From Mobula hypostoma (lineage: Eukaryota), in the NCBI RefSeq assembly GCF_963921235.1, contig NC_086097.1, positions 58,840,001-58,904,000 of the forward strand: a stretch of 64,000 nucleotides of DNA, in the 5' to 3' direction. How positions within the stretch are numbered: the first letter of the stretch is position 1; the number at the start of each line of letters is the position of its first letter. The translations under genes and the position numbers were made by a program. The notes under the pieces were generated by a model. It was not told the origin of the DNA. It saw nothing but the letters and a program-made list of their open reading frames with translations, and searched no databases. Below, piece by piece: positions 1 to 64,000 of the stretch.

Positions 1-217
1 CGAGAGTTGTATAACTCATCTCCTTCTACCTTAGGCCACGAACTTATCAATCACCCCCGCTGTGGACACTTTCTGGAGGTCCAAAATCCGTATGCCCCAC
101 GACTGCTGGACTAAGTGTGTAAATGTAGGAGGAGACTATGTTGAAAAATAAATGTGCTAGGTTTTCTAAAATTGACTCCTTCTATCTTAGGCCACAAACT
201 TATCAATCACCCCCCAT
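1..217 (+). mobile_element. Mariner-derived non-autonomous DNA transposon, right end (cut by window edge)
   Basis: 101-151 translates DCWTKCVNVGGDYVEK*, like the mariner transposase C-terminus. The ~40-bp terminal motif ctccttcta(c/t)cttaggccac(g/a)aacttatcaatcaccccc occurs at ~20-58 and ~176-215. Confidence 0.75.
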
Positions 218-1284
218 ATTTGCCATTGCAATAACCACTGCATCACATAAGGGTCTGCATCTGAAGATGATGAAGGTCGATCATGAGGTTATGTGTTAAT
301 TGGATGTCAAAGATGATAAAAATGTCCTCTATTTCACATCTTTTCTTTCAGATGTTCACGAGTCACCCTTTCACCTTTTATTGCTTTATTTCCAATGTCC
401 TTCACTAAATTCTAATTAAAATTTCCCCACTTCCTGCCTTCATGGAGTTTGCTATATTCTTATATTTATTGCTGCAACTATTTTATCCCTCTGACATGTT
501 CTTTTAATGTTACCCCTAAATCAGTCTCTTTGAACACCATTACATATCACCGTCCTTTAGTTGACTTTGATTACCTAGTTAACCTTTTCATAAGGTAAAA
601 TTGTAACCCTGGAAAAGACTAATGGAAACTAGATAGGATGCTGGAGTCCTTCAACTGCTTATAATTAGGTCATTTGTACATTGTTTGTCACAGAAAAAGT
701 TCTGTAAAGTCCATGCCATGGTGTTTAATTCTAATTATTGTTGATGTATTTTGAAAACAGAGCATTGAAGTGTTATCTGGTGGAAGTTTTCTAATCAACT
801 TTATGATTTCAATTATGTTTGACTTTCATTTTGGCTGCAATGTCATTTCTGTACCGTTAATGAATTGGCAGATTAACAATTGGTTTATTTGAATTGTTTA
901 TCATTGAAAAAAACATGACTTTTGTTCCTGGGTGACGATTTATGATGTAGTTCACTGGCATTTAATTTAAAAATCATTAGTTGTTCCTGCCTCATAATCA
1001 TGTCTTATCCAATAACATTTAAAATGAAAGCATTCAATTTTTAAGAAATTCAACACAGGTTGTAAAAGGCAAGTATGCTTGGTAGTTTATATTACAATTA
1101 TTAAGATGTCAATAAAGAAAAAGTTGCTTTTGCAGAACACCTTTGGATAAAGTACTTTGCAGCAAATTAAATAATTTTAAAGTATGCTGTTCTAATTTAG
1201 GAAAAGTGAAAATGGTTTTCAAACATCAAAATCCCACAAATAACTGTATGATATCGGCAATATAACATGGCGTTATTTGATGGA

Positions 1285-2210
1285 GAGGTGATCGGAAATA
1301 ACATCTCAACATTGACAATGCTGACAATTAACACTGGTGCTCCTCAAGGATACATGTTTAGCCCACTTCTCTACTCTCTCTATACCCACGATTGTGCAGG
1401 TAACACCACTTTTGCTGACAGAATTTCAGATGGTGACAAGGAGACGTACAGGAGTGAGACAGATCAGTTGGTTGAGTGGTGTCAAAACAACAACCTTGCA
1501 CTCAACATCAGTAAGACCCAGGAACTGATTGTGGACTTCAGGAAGGGCAAGTCGAAGGAACACACCCCTCCCCTCATCAAGGGGTCAGCAGTGGAAAGGG
1601 TGGAAAGCAAGTTCCTGGGTGTCAACATCTCTGAGGATCTATCCTTGCCCCAATATATTGATGCAATTACAAAGAAGGCACTACAGTAGCTATATTTCAT
1701 TCGAAGTTTGAGGAGATTTGGTTTGTCACCAAAGCTACTCATAAATTTCTGCAAATGTACTGTGGGGAACTTTCACCGTCTGGTATGGAGGGACTACTGC
1801 ACAGGATTGGGAAAAGCTGCATCATGCACACTAGCCTCCCTAGCATCAAGGACACCTTCAGAAGGCAATGCCTCACAAAGGATGCATCCATTATTAAAGA
1901 CCCATCTCATCCAGGATTTGCCCTCTTCTCATTGCTACCATCAAGGAGGAGATAACGAAGCCTCAACATTTCAGAAACAGCTACTTACCCTCTGCTATCT
2001 GATTTCTGAATGGACAATGAACCCGTGAACACTACCTCAGTATATTTCTTCATCTCTTTATGCACTACTTATTTAATTAATTTAAAAAATATATTTCTTA
2101 TTGTAATTTATGGTTTTATTATTATTATGCATTGCAATGTATGTACTGCTGCTGCAAAACAGCAAATTTCATCACCTAGGCCAGTGATATTAAACCTAAT
2201 TCTGATTCTG
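1285..2210 (+). mobile_element. Rex1/Babar-type LINE, 5'-truncated degenerate RT and 3' UTR
   Basis: Motifs NTGAPQG..SPLLYSLYTHDC, WCQNNNLALNISKTQELIVDFRK and IIKDPSHPGFALFSLLPS; tail attaaacctaattctgattctg. Confidence 0.85.
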
Positions 2211-3689
2211 GGGTGGGTGGAAAATGATGCTGGAATCACTTTGACAGGGTGGATGCAGAATAGCATTTATCCTAATGCTAGCTTTGCCTGGCAGTGCCAG
2301 TTGCTAGTGTAGACGTGGGGATGGTGGCAGTCGCTGCTGTACAGTACTCCATATTCACTCTCCTTGACCTGCTCATCTTTCAAAATGATGCCATGACATA
2401 CTCTATCCCTCTGAGAGAGCAAATAGAGCCTTTGTTTAATACCTTACTCAAAACACAGCAATTCTAATGGTGCAGTGCTCCCTTACTATCGTACCGTAGC
2501 ATCAGCCTAGATCTTGTATTATATAAGTTTTCAACGGTCTGAAAAATTTTCTGACACATAGGCAAGAACACAAAACACTGACTCTGGCATGGAGAAAATA
2601 TGCATCATGAATTCTTTAAAAGCCAGTGCAAGTACAATGTCACGTTTAATAGTGTAAAGATTCGGCTGCAGTCCCCTTCCTGAATCAGGTGTATTTAAAA
2701 TTAAATGAGCAAAATCTCAGGCCCAGTAACACAGGAGTTAAGAAACTAATATTAAGGAATATCTTTTGTCTGTCTCAATAATATAGTCTACTAGAAATAT
2801 TATTTTAAGAAGCGTCAAGTTTGAGTTTCGAGGAGCTCAGGGAAAATGATAGAATCTGCGCTGCTGCTAATTTCTGTCTCTGCATTTGACCTTAACTTGA
2901 GATGAAATCTGAGATGGCAGTATGATCAATGAGAACTGGTTCTAAGCAACACTGCTGACACAGACATAATAGCATAGATTTTTTTCTCTAAGATATGCAT
3001 AACTATGTTTCACATAGACACCCTAAATTACAAGTTTATTATTTCTTACTGCAATAGTGACAATGGTGTTGAATTCAAATGTTATTGAAAACATCGCTAT
3101 AATATTCGCATGAATGCAAAGTGAATAGAGGCATTTTATTCCCCCATGGGAAATATGAGCAATGTACTAGTTTCTTGTCTATATATAGATCCTCTTGCTT
3201 CAAATTTATATGCAGAACTGGACAATCTGTTCCAGAGCAGCTTCAGTTCATGGTTGAAGTACTGAAAATACAGCATAAATGCAGATGCTGCAAATCTAAA
3301 ATAAATGGAAAATGCTGAAAATACTCAGAAGATGAGGCAGTTTCTGTGGAGACATTACTCCACAATATAACCAGGCTCAAAAGTGATCAAAATTATCCCT
3401 AAAATCACACTTATAGCAATAGGCAAGTCATTATGTAAAACATTCTACCAGTTCTTTCTCACGTCTAACCAATGATTCTGTAGAGAACCACCTAGTCCCT
3501 CATCTGTCTGTATAGTATGGACAAACCTGTCCTGGCATTCTGCCGAACTCCTCTTTTTGCTGTGTGCGGTAGTTGCTGATTTACTTCAGCCATTAGCGTT
3601 CCCCATATTTTGAAGCTATTTCTGTAGCTTCAGATAAAGCACTCTCAGCACTGCAGTTACAAATTATAGGATAACAATCATAATTTATG

Positions 3690-4370
3690 CAGCAATACAG
3701 AAAATAAGTTTAATTGGGGAACCGCTCTGTCATGTACCTTTCCTCTGTCCGCCGCAGAAGGCAGTATCTCCCGATGGAACCCATTTCAATTTGATTTCAC
3801 ATTCCTATTCAGACATGTCTAGCCATGACCCCTTGTACTGCCGCGATGAAGCCAAAGTCAGGTTGGAGGAGTAATTCCTCATATTTCCTCTGGGTATCCT
3901 CCAACCCAAAGGCATGATCATTGATTTGTCTAACTTCCGGTAATTTCTTCCCACTCCTTCCTTCTGTCTTTTTCCAGTCTCCATTCTAGTTACCCTCTCT
4001 CCCTTTTTCTTCTCCTCACAAGCCTATCACCTCCCTGTGGTTCCTCTCCTCCTTCCCTTTCTTCCATAGTCCACTGTCTGCTCCTATTAGAATCCTTCTT
4101 CTTCAGCCCTTCATATCTTCCACTTCTGACCTCACAGCTTATTATTTAATCACTCCACTCACACCTACCAACCTGTCACCGGCCAGCGTGTACTCCTTCC
4201 CTTCCCTCACTTTCTTATTCTGGCTCTTGCCCCCTTTTTTTCCAGCCCTAATGAAGGGTTTCAGAGTGAAATACTGATGAATAAATAGTGCCTGACTTGT
4301 TCAGTTCCTCCAGCATTTTGTGTCTATTGCTCAGGATTTCCAGTGTCTGCAGAATCTCTTGTGTTTGATC
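3690..4370 (+). mobile_element. Old Penelope-like element 3' fragment (GIY-YIG C-terminus and pseudo-LTR)
   Basis: Degenerate match to 38395-39020 (ttggggaaccgc..., tctaacttccggtaa, pyrimidine-rich UTR, ccagcattttgtgt...tctgcagaatctc). Decayed hammerhead ctaatgaagggtttcagagtgaaat near 4248. Confidence 0.7.
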
Positions 4371-4624
4371 ACAACATGTTTGTTTATAGTCTTAAATTTA
4401 TGAGAAAAAGAACTGGGGCAGATCTTCAGCAGAAATCTACCCAAATCTTCAGGCAGATGAGCTCAAAACAAGGCTATTGCTATCAAAGAGTTGAGTGGAA
4501 CCTGTAATTCAACTGACTACTGCACACTAGAAACGGATGTTATGCAAACTTCTGCAATGGACAAGATCCCAGCCTAGGGTTCTGCCTGGTTAATCTGTAG
4601 CAGATTAACTTGGTGTTAATTAAT

Positions 4625-6950
4625 TGACCATAAAACCATAAGATGGAAGAGCAGAAGTAGGCCATTCAGCCCATCGAGACTGCTCTGCCATTCAATCATG
4701 GGCTGATCCAATTCTTCCAGTCATCCCCACTCCCCTGCCTACTCCCCATACCCTTTGATACCCTGGCTAATCAAGAACCTATCTATCTCTGCCTTAAATG
4801 CACACAATGACGTGGCCTCCACAGCCACTCGTGGCAACAAATTCCACAGATTTATCACCCTCTGACTAAAGTAATTTCTCCTTATCTCTGTTCCAAATGG
4901 ATGCCCTTCAATCCTGAAGTCGTGCCTTTTTGTGTGGCACCTTGGAAAGGCCTTCTGAAAATCTAAGTACACCACGTCTACTGCATCTCCTTTGTCTACC
5001 CTGCTTGTAATTTCCTCAAAAAATTGCTGTAGGTTAGTCAGGCAGGATTTTCCTTTCAGGAAACTATGCTGACTTTGGCCTATCTTGTCATGTGCCTCCA
5101 GGTACTCTGTAATATCATCCTTCGCAATCAATTCCAACAACTTCCCAACTACTGATGTCAGGCCAACAGGTCTATAGTTTCCTTTCTGCTGCCTCCCACC
5201 CTTCTTAAATAGCGGAGTAACATTTGCAATTTTCCAGTTATCTGGTAAAATGTCAGAATCTATTGATTCTTGAAAGATCATTGTTAATATCTCTGCAATC
5301 TCTCCAGGAACTGCCTTCAGTACCCAAGGGTACATTCAATCAGGTCCCGGAGATTTATCCACCTTCAGACCATTAAGCTTCCTGAGCACCTTCTGAGTTG
5401 TAATTTTCACTGCACATACTTCACTTCCCTGACACTCTTGAACGTCTGGTATACTGTAGATGTTTTCCACTGTGAAGACTGATGTAAAATACGCATTCAG
5501 TTCCTCTGCCACCTCTGCATTTCACATTACAATATCTCCAGCATCATTCTGTATTGGGCCTATATCCACCCTCAACTCTCTTTTGCCCTTCATATACTTA
5601 AAAATGCTTTTAGTATTTTCCTTGATATTAGTCACCAGCTTCCTTTCAAAATTCATCTTTTCCTTCCTAATGACCTTCTTAGTTTCCTTCTGCAAGTTTT
5701 TAAAAGCTTCTCAATCCTCTATCTTCCACTAGCTTTGTCCTCCTTGTATACCCTCTCTTTTCCTTTTACTCTGGCTCTGACTTCACTTGTCAGCCACAGT
5801 AGTGTCCTTCTTCCATTTGAAAATTTCTTCTTATTTGGAATATATCTGTCTTGCTCTTCCCTCATTTTTTGCAGAAACTCCAGCCATTGCTGCTCTGCTG
5901 CCTTTCCCGCTAGTGTCCCTTTCCAGTGAACTTTGGCCAGTTCCCCTCTCCTGCCATTTGTAATTTCCTTTATTCCATTGAAATACCGACACATTGGAAT
6001 TCAGTTTCTCCTTCTCAAATTTCAAAGTGAACTCGATCATATTGTGATCACTGTTCCCTAAGGTTTTCCCAATCCACTTTCATGTTAAAATCCCCAATGA
6101 CTATCATGACATTGCCCTTCTGACACATCTTTTCTATCTCCTGCTGTAATTCATAATCCACAGCCTGGCCTGGAGGCCTGTATACAACTGCCATTAGGGT
6201 CCTTTTACCCTTGCCATTTCTTAACTCAACCCATAGAGAATCTACACCTTCCAATCCTATGTCATCTCTTTCTGATGATTTAATATTATTTCTTATACAC
6301 AGGGTCACAGCACTCCTTCTGCCTACTAACCTACCTTTCTGATACATCGTATATCCTTGGATGTTCAGCTTCCAATGGCAGCCATCCTTTAGCCAAGTTT
6401 CAGAGATGGCCATAATGTCATATTTGCCAATATGTAGCTGAATTTGAAGATTATCCATTTTATTTCTTATGCTGTGTGCATTCAAATACAACACTCTCAG
6501 TCCAGTATTTGTTGTTTTCTGTTTTAACTGCAACAAACTCCTATTGCTGTGTAACTCATCCCACTGGCTCTGATTATGCCTCATCTCCTGCTTGTCCTTT
6601 CTATCATCTCTGTTGCATGCCATCTTTGATTTATTTCTGTTTTCCCCTATCACTCCGGTGCCCATCCCCCTGCCAAATTAGTTTAAATCCTCCCTCACAA
6701 CTCTATTAAGGCAGCCTGCCAGGATATTGGACTCCTTTGGGTTCAGGTGTAAGCCCTCCTTTTTGTACAGGTCGTACCTCCCCCAGAAGAGGCCTCAATG
6801 ATCCAGGAATCTGAAGCCCTGCCCCCTACACCAATCTCTCAGCCACGCATTAGTATGCCTGATCATGCTATTCTTGTGCTTGCAATCCTGAGATTACTAC
6901 CCTGGAGGTCCTGCTTTTCAGCTTCCTTCTTAAGTCCCTGAATTCTCTCT
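4625..6950 (-). mobile_element. CR1 LINE, degenerate, with internal deletion of most of the RT (junction near 4935)
   Basis: EN motifs LYLNAHSIRNK, YDIMAISETWL, VVYRPP, GDFN. RT motifs [13 protein letters not shown] and VYLDFQKAF jump directly to the 3'-end motif FSQRVINLWNLLP. 3' tail near 4625. Confidence 0.9.
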
Positions 6951-6964
6951 TCAGTACCTCATGT

Positions 6965-7410
6965 GTGCAGCAAAGCACCAATAAAGACACAGACTTGCAG
7001 TACCCCAGACTACTCGTTCACCGGGTAATTTGGCATACCACAGTCTCTCTCTCTCCCTAATCATGGAAAATAAGGTGACCCGTTTCACAGCGAGAGGGGA
7101 GACATAACAAACAACTCGCTGATTTACGATGTTAAAAGTCTGTTGCATGGCTTTTTTCCGAGCTCTGCGTCTGGAGAGTCAGCTCCAAAAAGGCGCAGCT
7201 CTCTGGACACACAGACCACTATCCTGCTGCTCCCAATGTTCCGTGTTCTTCCACGACACCTCAGTCAGGGGCACCAGCCTTGAAACAGCCCGTCTCCAGA
7301 GCCACGGAAATCTGGCACTCTGACGGTGCACTTGTCTTCCAGGCCGCGTCCTTGGGATATCAAAATGAGACCGGGTCCCATTCCCGCAAAGAACCGAAGT
7401 CAGAACGTAA
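6965..7410 (-). mobile_element. Non-coding retroposon family A, internal fragment
   Basis: Shares blocks (cacagacttgcagtacccca, gggtcccattcccgcaaagaaccgaagtcag) with 48731-49505 and with the reverse complement of 18441-19212. Confidence 0.75.
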
Positions 7411-7479
7411 GCTTATGCCTTACTAAATATCATTAAATCCTTGAGTAGGTAACGAGGAGGACTAATAAGGGGAGCATAA

Positions 7480-8190
7480 TTATTGCAGTGCACAGATATT
7501 AGGTTAAGTCTAAGGTAAAATAACACTTGGCAGGCCAATCCAAGGGATATGAATGAAAGCGCCAAGTTGAATCCAAGATGGCTCAGTGGCACGAATCAAA
7601 AGACAATAGTTGTGGGGTGCTTCAATGATTGCAATGTTGTCTGTAATGGAAGGCTACAGGATTGAGTGTTGAACCTTTGCTTATTGTTTTAACCTTAAAT
7701 GTGGGGGGGGGGGAAATTGATTTAAAAAAACGGATATATGCAGTGATTGCAGAAAGGTATCAGTGAACTGATAGGCTGGGAAGAAGTGTGGCAAATGTAT
7801 TTACGTCTAGGGAAGTGTGAGGTAAACCTTTTAAGGAATACAAACCAACTTTCATACCTATTACATTTAAAATGCTGGGAAAGATTGACTAGAGATAAAA
7901 TGTCCACAGAGTTCTGAAAATATAAAGACAGGTAAATTGGTTTAAAATAGGCCTAAAGATGAAAGCCTTAGGTTTTTCATACTGCAGCTGTAGAAATACA
8001 ATATGAAGATTGTTCCATAATATTTCTACAAGCAGAGAACCTGGCTTGGAATTCTCAATTTCTGTTAAAAATAGATGTTCAAAAGTGATGGAAAAATCAG
8101 TTGGGCAGTTTCTAATGTTTATCCTCTGTAGACAGAGATTGAGCATTTGCAACGATCTCTTCACAAATATCTAAGCTGTTATGAGGTATG
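7480..8190 (+). mobile_element. Very old CR1-like RT/3' remnant
   Basis: Faint CR1-like nucleotide motifs (ggcaaatgtattt...gggaagtgtgaggta, acttggaa...caatttctg); no intact ORF. Confidence 0.4.
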
Positions 8191-10129
8191 AGGTAGTAGT
8201 TGCAGAAAAATACTGTAAATTGGCAGCATTCTGTTTTTCCAGCAATTTGTAGAGTTGAATGTAATATATTAAAACTGTGCTGGTGCTTTTGTTTGTGATT
8301 TTTTTTTGCAACAATTGTGATACTTGTAGGGCAATTGTTAGTGAGGAATGCCATGCAATGATGTGAAGGCTAAAAAGATACAGTCAAAGCAGTAAGGGTC
8401 AAAGTTGCCAGTGACCACTTGATTAAGGTGATGGTGACTGAGGAGACAACAATGGGGGGGGGGCGGGGGGAACGTACTGGAGCAATGTTATTGGAACTAT
8501 GTGTACAATACAAAGGTTAGGTTTGATTTGATAACTATGCCAGCAATAGGGAAATAATACATTTCAGAAAGGAAGCTAAGTAGATTTGTGGAGTTGGGTG
8601 ACAGGAAATGAGATGAGGAATATGGCTAAAGAATGGGGGATTCATTTGGGTGAACAGCAGATACAGAAGAAGGTCAACGTTTTAATTCAATATGATCAGC
8701 AGAATATGAGGCTGAACAATGGAAGGGCAAAGTTATTTGAACTTTAAGCACGGTTAGTAAAAGGACTAATGAATAATAAGGTGACATGGCAAGGGTTCTC
8801 TTTAAGTGGTATGCATCTTTCAGCATCAGAAAGGTGGTCAATATTTTTAACCAAGGTTAATTAGTTATTATTGTTTCAGTAAATTTGCTGTCTTGCAGCA
8901 AAGAACATTATGCTTCCACAGTATACTTCAAAAGAATAATAATAATTAGCAGGAATTAGACTTTATGTTCCAGTCTCCTCATTAGTGTACCATGGGATAT
9001 CTCAAAATTCTATTCGACAACAAATAGCCACAGCTATGTTGCTCCTATATCACACATCCATATTTACCAATATAACAGGAGGCATTGCCCTCTAAAACAT
9101 AAAAGATAACATTTTCCTTTGTCCTCACTCACCAGAATTGCTCATTGTGGGATCTCACAAACACAATTCATTCTTCCCCATTCATTTTGATCGACTGAAA
9201 ATGAAGGACTGTAATTACTATCTACAAGCTGATGAATGAGGCTCCACACCGGTGGCATAGAACTGGAAAATTTACACAATAATTTGCAGTATGAGGTACT
9301 TTGAACATCACTGATTTAATATAAACATAAACCACTGCTTATAACAGCACTTAGCATATTCTAATCAGAAGAAACAAGTACAATGTGCACAATATTATGT
9401 GGTGACTATAGCTACATTTCGTGCTGAAAATAGTTCAAGATCTTCAAGCACTTGTAACATTGATTACATTGCATTGAAGAAGGTTAATTGTAAGATCTTA
9501 TATAAAACCTTTCAAGACTCAGTACTCGAAACAAGACTTTTACTGTAGGTCCTACTATCAAAATATCAGTAATAATAGGAGCCTTCACAATAGGACATCA
9601 TGTGTAACTTATGTTTCATTTAAGAGTACCTACCTCATTCAAGGAGGTAAGTGCAGCTTTATGTGCCCTCTTGGTTATGGACAGCAATAGCAGGACTGCC
9701 AAGGAGAAATGAAAAAGGAATGGGTGGGGGGGGGGGTTGTTTCATCACAGAAAATTATTGAACCGTGGAATTGTACAAATGAACAGCTTGATCTTAAATG
9801 GCATACTTGTTTATCTCAGCTTCATTGGCTGAGATTTTCTTTTACATAGGTGGCATCACCAATATCTCTTTAATAACAAATTCTTGAAAGATTGTGCAAT
9901 ATCCTTGCATCCTTAAATATGACAGGATATCTCTTGTGGATTGTACTGAGACCATCTACTTCATCTCTACAGAATTCCGCCTGGAGCAACTGAATTCCCG
10001 CCTAATCTCCTGCCAGATGATCCAAAGGTTTTGGAATTCAGTAACATCTGAGGCTTTCGCAGACCTTCATCTCCTTACTGAAGTCTGAAGTTTGAGATAT
10101 TGGGTGGAGTTCATGGAACATGACTTGTG

Positions 10130-13100
10130 CAAGGATAATTGGGACCTCTTCTGGGGCAGGTGGGACCTGTACAAGAGAGACGGGTTACACTTGAACCACA
10201 GGGGGACCAATATCCTTTCAGGGAGGTTTGTTAGTGCTGTTGGAGAGGCTTTAAACTAGATTTGCAGGGGGATGGGAACCAGAGTGCCAGAGCTGACAGT
10301 GTGGCTGGGGTGAAAATAAATGATGTTGAAAGTTTAAGCAAATCCTCTGATAGAAAGGTTGTGAGTGGTGGTAAAAATCTTCTGAGGTGTATATATTTCA
10401 ATGCTAGGAGTATTGCGGGGAAGGCGGATGAGTTGAGGGCGTGGATTGACACGTGGAATTATGATGTTGTAGCAATTAGTGAAACTTGGCTACAGGAGGG
10501 GCAGGACTGGCAGCTTAATAATCCAGGGTTCCGATGTTTCAGATGTGATCGAGGCAGAGGAATGAAAGGTGGGGGAGTAGCATTGCTTGTTAGGGAAAAT
10601 ATTACAGCAGTGCTCAGGCAGGACAGATTAGAGGGCTTGTCTACTGAGTCCTTATGGGTGGAGCTGAGAAACAGGAAAGGTATGACCACATTAGTGGGAT
10701 TGTATTACAGACCACCCAATAGTCAACGAGACTTGGAAGAGCAAATCTGCAGAGAGATAGCAGGCAACTGCAGGAAACATAATGTTGTGGTGGTAGGGGA
10801 TTTTAATTTTCCATACATTGATTGGGACTCCCATACTGTTAGGGGTCTAGATGGTTTAGAGTTTGTAAAATGTGTTCAGGAAAGTTTTCTAAATCAATAT
10901 ACAGAGGGACCAACTAGAGGGGATGCAATATTGGATCTCCTGTTAGGAAACGAATTAGGGCAAGTGACAGAAGTCTGTGTTGGGGAGCACTTTGGTTCCA
11001 GTGATCATAACACCATTAGTTTCAATTTGATCATGGACAAGGATAGATCTGGTCCTAGGGTTGAGGTTCTGAACTGGAAGAAGGCCAAATTTGAAGAAAT
11101 GAGAAAGAATCTAAAAAGCGTGGATTGGGACAGCTTGTTCTCTGGCAAAGATGTGATTGGTAGGTGGGAAGCCTTCAAAGGGGAAATTTTGAGAGTGCAG
11201 AGTTTGAATGTTCCTGTCAGGATTAAAGACAAGTTGAATAGGAATAAGGAACCTTGGTTCTCAAGGGATATTGCAACTCTGATAAAGAAGAAGAGGGAGT
11301 TGTATGAAATGTATAGGAAACAGGGGGTAAATCAGGTGCTTGAGGAGTATAAGAAGTGCAAGAAAATACTTAAGAAAGAAATCAGGAGGACTAAAAGAAG
11401 ACATGAGGTTGCCTTGGCAGTCAAAGTGAAGGATAATCCAAAAAGCTTTTACAAGTATATTAAGAGCAAAAGGATTGTAAGGGATAAAATTGGTCCTCTT
11501 GAAGATCAGAGTGGTCGGCTTTGTGCGGAACCAAAGGAAATGGGGGAGATCTTAAATAGGTTTTTTGCGTCTGTATTTACTAAGGAAGCTGGCATGAAAT
11601 CTATGAAATTGAGGGAATCAAGTAGTGAGACCATGGAAACTGTACAGATTGAAAAGGAGGAGGTGCTTGCTGTCTTGAGGAAAATTAAAGTGGATAAATC
11701 CCTGGGACCTGACAGAGTGTTCCCTCGGACCTTGAAGGAGACTAGTGTTGAAATTGCAGGGGCCCTGGCAGAAATATTTAAAATGTCGCTGTCTACGGGT
11801 GAAGTGCCGGAGGATTGGAGAGTGGCTCATGTTGTTCCGTTGTTTAAAAAAGGATCGAAAAGTAATCCGGGAAATTATAGGCCGGTGAGTTTAATGTCAG
11901 TAGTAGGTAAATTATTGGAGGGAGTACTAAGAGACAGAATCTACAAGCATTTGGATAGACAGGGGCTTATTAGGGAGAGTCAACATGGCTTTGTGCGTGG
12001 TAGGTCATGTTTGACCAATCTGTTGGAGTTTTTCGAGGAGGTTACCAGGAAAGTGGATGAAGGGAAGGCAGTGGATATTGTCTACATGGACTTCAGTAAG
12101 GCCCTTGACAAGGTCCCGCATGGGAGGTTAGTTAGGAAAATTCAGTCGCTGGGTATACATGGAGAGGTGGTAAATTGGATTAGACATTGGCTCGATGGAA
12201 GAAGCCAGGGAGTGGTGGCAGAGAATTGCTTCTCTGAGTGGAGGCCTGTGACTAGTGGTGTGCCACAGGGATCAGTGCTGGGTCCATTGTTATTTGTCAT
12301 CTATATCAATGATCTGGATGATAATGTGGTAAATTGGATCAGCAAGTTTGCTGATGATACAAGGATTGGAGGTGTAGTAGACAGTGAGGAAGGTTTTCAG
12401 AGCCTGCAGAGGGACTTGGACCAGCTGGAAAAATGGGCTGAAAAATGGCAGATGGAGTTTAATACTGACAAGTGTGAGGTATTGCACATTGGAAGGACAA
12501 ACCAAGGTAGAACATACAGGGTTAATGGTAAGGCACTGAGGAGTGCAGTGGAACAGAGGGATCTGGGAATACAGATACAAAATTCCCTAAAAGTGTCGTC
12601 ACAGGTAGATAGGGTCGTAAAGAGAGCTTTTGGTGCATTGGCCTTTATTAATCGAAGTATTGAGTATAAGAGCTGGAATGTTATGATGAGGTTGTATAAG
12701 GCATTGGTGAGGCCGAATCTGGAGTATTGTGTTCAGTTTTTGTCACCAAATTACAGGAAGGATATAAATAAGGTTGAAAGAGTGCAGAGAAGGTTTACAA
12801 GGATGTTGCTGGGACTTGAGAAACTCAGTTGCAGAGAAAGGTTGAATAGGTTAGGACTTTATTCCCTGGAGCGTAGAAGAATGAGGGGAGATTTGATAGA
12901 GGTATATAAAATTATGATGGGTATAGATAAAGTGAATGCAAGCAGGCTTTTTCCACTGAGGCAAGGGGAGAAAAAAACCAGAGGACATGGGTTAAGGGTG
13001 AGGGGGGAAAAGTTTAAAGGGAGCATTGGGGGGGCTTCTTCACACAGAGAGTGGTGGGAGTATGGAATGAGCTGCCAGACAAGGTGGTAAATGCGGGTTC

Positions 13101-13271
13101 TTCTTTAATATTTAAGAATAAATTGGACAGATACATGGATGGGAGGTGTATGGAGGGATATGGTCCGTGTGCAGGTCAGTGGGTCTAGGCAGAAAATGGT
13201 TCGGCACAGCCAAGAAGGGTCAAAGGGCCTGTTTCTGTGCTGTAGTTTCTATGGTTCTATGGTTCTATGGT
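10130..13271 (+). mobile_element. Young CR1 LINE, 5'-truncated inside ORF1
   Basis: ORF1 esterase tail ...LYKRDGLHLNHRGTNILSGRF...ALN* ends ~10259, then ORF2; 3' tail (ttctatgg)n ends ~13271. Confidence 0.95.
10262..13090 (+). CDS. CR1 ORF2: APE endonuclease plus reverse transcriptase, near-intact, frameshifted near the C-terminus
   Basis: 942-aa ORF with YFNARSI, ISETWL, YYRPPN, GDFN, SDHN (EN) and [20 protein letters not shown] (RT). The FFTQRVV motif falls out of frame at the G-run near 13030. Confidence 0.92.
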   Translation: MQGDGNQSARADSVAGVKINDVESLSKSSDRKVVSGGKNLLRCIYFNARSIAGKADELRAWIDTWNYDVVAISETWLQEGQDWQLNNPGFRCFRCDRGRGMKGGGVALLVRENITAVLRQDRLEGLSTESLWVELRNRKGMTTLVGLYYRPPNSQRDLEEQICREIAGNCRKHNVVVVGDFNFPYIDWDSHTVRGLDGLEFVKCVQESFLNQYTEGPTRGDAILDLLLGNELGQVTEVCVGEHFGSSDHNTISFNLIMDKDRSGPRVEVLNWKKAKFEEMRKNLKSVDWDSLFSGKDVIGRWEAFKGEILRVQSLNVPVRIKDKLNRNKEPWFSRDIATLIKKKRELYEMYRKQGVNQVLEEYKKCKKILKKEIRRTKRRHEVALAVKVKDNPKSFYKYIKSKRIVRDKIGPLEDQSGRLCAEPKEMGEILNRFFASVFTKEAGMKSMKLRESSSETMETVQIEKEEVLAVLRKIKVDKSLGPDRVFPRTLKETSVEIAGALAEIFKMSLSTGEVPEDWRVAHVVPLFKKGSKSNPGNYRPVSLMSVVGKLLEGVLRDRIYKHLDRQGLIRESQHGFVRGRSCLTNLLEFFEEVTRKVDEGKAVDIVYMDFSKALDKVPHGRLVRKIQSLGIHGEVVNWIRHWLDGRSQGVVAENCFSEWRPVTSGVPQGSVLGPLLFVIYINDLDDNVVNWISKFADDTRIGGVVDSEEGFQSLQRDLDQLEKWAEKWQMEFNTDKCEVLHIGRTNQGRTYRVNGKALRSAVEQRDLGIQIQNSLKVSSQVDRVVKRAFGALAFINRSIEYKSWNVMMRLYKALVRPNLEYCVQFLSPNYRKDINKVERVQRRFTRMLLGLEKLSCRERLNRLGLYSLERRRMRGDLIEVYKIMMGIDKVNASRLFPLRQGEKKTRGHGLRVRGEKFKGSIGGASSHREWWEYGMSCQTRW

Positions 13272-14889
13272 GAGCAGATAATGTTAGATATTCAGGTCAC
13301 TCTCCTGGTGCACCTTTTGATTTAAAAAAAATCAGATAAATATCAAGAAAATGCCATATAATAACTATTTTAGGTGTCTGTTTGCTCCTTTCAGCTACTG
13401 AGTGGTTTAGCTACCCTGATACTGCAGGCGCAATCGAATAGTTTGAAAAACTTCCATGCGTATGTCATCTCAGGTAAATTTAAATACTGTTTATGGTAGT
13501 GAGGGTAACTTATCTACATCTAGGCTTGTGTGAATAGTAACGTGGCAATCCTGCTCATGTATGTGTAAGCACAGGCTGTTATACTTTAAATAATGCAACA
13601 GTTATATCAATTCCCAGTTTTTCATTTGAGAAAATTTATGTTAATCTCAACAGACTGTATTCAGTTGAGCAGGTTGCTTGTGTTGCTAAATGAGCCCAAG
13701 GCACCTGTCAAGGCTCTGCTGAATCACTATGAACTCTTTTCAAAATGTCCAGTTAGCAGCCCCAGAATCCTTCATTTGGTAATTCTATCATAAAAGCTGT
13801 GCTTCTGAGGAAATGACCCCCCAAATATTTCTGCTCCCTTACTGCAGCAGAAAACCCGTCAGAGAATGTTCGACATTGCTTCCTGACCAGATCAATTGAT
13901 TCCATTCCAGTGTGTACCCTAAGTTAGTCCTACTAATAACCTCTAATTCCAGTGACAAAGCAATTTTTTTCTTCAAAGACATTGGCAAACAGCCACTTGG
14001 AATGAAAAACCAGCTCTGCAGGGCTGGATTTAGAATTCTACACAGATCAGACTCTATTGATTGTACTTTTATGAAATTTAACCTGTTTTTAAATTGATAT
14101 GAGTAAGCACAAATAATGATCTAAACTTTTTACTCAAGAAATCACTAGATATGTATACTTTAATCAATTGGTTATGTGGTCATACAGTTTAATGTGAAGG
14201 CTGGAAGAGAACTGGGCTTAAAATGAGTATAACCTTGACTGCATTGAAACTGAATGAATTTACTATATATTTAGACTTATGGGATGCTTCAGAAACTTTA
14301 AACACAGTAGTACATCCCATCTTAAACTTATTTATTTTCTAAAGAATCATACTGTATTATGCAAATGTTAAATTCTCTTTTCAGATTTTTTGATAGCAAC
14401 AAACAAAGGAATTAATTTAACATTATCACTGAATAATACAACACAAAATAAAGCCAAAATAACTAAAGACTTATTGGATCCGTCTTGATACTTCAGTTCA
14501 TCCATTTCTTGTTCCCTTTCATTGCCTTCCCTTCAGTGCTTTTTCATTTCCCTTTTGAAAGTTACATGTCAGCTCTGCCAGACTGAACAGCCACTTCCAA
14601 CATACATCTTGAATTAACTGGCAAGATTGGCAGGTCGGGATGCCTCCAGCAACAGTGAAAGCTGCTGGAAGATGGCCAGATGTTTCTTCTTAGAGATGGG
14701 CATTAATTAGATGGTGTGAAACTTTCTTTTACAGTACATTACCTTTGGGATAAGGAAATGGCCCCTTAACACTTCTTTGACTCCAGTGGTGATAGCTGCC
14801 CAACTGTAGCAGAAGACCCAGGTAGGAGAATGGCAATTATTGACCTGAGGAATTGACTGAAGAACCACTATCGTAGCACCATCATTAGT

Positions 14890-15410
14890 TTGAGAGATTG
14901 GCTTTATCCCCATAGTGCCCGGAACCTCCAAGTGTTGCAAACTAATCCCTCGAACATGAAGTCTAACAGGAGGCAGATCAAATGGCCTGCAGTTAACATG
15001 ACTTCACTGTGGAAGCAGTTTGATGAGGATGTTAGCCAAATTCTGGAGGCAACGGCAAAGGGAGGGGTTGATAGGAAGCTGTAAACCATGACAACAATTC
15101 CCAGTGGAGGTTGGTTGTAGGGGATTCATAGCCCGTTCTTTAGTTAGAGCCTTCAGCATTTTGGGCATCGAGGGAGAGAGGAAGAGGAGAGCCATCCACA
15201 GTACCACCGATGTGGCAGAGAGGGCCTCAAGATGACTGTGGCTCAAAAGAGGGGATCCATGGAGCCATAAGTAGCTAGCCATCTGGACACAAGCTGGGGT
15301 CTTATCAGCCCCGGCTGGGGCACCTGGAGGAGGTTGTATGATGTTGAAAGACCCGAAACACCCGATGATTCCAGGAACATCACTGAAGATGCGTCCAGAA
15401 GCATCAATAG
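14890..15410 (+). mobile_element. Hero/R2-group (RLE-type) non-LTR element, internally deleted
   Basis: N-terminal-like RRQIKWPAVNMTSLWKQFDEDV is joined near 15098 to an RLE C-terminus PVEVGCRGFIARSL...AERASR*LWLKRGDPW, followed by a 3' UTR with gacccgaaacaccc. Confidence 0.75.
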
Positions 15411-15624
15411 ATGTATGTACACAGTTATCTTTATTAAAAAGAAACATCAAATCAATCTTGTTTTATAATGTGCTATAAATCATTGGATACTTTAAATCCT
15501 TTGTTCACAGTCCACATAAAGAAGTGTGCTTGTCCTGGACTGAGACTGTAATCCTGATCTCAACAGTTAGGGATCTTGAGGGGAGGTCTGTGGAGTTCTC
15601 AGTCAGTCCTCTTGTTACCTTAGT

Positions 15625-15972
15625 AAAGAAGCCATCATAATGAAAGATCTCACCCACCCTGGACACTCTCTCTTCTCCCCTCTTTCTTGGGCAAAAGTTA
15701 CACAAGTCTGAAAGCTCTTACCACCGGGACCAAGGACAGCTTCTACCCCACTGTTATAAAACTATTAAATATTTCCCTAGAACATAAGTTGGACTCTTGA
15801 TCTCACAAACTACCTTGTTATGATCTTGCACTGTTTATCAGCATTGCACTTTCTGCGTAGCTATTACACTTTATTCTTCATTCTGTAATTATTTTACATT
15901 GTTCTTCTTGAATACACCAACCTTTTCACTGTATCTCGGTACATGTGACAATAATAAACCAATTCCAATTCC
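15625..15972 (+). mobile_element. Rex1/Babar 3' fragment
   Basis: IMKDLTHPGHSLFSPL-like coding remnant; tail gtgacaataataaaccaattccaattcc. Confidence 0.65.
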
Positions 15973-16359
15973 TTCTGATACTGTGCTGTGCCTGGCTTCC
16001 TGGAACTAAGGTACACTGGGCTCTGCGGTTCTCGCTGTTCCTTGGGCGTTGGTGCATTAGCTGTCCTTAGTTTCCCAAAGCTGAGGTGTGAAGCACTGCA
16101 GCATCCCAGCTTTACAGAGCTATCATGCTACTCATGCCAGCATCAGTGCTGTCATCCAATTCTTGACTCTGGATTACTTTCCATTTCCTCTGTGGCTCCT
16201 GAATGGACTTCAGCGGAGGTTGTTAGAGGCTCACTCCCCTCTGCCACCTGGTTTTCTAAACCTTCTTCCTCCGCCTTGATGTAGTCTTGTCATGTAGAGT
16301 GATGGTGAAGGCAGAGTTTTGGGTATGTGCAATTGCTGCACTCCGTTCCCTCTCATCTC

Positions 16360-16480
16360 AACGAAGGGTCCTGACACGTCGACTGTACCTCTTCCTAGAG
16401 ATGCTGCCTGGCCTGCTGCGTTCACCAGCAACTTTGATGTGTGTTGCTTGAATTTCCAGCATCTGCAGAATTCCTGTTGT
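16360..16480 (+). mobile_element. Penelope pseudo-LTR 3' fragment with 14-bp TSD
   Basis: Closely matches 38931-39020 and the reverse complement of 36931-37050. Flanked by ttccctctcatctc at 16346-16359 and 16481-16494. Confidence 0.88.
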
Positions 16481-18440
16481 TTCCCTCTCATCTCGTTGCC
16501 TTGGCATGGCTGCATCTGCCGTTTAGGCAGGTTTTCTGGAGGTGGCCAGATTTGCGGTTCACGTCCAGCATTTGATATTGCTCCTCCTTGCTATGGGTGG
16601 ATTCATGTCTGGGTTTGACATATTCTGAGTTGTCTCTGGTATTGCATAGGAAAAGTGGGATTGGTGCAGATGGATGCCTAATGATCAGTGTGCATCTGAC
16701 CGAAGAGCTGACTTCCAATGTAACTTACTGCAAAGGTTTTCTAACTGCCCCCCACTCTACATAATTTCAATTCAAACACATGTCTGCTGCTGCCTATATT
16801 TCATCCCAAAGTTTCCCTCTGACCAATTGTCCCTGAAGAAAGAGAACAATAGAATTTTAAACCTACCTGGAAGATTTTGTTCTGATCTCTAATAACACTT
16901 TAGAAATTGGGTCAGAGATACCTGTATCCTTAGGAGTTAGAGATTGTGAATAATTCATTTTTTCTGGCCTGGTTATCTCACATCTTCCATTTGGTGTAAA
17001 ATATTACTTGTCAGATCTCACTCAGCATAAATATTGAGGCATCGCTTAACAAACACTTTTGCATTCCTCCAGCATGATCTGTTGTGAAATATTAATTCCC
17101 TCATGCAGCTGCTCCAGACTAACCACATTCATAACAATTATTACTTTTCCTGGTCCTGGTATCAGGGGAATTTGAGACTAATAATGAAATGACCTTCTTT
17201 CTATTGAAGTTCGCATTAAAGTAAGGACTAAAGTATTCTAGTGCACAGAATAAATGATCACTCATCTTGTTAAATGATCAACTTCACTTAGAAGTCTTCA
17301 CCCAGTATGCTATTATGGAATAAAAGCATTTTCCTTTCATACCATCACTTTGCTACAAGTATTGAAATAATGAACAGTCTACTGTTTCACCGATCAGAGC
17401 TACTTTAATCTTTTATGGTGTTTTTAACTGAGTTTCATCCTTTGTAAAATTTTCTTCTTTAAGGAGCATCTCCTATTTCACTGCCAGGGGTCAATTACTA
17501 CCAATACAAGCAAATGTTTAAAACTGAACTTCGCTTCAAGTTGAGTCATCTGGACACATGAATCAATTAAGACCTCGCACGTGATTTTCACACAATACTG
17601 CAGATGTTGAACAAAAATAGTCCAAAAATTAGGCAGGAGGATGTTCATCAGGCTGGAATCCTATTGTGAATGTTAAATATAACAGACTGTGAGCAAGAAT
17701 AGAGTCAGGATAAGCAGGGGTTTGGAGGGGGAAAAGCAAATGGGAAGGGAGGCAGGAACAAAATTGCTACCCAGAACTTGGAAGTCCAAACAAAAAAAGT
17801 GGGTAGGAAATTATTGAATTTGATGTTTAACAATCTATATAATGCCCCAAAACTAGAAATATAAATTAGTAGTTTTCTTCTGATCTGTAATGAAGATCAG
17901 GCATAGTCTGTTAAGTGCTGCCAAATCATTCATCTAGTTTTCATTGGCAGCAGTTGAACATATATTCCCCAGTGAACATATATTCCACAGCTCCAAAGGT
18001 TTAATGATATTAAAGAAATTATCTGAAGTAGTGGCCATGCAGCTGTTGTCACATTACATCTGACAGCAACCAAGGACCCAACACAGTTTGATGACATAAA
18101 GTAACCTATTCATTTATTAATCATGGTCTTCCTCAAGGACATGAATGAATGCTGTGAGGTTGTACTGCTGTGTTAGCCAAAGCAGACTGTAGAGTTATGT
18201 TATATTTGTTGCAATGTGGAGAGTGTTATGTCTACTCCATGGCTGAATATGGTAAATAGTCGCTTTCTGGTACTTGGTGACTAGGACGAATACATATTAA
18301 GAAGGAGTTCTTAGGATTCTTTCTCCAGAACTAAGACCACATTGAATTTCTCTTCATCTCTTGTGAATATTACAGCTGTATCTCACACAGTTATTAAGGT
18401 AACAAATTTCAATTATTTTACTAAATCAATCAAATAGGAC

Positions 18441-19212
18441 GGAGACGGGGGCGGAGTTAAGATGACACTCCTTTGCCTGCATCTTCGGAAACAGCCCTAT
18501 TTCCATCTTTAACATCTTTATTTTTCCCTTTCATGGTTCTTTTGAAGACCCTGACAAGGAGTTACATGCTGACTTCGGTTCTTTGCGGGAATGGGACCCG
18601 TTCTCAGGGTTTCAGGACTGGCCATTGTTTGGCATGCCAAGAATTTGGCCTGAGATGCTGGCTCATATTTGGAAGCCAAAGATCTCTGGCCTTCAGAGGC
18701 GGGCAGGTCGAGGGTTGATATCATGTCAGGAGACCCGTGAGTCATCGGGGGAGTTAGGATATCTGCTGTTGGCCCGAAGACCCAAGATCTTTGCGATCTT
18801 CAGGCACAGAGCTCAAAAAAACTGACGTAATAAACTTCTAACATCGCAAACCAGCGAGTTGTTGTTATGTCTCCTTGCTCGCTGGGGAAATGGAGTCACC
18901 TCCCTTTCCCTTATCAGGGAGAGAGAGAAGATCTGTGGTATGCTGTATGCTAGATGGAACGTGAAATCTTTGGGGTAACTGCAAGTCTGTGTCTTTGCTA
19001 TTGCTTTGCTCACACTGAGTGTTCGGTGCAGATGCTTGCTTTTTTTTGCTGGTGGGGGGAGTTGGGGGGTACCTTGGGGTTCTCACGTTTAACTGTCGTT
19101 CATTCTTTGGGGCACTTCTCTGTTTTTGTGGATGTTTGAGAGGAAAAAGTATTTCAGGATGCATATTGTATACATTTCTCTGACATTAAATTTGACCTTT
19201 GAACCTTTGAAA
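18441..19212 (+). mobile_element. Non-coding retroposon family A, full-length-like copy
   Basis: Starts gggggcggagttaagatg and ends attaaatttgacctttgaacctttgaa. Colinear with the reverse complement of 48731-49505. Confidence 0.8.
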
Positions 19213-19375
19213 TAATGTGTTGAATGTATATAAAGGACACAACGGCTTCACACACAAGCAGTGAAGTCCATTTCCCTCCCAGCTGTAGCTACAAATATCT
19301 ATAAATTGGTAAAAAAAAATGTGCTACTCAAACAAAGACACCTGAAAAGGCTTAAACTATTTGAATAGCGTGAGT

Positions 19376-19605
19376 AAGTCTAATGATAAACAAGAGAAAA
19401 TCTGCAAATGTTGGAAATCCAAGCAACAGACACAAAATGCTGTGAGGAACTCAGCAGGCCAGGCAGCATCTGTGAAAAAGAGTACAGTCGCTGTTTCGGG
19501 CTGACACCATTCATCAGGATAGGTCTCAGTCCGAATTGTCGACTGTACCCTTTTCCATACATGCTGTCTGGCTGTTGAGTTCCTCCAACATTTTGTGTGT
19601 GTTGC
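19376..19605. mobile_element. Foldback mini-PLE (two inverted pseudo-LTR ends)
   Basis: Arms are reverse complements of each other around ~19520. Hammerhead core ctgatga...gaaac on the minus strand at ~19494-19517. TSD-like ttgaatagc(gt/ac)gagt at 19361-19375 and 19606-19620. Confidence 0.85.
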
Positions 19606-20489
19606 TTGAATAGCACGAGTGCCTAGTCTTAGTTAAGTTGTAACAAGAGATGGCGTTCAAGCAAGCACAAGGTTAAAAACACTCATCTGCCAGTGCCTAG
19701 AGTGTTAACAAGATAGGGTGGAGGTTTATGCCATCTCGAAGAGCTAACTGAAATGAAGATGTCCTTCCTGTGTTGGCAAACAGTATTAAGCAGTACGTGT
19801 GGGTACAAGGGGCTGTTTACAATATTTGTAGCACCAGGATATGTTTATTAATGAAAAGAAAAGCATGGAGTTTTATGTAACTGAGCAATATGACACCCAT
19901 TGAGGAAAATTGTAAGTGATACATGGTGAGATAAGTGCATGACCTGGAACAATTATATTGACTGTTCCCATGGTTGTATACTGATAGATAGACAATGTCA
20001 ATGGAACACAAGACTGCCGTTTCAGGATCAACAAGCAGTAATTAATAACCTAGACTAGCTCAAGAAAGCAATCTCTATCCTTTGTACTTACAGAAGGAAA
20101 AGAATCCAGAGTGAAAATGAAGCAGAGTTTACCGTTCTAGGGAAAAGGTCTAATTTGGAAGATCAGAACTGGTTACCAAAGATAAAGCTACACAGCGAAG
20201 AACATAAAAGCAAGAAGGAACAGTTTGCATCAGGTGTACTTGACAAGTGCCCCAAGATTTTTCTGATGAACCTGGAAGTATTCAAGATATGGAAGTCAAG
20301 ATTTACCTGATGCAGAGTGCTACAGAGCTCTTTAAAGCACAATCCAAATTTTCTAATCTGAAGGGAAAGGCTTTGGAGGAGTTAATGCGACTACAAGAAA
20401 CAAGTACCATTGGACTATCTGAGATTTCTAATGGGATTGCTCCAATAATTTCTTGGATATGTAATTTGAGAAAGAGAAGACAAAATCAG

Positions 20490-22685
20490 ATCTATCAGTA
20501 TTACAATGGAACAAAGGGAGTTACGGAGGCATGACAGAGGAGCTGGCAAAAATTATTTGGAAGGGGATACTAGCAAGGATGATGGCAGAGAAGAAATAGC
20601 TGGAGTTTCTGAGAGTAATTTGGAAGGGACAGGATAGAAACATCCCAAAGAAGAAGACGTATTCTAAAGACAGGATGATGCAACCATGGCTGACAAGAGA
20701 AGGCAAAGCCAATATAAAAGCCAAAGAGAGGCCATATAATAGAGCTAAAATTAATGGGAAGTTAGAGGTTTGGGAAGCTTTTAAAAACCAACAAAAGTTA
20801 ATGAAAAAAGTCATAAAGAAGGAAAAGATGGAAGACGAAGTTAAGCTAGCTAACAATATTAAAGAATACCAAATTTTCTTCAGATATAAAAAGTGTAAAA
20901 GAGAAGTGAGAGTAGATATCACACTATTGGAAAATGACGCTGGACAGATAGTAATGGAGAAAGGAAATGGTGGACAAACGGAATAAATATCTTGCAGCAG
21001 TCTTCACTGTGGAAGACACTAGCAGTATATGAAGGGTCAAGAGCGTCAGCGGGCAGAATTGAGTGAAGTTGCCATTACACGGGAGATGGTGCTTGGGAAA
21101 CTGAAAGGTCTGAAACTGGATACATCATCTGGACCAGACGGTCTACACCCCATCATTCTGAAACAGGCTGGTGAAGAGATTGTGGAGGCATTAGTAATGA
21201 TCATTCAAGAATCAATGGATTCTGACATGGTTCTGGAGGACTGGAAAATTGCAAATGTCACTCTGTTCTTCAAGAAGGGAGAGAGGCAGAAGAAAGAAAA
21301 TTATAGGCCAGTTAGTCACTCTGCCCTCAGTGGTTGGGAAGATGTTGGAGTTGATTATTAAGTATGTGATTTTGGTGTTCTTAGAGGCACATGATAAAGT
21401 AGGCTATACTCAGCATGGTTTCCTCAAAGGAAAATCTTGCCTGACAAATCTGCGGGAATTCTTTGAAGAAATAACAAGCAGGATAGACAAAGGAGATTTG
21501 GTGCATGTTGTGTGCTTGGATTTTCAGAAGGCCATTGACAAGGTGCCACACATAAGGCTGTTTAACAAGTTAAGAGCCCACGGTATACAGGAAAGATACT
21601 AGCATGTATAGAGCATTGGCTGATTTGCAGGCAGCAAAGGAAGGGAATAAAGGGTACCCTTTCTGGTTGGCTGCCAGTGACTAGTGGTGTTCCACAGGGG
21701 TCTGTGTTGGGACCGATTCTATTTACGGTACATGTCAATGATTCAGGTGACAGAATTGATAGCTTTGTGGCTTAGTTTGTGGATGGTACTAAGATAGGTG
21801 GAGGAGCAAGTAGTGTTGAGGATACTGAAAAGCTACAGAAGATGTATACGGATTAGGAGAATGGGCAAAGAAGTGACAGATGAAATACAGTATTGGGAAG
21901 TGTATGGTCATGCAGTTTGGTAGGAGTAATAAAAGGATAGATTATTTTCTGAATGGAAAGAAAATTCACAAATCTGAGATGCAAAGGGACGGGAGTCCTC
22001 GAGCAGCATTTTCTAAAGGTTAATTTGCAGGTTGTGTTGGTGGTGAGGAAGGCAAATGCAATGTTAGCATTGATTTTCAGAGGACTCGAATATACTGTAA
22101 AAGCAAGAATGTAATGTTGAGGCTTTATAAAGCACTGGGGTGGCCTCACTTGAGTATTGTGAGCAATTTTGAGCCCTTATCTAAGAAAGGATGTGTTGAC
22201 TTTAGAGAGGGTTCAAAGGAGGCTCACAAAAATTATTCTGGGATTGAAAGGCTTACTATATGAGGAACATTTGATAGCTCTGGGCCTGTACTCACTGGAA
22301 TTCAGAAAAATGAGAGGGGATCTCATTGAAAGTTAAAGAAAGTTGAAAGGCTGGATAGAATGAATGTGGAGAGGATGCTTTCTATGATGGGAGAGTCCTA
22401 GACAAGAGGACACAGCCTCAGAATAGAGGCATATCCAGTCAGAATGGAGATGAGGTGGAATTTCTTTGGAGTGTTGAATCTGTGGAATTCATTGCCACAG
22501 GTAGCTGTGGAGTCCAAGTCATTGGGTATATTTAAGGCAGAGGTTAATTGATTCTTCATTGGTCAGGGCATAAAGAGATATGGGGAGAAGGCAGGAAATT
22601 GGGGCTGCGAAGGAAATGGATCAGCCATGATGAAATGGCCTAATTCTGCTCCTATATCATATGGTCTTATAGTCTTATAAGACCA
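20490..22685 (+). mobile_element. CR1 LINE, 5'-truncated, degenerate ORF2
   Basis: [55 protein letters not shown]; 3' tail tcttatagtcttat. Confidence 0.92.
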
Positions 22686-23364
22686 TTAGAGTCTGCAGAG
22701 GTTTTAAGATAATAAAGGAAAAACAAACATGGGCAGGTACCCCTTGCCTCTGAGTAATGACTTGATTGTGCTGCTGGAACAGGCTAGGTCTTCATAACTC
22801 TTGACATCTCATATGTTTAACAAATAATCAAACTAGTCAAATGTACAAAGAAGTTTTCAATACTAAATACATATTGTGGATTATTCCTCTACTTTGGATA
22901 GCATAATTTCTTGGAATTTTCCAGAGGATGGTGGATATTTTGATATGGTGGTATATTCTGATACCTGGAAAGAAAGGCTAAAATATTTAATATGTTAAAC
23001 AAAAGGTAAAGGTGTCTTTGGTGCCTCAGAAGTGTTTGATCTTAGCTAGAAGATAAGGACAAGGTCCAACCAATGCTGGCTGCATCAAGAATGACCAACT
23101 TGGCAGAGTTAAAAGCCTTCTTCAGACTTTTCTACTGCAAGATTCATTTGCTACTGTTTTAATCAAAGTGTTGGGAACTCTACTGGGATTGTTGAATCAA
23201 GTAACAAGGTGGGAGGAAACACTGTAACAACAGACTTCATTCTATGTACAAGGGTGTGGAGTTAGTTTGTTGGCCCAGAAAGATCTCATCAGAAAGAAAG
23301 GAAGTTCTTTGAAGTAGCAGCTTGAAGGACACCCAGGTGCATTTCATATCAAGCAAGTTGCTAG

Positions 23365-24620
23365 TGTCATGTGGGGAGGGGATTGGTGGCAGACCCAAAT
23401 GCAAGGCATAGACACTGAAGCACTAGGAACAGGACTAAGTGTGACAAGGAAGCAAGGGAAGAGGGGAAGAAATGACACTGGAGATTGACACAGGCCCTGA
23501 ACAAGACAATGATACAAGGCCTGGGCTAGGACTTGACTAGGATAGCGGAACCAGGACATGGAACTTGGAACTAGGAGCCTGGGCTTGGACTCCGAGCCAG
23601 AGACTGGACAAGGACCCAGAACCAAGGACTTGACTCGGGATCAGACTCCAGAACTAGGCTCGGACAAGACGTGGCTACAGGATGAGGAGAGGCAACAGGA
23701 CTGGACGTGAGACTCCTGGATGGGAAAAGGGAACCCCAGCACCAGGCTGGGCAAGGTACTCCTGGGCTGGGCAAGACACATGGACAAGACGAGAACACAA
23801 AGCCATGGCTTGTTCAGGATAAGGTTCTAGGATTGTGGCTAGGACTGGACGAGACCCCGAAGCCTTGACTCGGTTCAGGGAGAGACAGGAATGCAGAGCC
23901 TTGGTCGAGGGAGAGACAGGAACATGGAACACAGAGCTGGGACCCCTCTTTGGAAACAGGACATAGGGCCAAGACTCATACATAGAACACAGAGCCGACA
24001 CCCCCCCTTGGGTACAGGACATAGGGCTGGGACTCATTACACAGAATGCAGAATACGACAAGATGGTTCCCAAAACAAGGCAGCAGCAGACGGCCAGACC
24101 TACCTAGCAAAGGCGTGGACACAGACAGTTCCCAACACTAGGTAGCAGCAAACAGCCAGACCTACCTAACAAAGGCGTGAACACAGACAGTTCCCAACAC
24201 TAGGTAGTGGCAAATGACCGGACCTACGTAGCGAAGGCGTGGACACAGAGACAGTTCAAAACAACAATAGACAGTTCCTTATCTTGCTCCGGCAATGGAG
24301 CTTGACAGCGGTACAGGCAAGGATTGCAGGCAAGGGTTACCGGCAAGGCAAGGCAAGGCAAGATTTCAGACAAGGCAAGGTGCGGCAAGGCTTCAGGCGA
24401 GGCGAGGCGAGGCTTCAGACAAGGCAACAGAAGGCAGGGGAAGGGATTCAGACAGGAACAATCCAGCAGCCAGAGGCTGAATCCTGAAGGTATTTATGAA
24501 GCCAGCCCAAACGAGAATCAGCTGCCTCAACAGAAACTGGGGAAAACCAGAAAACCTGGAATAAGGAACATGGACCAGACTGTGAACCAGAATGTGGATT
24601 TCACGGACCGGACCATAATA
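23365..24620 (-). mobile_element. Solo LTR (Gypsy-type, 1256 bp) with 5-bp TSD
   Basis: Ends tgtcatg...cataata (terminal CA apparently mutated to TA). gctag flanks both sides (23360-23364, 24621-24625). TATA-like cataaata on the minus strand near 24495. Confidence 0.75.
24082..24430. repeat. Three ~60-bp tandem units followed by a degenerate (ggcaa)n tract inside the solo LTR
   Basis: gacctac(c/g)ta...aaggcgtg(g/a)acacaga recurs at 60-bp spacing; ggcaa pentamers at ~24316-24430. Confidence 0.85.
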
Positions 24621-24825
24621 GCTAGAGGTTTTATCTGGTAACCTTAAATGGGTTTGCTACTGGGGGCACTGTGAAGGAATGTAAGTAATATCAGGAGCAT
24701 TGCAAGATGGTGCCAACAGCTCCTCTTAATCTTATCTATAGCAAAGTAAACTTTCGTGGAGACTTCAAGTGGATTTTACAGTTCATTTGTTTGATTTGAT
24801 CTCCATCCTGGTAAGGTCATATTCA

Positions 24826-25033
24826 ATCACAAACAAAAGAAAATCTGCACATGCTGGAAATCCAAGCAACACACACAAAATGCTGGAGAAACTCAGCAGG
24901 CCAGGCAACATCTATGGAAAAGAGTATGGTTGACTCAGTTTTGATGAAGAGTCTCAGCCTGATATGCTGACTCTACTCTTTTCCATAGGTGCTGCTTTGC
25001 CTGCTGAGTTCTTCCAGCATTTTGGTGTGTTGC
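24826..25033. mobile_element. Foldback mini-PLE
   Basis: Inverted pLTR arms; decayed hammerhead ttgatgaagagtctcagcctgatat. TSD-like aaggtc(a/g)ta(t/c)tca at 24813-24825 and 25034-25046. Confidence 0.82.
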
Positions 25034-26946
25034 AAGGTCGTACTCATTGTGGGCTGAAGCACATATCTACGACCCAAGTAATGACTTCAAAATTGGAAAA
25101 GTTCCTTGCTACACATGGCCCTAGAGAGATGCTTGTGACAGACAATGGAGAAAACTTGATGAATGCTAAATGTCTGAATTCCTCAGGAGTGATGTGGTGA
25201 AGTGTGTCACCCAGCTATAAGTGCTTTGGCAGAGAGGGCAGTTTGGACTCTGAAAGGGTGAGAGGGAGTGAAGTAGAGACAGAAGTTGGATTTTTTATTT
25301 CATTAGCAAAACTCACTACGTACAAATATGAAAGGAATAGCTTCCGAATTATTGTTGGACAGACTGTCAAAATGAACTTGGATTTGGTGAAGCCAGAACT
25401 TTGCATCACTGTGTTCTTATAATAGTTGAACCAAAAGGAATAATGTGATGCCAATGATCATGATTGCCACTTTGAAATAGGTGAGTATGTGCTGGGCCTA
25501 GAAGCTTTCTCATCTAAAACGAATTTAGTAAAAATGGCTATATCTTGAAAAAGAGAAGCAGCAGGTCTTGCTCTACAAGTTAAGCTGCATCATTCTCACT
25601 GAACAATAAAAAGAATAGATAAATTCATAATGAAATATTAGTTTTACAGTTTTGGTATAGTACCTTGCCATATTTTTGTGTGCTATATCATATGTGTTAT
25701 GGTGTCAGCAATAGCGAGGAGATGTGGCATGCAAGGCAGACCTTAAGGCTTGCAGTGCTCTATCAATAGTACCACCCTCTAGTGGATGACTGTGAAAATA
25801 ACATGTCTTCTGACATGAAGCAGCACCTTTTAAAATGTCAAATCCTGAATGTGATATTACTCAGTACTTGAATACATGAAGCAGTGTTGCTAAGACAGCT
25901 ACATACATTAGGTGAAGTGAATGATACCTGCACAGGTGCTTATAGGACAGGGAGAGGGCAATTATGCATAATGCCCTGGTTAAGGTTTTTACTGCTAATG
26001 CTGTAGGGTATTTTATTTACTAGCTTTCTGTAGAAGCAGTGTGTCCTGCTGATGGCATGCTTGGGTTTCAGGTAAAGATAAGGGGTTGTGAAATTTAACT
26101 TCAGCCAATCAGGAGGATGGATTTGGGAGAAGATTCTAGAGAAAGCTGGGTGGAAAGAGATTTGTGATTGACGTTGGTGGGGTTTGTGGTCTTTTTGGCA
26201 GGAGTTGAAGAGAGGACAGGATAAAAGATGGCTGAGGATGCTGTGGGAAGGAGCATTCCCATTGCACAAGGTGCATTGTGCAGATGAATGGCTCCAAGGA
26301 GGAAGGGCCAATAGTCCAGAGAGAGCACACATATATTTGAGATGGATTTTGAACAAATGTTTGGGATGTGGCATGTGCTTTCAAGCAGACCAGGGGTCCA
26401 GAAAGTAAAAGACAGCTTCAAGATGAACTCCACCAATGTGCACTGGTTTAATTGTAATGGGCCCTTGCATTTTTTTTCCCCTTTTCTTTTTCCTTAAAGC
26501 CAAAATTTGTAAATATACTTTCTTTATAATTTTAAGTGGTTACGATCTGTTATTTCTTGCCAACCAACAACTGTGTATGGGCAGTATTTACACAGCATTT
26601 GCTCAAATCGAGGTTTCTTTAATCGGAACATCACAACGTTCCTGCTTGGTTGAACCCCAAATCATACTGACCCTAGATGCCTATTGTTCATGAATGCTGG
26701 CCTTCTCACCACTAAGTCCCGTGGCTGTTAGTGGGGCCGGCAACAAGCCAAGTTTCCATATGAGCCTGGCGAGGGGTTTTCATATACATTTGAGGAATGA
26801 AGCATCAGTTCAACGAGTCAATTGTTATGATTTGTTTAATCTTCACTAAAGTAACACTCGTCTTTGTCAAGTGAGATAGTCATAGGGCTGTGCTTAGAAA
26901 ATAGAGCTGTACAACTCCACAGTTATCTAACCTAATGGGAGAAGCA

Positions 26947-28035
26947 CACTCAGTCGTCACTTTATTAGGTACACCTGTACACCTCTTTGTTAATGCAAGT
27001 ATCTAAGTAGCAAATTGTGCAGCAGCAAATCAATGCATAATAGCATGCAGGCATGGTCAAAATGTCCAGTTGTTGTTCAGACCAAACATCAAAATAAGGA
27101 AGAAATGTGATTAAGTGACTTTGACTGTGGAATGATTGTTGGTGCTGGATGGAGTGGTTTGAGTATCTCAGAAACTGTTGACCTCCTGGGATTTTCATGC
27201 ACAATAATTTCTAGAGTTTATATAGAATGATGTGAAAAGCAAATCAACATCCAGTAAGCAGCGGTTATAGAGTCATAGAAAAGTACAGCTCAGAAACAAT
27301 CCTTTTGGCCCATTGTCCGTGCCAAACAATTTAAACTGTCTACTCCCATCGACCTGCACCATACCCTCCACCATAGTCCTCCATACCCCTACTCAAGCTT
27401 CTCTTAGACATTGAAATTGATCTCGCATGCACCACTTGCACTGGCAGCTCATTCCACACTCTCACAACCCTCTGAGTGAAGAAGTTTCCCTTCATGTTCC
27501 CCTTAATCCATGACCTCTAATTGTAGCCCTACCCAACCTCAATGGAAAAAGCCTACTTGCATTTACTCTATCTGTACCCCTCATATTTTTGTACACCTCT
27601 AACAAATCTCCTTTCTATCTTCTACGTTCCAAGGAATAAAGTCCTAACCTATTCAATCTTTCCTTATAACTCAGGTCCTCCAGACCTGACAACATCATTG
27701 TAAATTTTCTCTGTACTCTTTCAACCTTATGTATATCCTTCCCATAAGTAGGTGACCAAAACTTCACATAATACTCCAAATTGGGTCCTGTAGGTGAAAA
27801 TACCTTGTTAACGAGAGATGTCAAAGGAGAATATCAGACTGGTTCAACCTGACAGGATGACAACAGTAATTCAAATAACCATGCATTACAATAGTGGTGC
27901 GCAGAAGAGCATCTCGGAATGAACAACACATTGAACCTCGAAATGGATGGACTATAGCATCAGAAGACCAGGAACATTCACTCAGTGGCCACTTTATTAG
28001 GTACAGGAGGTACTTAATAAAATGGCTACTGCGTG
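26947..28035 (+). mobile_element. Tc1-family non-autonomous transposon, interrupted by a CR1
   Basis: TIRs cactcagtcgtcactttattaggtac and gtacttaataaaatggctactgcgtg(TA). Transposase N-terminal remnant SDFDCGMIVGA...SETVDLLGFS resumes after 27790. Confidence 0.85.
27268..27790 (-). mobile_element. CR1 3' fragment
   Basis: PNLEYYVKFWSP...VERVQRKFT...RLGLYSLERRR. Confidence 0.88.
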
Positions 28036-28334
28036 TACAATATCCAGAGGATCTGGATTCTGGTAGATTGTGAGTTGAACAAGTGGTTTTAAGATTCGCA
28101 GGTTTAGCAATGAGGATTAATGGGATATGCAAAAAGAAATCTTCTGTATATGTAGTACAGTAGAGAAATCAATGAATGAGCTATTTATATTCTTTAGTTT
28201 CTGCTTGCTGTTTCACAACAGACTAGACAGCGCTCAAACGTAATTAACTGTGCTATCACCATCACCCCTAGAGGTATATTTCAATCTGGCAAAAATAAAC
28301 GTCAAATCAGGGATTGAATTCGAGATGCTCATAA

Positions 28335-28545
28335 CAGAATAAAGAAATTCCTGCCGCTGTCTGTAAGGAGTTTGTACATTCTCCCTGTGGCTTTCCTCCG
28401 GGTGGGCCATTGTCCAAAGGCATACCATTCGGCAGGTTAATTGGTTATTGTAAATTGTCGTGATTAAATGGGGTGTTGCTGGGCATCGCGGCTTGAAGTG
28501 CTGGAAGGGTCTATTCTGCGTTGTGTCTCAATAAATAAATAAATA
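28335..28545 (+). mobile_element. V-SINE/HE1-like SINE remnant
   Basis: ggagtttgtacattctccctgtggctttcctccgggtg...ggttaattggttattgtaaattg, ending in (aaat)n. Confidence 0.6.
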
Positions 28546-28589
28546 AACAAACATCACAGCAGATTTAAATTCAGAGACATAACTGAAAC

Positions 28590-29265
28590 TAGGAGGGAGG
28601 TGAAGATGGCGGCATGATGCAGCACGTGCGGCCGCTCTGGAATGATATCTGTATTTGTTAAGTAGGGTACCACGCAGAATCCTGATTTGATGGAGACAGC
28701 TGTGAGAGCACGGAGGAACATTTGGAGAAACTTCTGAAATGCCCGCTTCACTGCCGCTGCTACTGTGCGATCGAGAATCTCTGGAGGGGAAGGCCCCAAA
28801 TCCTTGGCTTTGCCTATTGCTTGGCGGCCGGGGATGGGGTTGAAGTGCTCGGCAGAGATGGTGCTCGGTGTCGGAGGGCTGGTTGGAGGCTCGAAGATTT
28901 CGGACGGACTCAAGATTTGGCTGTGGTCGGGTGCTTCCAGGGTGCTGCATCGGCAAGTTTGTAGTGCTGGATGTTCATGGCAGGGAGAGTTTTTCTTCCT
29001 TCTACCGTCTGCGTGAGATGATGGGGCTTTTGAGAGACTTTGAGACTCTTTTTTTACCGTGCCCATGGTCTATTCTTTATCAAATTATGGTATTGCTTTG
29101 CTTTGTTGTAACTATATGTTATAATTATGTGGTTTTTGTCAGTTTTTCAGTCTTGGTCTGTCTTGTGTTTCTGTGATATCGTACTGGAGGAACATTGTAT
29201 CATTTCTTAATGCATGCATTACTAAATGGCAATAAAAGAGGACTGCGTGTCCTCATAATCTAAAA
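28590..29265 (+). mobile_element. Non-coding retroposon family B, full-length-like copy
   Basis: Starts gagtgaagatggcggc; GC/CpG-rich body; ends aataaaagaggactgcgtgtcctcataatctaa. Second copy at 58299-58844. Confidence 0.82.
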
Positions 29266-29274
29266 AAAATCTAA

Positions 29275-32240
29275 ACTGGTTTACTATTGTCATATGTATC
29301 AAGGTACAGTGAAAGGCTTGTCTTACATACTGATCATACAGGTCTATTCATTACACAGTGCACTAAGGTAGAACAAGTCAAAAATAACAAAGCAGAATAA
29401 AGTCTAACAGCCTCAGGAAAGTGCAGTGCAGGTGGACAATAAGGTGAAAGGTCATAGCAAGGTAGATTTTGAGGATAATAGCCCATGGTTTTGTATTAGA
29501 AACATAGACATAGAAACATAGAAAATAGGTGCAGGAGTAGGCCATTCGGCCCTTCGAGCCTGCACCGCCATTCAGTATGATCATGGCTGATCATCCAACT
29601 CAGAACGCTGTACCAGCCTTCCCTCCATACCCCCTGATCCCTTTAGCCACAAGGGCCATATCTAACTCCCTCTCAAATATAGCCAATGAACTGGCCTCAA
29701 CTGTTTCCTGTGGCAGAGAATTCCACAGATTCACCACTCTCTGTGTGAAGAAGTTTTTCCTCATCTTGGTCCTAAAAAGGTTCCCCTTTATCCTCAAACT
29801 GCGACCCCTCGTTCTGGACTTCCCCACCATCGGGAACAATCTTCCTGCATCTAGCCTGTCCAATCCCTTTAGGATTTCATACGTTTCAGTAAGATCCCCC
29901 CTCAATCTTCTAAATTCCAACGAGTATAAGCCTAGTCGATCCAGTCTTTCATCATATGAAAGTCCTGCCACCCCAGGAATCAATCTGGTGAACCTTCTTT
30001 GTACTCGCTCTATGGCAAGAATGTCTTTCCTCAGATTAGGGGACCAAAACTGCACACAATACTCCAGGTGTGGTCTCACCAAGGCCTTGTACAACTGCAG
30101 TAGTACCTCCCTGCTCCTGTACTCGAATTCTCTTGCTATGAATGCCAGCATACCATTCACCTTTTTCACCGCCTGCTGTATCTGCATGCCCACTTTCAAT
30201 GACTGGTGTATAATGACACCCAGGTCTCGTTGCACCTCCCCTTTTCCTAATCGGCCACCATTCAGATAATAATCTGTTTTCCTATTTTTGCCACCAAAGT
30301 GGATAACTTCACATTTATCCACATTAAATTGCATCTACCATGAATTTGCCCACTCACCCAACCTATCCAAGTCACCCTGCTTCCTCTTAGCATCCTCCTC
30401 ACAGCTAACACTGCCACCCAGCTTCGTGTCATCTGCAAACTTGGAGATGCTGCATTTAATTCCCTCATCCAAGTCATTAATATATATTGTAAACAACTGG
30501 GGTCCCAGCACTGAGCCTTGCGGTACCCCACTAGTCACTGCCTGCCATTCTGAAAAGGTCCCGTTTATTCCCACTCTTTGCTTCCTGTCTGCCAACCAAT
30601 TCTCTATCCACATCAATACCTTACCCCCAATACCGTGTGCTTTAAGTTTGCACACTAATCTCCTTTGTGGGACCTTGTCAAAAGCCTTTTGAAAATCCAA
30701 ATATACCACTGGTTCTCCCCTATCCACTCTACTAGCTACATCCTCAAAAAATTCTATGAGATTCGTCAGACATGATTTTCCTTTCACAAATCCATGCTGA
30801 CTTTGTCCGATCATTTCACTGCTTTCCAAATGTGCTGTTATCACATCTTTGATAACTGACTCCAGCAGTTTCCCCACCACCGATGTTAGGCTAACCAGTC
30901 TATAATTCCATGGTTTCTCTCTCCCTCCTTTTTTAAAAAGTGGGGTTACATTAACCACCCTCCAATCCTCAGGAACTAGTCTAGAATCTAAAGAGTTCTG
31001 AAAAATTATCACTAATGCATCCACTATTTCTTGGGCTACTTCCTTAAGCACTCTGGGATGCAGACCATCTGGCCCTGGGGATTTATCTGCCTTTAATCCC
31101 TTCAATTTACCTAACACCACTTCCCTACTAACAAGTATTTCCCTCAGTTCCTCCATCTCACTAGACCCTCTACTAGGGGACCATTCGATAGTCTTATAAA
31201 AGTGACATAGAATCTGTGCTTCTGTCTGGTGTTAGATGCTTTCAGGCTTCATGTTCAAAGGGAGAGGGGAGAAGACAGGATGTTCAGGTGGGTGGGATCT
31301 TTCATTACTTTACAGAAGCAGCAAGAATATAGAGTCCCTGGAGGGGAGGTTGGTTTCTGTGGTGTGCTGAGCTGTGTCCACAATTCTGTTGTGGTCATGG
31401 GCAGAACAGTTGCCATAGTAAGATGTAATGAATCCAGATAGGATGCTTTTTAAGGTGCATTGACAAAAAAATTGGTGGGAGTTAAAAGGGACATGCCAAA
31501 TTTCTTTAGCCTCATGAGAAAATAGAGGTACTGGTAAGCTTTCTTGGCTGTGACATCTCTGTCGTTGGAGCAAGGCAAGCTATTGGCATTGCTTACCCCT
31601 TGAAGCTTTCAACCTTTAACATAGACAGGAGCATCTGCACCGTCCCCTTCCCCGAAGTCAATGACATTTTCTTTTGTTTTGCTGACATTAAGAGAAAGGT
31701 TGTTGTCATGACACCATGTTACTAAGCTTGTTACTATCTCCTTCCTGTACTGCGATTCAAAGTTATTTGAAATACAAACCGCTTTATTATCATTTACAAA
31801 CCTGTAGATGGAGGTAGAGCAAAATCTGTCTATGCAGCCGTGAGCTACAGGGAGTAGCAGCTGTGGATACAGCATTGTCGACAGTCTATTGTTGAGAATA
31901 ACAGAGGCAGAGGTGTTGCTACCTATATTTACTGATTGTGGTCTGTTGGTCAAGAATTCAAGGGTCCAATAAATAGTGCCCATACCCAGTTGTTGGATGC
32001 AAAGGGAGGTGTTCAGTCCAGGAAGAGGAGTTTGAAGATGATCTTTCTTGGAATTACAGTATTGAAAGCAGAGCAGTAGTCAACAAACATTAGTCTAACA
32101 TAGGTGTTGACTGGCCATTTCTCCAGAGATGAGCTTAAGGCCAGGGAGATGGCATCCACTGTAGACCTGTTTTAGCAGTAGGTGAATTGCTGTGGGTGGT
32201 AGATATCTGGGAGGCTGAAGTTAATATATGCTACGACCAG
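29275..32240 (-). mobile_element. Rex1/Babar LINE fragment split by a CR1 insertion
   Basis: FLTNRPQSVNIG, WCHDNNLSLNVSKTKE, TLKSILSGFITSYYGNCSA; 3' UTR at 29275-29495 and 31170-31230. Confidence 0.8.
29497..31165 (-). mobile_element. Young CR1 LINE, 5'-truncated RT with one premature stop
   Basis: ORFs 30335-31156 and 29600-30334 are in the same frame, separated only by TAG; FADD present; (gaaacata)n tail on +. Near-identical to 58970-60295. Confidence 0.95.
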
Positions 32241-33269
32241 CCTCTCAAAACACGTTGTGAAGCTCAGTCCCATCCTCTACAACCCAAAATACTGTAGTTA
32301 GTTTTCTAATTTTAACTTAAAACTCAGGGAAAGAGAGTTAAGCATAAATTTAATTGCAACTTATAAAGTTATACATGAATCATAAAGCAACTTTGTTGGG
32401 ACCAATATGCAGAAGAATGCCAGAAACAGAACGCTGCTGTCAGAAGGGCTCTTGCCTCTGCAGAAACTGATGCAAACTGACACAAATTACAGAACTGAAG
32501 AGGCTGTACTTACATGGTGGATACAAACTAAATGCCACAGAAAGTTAAGTTTTGTCCATTTCAATCCAATTACCTCTTTTCCCAGCATGATAAATCTTAA
32601 TTACTGCCAAACAACCTCTCTGGCATTGAAAATTAACTGCTACAAATGTCAAATCTCATTTCTTCAGCATTTAGTTGTTGATGATTTAAAAAAAAATCTA
32701 TTGCTCTTCTTTCTCTAATCGTTCTTCCCTTGCTTCTTTACCTGATGTGACATTAAATTAACTGTTGCTGCTTATGTTTCCTGGTTCATGCTCCATGCTA
32801 TTTACCAGTCCTTCAGTCTGATTATTTGAGGGACTTCACAAAATCCCAGCTCATCCTGTAGCAAATATTTCAAGTTTTTTTCCCAGTGCAAAAAGCCACA
32901 CCATCAAATGGACAAGGGCATACACAGTATGATTAATAATGGGTGCTATTTCTTCACTAGTTACAGTCAGATTCTAGGTTAGTATTTCCATAACCTTTAT
33001 GAACACATTAAGGTTGAGATGTTGGTAAAACCAGCATCTCCACAGAATTGCTTTTATTAGCATCACTATTTTAATGGCCAAGATTTCCCTCTGATACTGT
33101 GGTACTTCTGCATAAAACTGTTATGAATCTCAAGACTCTCAGCAAAACTTCTAAGTCCCAACTTATCTCACTGATCACTAGCTCCAGACTACAATTTGAC
33201 ATTGGACTCCTCAAGGTCTAACAGGGCATAGATTCACAAATCACTTCTTTTGAATGGAGAACATGTTGA

Positions 33270-33830
33270 TGAAATCTCAAATGTGGCCCACCAGCAGCTT
33301 TACTTCATTAGAGTTTGAGGACATATGGAGTGTCACCAAACACTGTAGCAAGTTTCTACAGATGTAAGGTGCAGAATAGTTTGACTGTGCGTTACAGCCT
33401 GGTGTGGAGGCTCCAATGCCCAGGAACGCAAGAAGCTGCAGAGGGTCGTAGACACAGCCAGTTCCATCACAGGACAACCCCTCCCCCACCAACCAGTGAA
33501 GACATTTTCACAAGAGGCAGTGTCTCAAGCAGGTGGCACCCATTATTAAAGACACTCATCATACAGAGGATGCCTTCATCACATTATTACCATTATTACC
33601 ATTAAGACCTACACTCTACATTTTAGGAGCTGCTTCTTCCTCTCTGGCATTAGATTTCTGAACAGCACATGAGCCCACGAACAACATCTCCTTATTTGTC
33701 TTTTGCACTGCACCATTTATTTATGTTGCAACTTGTAGTAGTTTTTATGCCTTGTGCTGTACTGCTGCCACAAACTAACAAATTTCACAACATATGCCAA
33801 TGATAATAAACCTGATTCTGATCCTAATTC
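33270..33830 (+). mobile_element. Rex1/Babar 3' fragment
   Basis: LRTYGVSPNTVASFYRCKVQNSL; tail ataataaacctgattctgatcct. Confidence 0.8.
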
Positions 33831-35310
33831 TGCATGATCGGGTGGAATGAGGTAAATTTCAAGTAACTTACATTTATTCAATTATTAGAATTAACTTAAA
33901 AGTATCTAAGAGTTTTAAAGTATTTTCTAGTACTTTAGCGATCCATTATAAATGATCTTAGACTGTGTATACCAAGCTAGAATAGTGATAGAATGGTCTG
34001 AGGAGAAAACCGATTTAAAGACACATGCACCACCTTCAACACTCCAACACAGAATGAGTTAGATAATCCTTACAATCCTAAAAGTGAAATATCACATTTG
34101 AAATGAATAGTGTGTGCACAGATGGAAGATTATAACAGTGACTAATGATGGTTGCTTTAATCTTTTGGGCTAACATCTATTAATAGGCAATAGATGTCAC
34201 CTTGGCTATTTCTGAGTATTCAACTAACCTCATCTAGTGTGTGCATAGTTTCCCAAAGGACTTCAAAAACAAAAGAAATCATAGCAATCTCCAGCTTTAA
34301 CAGTTTACATGTTTATCACAGCAATTTTCAAGGTTCACATTAAACATGAAAGCAGAAATTATCTTGAGCACTGATTGAAGAAACTACAATGGTGAAAGAA
34401 AATTAAATCTAGCCCATGATTTTTTAGTTTCTGGAGAATAATGGGAGGACTCTGCAGGAAAGAAAGACAGTATTATACTTTCACTGAGTCATAATACAGC
34501 ACAGACACAGGCCCTTCAGCCCATTGGTCTATGCTAACCACAGCGTTCTCCCTACTGGTTCTAGCTGCCTGTATTCACCCCATAACCCTCCAAAACCTCC
34601 CTTTAAGTGCCTCTTAAACTTTGTATTTTAAATCACCCACTTCTTCTGGCAGCTCATTCGACATATTCACCAACCTCTGTGTAACCAAATGATCTCTCAG
34701 ATCTTTTCTTAATCTCTCCCTTTTTATCTTGTATCTGTGCCCTTTATTTTTTGGATTCCCAGCCCGGGAGAAAAGACAATGAACTTATCGATACCCTTTT
34801 TAAACATATGAGTTTTAAAATATATGATATTTAAACATATGGAAATACCTTCCATTATTGTATGTTCTAAAGAATAAAGATCCATCAAGGCTAACCTCTC
34901 TCTATAACTCAGACGTCCAGTTCAGACAGCAACCTCATTTATGTCTTCTATTCCCTTCTGTTTTCCGATAAAAGGTGACCAAAATGTACACAATACTCCA
35001 AGTGCGGCATCATGAACATTTTACGTAACTACAGCATAATGTCCCTACTCCTGAACTCTGTGCCCTGACTGATGCAGGCCAGCATACTAATTGCTGTCTT
35101 CACCACATTGCCTATTTGCATGGCTGATTTCAATGAACTGTGCACTTGTACGCCCAGATCTTACAGTTCCACAACACTCATCAGTGCTCTGCGATTCACT
35201 GTATAAATTCTACTCTGGACTGATTATCCAAAATGCATCACCTCACCCTCAACTGAGTTGAAATACATTTGCCATTCCTCAGTACATCTCCCTAACTGAT
35301 CAAGATCTCT

Positions 35311-36420
35311 TTCAAAGATTTAAAGGTTCATTTATTATCAAAGTATGCAACTCTGTAAATTCTTCTTCTGCAGATTGCCATGAAACCAAGAAAGAAAGAA
35401 CAGCAGCACGATCATCAACCGCCAGATCCCCCCTCCCCGCTCAAAAAAAACAAACCGAACAGGCACATCAACCCCTAAATCCCTCTGCCTTGCACACAAA
35501 GAAAACCTGAGAAAAACACAGAATATAAAAACTATAAGACTGGAAAAAAAAAGTCCATAGCCCGAAACGCAGAAATGTTGTGTAACGTTCTCTGGGCAGA
35601 GCAATCACATCCGTGATCAAAGGGCAGTCTCCCCCTTTGACAACAGAGCAATCCCACCAGCGATCAAAAGGCAGTCTCCCCCTTCCATAACAGAGCAATC
35701 CCACCAGCGATCAAAAGGCAGTCTCCCCCTTCCATAACAGAGCAATCCCACCAGTGATCAAAAGGCAGTCTTGCTTCTCCAGCAGCAGAGCGATCCCACC
35801 AGTAATCAAAGGCAGTCTCCCCTCCCCACGGCAGATTGATCCCACCAGTGATCAAAATGCAGTCTTTCTTCTCCAGCAGCAGAGCGATTCCACCAGTAAT
35901 CAAAGACAGTCTCCCCTCTCCGACAGCAGATTGATCCCACCAGTGATCAAAATGCAGTCTTTCTTCTCCAGCAGCAGAGCGATCCCACCAGTAATCAAAG
36001 GCAGTCTCCCCTCTCCGACAGCAGAGCGATCCCCCGGTGATCAAGAGGCAGGCGGCTGGTGCTCACCTTCCACATTCGCCATGATGTTTCAATCTCCTTC
36101 ACCGTTTTAATCAGTAAATAATGGAAGCTTTAATCTACAGAATGGAGTCAAATGTTGTCTTGTGCCTCATGCCTCAGCCTTCTCTCCACAAGTTTTCCGC
36201 ACACTGCCTTTATCTCCCGGAATCCTCTCAGAGACTGTAGAGTGCTGAGACAAACAAACAATCTCCAAACTGCAAATCACAGGCTCCAACAGTTCCAGAA
36301 TCACATTCAAGGCAAAAAAAAGTGCAAAAAGATATAAAAGAAGTGAAATATATGGTTTCCTGGTCTATCCAGGAGATGATGTTGACCGTAGGAGTGTTGT
36401 ACGCAGGCATCATCTTGACA
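35311..36420 (-). mobile_element. Non-coding retroposon (family A-like termini) carrying a minisatellite
   Basis: On the minus strand it begins caagatgatgcc and ends gataataaatgaacctttaaatctttgaa, like families A/B and Rex1 tails. Confidence 0.65.
35597..36050. repeat. Minisatellite, ~9.6 units of 46-48 bp
   Basis: Unit cagagc(a/g)atcccaccagtgatcaaaaggcagtctcccc... starts at about 35597, 35644, 35691, 35738, 35786, 35832, 35880, 35927, 35975 and 36022. Confidence 0.92.
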
Positions 36421-37025
36421 GGAAGTTTTGTGTCATTGTAATTCATTGCAACCTGCTTCATTATTAACAAAATGCTTCTAGTTTAATACCATCAGTAACC
36501 TTGCTAATTGTGCTCCTTATATTCACATCCAAGTAATTTACATAAATAATGAATTACAGAGGTCCAAGCACTGATCCCTGGGCACCCCATTATTCACAGG
36601 CCTGCTGTGAGAGAATCATCCTTCAACTGCCACCCTCTGCTGCCTATCACTGAGCTAGCTCTGAATCCGTCTCACCAGCGCCCTTTCATCTGTCACACAT
36701 TACGAATAGTTCAGTAATTCTTAGTTAAAATTATACTGAATAAATAACTTGATCTTGACTTCTCACGTGCAAAGTTATGAGGTCTAATTTGCGACAAATA
36801 TAAAGCACCTGTTTCTTTTTGTGCAGACTACCAATATAATTTAACATATATGGCGAATAGTTAAACCTCCGAAGCTACATGCGATTGCTGAGCCTCTCCC
36901 AAGTAATCAAAGAAAGTAACTAAATAACAAACAACAGGAATTCTGCAGATGCTGGAAATTCAAGCAACATACATCAAAGTTGCTGGTGAATGCAGCAGGC
37001 CAAGCAGCATCTGTAGGAAGAGGTG

Positions 37026-37063
37026 CAGTCGACGTTTCAGGCCGAGACCCTTCGTCAGGACTA
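37026..37063 (-). ncRNA. Minimal hammerhead ribozyme in the inverted pLTR
   Basis: Reverse complement reads agtc-CTGACGA-agggtctcggcct-GAAACGTC-gact, with a 4-bp helix I. Confidence 0.8.
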
Positions 37064-37110
37064 ACTGAAGGAAGAGTGAGTAAGGGATTTGAAAGTTGGA
37101 GGGGGAGGGG

Positions 37111-38629
37111 GTTAGCTTGCTCCTGCCCCACCGAACTCGTTTCTGCATACCTCGACACTGTCTTATCACCCCTTGTTCAATCCCTTCCGACCTATGTTCG
37201 TGACACTTCTCACGCTCTTAAACTTTTCAATGATTTTAAGTTCCCTGGCCCCCACTGCTTTATTTTCACGATGGATGTCCAGTCCTTATATACTTCCATC
37301 CCCCACCAGGAAGGTCTCAAAGCTCTCCGCTTCTTTTTGGATTCCAGACCTAATCAGTTCCCCCCTACCATCACTCTGCTCCGTCTAGCGGAATTAGTCC
37401 TTACTCTTAATAATTTCTCCTTTGGCTCCTTCCACTTCCTCCAAACTAAAGGTGTAGCTATGGGCACCCGTATGGGTCCTAGCTATGCCTGCCTTTTTGT
37501 TGGCTTTGTGGAACAATCTATGTTCCGTGCCTATTCTGGTATCTGTCTCCCACTTTTCCTTCGCTACATCGACGACTGCATTGGCGCTGCTTCCTGCACG
37601 CATGCAGAACTCGTTGACTTTATTAACTTTGCCTCCAACTTTCACCCTGCCCTCAAGTTTACCTGGTCCATTTCCGACACCTCCCTCCCCTTTCTAGATC
37701 TTTCTGTCTCTGTCTCTGGAGACAGCTTATCCACTGATGTCTACCATAAGCCTACTGACTCTCACAGCTATCTGGACTATTCCTCTTCTCACCCTGTCTC
37801 TTGCAAAAATACCATCCCTTTCTCGCAATTCCTCCGTCTCCGCCGCATCTGCTCTCAGGATGAGGCTTTTCATTCTAGGACGAGGGAGAAGTCTTCCTTT
37901 TTAAAGAAAGGGGCTTCCCTTCCTCCACTATCAACTCTGCTCTTAAACGCATCTCCCCCATTTCACGTACGTCTGCTCTCACTCCATCCTCCCACCACCC
38001 CACTAGGAATAGGGTTCCCCTGGTCCTCACCTACCACCCCACCAGCCTCTGGGTCCAACATATTATTCTCCGTAACTTCTGCCACCTCCAATGGGATCCC
38101 ACCACTAAGCACATCTTTCCCTCCACCCACCTCTGCATTCCGCAGGGATCGCTCCCTACACAACTCCCTTGTCCATTCGTCCTCCCCATCCCTCCTCACT
38201 GATCTCCCTCCTGGCACTTATCCGTGTAAGTGGAACAAGTGCTACACATGCCCTTACACTTCCTCCCTTACCACCATTCAGGGCCCTAAACAGTCCTTCC
38301 AGGTGAGGCATCACTTCACCTGTGAGTCGACTGGGGTGATATACTGCGTCCGGTGCTCCCGATGTGGCCTTTTATATATTGGCGAGACCCGACGCAGACT
38401 GGGAGACCGCTTTGCTGAACATCTACGCTCTGTCCGCCAGAGAAAGCAGGATCTCCCAGTGGCCACACATTTTAATTCCACATCCCACTCCCATTCTGAC
38501 ATGTCTATCCACAGCCTCCTCTACTGTAAAGATGAAGCCACACTCAGCTTGGAAGAACAACACCTTATATTTCGTCTGGGTAGCCTCCAACCTGATGGCA
38601 TGAACATCGACTTCTCTAACTTCCGCTAA
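37111..38629 (+). CDS. PLE reverse transcriptase plus GIY-YIG endonuclease (N-truncated; inside ORF 36980-38629)
   Basis: FTMDVQSLYTSIP, QTKGVAMGTRMGPSYA, RYIDD, LPFLD, YHKPT; CCHH/GIY-YIG motifs CYTCPY, GVIYCVRCSRCGLLYIGETRRRLGDRFAEH, GMN. Confidence 0.92.
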
Positions 38630-38923
38630 GGCCCCACCTCCCCCTCGTACCCCATCTGTTACTTATTTTTATGCACACATTCTTTCTCTCACTCTCCTTT
38701 TTCTCCCTCTGTCCCTCTGAATATACCTCTTGCCCATCCTCTGGGTCACCCCCCCCCTTGTCTTTCTTCCCGGACTCCTGTCCCATGATCCTCTCGTATC
38801 CCCTTTTGCCTATCAGCTGTCCAGCTCTCGGCTCTATCCCTCCCCCTCCTGTCTTCTCCTATCATTTTGGATCTCCCCCTCCCCCTCCAACTTTAAAATC
38901 CCTTACTCACTCTTCCTTCAGTT

Positions 38924-38960
38924 CGTCCTGACGAAGGGTCTCGGCCTGAAACGTCGACTG
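38924..38960 (+). ncRNA. Minimal type I hammerhead ribozyme in the PLE 3' pLTR
   Basis: gtc-CTGACGA-agggtctcggcct-GAAACGTC-gac: intact catalytic core, helix II hairpin, palindromic ACGT in place of helix III. Predicted cleavage after C38955. Confidence 0.8.
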
Positions 38961-39282
38961 CACCTCTTCCTACAGATGCTGCTTGGCCTGCTGCGTTCAC
39001 CAGCAACTTTGATGTATGTTGTTAACTAAATAACAAGATGGTCTTCAATGACATCAAAAATGTCAAAAGATAAATCCAAGTAGGTGTGACAGATCACTAA
39101 CCATCCCTCCTCACCATGAAGAAACAGCAACAATTTCCTAATTAGCATTAATACAGACAAAATGAACTTAAAATACCATCAACAATCCATGCAGCCTTTT
39201 CAGAAAGATTATCTTTTGTTTGTGGTGGGGGGTATGGCATCTCGGGTTCTGATAAACTCTGCTTTCCAAATTCATTGTTAAA

Positions 39283-39595
39283 TAAGTCTAGGACAAGAGG
39301 GCACGACTTCAGGATTGAAGGACATCCATTTAGAACAGAGATGCAGAGAAATTACTTTAGCCAGAGGGTGGTAAATCTGTGGAGTGTGTTGCCATGAGCG
39401 GCTGTGGAGGCCAAGTCATTGGGTGCATTTAAGGCAGAGATAGACAGGTTCTTGATTAGCCAGGGCATTAAGGGGTATGGGGAGAAGGCAGGAGAGTGGG
39501 GATGACTGGAAGAATTGGATCAGCCTATGATTGAATGGTGGAGCAGACTCAATGGGCCGAATGGTCTACTTCTGCTCCTATATCTTATGGTCTTA
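39283..39595 (+). mobile_element. CR1 3' end fragment, same subfamily as 4625-4930
   Basis: KSRTRGHDFRIEGHPFRTE; highly similar to the reverse complement of 4630-4930; tail tcttatggtctta. Confidence 0.9.
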
Positions 39596-40600
39596 AATAT
39601 AAATTTCAGTGGCTTGGCAGCAGAACTGGACATTTCCTGCTGTTTTGTCATTTTGATTCACTTTTTCTCTGACACCTTATACAAACAATGAAATATAATA
39701 TGGTCCTCTAATTGTCACTTTAAGTTAGTCTTACCCTAACAAAGCCATCTTTCCCCAACCTTCCCTGCTACTGAATTGGACTCATTTTTTCATTTGTCAG
39801 TTCTCCAACCTGTAATATTAACTGTGCCTCTTTTCATGATACTGACTGACATATACTACTAGTGGATGTAGAAGCGAGGAGGGAAACAGTAATAATTAAG
39901 ATGTGTGCAAAATGGCACCTGGCAACTCACTGCACATTGCTCTCTGCAGACCTACTCATTACTTCTATTGTCATCGTTCTGTTATTGTTTTCCCTTGAAC
40001 TATCTCAATGACTGTTGTAATGAAATGATTTGTAAGGATGGCAAGCAAAACAAAGCTTTTCACTGTACCGTGATACATGAGACAATAATAAGCCAATTTG
40101 CCAATTTATAAACACCCTAGAGCAACATAGGAAGAGCTAGAATTTCTTCTCTGACATGAAATTCCAACAGGGCAGAATTTCCAAAGTCTCTAGTGAGGTT
40201 CCTGGTGAGATTCTTAACAGGTGATCATGAGCAGAAAATGATTCCAGGTAATGAGTTTTCTGATGAAATTGAACATCCTTCTGCAGGCAAAAATCAAATA
40301 GTTGGTTTGTAATCCAGTAGACATTTTGAGAGAATGATCAGTGTTGTTGTCTTTTGTTCCTTTTAATCTACTGTCTCACTGGTGTTTCAAAGCTCTGGTG
40401 ATTAAAGTAAGTACTGTTTGTATCAGGAATCACAGAACTCATTAATTCAGGCAAGGCTTGGTGTCTGCTTCAACTGTAACTTATATCTTGTCTTCCATGT
40501 GGAAAGGTATTACCTAAATTGACAGCTTGATTTACTTTAATCAAATCTGCTCAGAAGTATAGGACTAAATTGACATTTCAGCCTTCAATATTAATGCATA

Positions 40601-40799
40601 TGTGGTGATATCACATGCAATGATGTGCCAGTATATGATTGGACAGCACTGAGCATGCGTGGGGTTTGCCAGAATGTTTCAGCACGTGGCGGGGTTAAGA
40701 CATGCTTGTTTATTACTGTAAATAAAAGTTCTCTAATTCTTCCAGAATATGATTCTTTACTGTTAACCCATGGTACGTTTAAACAGAAGTAATATAACA
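40601..40799 (+). repeat. 5' LTR
   Basis: tgtggtga...atataaca; 14 substitutions versus 42542-42740 by manual comparison; contains aataaa. Confidence 0.95.
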
Positions 40800-40812
40800 T
40801 GGTGTCAGTAGT
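40800..40812 (+). promoter_or_regulatory. Primer-binding site, tRNA-Leu-like
   Basis: tggtgtcagtagt immediately follows the 5' LTR. Confidence 0.75.
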
Positions 40813-40882
40813 ATTTCTGGAAGAATAATATGGGAGAATCGAGAATCAAAGATAATCGGAAAAAAAGAAGAAAAAGTTTCGA

Positions 40883-41700
40883 ATGGTAGTCAGTGAAATG
40901 GAAGGTTTACAACCCCCACCAAAACTTCAGCTGACTGGGAATGTAGCAGAGAACTGGAGGATCTTCAAGCAACAGTTTGAACTGTACTTATCGGTGATCG
41001 ATTATGAAGAGAAATCGGATAAAACCAAAGCTGAGCTTCTGCTCCATATAATTGGGAATGAAGTGGTAGAGATATATAATAATTTTGTCTTTGAAGATGG
41101 AGATAATTTCAATTTAAAGTCGATAATGGACTAATTGTATACCTAAGCGGAACTTAACGTATAAACCATATAAATTCTTCACATGAGCACAAAGGGCTGC
41201 TGAAACAATTGATCAGTATGTTACTGAGTTAAGAAAATGTAGTAGAACATGCGAGTTTGGATTGCTCACAGACTCTCTGATTAAAGATAGAATAGTTTGT
41301 GGCATTCGGAACAATGCTCTAAGAGAAAGGTTGTTGAAAGAGCAAGATTTAAATTTTGAAAAGCTTTCACGCTCTGCAAAGCTTCTGAGACAGTAAAGTT
41401 GCAGGCTGAAGAGCTTTTTGTTGAAAACTGCAATGTAAACGCTGTAAAAAAGTGCGAATATATCAAGAAATATAATAATACGTCGACAAAACCGACAAAG
41501 AGCAAGACGGCATTGGGGAAAAAAGTCATGTGATCACTGTGCCTGGGAACACCGTCCAAATCAGTGACAAGCTTTGCTACAGCTGCGGTAAGATTAATCA
41601 TTTTTCATGCTGTTGTTGAAGTAGAAAGAAGGAAAATGAAATGAAACAAGTAAATGCAGTGATTGAAGATGAACATGAGGAATTTTATATAGATGCACTT
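40883..41700 (+). pseudogene. Gypsy gag with two zinc knuckles, disrupted by stops and frameshifts
   Basis: LTGNVAENWRIFKQQFELYL; ETIDQYVTELRKCSRTCEFG...LIKDRIVCGI...LRERLLKE; CDHCAWEH..NQC and CYSCGKINHFSCCC at 41529-41616; linker KQVNAVIEDEHEEFYIDAL. Confidence 0.9.
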
Positions 41701-41709
41701 TATGAAAAC

Positions 41710-41906
41710 GCTGGCATGGAGAATATAAAAGCAGTAGCTTCAGTATCTGAGACGACCACAAAGGAGGCAATTGATGATGTGAAAAAGCATGGCAGGAAGA
41801 GGTTGCTTCAATTCAAGTGATAATGAGAGAGACACTGAGAGAATATGAGATTCAGTTTCATCACCGTCTAGAGCAAGAACACTCACAGTGGGCACAGTAT
41901 AAGCAA
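41710..41906 (+). pseudogene. RABEP1: Captured fragment resembling the Rabaptin-5 N-terminal coiled coil (one 1-nt frameshift near 41789)
   Basis: [64 protein letters not shown] versus recalled human AEMENIKAIATVSENTKQEAIDEVKRQWREEVASLQAVMKETVRDYEHQFHLRLEQERTQWAQYR. Confidence 0.88.
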
Positions 41907-42056
41907 GAAGTGAAAGCACAAGTGAAGGAATTGAGAAGTTGTATTGAAGTGATGAAGTCTCAGCATAAAAAAGAGATTACACAGTTAATGAAGGAATTAG
42001 ATGAAGAAAAGAAGATTTGCATTTCATTACAAATGGAAGCGGAAGGAATTAGGAAA
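41907..42056 (+). pseudogene. SH3KBP1: Captured fragment resembling the CIN85 C-terminal coiled coil
   Basis: [50 protein letters not shown] versus recalled human [50 protein letters not shown]. Confidence 0.85.
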
Positions 42057-42071
42057 GATACAATCCAAACA

Positions 42072-42254
42072 GAAGCAGGGAAGCAGATTTCTGAGGAGGA
42101 TAGCATGAACTGCTTACCAGAAATTCCAGATTCTAACCAGGAGACATGTGAGAGTATACCAAAATGTTTAGTTGAGATACATGAAGAAAAGCTTAAAGCA
42201 GGAAAGAAGAAGAAAAAGAAGCACAGGAAGAGTCATGGCTCAGATAGCGAAGAG
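42072..42254 (+). pseudogene. SLU7: Captured fragment resembling the SLU7 Lys-rich region
   Basis: EAGKQI...[33 protein letters not shown] versus recalled human EAGKEI...KPQTLMELHQEKLKEEKKK...KHRKSSSDSDDE. Confidence 0.75.
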
Positions 42255-42528
42255 CCAGCTTCTGAGTTTCAGTTAGCTGATACAGATTTGTTTATTGGTT
42301 AATGTTGTTATTTGTTTTCCTTTTTAAGGAAAAGAAGATGTGATTCTTCAGAGATTCAGTTAACGGATGCAGAAGAGACAAAACATGTAAATAATAACAA
42401 GGAAACACAAGATCTGTGTGTACCACTTAGAAGGACTACTTGTGTTCGTAAACCCACAGGGATACTTATAGAGACTTGTTAAATTATGTATTTGCTTTGA
42501 TTAATATTGTTATTTATTTTTTCTTTTT

Positions 42529-42541
42529 AAGGAAGGGAAGA
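42529..42541 (+). promoter_or_regulatory. Polypurine tract
   Basis: aaggaagggaaga follows a T-run and abuts the 3' LTR. Confidence 0.85.
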
Positions 42542-42740
42542 TGTGGTGATATCACGTGCAATGATGTGCCAGTACATGATTGGACAGCACTGAGCATGTG
42601 CGGGATTTGCCAGAATGTTTCAGCACGTGGTGGGATTAAGACATGTTTGTTTATTACTGTAAATAAAAGTTCACTAATTCTTCCAGAACATGATTCTCTA
42701 CTGCTAATCCATGGTACGTTTAAACAGAAGTAACATAACA
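42542..42740 (+). repeat. 3' LTR
   Basis: tgtggtga...acataaca, followed by TSD gcata. Confidence 0.95.
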
Positions 42741-44419
42741 GCATAAAAGCCTGATCAACAATGCAGGAATGGTAACAGAAATTTTACAGTAATTGTAAAT
42801 ATAAACATTTCTAAACCTGCTAAAATTGCAAGATGGTAAATCTAACTCTCACCGATGAATCAGGAGTCTTATCGAAATAGACAGATCGTATTCTGAGAAA
42901 CAGGTTAATTCTGTACATGAGTATTTCAAGCATTAAGTGCCTGTGTTAATTTTTCAGTTTATTTTTAGAGCATCACTAAGTGGAGCTGATCACTTCTTCT
43001 TCTATAAATTTGTGATGGTGAATGGTTCGGCTAACAATACATTTATGATATATTGTCTGCTGAAGTAAGTTCCTATTGGAATATTGGAGAGACAGGTTGG
43101 AGGTATTACTTATTTATTTGTGCCTATAATTCCAGAATCATTGCTGTTATCATGATCATTTGCCTGAATTCTTATTATGGCAGCAGTGATTCAGTGGACC
43201 AAAGAGGGAAAGTATTTGAGTATGGTCCAATGATTACATTTCTACACATTTTTTACACTGGCAAATTCAAACAGGTAATGGAGATTGGTCTAGTTCCTAT
43301 GGTTCATAGCTCAGTGGTTGTGGTGTTCCCCTCTAGGCAACATCCTGATTCAAGATCTATTGAAGAGATCCAGTCATTCCGTGCAATACTGGGAGATGTG
43401 AGCATTTTCAGAGATATTATCTGTCAATATGAATACAAAACTGAGGACCCATCTGTCTCAGGCAAATGAAAAAAATTCAAATGGAGAGTAAGAGCATCAA
43501 AAGCTGGTATCTGTTCAATAGTTATCCCTCTACCAAAATCACTTAAATAAATTATGTGGTAATAATCACATAGTTGCTAGGGCAACCTTTCTGCAGTCAG
43601 ACATCTCATCATATTTCCCACCTCAATACGTTGATTCTGTTCCAAGTGCTTATTTGGGTTTAAAGCATTCTGAGAGTTCCTTAGGATGTGAAAAGAGTGA
43701 TAAAAATTCAAAGATTTCCATTTTTGTAATAGTTTTACAGAAAGAAACATTTCTAAATTAAAATATCGCAAGAAAATTTTGGTCTAGTTTCCTTTAAGAT
43801 AAAAAATAATGTTGATAATGTTTAAAAAATGAGGTCACATAGTAATGAAGATCAAGACAAAAATGATTCCTGACCACCACAAAATTAGTTCCTATATTAT
43901 GGATTATTTATATTATATATAGAACAAAAATCTTTTAAATAGCCAGGAAATATGACAATAAGCAAAAAGATTTGAAAAGCATTCACATATCAATCCAAAA
44001 TGCTATCGAAAGCTCTGAATGAATGCCTGGAAATTTGGGATTTGGGTCCATAGATCTAATCTTCTTGTATAGGAATATCACTGTATTGTCCTTTACCATT
44101 AAAATTCAATTCATGCATTCATTGAACAAAATATAAAGGCAGAGAACAATATCCACCAGCTACCATCTAGAGATGTGCAGTATTTCTAAGCACAGCCAAG
44201 TTTATTATAGACACATGCCACGTGACGGTAAGGAACTGGATTGAATGATGTGTGAAAAGTTAGAAACTGCAGTAATTAGAAATTACTCTAAGTGGATGTC
44301 AGAGCTGAAGGCATCAGGTTTATTTCCCTGGAATTTACATTTTTCAATAGACATGGAATTTTGCTGTTCCATTTAATATTTTTCTTAGGGGTTTGGAGCC
44401 CACTTACTTGTACTGTTTG

Positions 44420-44575
44420 TCTTTTACACATTGGGCATTTTCAGTTTTTCTCTGTTTACTTATACTTTTTCATAAATTCTATAGTTTTTCTTGTATTCCT
44501 GAAAATGCCTGCAAGGAAATGAATCTCAAGATAGTACATGGTAACTTTGATAATAAATTTACTTTGAACTTCAAA
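44420..44575 (+). mobile_element. Rex1-type 3' UTR tail fragment
   Basis: aatgaatctcaagatagtacatggt...actttgataataaatttactttgaactt, similar to 50590-50660. Confidence 0.55.
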
Positions 44576-44779
44576 TGTTCTTTTCATTAAGTGATAGTCC
44601 TTGGCACTTTGAGCTGCAAAATAATAAATACTTTCTAAGATTACAGATCTTCTGCACATTTGGTTTATTCAGCTTTGAAGCACCTTTCAAGCCTTTTCAG
44701 AATATGAACACTTTATTAAACTTACAAAATGTGTTTCTTTGTGTAAAAGCCGGCAACTTGGAGGCCGTGAAAATAATGA

Positions 44780-44965
44780 AAAACTGCAGATATTAAGATC
44801 AGAAAATTCAGGGAACACTCGGTAAATTGGGCAGCATCTGTGAAAGAGAAGCAGTGTTTCAGCTCTGGGGCCTTGAACTGTTCTGATAAAGTGTTTCGAA
44901 CCAGAATCATTCACTCTTTCTCTTTGTACAGATGATTCAGGACCCGCTGAGTGTTCCCACAGCAC
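44780..44965. mobile_element. Old foldback PLE pLTR remnant
   Basis: Imperfect inverted arms gggaacactcggtaaattgggcagcatctgtg and cagatgattcaggacccgctgagtgttccc. Confidence 0.55.
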
Positions 44966-47362
44966 AGCAAGAGTAGCCTGCAATTTTGTGCTCTTGTTCT
45001 GGAATGTGAGTTAAATTCGAAACCTTCTAGTTCACAGGCAAAGGTGCTACCAAATGAGTCATCCCTGAAATGTGAAGGGCTATTGGATCAGAATCAGGTT
45101 TAATATCACTGGCATATGTCACAAAATATGTTGTTTTATGGCAACAGTACATTACAATATGTAATAAAAATTGCTATAATTTACAATAAGAAATATGTAC
45201 ATACACAGTATACTGTATACATAAATCAAATTAGTGCAAAAAGAGGGCAAAAAAAGAAAAAAAAATGTGAGATATTGTACGTGGGTTCATTGTCCATTCA
45301 GAAATCTGATATCGGTGGGGAAGAAGCTGTTTCTAAAACATTGATGGTAGCAATGAGAAGAGGGCCTGTCCTGGGTGATGAGGGTCCTTAATGATGGATG
45401 TAGCGTTTTTGAGGCATTGACTTTTGAAGTTGTTCTTGATGCTGGGGAGGTTAGCGTCCATGCTGGAACAGTCTGAGTTGCAACTTCCTGCAGTTATTTC
45501 AGACCCTGTGCAGTGGCCCCTCCATACCAGATGGTGATGCAAACAGTCAGAATGCTCTCCATGATACATGTGTAGAAACCTGAAAGAGGCTTTGGTGACA
45601 TATCAAGTAGATCTTCAGAGATGGTGAAATTCAGGAATTTGAAACTGCTCATGTTTTCCACTGCTCATGCCTCGATGAAGACTGCTGTATGTTTCCTCAA
45701 TTTCCTCTCCCTGAAGTCCACGATCAATTTCTTGGTCTTATTGATATTGAGTGTGAGGTTGTTGTTTCAACACTACTCAGCCAGCTGATTTATCTCACTC
45801 CTGTGTGCCTCCTCATCCCGATCTGATATTTGACATCCTTAGTTGTGGCATTGGTACATTCAGAGATGGTGTCTGAACTGTGCCTAACCACACAGTCAAG
45901 AGTGTAGAGGGGATAGAGCAGTGGGCTAAGTTCACATCCCCTGAGATGCACCAGCATTAACTGTCAGCAAGAAGATATTATTTTCGATCTGCACTGACTG
46001 TGATCTCCCATTGAGGAAGTCAAGGATCCAGTTGCAGAGGGAGGTACAGAGGCCCAAGTTTTGGTCCCTGTTCATTAGTACTGAGGGTATGATGGTGTTG
46101 AACACTGAACTGGAATCAATAAACAGCAACCTGATGTAGCTATTACTATTATTTAGAGGATCCAAGGCAGAGTGGAGAGCCAGTGAGATTGCATCCACTG
46201 TAAACCTATTGTGGTGATAGGTAAATTGCAGCAGGTACAGACCTCTCTTAGGCAAGAGTTGATTCTGGCCATGACCAACCACTCACAACACTTGATCACA
46301 GTAGATCTGAGTGTAACTGGGTGATAGGCATTGAGGCAACTCATCCTGCTCTTCTTGGGCATTGGTATGATTGTCACCCATTTTTGAAACAGGAGGGAAC
46401 CTCCGACAGCAATGCAAGAGATTGAAAGTGGCCTTGAATATTCCTGACAGTTGGTTGGCACAGGTTTTCAGTGCACTACTAAGATCACCACCAGGGCCTG
46501 ACGCATTGCAAAAATTCACCCCCATGAAAGATATTCTGACAATAGCCTCCGAGACAGAAATTACAGGGTCACCATTTGCTGCAGGGATTTACATACATAT
46601 AATTTAATTCTCTCTTTCGAAGCATGCATAAAATCGTCACAGCCTTGTTTCACCTTGTAGGAATTAATGGCCTGTAGACCCTGCCAGAGTTGACGGGCAT
46701 CTGATTCCCTCCCTAACTTTAATTAGAATAGTTTTCTTGCTCTTAAGATAGCTTTCCGTAGGTCATACTTGGACTTGTAGAGTTTGGGACCAGCGGTCTT
46801 GAACCCCACAGACTTGGCCCTCAGCAGACTATGCATCTCCTGCTTCATCCGCTGCTTTTGATTTGAGAATGTCCAGCGGTTTCTTGAAGGTACACACTTA
46901 CCCACACAGGTCCTGAAGAATTTGGTGATAACTGTGGTGTATTCATTCAGATCCAAAGATAACTCCCTGAATATTGTCCAGTCCTCCAACTGTAAGCAGT
47001 CCTGTCAGCGCTCCTACCCCTCCCTTGAACGTACCTTCTTGGTCCTTATCACTGCTGCTGTGGTCTTTAGTCTCTGTGTATATGCTGGGAGTAGATGTAC
47101 AGCCAAATTATCGGACTTTCCAAGGTGTGGATATGGGATGGCGTGATGAATGGATTCAATGGTGATATAACAGTGGTCAGTGTGTTAGCTCCTTCGGTTC
47201 CACAGGTGATATTTTAGTGGTAGTGGGTCAGATACTTCTTCAACCTGGCCTTCGATCCCCTGCAAGCACAGGGAAGGCAACAATGTGCACTGTTTAGTGA
47301 CTGCTAATCATGGTGCTCAGCTCCTTCAGTGGCTGTCTGACTTTGGCCTGAGGTGACATATA

Positions 47363-48330
47363 CAGTGCCTATTAAAAGTATTCACCCCCCCCCAGGAAGT
47401 TTTCATGTTTTATTGTTTTATAACATTGAATCACAGTGGATTTGATTTGACACTGATCAACAGAAAAAGACTCTTTTGTGTCAAAGTGAAAACAGAGCTC
47501 TACACAGTAATCTAAACTGATTACAAATATAAAACACAAAATAATTGATTGTGTAAGTATTTATTCCCCCCCCCCCAATATGACACACCAAATCATCACT
47601 GGTTCAGCCAGTTGATTTTAGAAGTCGCATAATTAGTTAAATGGAGATCACTGTGCGCAGTCATGGTAAAAATATGCCTGCATCTGGAAGGTCCAACTGC
47701 TAGTGAGTCAGACTCCTGACAAAAACTTCACCATGAAGACAAAAGAATACTCCAAGAAATTCCGTGAAAAGGTTATTGAAAAGCACGTCAGGAGATGGAT
47801 ACAAGAAAATTTCCAAGTCACTTAGAGTACAGTTAACTCATTCATCAAGAAATGGAAAGAATATGGCACAGCTGTACGTCTGCCTAGATCAGGCTGTCCT
47901 CAAAAACTGAGTGACTCTGTAAGAAAAGAGGAGCTACAAGCTTCAGTGGCTGAGGTGGGAGAGACTGTGCATACAACAACGGTTGCCCGGGTGCTTCACC
48001 AGTCACATTTATGGGAAAGTGGCAAAGAGAAAGCCACTATTGAAAATAACTCATATGAAATCTTAGCTAGAGTTTGCCAGAAGGCATGTGGAAGACTCTG
48101 AAGTCAGCTGGAAGAAGGTTCTATGATCAGATGAAACCAAAATTGAGCTTTCTGGCCACCAGGCTAAATGCTATGTTTGGCGTAAAACATCGTACATCAT
48201 CAAAAACACACCATCCCTACCGTGAAACATGGTGGTGGCTGCATCATGCTGTGGGGATGCTTCACTGCAACAGGCTCTGGAAGGCTTGTGAAGATCTTGC
48301 AAATTACAGAGAAATCCTGGAGGAAAACCA
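47363..48330 (+). mobile_element. Tc1 DNA transposon, left TIR and partial transposase, right end lost
   Basis: TA|cagtgcctattaaaagtattcacccccc TIR with an inner DR near 47555; MKTKEYSKKFREKVIEKH from 47733; [15 protein letters not shown] near 48220. Confidence 0.9.
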
Positions 48331-48730
48331 GAGTACGATACCAAGTTGTCAAGTGAGGTCAATTGCGCGCGCAGAGCTGCATCCAAAATGGCAGTGGTGA
48401 AGCACGTTTCCTTGAAGCAAAGTGCACAACAGTCCCTGATATTCCTCTGGTACACCAATCTTGCTCTGAGGTCTTCTATTTTATTTTCCAGAGATAGTAC
48501 TTTTATCACCAGTATGGTCAGGAGTGGGGTCTAAGACCTCTACATTTCAATCATGCCTATAGCCCTACTTCCAGTTTCTTAAAGGAGAACTGCACTCATG
48601 ACCTGAGGCTACAATCTACAGTTCATCAATTTAAAGGATTGGTAGATTTTTTAAAATGTCCTAAAACGATGTTACTTATCCGTGGCTGTGACCGTGGATT
48701 TCAGATGTAGTAGTCCTAAATGGGAATGTT

Positions 48731-49505
48731 TTCAACAGGTACATTCAATGTCAGAGAAATGTATACAATACACATCCTGAATTTTTTTTTCTTTGCAAAC
48801 ATCCATGAAAACAGAGGAGTGTCCCAAAGAATGAATGACAATTAAATGTTAGAACCTCAAAGCCCCCACCCCCAGCTCCCCCCTCCCATGCATAAGCAGC
48901 AGCAAAGCGACAACCCCCTCCCCCACCAGCAAAAAAGCATCGGCACCTCCACCGAGCACGCAAGCGTGCAGCAAGCGTGCAGCAGGCATCAATAAAGTCA
49001 CAGACTTGCAGTACCCCAAAGACAACTCATTCACTTGGTAATTTGATATACCATAGGATCTCTTTCTCCCTGATATACTATGGGATCTCTTTCTCCCCAT
49101 TTCACAGTGAGAGGGGAGACATAAGTTGCCAATTTATGATTTTAAAAGTCTGTTGTGTCACTTTTCCGAGCTCTATGCCCAAAGAACTTGGGTCTCTAAG
49201 CACACAGCCAGCAGCAAGCTCGCTGCTTTTGACCTTATATCTCCCACGATGCACCAGATGGTGGCACCAACCTCGAGTCTTCTAGGCCGTGTCATTGGCA
49301 TATTGAAAAACGGCCAGTCATGAGACCCTGAGAGCGGGTCCCATTTCCGTAAAGAACCAAAGTCAGCATGTAACTCCAGGTCAGGGTCTTCAAAAAAACC
49401 TTGAAAAGGGAAAATAGAGATATTAAAGATAGAATTAGAGCTGTTTCTGAAGATGCAAGCAAAGGAGTCGCAGTTAGGCGCCATCGTCCTCATAAGCTCC
49501 GCCCC
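48731..49505 (-). mobile_element. Non-coding retroposon family A
   Basis: Reverse-complement homolog of 18441-19212; begins ggggcggagc...gatggcgcctaa on the minus strand. Confidence 0.8.
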
Positions 49506-49624
49506 CAATGGACCTGCATGCAAAAAGTCACCACCTATCGATGCCAGCTTGGAAGATTAAATCTTTCAATCCCGAAAATTGCTCCACAATTCCACTTTTG
49601 TACTTTTTACATGCATTTCAAAGA

Positions 49625-50150
49625 AGGCAGGTCAGTGGCTCTAGCTCATTAGGAATTTGAGGACATTAGCTCTGTCACAAAAGACTCTTGTAAGTTTCTA
49701 TATATGCATGCTGGAGAGTATTTTGACTGGTTGCATTGGAATCTCCAATGCACAAGAACACAAGAAGCTGCAGAGGGTTGTACACTCAGCCTTTTCAATT
49801 AAGGGCACAATTCTTCCCATCAGTGAGTACATTTTCAAGAGGTGGTGCCTCAAGAGGGCAGCATCCATCAACTGGGATATGCCTTCTTCATGTTACTATC
49901 ATCAGGGAGAAGGGAAAAGAGCCCAAAGAGCAATACTCAAATGATCTAGAACAGCTTCTTCCCCTTCATCATCAGATTTCTGAATGGTCCATGAATATGT
50001 GAACACTACCTCAACATTCACCTTTTGCTCTATGTCTTTATTTTGTACCTATAGTAATTTTTATGTCTTGCACTCTAATGCTGCAAACGCCCCCCCCAAT
50101 AAATTTCACTACGAATGTCAGTGATAATAAATTTGATTCTGATTCTAATG
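49625..50150 (+). mobile_element. Rex1/Babar 3' fragment
   Basis: FYICMLESILTGCI...HKKLQRVVHSA; tail gataataaatttgattctgattct. Confidence 0.8.
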
Positions 50151-50264
50151 TCCTGATTTGTTCTCTACACAAACAGAACATAAGCAACTCCCAATTTTAT
50201 GCCATTTATCAGGGCTTAGCTCCAGCCAAGCTATTTCTAAATGTTGACTTTCCATTCTCTTCTC

Positions 50265-50662
50265 TCTCACTGTTCCTATCAGGAAGGTGATACTGGAGCC
50301 ACAGGACTCTCAAAACCAGGTTCAAGAACAGTTATTACCCTTCAACCATCAGGCTCTTGAACCAAAGGGGATAATTTCATTTGCCCCATCACTGAAATGT
50401 TGGACTCACTTTCAAGGACTCTTCATCTCATGCTCTTGGTATTTATTGCTTATTTATTTGTTGTTATTTCTTTCTTTTTGTATTTGCACTGCTTGTTATC
50501 TTTTGCACACTGGTTGAACATCCAGTTGACGTGGTCTTTTATTGATTCTATTATGGTTATTATTCTGTTATGAACATTGAGAATGCCACTAGAAAATGAA
50601 TTGCAGGGTTGTATATGGTGACATATATGTACTTTGATAATAATTGATTTTGAACTTTGAAC
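50265..50662 (+). mobile_element. Rex1/Babar 3' end fragment
   Basis: ctatcaggaagg...accaggttcaagaacagttattacccttcaaccatcaggctcttgaac; tail tttgaactttgaa. Confidence 0.7.
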
Positions 50663-51439
50663 AGAGGTACTTTCTGTCCACTGTCTTTACCCCAATGTAG
50701 ATCATAGCTGTTCTCATTCCTTTCCCACCTCTTTGAAAAGTCAAGTATCCTAGAATACTTAGGTCACCACTGTGGAGTCACATTATGTAATGGCTACTAG
50801 AGTAATAAAAACTACAGATTCTGGAAAACTGAAAAATGCAGAAATTGTTGGAAACACTCAGCAAGTCAGGCAGTGTCTGAATACAGAAAAGAGTTCATAT
50901 TTTAGGCCGCGGACAATTCACCTGGAACCTGAAATGGCTATTTTTTTTGGTCATTGCATTGGATTTAATCCACTAAGTGCCATATGTAATTTTAATCTTC
51001 TGGTTGTGAACGTTCTGTCCGTTTACTACACTGTAGGTAGCCCCTTTAATATAAACTTTTTCTTGATGTTGCAGTAGTTACTGATACCCCTTTATCTTCA
51101 TTAAGGTTTCTGTACCTTGCAACCCACTTCGATTACTTTATTCATTCTGATACACTGTTGCACAGCCTAGATTTATTACTATTATTTTTTAATTTGGACT
51201 TTTCTTCCCGTCTTCATCAATTTAAATTTCTATCTTCATAGTTCATTTGCTTTCCAGGACACTTCCCTGAAGTGGATTCCATTTTAATAAAATAGTTCCC
51301 TCTATCACCAGTGTTCCAGAAATCATACGTCCTCCTAAACTACACCACACCATACCACACTTTTAGCCTTGTATTTAATGTAGTGGTTTGATTATGGGTA
51401 CACTTTTATTTGCCTCATGGGAAATGATTAATCCGTGTG

Positions 51440-51815
51440 GAGGAAGTTGGGGGGGGGACATCGTTGAGCAATACAAAATTATGAAGGTTACAGATAGAAT
51501 GGACTGCATGAATCTTTTCCCCTTATCAGAGGTGAATAAAACTAGAGGACCAAAGTTTAGGGGAATGGGTAAGAGATTAGTTGGGATTTAAGGGGAATCT
51601 TTCAAACTTAGAGAATGTTAAATACCCAGAATGCACTGCTTGACAGAATCTAGGAAGCATTGTCACTGACAGCTTTTAGATGAGCATTTGCCCTGTCTAG
51701 GCATTGGAGGTTAAAGGCCAAGAGCTGGAATACAGGATCAGTACAAAGGTGTGCCCACTTTGTTGGCATGGATGCATTGGGTTGATTGGCTAGCTTCCAT
51801 GCTGTACGACTCTGA
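51440..51815 (+). mobile_element. Old CR1 3' fragment
   Basis: GDIVEQYKIMKVTDRMDCMNLFPLSEVNKTRGPKFR. Confidence 0.7.
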
Positions 51816-52822
51816 CTGTTTTATCATCTTTGAAAATGCTGTGTTTAGATTTTCCATAATTTGGCTGTTTTTAGTACTTCATCCTATTTTCATCATTGGA
51901 AACCACATAAAACTCAACAATTAAAACATTCCCACTGCCTTCAAGTTACTTTCAGCCCTAGAAAGCCTTTGCCACTGCCACATCTCCCCCTCCTTCCTCC
52001 ACAGTTTGAAGTACCTCTTCTACCAACCTCTTGTGGTCATGGTTTTGATACGTGAATATATTGTATGTTTAGTGTTAGACACCAAAGAAGAATTCCTCCA
52101 TCAAATGACCTTTTTTTGGTCTTAAAACAAAACGTGAGTTTATTTATTCTTTGGTCTAGAGTGAGAAAAAGTATTTATATTTCAACAAGTTAAAAAAAAC
52201 TGAAGAGGCTTTCACAAAATATGGCTACAGTCCCATCCAGGTGAAAATCAATTGTAAAACTTCCCTCATTGTTCTGTACAGAGTTTAAACACCTGATGTA
52301 TGATGTGAACAAAAACCTAAAGAAAATTGCCCCAAAGGCATCCAATAGATTTTTGAGGAGTGGTCTTGCCCCTACTACTTTGATTTTAAATTAATCTGAA
52401 TATTGAAGGAGATAGGAATTAAACCTGCAAAAATTCATAAACTCAACAATAATTGGTAGATATTAAATTATGAGGTCTACTTTACTTCAGAGATATTATG
52501 TGATATTATTATCAAAATATGCTTGCACTGAAGATTCACAGCTCATCATGTGAATCCCTGCCATACCTTCTTATGTCTAGAGTTCCCATACTGCTAGTCT
52601 TCACAGCAGTATGTCAAATAGTTGCTATATTAGAGATCAAGTTGAGACCTTGATATGGATCCGCAAGGCAAAGGTGAGGAGATTTTAAATTCACTAAGCG
52701 GGCTTTCATGGAAGGTGAGAAGCTCCTAGTCCCTTAGGCAACAACTGTTCTTCCATGATATGCTCCCCTGTTGGAAAGAATAATTATCTTTAGAATTTAA
52801 AATAAGAGAACAGTCTTGATCC

Positions 52823-53010
52823 TGGCACAATAGCACAGCAGAAGTGCTGCTAGCCCGCAGCTCCAGACATCAGAGTTCAATCCTGACCCTCGGGCACTGT
52901 GCGCCTGCACTGTGCATGGGTTTTTCTGGATGTTTTAGTTTGCTTTCACATCCTAAAGATGTGATGGTTAACTAGTCAATTGGCTACTGTATATTGCCTC
53001 ATAGTATAGG
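52823..53010 (+). mobile_element. tRNA-derived V-SINE/HE1-like SINE
   Basis: ggcacaatagcacagc head, B-box-like gagttcaatcc, V-domain-like tgcatgggtttttctggatg...cacatcctaaagatgtg. Confidence 0.65.
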
Positions 53011-53106
53011 TCAATAGTGAAATAATCATATGTTGCGAAATTTGTTGTTCTGTGGTAGCATAGAGTGCAATGCATAAAAATGACGATAAGTTACAATACA
53101 AATATA

Positions 53107-54076
53107 GATCACAAAATCGTAATATATACCTTTGGCTTTCCAAATAGGCTTGATCCATAATAGAGGGTTGAAAAACAAATTAGATATAATAGGACTTGCT
53201 AGAATAAATTGATTCAACCCAAAAAATTTTCAAAATTGAAACCATATTCGTAAAGTATATTGGATTATCCATTTGTTTATGCAATTTAGAGAGAGCAAAG
53301 GGAAGCGAAGTCCCTAAGATAGAACCCAGTGAAAACCCTTGTACAGATTTACATTCAAGATTTACCCAATGTAAACTTGAAATTATGTCCAAGTCCCATG
53401 TTCAAAATGTTAAGTATCGAATATTAATTGCCCAATAGTAAAATCTAAAATTTGGCAATGCCAGACCACCCTCCTTTTTTGACTTCTGTAAATATCTTTT
53501 ACCTAACCTAGGATTTTTATTCTGCCATATATACGAAGAGATTTTAGAATTAACATTATCAAAAAAGGATTTTTTTGGTTTTCATTTCATTGGTTCTCTC
53601 AAATTATGTTGTGTTTAAATTTAGAAAAAAATTAGAAGTGTCATTTATGATCCTTCTATTAAATTCGAAAAGACTTGGAGGCCATTTATTCAACACTTCC
53701 ATATGACGTAATTTGACCTTTGCCAAACCTATTCTTTTTTTTCCAAATATATGGAGAGAGGAGTGGAGTTAATGACACTAATGGTTCTATTTGACGTTAA
53801 ACAACAGCCCATGTCTTTTTCTTTTCTTTAGTTGAGTTGATTAGCATTGTGTAGATTTTTTTGTGGGGTACTTGGTTTTTTTCTTTTTTCATGCTACTTC
53901 TGCTTTTTTTGTATATTATATTCGTATTTTGTACGATTTTGGGAGGTTTAATACCCGTGTGCCAACTGAGTTATATTTATATATGCTAATTATTAACAAT
54001 GTAATCCAAATAGCTTTGTATTAATACTAAGTTATGTTTAACATTTTGATATTAATAAAAAGATTGAAAAAGGAAA
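53107..54076 (+). mobile_element. L1 LINE with 5' inversion
   Basis: Minus strand 53107-53575 encodes SFFDNVNSKISSYIWQNKNPRL...GGLALPNFRFYYWA. Plus strand 53580-53711 encodes LNLEKIRS...FEKTWRPFIQHFHMT*, then a 3' UTR, aataaa and an A-rich tail. TSD acaaatata. Confidence 0.85.
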
Positions 54077-54409
54077 ACAAATATATAAATGAAACCCTGC
54101 TGGTTTCCCCGGCTGCGTAAGTCTAGGGAATGCACACTCCAGTCTCACCAAACCCTTGAGATTGAGATGGCTCTCACACCCCAAACCCCGGTTTGCGTGG
54201 GTGCTGTGTAATTTGCTGCCTTGTTACAGCTCGTTGCCAAGAAATAGCAGACTGCACATTGCATATGATTAAAGGAATTATATTCATGAATCTTAACTTA
54301 ACTAAAGGGTTAATAAAGAAATGAAGAACACCAAAAAGGGTCCATTATAATTAAGCAATCAAATGTTGGAGCTCAACTCTTCCAAAAGTCACACATATTC
54401 ACCGACCCT

Positions 54410-56030
54410 CGGTTTCAGGGCGATGCATCCTGTGTGGCATGGGTGCTCAAGTGAATGTGCTGCCAGCATCGTCTATTGATGAGAAGGCAAAAAGTGACAA
54501 AACTTCACTGGAGGCCTTCAATGGCAGCAGGGTCCAGTCTTACAGAACACAACAGGTAATGCTCTTGTTCAGTGGATGATGTTACACATGGAATTTCTTC
54601 CTGGCTAAAGTGGCTAGACTTCTGCTCAGTATAGATTTCCTGTGCGCCCAAGGATTGTCAATCGATCTTAAGAACTGCTGATTTGTGGATGTCAAGGTTC
54701 GTTACCCTACTCCCCAAGTAAGTTCCCCACAACGACTCTGTCAAGCGCATGCTTCACCGCATGTGAGTTTACTTGACTGCTGGGTGAATTCCAAATTCAG
54801 CAAGTCCACATTCTCCACTACAGTCACAAATTATGGGGTCAAGCACTACACTTCCTCAAATGGCCTGCCAGTCCGTACCCACGTGTGTAGACTGGACCCA
54901 GAAAAGTTGACAAACGTGAAGGTTGAGTTTGCCAACATGGAAAGACTTGGCATTGTACACTGGTCAAATAGCCCCTGGACTTCACCCCTCCATATCATCC
55001 CTAAGTCCAATGGTAATTGCGGCTCATGTTGCAATTACCAAAGCCTTAGAGAGGTTACCACCCCCAATTGTTACCCAGTTCCACAAATCCAAGACCTTTT
55101 TCACCCACTCCCCAAAGCAGTCATAGACATTGCTACTGAGGCTTCAGACTATGCTGTGGGTGCTGTGCACAATCATTTGGTTGGAGACATGTGACAGTCA
55201 CTTGCCTTCTTCAGTCAGCAACTCTGTCTCCCCAAAAGGAAATAGTGCACATTTGATCGTGAGCTGTCTCTATCCGGCTGTCCGCCAATTTTGCTTTTTT
55301 CTAGGTCACCGTTTCAGTGTTCATTGACCACAAGCCCCTCGTGCACACAATGGCTAAAGTATCAGACCTTTGGTCTGCACAGCAGTAATGCCACCTCGCC
55401 TACACAAGAGTTTGCAACTGATATACAATAGATCAACGGGAAGGTTAAAGTCCTGGCTGATTGCCTCTCACGGCCAGCCATTGAACCCATACACATAGGG
55501 GTTGACTGTGCCGGCAAGGCAGCAGACCAAGTTACTGACCTAGGGGTCCAGGCTTACAGAACAGCAGTCACAGGCCTGCTGTTGGCTGACGTTAAGTTTG
55601 GGGAAGCTGGGGTTTCTCTCCCGTGTGATGTCTCAACTGATCAACCTTGCCCCATAGTGCTTGCAAATTAGAGGTGGACTGTTTTTACTGTGTACATGTC
55701 CTTTCACAACCGGGCCGGAATACCTCACAGAAACTGATTGCACCAAAGTTTGTGTGGCACAGCCTTAGAAAGGACATGCATGACTGGACTGCAGCCTGTG
55801 TGGAGTGCCAGTGGGCAAAATTAATCGTCATACCCAGGCACCATTGGCCCCTTTTGAGGTCCCTGAGTGACAGTTTGATCATGTCAATGTGGACCTTCTC
55901 ACCAGGTGGCCACGGGTTATCCCACCAGCATCTATGATGGCTGCTCATGTGGCACAGACATTTATCAGTACCTGAGTTGCTTAGTTGGCACTCCATCTCA
56001 TATTTCCTCTGACTGCAGTTCCCAATTGAT
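54410..56030 (+). mobile_element. Degenerate Gypsy pol (protease, RT start, RNase H, integrase zinc finger), internally deleted
   Basis: Protease-like GAQVNVLPAS; RT NSPWTSPLHIIPK...YPVPQIQD joined to RNase H IATEASDYAVGAV; integrase HVLSQPG...KFVWHSLRKD...ACVECQ. Confidence 0.85.
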
Positions 56031-58298
56031 GTGGAGACCGATGCTTTGCACACGTTGGGGAGAAGAGTTTAACAAAGCAGTGTATTGCAGGGCTTAGCGC
56101 ATTAGTGGCCGACCAATCGGTTCACGATTCAATAGCAGGAGCAAATAAAAGTAAAGCACAGTCAAAGCAGAGCGGCCATTGTGTGAGTGGACCAGTGTAG
56201 GAGTGGGAACTTGAGGCTTTGGCGAGGAGGCACAGGTAAGTAGCAGGTAAGACTTTTGTAGTGGGTGAATAAAAAGTCACGATATTACAGCTAATTAAAT
56301 GCAGTAGGGATGATGCAGGATCAGGTGATGTGCTGTAGCTGCATGATGTGGGAGCTGGTGGACCCATTGTGGTTCCTGGTCACCACATCTGCAGCAAATG
56401 TCGGCTGTTTGAGGAACTCAGCTTCAACGTTGATGACCTGGAATCTGAACTCCAAACACTGGGAGGGGGAGGGTTAACCTGATTCTCTGTTTCAGGAGGT
56501 AGTCACACCTATTAGATTAGCAGCCTCAAATTTGGTCTGTGGTCAGGGGCAAGAGGGTGTGACTGCGAATGGGGAGGGTACTGGGATCCAAGAGACAGTG
56601 CTGGAGGAGTCTCAGCCCTTGAGTTTGTCCAACAGGTTTGAGATTCTTGCTCCCTGTGTGGATGAGAGTTGGGGCTGTAGGAAGGATGAGACACTAGAGC
56701 AACCAAACTGTGGCACTGTAGATCAGGGAGCTATTCAAGAGGGGAGAGAGAAGAGAAATGTGGTGGTAATTGGGGATAGCGTAGTCAGGGGAATAGACAG
56801 AGTTCTCTGTTGCAAGGATAGAGTGTTCCGAAGGCTGTGTGCCTGCCTAGTTCCCAGGTTCAGTACATCTTATGTGACTTGCAGAGGAATTTGCAGTGGG
56901 AGGGGAAAGATCCGGTTGTCGTGGTCCATTTGGGTACCAATGACATGGTAAAATGAGGAAAGAGGTTCTGCAGAGGAAATTTGAGCAGCTAGGGATTAAA
57001 TTAAAAAGCAGGACTAAAAAGGTAGTAATCTTTGGATTACTACCTGAGCCATGTGCAAATTAGCACAGGGTCAAGAAGATTAGAGAATTAAATGCGTGGC
57101 TCAGGGATTGATGTGGGAGAAGTGGGTTTGAATTCATGGAAAATTGGCACCAGTATTGGGAAAGGAGGGAGCTGTACCAATGGGATGGGCTCCACCTGAA
57201 CCGTGACAGGACCTGGATCCTGGTGAATCACATAACTGAGGTTGTGGATCGGGCTTTAAACTAAATAGTAGGGGGTGGGTTCAACAGATTGGAGAAGTAT
57301 GGATAAAGTAAAAAAAGAAATGTGTGGATAATGATAAAGAAAGAGCAAAAGATAAAAAAAGAGAACATTAAGAGTGGAGTGAAGAAAAGTCAAGTGCAAA
57401 AGAGTAAAAGATTGCAAGATCTTAAAAGCACAATGAGTGTAAGGACACTTTATTTGAATGCCCGTAGTATTCAAAACAAAGTCAGTGAACTTGTGACACA
57501 AATCAGTACAAAGGGATATGATTTAGTGGCCATTACAAAGACATGGTTTCAGGGTGGAGAGGATTGGAAATTAAATATCCGAGGATATCAGGTAATTCGG
57601 AAGAATAGGCAGGAAGGCGAGGGAGGTGGGGTTGCGCTCTTAATTAAAGATGAGATCAGGGCGATAGTGAGAGATGATATAAGATCTAGGGAACAGAATG
57701 TTGAATCTATCTGGGTTGAAATTAGGAACCATAAAGGGGAAAAAATCACTAGTGGGAGTAGTCTATCAGCCACCAAATAATAACATTACACTGGCACAGG
57801 TAATAAACAGAAATATCTGACGCATGTAAGAATGGAACAGCAGTTATCATGGGGAACTTTACCTTGCACATAGATTGGGTGAATCAAGTTGGTCGAGGCA
57901 GTTTTGAGGAGGTCTTCATAGAATGCGTGCGTGATGGCTTTCTTGACCAGCATGCTACTGAACCTATCAGAGAATATGCTATCTTAGATCCAGTGCAATG
58001 AGACAGGTAAAATTTGTGATCTTGTAGTTAGAGATCCTCTTGGAAAGAGTGATCACAGAATGACTGAGTTGCTCATACAAATGGGAGGGTGCAACAGTTC
58101 GATCTAAAACCAATGCTTTATGCCTAAACAATGGAGACTACAATGGGATGAGGGAGGATTTGGCTAGTGCAGACTGGAAAATACAGGCTCTACGATGGGA
58201 CAGTTGAGGAACAGTGGAAGACATTCCAAGAGGTTTTTCAGAGTGCTCAACAAAAGTATATTCCAGGTAAAAGCAAGGACAGTAAGGGAGGGGAGAGT

Positions 58299-58844
58299 GC
58301 ACAATCCTGATTAGATGGAGACAGCTGTGAGAAGCACAGAGGAACACCTGGAGAAACTCCTGAAATGCCCACTTCACTGCCGCTGCTACTGTGCGATCAA
58401 GAATCTCCGGAGGGGAAGTCCCCAAATCCTCGGCTTTGCCTGTTGCCGGGGCCGGGGTCGAAGCGCTCGGCAGAGATGGTGCTTGGTGCTCAGTGTCGGA
58501 GAGCTGGTCGGAGGCTCGGAGTTTTCAGACGGACTCGGAGTTGGACTGTGGTTGGATGCTGCATCAGCAAGTTTGCAGCGCTGGAGGTTCACCGTCTGTG
58601 TGAGATGATGGGACTTTCAAGAGGCTTTGAGACTTTTTACTGTGCCCATGGTCTGTTCTTCATCAAATTACAGTATTGCTTTGCACTGTTGTAACTGTAT
58701 GTTAGAATTATGTGGTTTTTGTCAGTTTTTCAGTCAGTTTATCATGTGTTTCTGTGATATCATTCTGGAGAAACATTGTATCATTTCTTAATGCATGCTT
58801 TATTAAATGACAATAAAAGGACTGTGCGTCCTAGAAATCTAAAA
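58299..58844 (+). mobile_element. Family B retroposon, 5'-truncated, with ~47-bp TSD
   Basis: Colinear with 28674-29262; flanking direct repeat at 58252-58298 and 58845-58891. Confidence 0.88.
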
Positions 58845-58969
58845 AAAAGTATATTCCAGTTAAAAGCAAGGACAGTAACGGAGGGGAGGGTCAGCCTTGG
58901 ATACCCAAGGAAATTAAAGAAGGCATCAAATTAAAAGCTTGTGCATACAAAGTAGTGGGAAACTGAAAG

Positions 58970-60295
58970 ATAGAAACATAGAAACATAGAAAATAGGTGC
59001 AGGAGTAGGCCATTCGGCCCTTCGAGCCTGCACCGCCATTTATTATGATCATGGCTGATCATTCAACTCAGAACCCCGCCCCAGCCTTCCCTCCATACCC
59101 CCTGACCCCTGTAGCCACAAGGGCCATATCTAACTCCCTCTTAAACATCGCCAATGAACTGGCCTCAACAGTTTGCTGTGGCAGAGAATTCCACAGATTC
59201 ACCACTCTCTGTGTGAAGAAGTTTTTCCTAATCTCGGTCCTAAAAGGCTTCCCCTCTATCCTCAAACTGTGACCCCTCGTTCTGGACTTCCCCAACATCG
59301 GGAACAATCTTCCTGCATCTAGCCTGTCCAATCCCTTTAGGATCTTATACGTTTCAATCAGATCCCCCCTCAATCTTCTAAATTCCAACGAGTACAAGCC
59401 CAGTTCATCCAGTGTTTCTTCATATGAAAGTCCTGCCATCCCAGGAATCAATCTAGTGAACCTTCTTTGTACTCCCTCTATGGCAAAGATGTCTTTCCTC
59501 AGATTAGGGGACCAAAACTGCACACAATACTCCAGGTGTGGTCTCACCAAGGCCTTGTACAACTGCAGTAGTACCTCCCTGCTCCTGTACTCGAATCCTT
59601 TCGCTATAAATGCCAGCATACCATTCGCCTTTTTCACCGCCTGCTGTACCTGCATGCCCACTTTCAATGACTGGTGTATAATGACACCAAGGTCTCGTTG
59701 CACCTCCCCTTTTCCTAATTGGCCACCATTCAGATAATAATCTGTTTTCCTATTTTTGCCACCAAAGTGGATAACTTCACATTTATCCACATTAAATTGC
59801 ATCTGCCATGAGTTTGCCCACTCACCCAACCTATCCAAGTCACCCTGCATCCTCTTAGCATCCTCCTCACTGCTAACACTGCCACCCAGCTTCGTGTCAT
59901 CCGCAAACTTGGAGATGCTGCATTTAATTCCCTCATCCAAGTCATTAATATATATTGTAAACAACTGGGGTCCCAGCACTGAGCCTTGCGGTACCCCACT
60001 AGTCACCGCCTGCCATTCTGAAAAGGTCCCCTTTATTCCCACTCTTTGCTTCCTGTCTGCTAACCAATTCTCCACCCTCACCAATACCTTACCCCCAATA
60101 CCGTGTGCTTTAAGTTTGCACACTAATCTCCTATGTGGGACCTTGTCAAAAGCCTTTTGAAAATCCAAATATACCACATCCACTGGTTCTCCCCTATCCA
60201 CTCTACTAGTTACATCCTCAAAAAATTCTATGAGATTCGTCAGACATGATTTTCCTTTCACAAATCCATGCTGACTTTGTCCGATCATTTCTCCG
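58970..60295 (-). mobile_element. Young CR1, 5'-truncated, uninterrupted RT C-half (ORF 59068-60309)
   Basis: 413-aa ORF with [24 protein letters not shown]; (gaaacata)n tail on +. Confidence 0.95.
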
Positions 60296-61919
60296 CTATG
60301 AAGCAACAAAGTACCACTAAGTGAGCAATAAAGGGAAGTTAGATTATGAAAATAAGATAGTACAAAATATAAAAATGGATTGTAAAAGTTCTTATAATTA
60401 TATAAAGCAGAAAATGGTGGTTAAAGTGAATGTAGGTTCCTTGGAGGATGAGAAGGGGGAATTGATATTGGGTAATGAGGAAATGGCCGAGGTTTGAATG
60501 ACTATTTTGTGTCTTTCTTCATGGTGGAGGACACATCTATCATGCCAAGAGTGATGTTATGGATGCGATGGGAGGTGAGGACCTCAATACAATAGCTATC
60601 ACTAAAGAGGTAGTGCTGAGCAAACTTGTGGGCCTGAAGATACATAATCCCCTGGTCCTGCTGGAATGCATCCCAGGATACTGAAAGAAATGACAGAAGT
60701 TATAGTAGAGGCTTTGGTGATAATTTACCTTAATTCTCTGGACTCTGGGCAGGTCCCAACAGATTAGGAGACAGCGAATGCCATGCCACTGTTCAGAAAA
60801 GGATGTAGGCAAAAAGCGGGGAACTACAGGACAGTTAGTTTAACATCTGTAGTTGGGAAAATGTTTGAAGCTGTCATTAAAGAAGAAATAGTGAGGCATC
60901 TGGAAAGAAATGGATCCATCAGGCAGACGCAGCATGAATTCAGCAAAGGCAGGTCTATTTGACAAACTTACTGGAGTTCTTTGAGGGTATAGCAAGAGCA
61001 GTGGATAGAGGGGAACAGATGGACATTATTTATTTGGATTTCCAGAAGGCACAGCATAAAAGACTTATCCATAAGATAAGGATGCATAGAGTTGGGGATG
61101 ACGTACTAGTATGGATAGAGGGTTGGTTAACTAATAGAAAGCAGAGTTGGGATACATGAATGTTACTCTGGTTGGCAATAAGTGGTGAGTGGTGTGTCGC
61201 AGGGGTCGGTGCTGGGCCTGCAACTGTTCACAATATACATTAACGATCTGGAAGAGGGGACCAAGTGTAGTGTATGCTAAGTTTGCTGATGACACTAAAC
61301 TGAGTGGGAAAGCAAATTGTGCAGAAGATACGGAGAATCTGCAGAGAGATATAGATGGGCTAAGTGAGTGGGCAATGGTCAGGAAAATGGAGTACCATGT
61401 TGGTAAATGCGAGGTCATCCACTTTGGAAGGAAAAAAGAAACAGATTATTATTTAAGTGGCAAAAAAATTGCGGCATACTTCTGTGCAGAGGGACTTGGA
61501 AGTGCTCGTGCATGAATCACAGAAGTTTGGTTTGCAGGTGCAGCAGGCTATCAAAAAGGCAAATGGAATGCTGGCCTTCCTTACTAGAGTTATTGAATTT
61601 AAGAGAAGGGAGGTTATGCTGCAACTGTACAGGGTACTGGTGAGGCTGCACCTGGAGAAATGCATGCAGTTTGGTCTCCTTACTTGAAGGAATTACTGGC
61701 TCTGGAGGCAGTGCAGAGGAGGTTCACCAGGTTGATTCCAGAGGTGAGGGGGTTAGACTAGGAGGAGAGATTGAGTCGCCTAGGACAGTTCTCACTGGAA
61801 TTCAGAAGAGTGGGAGGAGATCTTATGGAAACATATAAAATTATGAAAGGGATAGATAAGATAGAGACAGTAAAGTTGTTTCCGCTGGTAGGTGAGACTA
61901 GCTCTAGGGGACAAGATCC

Positions 61920-62585
61920 AGGGATGAGGGGGGTTGGGCTTTGAGGAGAGATACTCAAAGCTGCTACAGAGGTTGACTCTGTGGTTAAGAAGGCATACGG
62001 TGCATTTGCCTTCGTCAACCGTGGGATTGAGTTTAAGAGCTGAGAGGTAATATTACAACTATTTAGGACCCTGGTCAAACCCCACTTGGAGTACTGTGCT
62101 CAGTTCTGGTCACCTCACTACAAGAAGGATGTGGAAACTATAGAAAGGGTGGAGAGGAGAATTACAAGGATGTTGCCTGGATTGGGGAGCATGCCTTATG
62201 AGAATAGATTGAATAAACTCAGACTTTTCTCCTTGGAGAGACGGAGGATGAGAGGTGACCTGATAGAGGTGGATAAGATGATGAGAGGCATTGATCGTGG
62301 GGATAGTCAGAGGCTTTTTCCAGGGTTGAAATGGCTAACACAAGAGGGCACAGTTTTAAGGTGATTGGAAGAAGGTGCAGAGGAGATGTCAGGGATAATT
62401 TTTTTACACAGAGTTGTGAGTGCATGGAATAGGCTGCTGGCGATGGTGGTGGAGGTGGATATGACAGGGTCCTTTAAGAGACACCTGGACAGGTACATGG
62501 AGCTTAGAAAAATAGAGCAAGTACATGTTTGGCATAGCATTGTGGGCCGAAGGGCCTGTATTGTGCTGTGAGTTTTCTCTGTTTC
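61920..62585 (+). mobile_element. Second CR1 3' fragment (different subfamily)
   Basis: Repeats the EYCAQFWSPHYKKDVETIERVERR...SLERRRMRGDLIEV region already passed at 61650-61900. Confidence 0.85.
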
Positions 62586-63139
62586 TATTCCACCATGATG
62601 CACACCAACATCCCCTTAGGTCCCTTAATGATGGCCCGTTCCGAGTTTTCGAATAGAGAGAAAAGACTTTTATCAGAGATAGGAGTGGTAAACCTGAATG
62701 TGTTTCGGTAGATCGCCTTAAACGGGCTCACAAAAACTTGAAGAATTCTGCTACCGAGCCCCTGCCACCAAGACATGACCATGAGTGTGTCAACACCCCT
62801 CTGGACAAGCCAGCAGCTTCTGCTGTTCCTTCACTCCTGGAACATAGGACTCAGACCGAGCGGCTTATTGGAGCTCCAGACAGATTCACAATGCCAGTTC
62901 TAGTGAATTCTGAGGGTACCTATGTAGGGTAATGTAATTGTTGGAAATGTATATAATTCACAGCCTCCGATGTTGAGTTGGGATTCACTTTAAGAGGCTG
63001 GTGTGACGTAATGATGAATTACTGTGAAGCTCTGCTGCTGCGCTTTTTGTGTTCAGTGTTTGGAGTACAAATAAACAAATTGTTACCGTTTTTCTTTAAC
63101 ATGAAATGCCTCCGCTGCTTTTATTTTCAAAAACCTACA
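62586..63139 (+). mobile_element. Gypsy integrase C-terminus plus 3' LTR (62923-63139), possibly the continuation of 54410-56030
   Basis: GKPECVSVDRLKRAH near 62690; LTR with inverted ends tgtagg...cctaca and an internal aataaa. Confidence 0.75.
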
Positions 63140-64000
63140 CTGTACACCTCCTTGTCACTATCTGAGATTCTGCCAACAGCTGTGGGTCATAGGTGAATGA
63201 CAGCTTTTGAGCTGTGCCTCAGCACAAAATCATGAGTGCAGAGAGAATCAAGCATTGTGCTAAACAAGCACCCTTGTTGATTGTCAGTGAGGAGGTGTTA
63301 TTTCTGATCTGCACTGACTGTGGTCACCCGATGAGGAAATCATGGTCCAATGCCAGAGAGAGGTATAAAGGCCAAGATTTTGATTAGTACTGAAGGGATG
63401 ATGTTATTGAATGCTGAGCTATAATAAGTAAACAGCAGCCTGACGTATTGCTGTTGTCCGTGTAGTCCAAGGATGAAATAGAGAGCCAGTGAGATTACAC
63501 CCACTCGAGACCTGTTGTGGGAATAGGCAAATTGAAATGGGTCCAGGTCCTTGCTCAGGTAGGGCTTAAATCTAGCTATGACTAACCCCTCAAAGCATTC
63601 ATCACAGTAGATGTGAGTGCTACTGGGTGAAAGACATTGGGGCAGCTCAACCTGCTGTTCCTGGGCACTGATTGATGTCCTTTTGAAGCAGGTAGGAATC
63701 TCTGACTGCAGCAATGAGAGGTTGAAGATGTCCTTGAACACTCCAGCCAGCTGGTTGGCACAGGTTTTCAGTACTCTGCCAGATACCATCAGGGTCTGAT
63801 GCCTTGCAAGGGAAGCTTTACCCACTTGAAAGATGTTCTGATGCCGGCTTCTGAGAAAGATATCACAGGATCACCAGATGCTTCAGGGACTCACACAGGT
63901 ATTGTTCTATTCTCCCTTCCAAAGTAGGCATAAGAAGCATTGAGCTCATCAGGAAATGAATCATCACTGCCATTATGATGTTAGGTTTTGGCTCATAAGT
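63140..64000 (-). mobile_element. Rex1/Babar RT fragment
   Basis: [50 protein letters not shown]. Confidence 0.88.

Follow-up and report, generated by a model that had tools for sequence, protein, structure and literature searches.

Replication-defective transducing retroviruses have lost pol, carry a spliced cellular sequence fused in frame to Gag, and depend on a helper. Among LTR retrotransposons, maize Bs1 is reportedly the subject of papers by Elrouby and Bureau from 2001 and 2010, and host-mRNA capture by LTR elements is mostly known from single young insertions or from this low-copy element. LTR-mediated retroposition and chimeric retrocopies in animals were reported by Tan et al. (2016, Genome Res 26:1663, PMC5131818). 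According to that paper, intron-free pieces of host mRNA lie in sense within an LTR element, short microsimilarity is found at the fusion points, some cases join two or more parental genes, and chimeric loci can undergo a further round of retroposition as non-autonomous elements. Bs1 appears in the same source as an LTR retrotransposon with partial exonic sequences of three unlinked host genes. The ray element presented here is like both in these traits.

The window, a stretch of 64,000 nt from the genome of Mobula hypostoma, contains a complete, 2.14-kb, non-autonomous Ty3/Gypsy LTR element at positions 40601-42740. It is very probably a decayed copy of a family with about 90 members in the ray genome, a family built stepwise and dependent on a helper. 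All features described below lie on the plus strand. The element is bordered by the target-site duplication GCATA, read directly at 40596-40600 and, as the five identical bases 3′ of the 3′ LTR, at 42741-42745. The 5′ LTR (40601-40799) is a direct repeat of 42541-42740, and the pair is 93% identical over 200 nt by direct-repeat comparison, with ends TG...CA read directly; the LTR is common to 21 other full-length copies. The 3′ LTR spans 42542-42740. A PBS-like site beginning with TGG (40800-40820) adjoins the 5′ LTR directly, as TGG... does in 18 of the 22 copies. In copies other than that of the window, this site is TGGTGTCAG[A/G]AGTGG, which may match the 3′ end of a leucine tRNA; no tRNA gene was found in the window. 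The PPT AAGGAAGGGAAGA (42529-42541), also read directly, abuts the 3′ LTR; most of the 22 copies retain it, several carry single substitutions in it, and L010 and L023 have lost part of it. The paired LTRs, the GCATA duplication, the PBS-like site and the PPT bear out the initial annotation, in which the mini LTR element was described as complete and as having integrated together with its cargo.

The Gag remnant (40883-41709) comprises a capsid-like part, two zinc knuckles (~41529-41616) and a linker up to ..YEN, as located by the ORF map and by tblastn to residues 1-275 of P0218 (53-66% identity). Gag is 50-56% identical to P0218-P0222, polyproteins of ~1,290 residues with Pfam protease, RVT_1, RT_RNaseH, Integrase_H2C2 and rve domains. 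In the window copy, gag from 40883 to 41619 lies in at least five frame pieces on the ORF map, with stops and frame changes, and these broken pieces gave no Pfam match to a Gag family. Beyond residue 275, P0218 had no tblastn match in the element except for the C-terminal leftover, and Pfam found no RT or rve domain in it. As it has no RT, RNase H or integrase of its own, the element is classed as non-autonomous. The initial annotation had spoken of pol being replaced; the replacement is not total, since part of the integrase C-end remains, with five residues between SH3KBP1 and SLU7 and more after SLU7.

The cargo consists of pieces of three host genes, RABEP1, SH3KBP1 and SLU7, correctly named in the initial annotation and all in sense, as indicated by Pfam, the PDB and the host exons. 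The RABEP1 piece (41706-41912, sense) corresponds to residues ~88-153 of the ray protein, with one base missing near 41788/41789. Pfam Rabaptin matched two adjacent frames, with E = 9.9e-10 (41620-41820) and E = 1.6e-18 (41778-42302), and ray RABEP1 was the best database match. The second piece (41905-42057, sense), which overlaps the first by the microhomology GAAG.AGTG, covers residues ~617-665 of the C-terminal coiled coil of SH3KBP1/CIN85; it was assigned from the joint sequences, from matches of ray SH3KBP1 and from the solved coiled-coil structures 5abs_A and 2n64_A (E = 2e-12). An integrase C-end leftover follows (..TVQTE.., 42058-42075), recognised against the type A elements L037-L040 and against L047, with a 33-nt in-frame deletion relative to sister elements. 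The SLU7 piece (42072-42253) is made of three spliced host exons and ends in the middle of the third. Behind it, a truncated integrase C-end (..EP.SEFQLAD.., 42254-42302) aligns with the integrase C-end of the sister elements and runs into the family stop codon at 42300-42302, where the ORFs of L002, L012, L022 and L025 end.

The 3′ end of the element, including the PPT, occurs twice within it. The internal copy (42303-42342, repeat D2) holds the 3′ untranslated end, the PPT and the first four LTR bases TGTG, and it is present in 21 of the 22 copies (L022 is without the ATGTG bases). The sequence from 42343 to 42541 is a second, fuller coding remnant of the integrase C-end (stop 42480-42482) with the 3′ untranslated end and PPT, 81-86% identical to the corresponding stretch in the type A elements and in L045, an autonomous relative.

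Human SLU7 residues 458-515 matched only weakly in the PDB sequence search (E = 0.008), and the identity of this piece was proved by the SLU7 exons of the same genome, which match 42093-42176 (87%) and 42174-42253 (90%). The host exons lie at G000:C21 (L043:~4194-4214, L043:7227-7310 and L044:2987-3066). The comparison with host exon structure, which the initial annotation had proposed, showed that the piece crosses two exon junctions, with three exons joined and both host introns (~3.0 and 5.7 kb) absent from the element. A colinear, mRNA-like contig of 2,098 nt covers exactly 42072-42253 and continues into host SLU7 on both sides, and another, of 4,810 nt, coincides exactly with the RABEP1 piece and extends beyond both of its ends as host RABEP1. 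Both come from RNA-looking runs whose RNA status is a guess, as it is for the contigs that bridge the joints in four runs; no run marked as RNA is listed for this stretch. Intron loss was shown directly only for SLU7. For RABEP1, a host exon (residues 16-58; G000:C71:53178480-53178508, minus strand, with the following exons at lower coordinates) was found that ends just upstream of the captured span and therefore bears no information on splicing of the cargo; for SH3KBP1, a whole-protein genome search for host exons gave only intron-free element copies, and genome searches gave no contiguous genomic host match for either piece. The colinear mRNA-like contigs and the lack of a contiguous host match give indirect support to an origin of the RABEP1 and SH3KBP1 pieces that would likewise be intron-free. 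At the protein level, a HMMER search of 1.84 billion proteins returned 141 matches, and in none of them did the best-matching stretch fall within SLU7; a word-based protein search listed none for SLU7 either; for the triple chimera as an annotated protein, there were four matches, none with SLU7.

Among 40 candidates scored, 21 further full-length copies were found with 84-89% identity. When the 22 copies, including that of the window, were inspected by eye, 11 had a perfect 5-bp target-site duplication, 7 had one mismatch and 4 had none that was recognisable. Junction words with at most three mismatches were counted across the genome: INT′|SLU7 occurred 86 times, the Gag|RABEP1 deletion joint 95 times, SH3KBP1|INT′ 157 times and SH3KBP1|RABEP1 59 times, with reversed-pattern controls of 0, 0, 1 and 1, respectively. 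The window family thus has ~90 copies in the genome, and sister families have ~59 and ~157. The concern that the cargo might be a single-copy capture is thereby removed, and its propagation, as first proposed, is confirmed. First-look candidate numbers of 1,385, 1,055 and 7,414 were rejected as copy numbers, as the junction counts give 59-157. The LTR-LTR K2P distance had a median of 0.083 (range 0.047-0.158). A mosaic reading, in which the 22 copies would carry a cargo far younger than their gag, was rejected, since the non-CpG values of the segments are 0.070-0.094, except for the 5′ third of gag (0.125). Related ORFs from two stingray species are present in the database (P0078, P0079, P0086), and the annotations of two stingray species name related frames as proteins, e.g. 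‘RABEP1-like’ or ‘uncharacterized’.

From 41620 to 42302, the window copy has a single frame change, near 41789, where the host and other contigs have one base more. From 41620 on, this is what the initial annotation had stated, namely one 1-nt loss near 41789 in a frame otherwise open to 42302. A frame continuous from Gag through the cargo, also claimed there, is found in the family: L022, L025, L002 and L012 have open frames of 260-319 residues across all joints to the stop at 42300-42302, and L008 keeps the gag-to-RABEP1 part in one frame of 362 residues. The whole frame is kept in none of the 22 copies (the longest frames have 362 and 319 residues), so the ancestral single ORF is a composite, pieced together from overlapping frames of natural copies. 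The five joint windows are read through in one frame in 22, 19, 22, 22 and 18 of the 22 copies. Of all microhomologies of 4-7 nt between partner sequences, a share of 0.20-0.56 is in phase; taking ~0.4 per joint, simple multiplication gives ~0.004 for six in-frame joints by chance. We must also note that long open frames guided part of the choice of sister-family loci, which makes their in-frame joints a biased sample; freedom from this bias can be claimed only for the six joints of the window family. That all six are in frame suggests selection for an unbroken frame.

The autonomous relative L045, from the same genome, has the organisation gag-PR-RT-RH-INT, and its matches along P0218 follow as gag, PR, RT, INT. 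Over their 5′ 1.5-1.7 kb, the type A elements L038, L039, L041 and L042 share 84-86% identity with it, and L037 shares 83.8%; the values for L040 are 75% in gag and 88% in PR. At the integrase end, identity between L045 and all six type A elements is 90-94%. The L045 gag is only 72% identical to that of the window. Intermediate forms were met in L031, L032-L036, L037-L042 and L047 and in the stingray ORFs P0078, P0079 and P0086, and the Gag|RABEP1 deletion joint is combined with three different 3′ halves, which points to recombination. Further in-frame joints or in-frame deletions occur in the sisters L037/L042, L038, L039/L041, L040, L031 and L036.

The order of assembly does not agree with the initial annotation in two points. 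The linker between Gag and RABEP1 had been regarded as a capture joint. The relatives L035, L032-L034 and L036 keep the protease together with RABEP1 from residue 54/61, and relative to them the window family is without ~450 nt between two AAAT words. On this comparison, the Gag-RABEP1 joint is no capture joint; it stems from a secondary in-frame deletion in which the protease and part of the RABEP1 piece were lost. Likewise, three direct consecutive captures had been proposed, but SH3KBP1 is inserted in the RABEP1 piece and SLU7 sits within the integrase C-end leftover. In L036 and P0078, the SH3KBP1 coiled coil (residues 617-660) lies within the RABEP1 fragment, after which the reading returns to RABEP1, and longer SH3KBP1 pieces (residues ~525-667) are found in a separate sister family. 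The joints carry the microhomologies AAAT, GAAG.AGTG, AGAAAGC, GT, GAAG and AAGA; in comparison with sister elements and host exons, the shared bases are GT at the 33-nt deletion and 4-7 nt at the others. Template switching from mRNA, as the initial annotation had it, is upheld by this 4-7 nt joint microhomology and by the spliced state of SLU7.

In this scheme, the build was stepwise during reverse transcription, with the RT jumping at 4-7 nt microhomologies between co-packaged RNAs; the templates were host mRNAs and related elements, and in-frame internal deletions came afterwards. Surviving sister forms fit the earlier steps: Gag-PR-RT′-RABEP1-INT′ and Gag-PR-RT′-SH3KBP1-INT′, then Gag-PR-RABEP1 with SH3KBP1 inserted, the same without protease, and forms with and without SLU7. 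The stepwise origin by template jumps is shown by comparison of the sequences of these forms. As natural copies show, active ancestors encoded a single protein: Gag with two zinc knuckles, a predicted helix of ~120 residues in which the RABEP1 piece is joined to the SH3KBP1 coiled coil, and the lysine-rich SLU7 piece, with integrase C-end leftovers between and after the pieces. Without these three enzymes of its own, the element must have relied for copying and insertion on those supplied by autonomous relatives, of which the genome holds many. On balance, we lean towards the view that the lineages that multiplied were those with a frame open from gag to near the 3′ end. A possible reason would be that the element needs its own Gag from a stable, fully translated RNA. 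The host pieces would then be passengers, picked by purine-rich microhomology and not by cellular function, and the selection for an open frame may act at the level of RNA.

It is also possible, although we consider it unlikely, that the cargo protein itself is an adaptation, in which host coiled coils give Gag extra self-association and hence better entry into helper particles or packaging of its own RNA. This would account for the multiplication of cargo-bearing forms and for the passing of cargo between backbones, and the six in-frame joints are compatible with it. AlphaFold2, run with a single sequence, predicted that residues 97-216 of the L025 frame form one continuous helix, whose pLDDT is 90-98 where it crosses the RABEP1|SH3KBP1 joint, and a crude heptad count keeps the a/d phase on either side of this joint. 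The SH3KBP1 coiled coil is used in two contexts (the piece of residues ~525-667, and residues 617-660 inside RABEP1), and in type A elements the cargo has diverged less than any other segment (non-CpG p 0.025-0.064, versus 0.07-0.18 for gag). Nevertheless, the within-family pN/pS over 22 copies was 0.83 for RABEP1, 0.79 for SLU7 and 0.42 for SH3KBP1, the last from only 50 codons, and the net ratio of 0.27 for SLU7 versus the host includes the constrained branch of the host itself. CpG decay accounts for much of the difference between segments, and lower cargo divergence is also expected from a recent shared origin and low CpG content. Moreover, purine-rich RNA coding for Glu/Lys is rich in microhomologies, which could alone favour coiled-coil pieces. 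Of the selection for a translated chimeric protein that the initial annotation had suggested, the unbroken frame looks selected (~0.4% by chance), but these codon comparisons do not demonstrate selection on the cargo protein. Somewhat more doubtful still is a general form of the idea, in which one ray Gypsy lineage repeatedly recruits host coiled-coil or charged segments as C-terminal modules of Gag, which would be traded between backbones by in-particle recombination and would aid competition for helper particles. If true, module recruitment would amount to a modular ‘parasite of a parasite’ assembled out of pieces of host proteins, with the triple fusion as one product.

We regard as improbable a reading in which the host pieces ride along neutrally and the joints are in frame by luck, any gag-bearing deletion derivative with intact ends being able to multiply. 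Non-autonomous LTR elements without any ORF are common, and for some pairs of these purine-rich coding sequences more than a third of the microhomologies are in phase (up to 0.56). Of the host pieces in maize Bs1, three in number, one does not keep the frame (PMC5131818). The six joints of the window family, all in frame, speak against luck at the measured in-phase share (~0.4%), as do the further in-frame joints and deletions in sister families, whose loci were partly picked for long frames. Very improbable is a domesticated host gene, i.e., a Gag-RABEP1-SH3KBP1-SLU7 fusion kept for a cellular or antiviral role. Two stingray annotations do list related frames as proteins (e.g. ‘RABEP1-like’), and element-type contigs occur in RNA-looking runs, the RNA status being guessed; however, the ~90 copies are dispersed, with LTRs and their own target duplications, none of the 22 copies examined keeps the frame, pN/pS is near 1 for most of the cargo, and there was no sign of a single conserved locus. 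That the family is an assembly artefact, or arose when one chimeric locus was duplicated at the DNA level, can practically be dismissed, as the copies are spread over many contigs and differ in their flanks and in their 5-bp duplications, the joints are present in contigs from runs of several organism labels, and no point in its favour was found.

The helper-dependent, stepwise-built family would make two questions accessible. The ray genome preserves forms that fit a capture, the entry of a second piece into the first, protease loss, a third capture and duplication of the 3′ end, each stage in tens to ~160 copies and with all joints in frame, which makes the building of multi-gene frames by template jumps (exon shuffling) testable. 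The same holds for the question of what helper-dependent multiplication requires, an uninterrupted frame or the coiled coil as such. In a practical sense, copies annotated as ‘RABEP1-like’ or ‘uncharacterized’ in stingrays inflate gene-family counts. Our literature searches found no published description of a RABEP1/SH3KBP1/SLU7 element family, and those on host-gene fragments in elasmobranch Gypsy elements and on coiled-coil capture by non-autonomous gag elements found no account of it.

In comparison with transducing retroviruses, which carry one growth-altering gene selected in somatic infection, the ray element carries short structural segments (a coiled coil and a lysine-rich tail), is germline, has no env, and is not known to affect the cell. 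Unlike the cases in PMC5131818, which are young and have one to a few copies, the ray families have ~60-160 copies and an LTR divergence of 5-16%. Also unlike those cases, the ray element keeps gag, read in frame through three host pieces, and the families show a stepwise pedigree and an exchange of halves. The host is a cartilaginous fish, a group absent among the species in the abstract of that paper. Bs1, as presented there, has 1-5 copies and one piece out of frame, whereas the ray family has ~90 copies with all pieces in frame; the host of Bs1 is a plant, and that of the ray element is a vertebrate. The Bs1-like trait of one frame from gag through several host genes was found in L022, L025, L002 and L012, and not in the window copy. 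The kind of element is thus already known from LTR-mediated retroposition and from maize Bs1, and the ray family is a well-documented further case.

The element was a complete small LTR retrotransposon spanning window positions 40601-42740. Its 5′ LTR (40601-40799) and 3′ LTR (42542-42740) both started with TG and ended with CA and were 93% identical across 200 nt, and the target pentamer GCATA was present at both ends. A putative primer-binding site, opening with TGG, lay directly 3′ of the 5′ LTR, and a tract of purines at 42529-42541 abutted the 3′ LTR on its 5′ side. The internal region opened with gag, whose pieces matched residues 1-275 of P0218 at 53-66% identity; P0218 is a Ty3/Gypsy polyprotein of ~1,290 aa that carries protease (PR), RT, RNase H and integrase domains. 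In the window copy, gag was split into at least five frame pieces. Neither Pfam domains nor comparison with P0218 revealed RT, RNase H or integrase in the window element. The ORF map bore out an open frame at 41620-42302 with a single frame change near 41789, as initially annotated. Downstream of the cargo, the 3′ end of the element was present twice: first as a truncated copy that included the purine tract and four initial LTR bases, then as a more complete one. This doubling was seen in 21 of 22 full-length copies; L022 lacked the ATGTG bases.

The initial annotation was right in naming the cargo genes RABEP1, SH3KBP1/CIN85 and SLU7. Both cargo frames matched Pfam Rabaptin (E 9.9e-10 and 1.6e-18); the cargo also matched experimental structures of the SH3KBP1/CIN85 coiled coil (E 2e-12) and, weakly, residues 458-515 of human SLU7 (E 0.008). 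The top database relatives of the cargo were ray RABEP1 and SH3KBP1 (Mobula, Hypanus, Hemitrygon, Pristis); over the matched parts, a decayed natural copy was 76% identical to ray RABEP1 and 70-88% to SH3KBP1, which marks the host as a batoid. Beyond the weak protein match, the SLU7 identity was settled because the exons of the host gene itself, located at G000:C21 of the ray genome (Pfam Slu7), match the cargo. The first exon of the trio ended with ..EAGKQIV, followed by gtaagt. The second, bordered by ag and gcaagt, matched 42093-42176 at 87%, and the third matched 42174-42253 at 90% and extended past the point where the element departs. The SLU7 piece therefore crosses two splice junctions, and both introns (~3.0 and ~5.7 kb) are absent from the element. 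In RNA-like runs, a 2,098-nt contig covered exactly 42072-42253 with host SLU7 sequence on both sides, and a 4,810-nt contig covered exactly 41706-41912 with host RABEP1 sequence on both sides.

Searching the genome (3.48 Gb, 200 contigs) yielded, among 40 candidates scored, 21 additional full-length copies with 84-89% identity. With the window copy included, an own 5-bp target duplication was perfect in 11 of 22 copies, carried a single mismatch in seven, and was not recognisable in four. With up to three mismatches permitted, the word at the joint (switch or deletion point) between the leftover integrase C-end and SLU7 occurred 86 times genome-wide and the Gag-RABEP1 joint word 95 times, against 0 for each reversed-pattern control. 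The window family thus has ~90 members, and the cargo has spread beyond a one-off capture. The LTR-LTR K2P distance had a median of 0.083 (range 0.047-0.158), the median copy-to-copy distance was 0.128, and the full frame was kept in 0/22 copies; the family is old and, as judged from 22 copies, dead. In L016 (G000:C59:59226001-59231178), a primer-binding site and more element sequence directly followed the 3′ LTR, so two elements share one LTR, arranged in tandem or produced by recombination. At G000:C9:116954299-116954323, the Gag-RABEP1 joint word shared both private differences of the window copy, suggesting either a very closely related copy or duplication of the segment.

Querying the genome with ray RABEP1 and SH3KBP1 returned many longer intron-free pieces of both genes, and twelve such cargo loci, partly picked for long open frames, were all related LTR elements. 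Type A (L037-L042) comprised Gag-PR and the first part of RT, SH3KBP1 aa ~525/540-667, and the last ~80-95 integrase residues, a layout that L037 carried as a single natural 563-aa frame. Type R (L031) consisted of Gag-PR, the first part of RT, RABEP1 aa 61-172 and the integrase end. In type B (L032-L034, L036), Gag-PR was followed by RABEP1 from aa 54/61, with the SH3KBP1 coiled coil (aa 617-660) inserted after ..QYKE; RABEP1 then resumed (..MEVE joined to RELTDLR..). L035 combined protease with the RABEP1-SH3KBP1-SLU7 cargo, and L047 had the protease-less Gag-RABEP1 joint of the window with SH3KBP1 leading into an undeleted integrase end, without SLU7. Extra DNA, apparently inserted later, lay between gag and protease in the 3.2-kb type B element L036 (G000:C12:105425800-105435700) and 3′ of the cargo in the 3.9-kb type B element L032 (G000:C62:15895900-15905800).

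Judging from comparison of these forms, the Gag-RABEP1 joint of the window is a ~450-nt deletion between two AAAT words, which took out the protease and RABEP1 aa 61-87. The RABEP1-SH3KBP1 joint had the common bases GAAG.AGTG. SH3KBP1 met the integrase end at AGAAAGC, with a 33-nt in-frame deletion 3′ of this joint, and SLU7 stood in for the integrase-end stretch between GAAG and AAGA. The type A joint occurred 157 times (control 1) and the type B joint 59 times (control 1). Three kinds of 3′ half adjoined the Gag-RABEP1 deletion joint, carrying SLU7 (window), the type A joint (e.g. L047) or the type B joint (e.g. G000:C5:11783055-11783414). The elements therefore exchanged halves, for which template switching between co-packaged RNAs is the ordinary explanation. 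mRNA capture, as first proposed, is borne out for the spliced SLU7 piece; the history was more stepwise than first proposed, with a deletion joint, an inserted SH3KBP1 and exchanged halves.

L045, an autonomous relative carrying gag, PR, RT, RNase H and integrase, shared 84-86% identity with type A L038, L039, L041 and L042 over their first 1.5-1.7 kb and 83.8% with L037; for L040 the values were 75% in gag and 88% in PR. At the integrase end, L045 was 90-94% identical to all six type A elements, and a genome search with such an RT listed 33,732 preliminary candidates. The gag of L045 was only 72% identical to that of the window, so it cannot be named the exact helper of the window subfamily.

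Open frames were read in individual natural copies, without a consensus. In L022, L025, L002 and L012 (319, 289, 265 and 260 aa), the frame ran from the zinc knuckles across every cargo piece and ended at a stop at 42300-42302 (window coordinates), and in L008 a 362-aa frame opened 5′ of the gag start and extended into RABEP1. With twelve residues taken on each side, five joint windows were contiguous in one frame in 22/22, 19/22, 22/22, 22/22 and 18/22 copies; the failing copies had private indels or weak matches. All six joints of the window family were in frame. The in-phase share of all 4-7 nt microhomologies between partner sequences was 0.20-0.56, and the chance of six in-frame joints is ~0.004 if each is assumed at ~0.4. 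Sister families had additional in-frame joints and in-frame deletions, a biased sample as several loci were picked for long frames. The low chance value suggests selection for an unbroken frame; selection on the chimeric protein itself, as initially suggested, is unproven.

Within the 22 copies, pN/pS was 0.42 for gag, 0.83 for RABEP1, 0.42 for SH3KBP1 (50 codons) and 0.79 for SLU7; CpG decay raises synonymous change and accounts for most differences between segments. Against the host exons, the SLU7 piece had pS 0.199 and pN 0.082; net of half the within-family distance, these fell to 0.146 and 0.040. The resulting ratio, 0.27, also takes in the constrained branch of the host gene itself. In type A, pairwise dN/dS was 0.33-0.50 for gag-PR (dS 0.18-0.42) and about 1 for the cargo (dS 0.03-0.12), and divergence outside CpG context was 0.07-0.18 for gag and 0.025-0.064 for the cargo. 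The lower cargo divergence fits a common origin more recent than that of the backbones, at least for L040, and is no proof of function. AlphaFold2, run on the single sequence of L025, predicted an unbroken helix at residues 97-216, with pLDDT 90-98 across the RABEP1-SH3KBP1 joint; the SLU7 part was predicted mostly disordered, with one short helix.

Two stingray species have type A/B frames in their protein annotation (XP_072880776 'RABEP1-like', XP_059819315, XP_072897951); the protein database search found no annotated SLU7-bearing fusion. The database proteins P0078, P0079 and P0086, from two stingray species, are element frames titled 'rab GTPase-binding effector protein 1-like' or 'uncharacterized protein', and are likely mis-annotated retrotransposon ORFs. 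The electric ray protein P0010 (703 aa, 'RABEP1 isoform X9') had a C-terminal reverse-transcriptase domain (RVT_1 in Pfam); the gene model apparently continues past a RABEP1 exon into a retroelement, and the protein is unrelated to the window family. Parts of the element were present in runs under several organism labels, and the index of sequencing runs recorded no RNA run for the element stretch. Joint-bridging contigs came from four small runs whose RNA status is a guess: X17 record 21 (41609-41933), X18 records 30 (41878-42044) and 31 (42022-42155), and X15 record 6 (42069-42332). These contigs establish the presence of chimeric sequences in the runs, short of proof of transcription.

Elsewhere, the window was dense in non-LTR retroelement remains. 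The 951-aa open frame at 10235-13090 (+), with Exo_endo_phos (E 4.6e-19) and RVT_1 (E 1.5e-34) in Pfam, is a LINE ORF2 with apurinic-endonuclease-type and RT domains, still long and open. A 569-aa open frame at 36920-38629 (+) gave weak matches to both RT (E 2.7e-5) and GIY-YIG nuclease (E 3.5e-4), a combination characteristic of Penelope-like elements. Further reverse-transcriptase or endonuclease fragments lay at 59068-60420, 30335-31231, 4739-5335 and 6048-6677, all (-). Tandem arrays occupied 35596-36051 (47/94-bp units, 9.7 or 4.8 copies) and 24066-24249 (62-bp unit, 3 copies).

A more distant analogy to the window family is offered by the Gag fusions of transducing retroviruses. Our literature search, partial in coverage, found no account of this family or similar ray elements. 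The mechanism and kind of element, LTR-mediated capture of host mRNA, are already described. Tan et al. (2016, PMC5131818) reported animal retrocopies that lack introns, are flanked by LTRs and show microsimilarity where the sequences are fused; some are chimeras of two or more genes, and signs of secondary retroposition were seen. They also describe the maize LTR element Bs1, which carries pieces of three genes. Both Bs1 and the window family carry pieces of three host genes; Bs1, by their account, has 1-5 copies with a single piece out of frame, whereas the window family has ~90 members with all pieces in frame. The observation is real, and the window element is a well-preserved case of a known kind, of interest for its family's surviving intermediates and consistently open frame.
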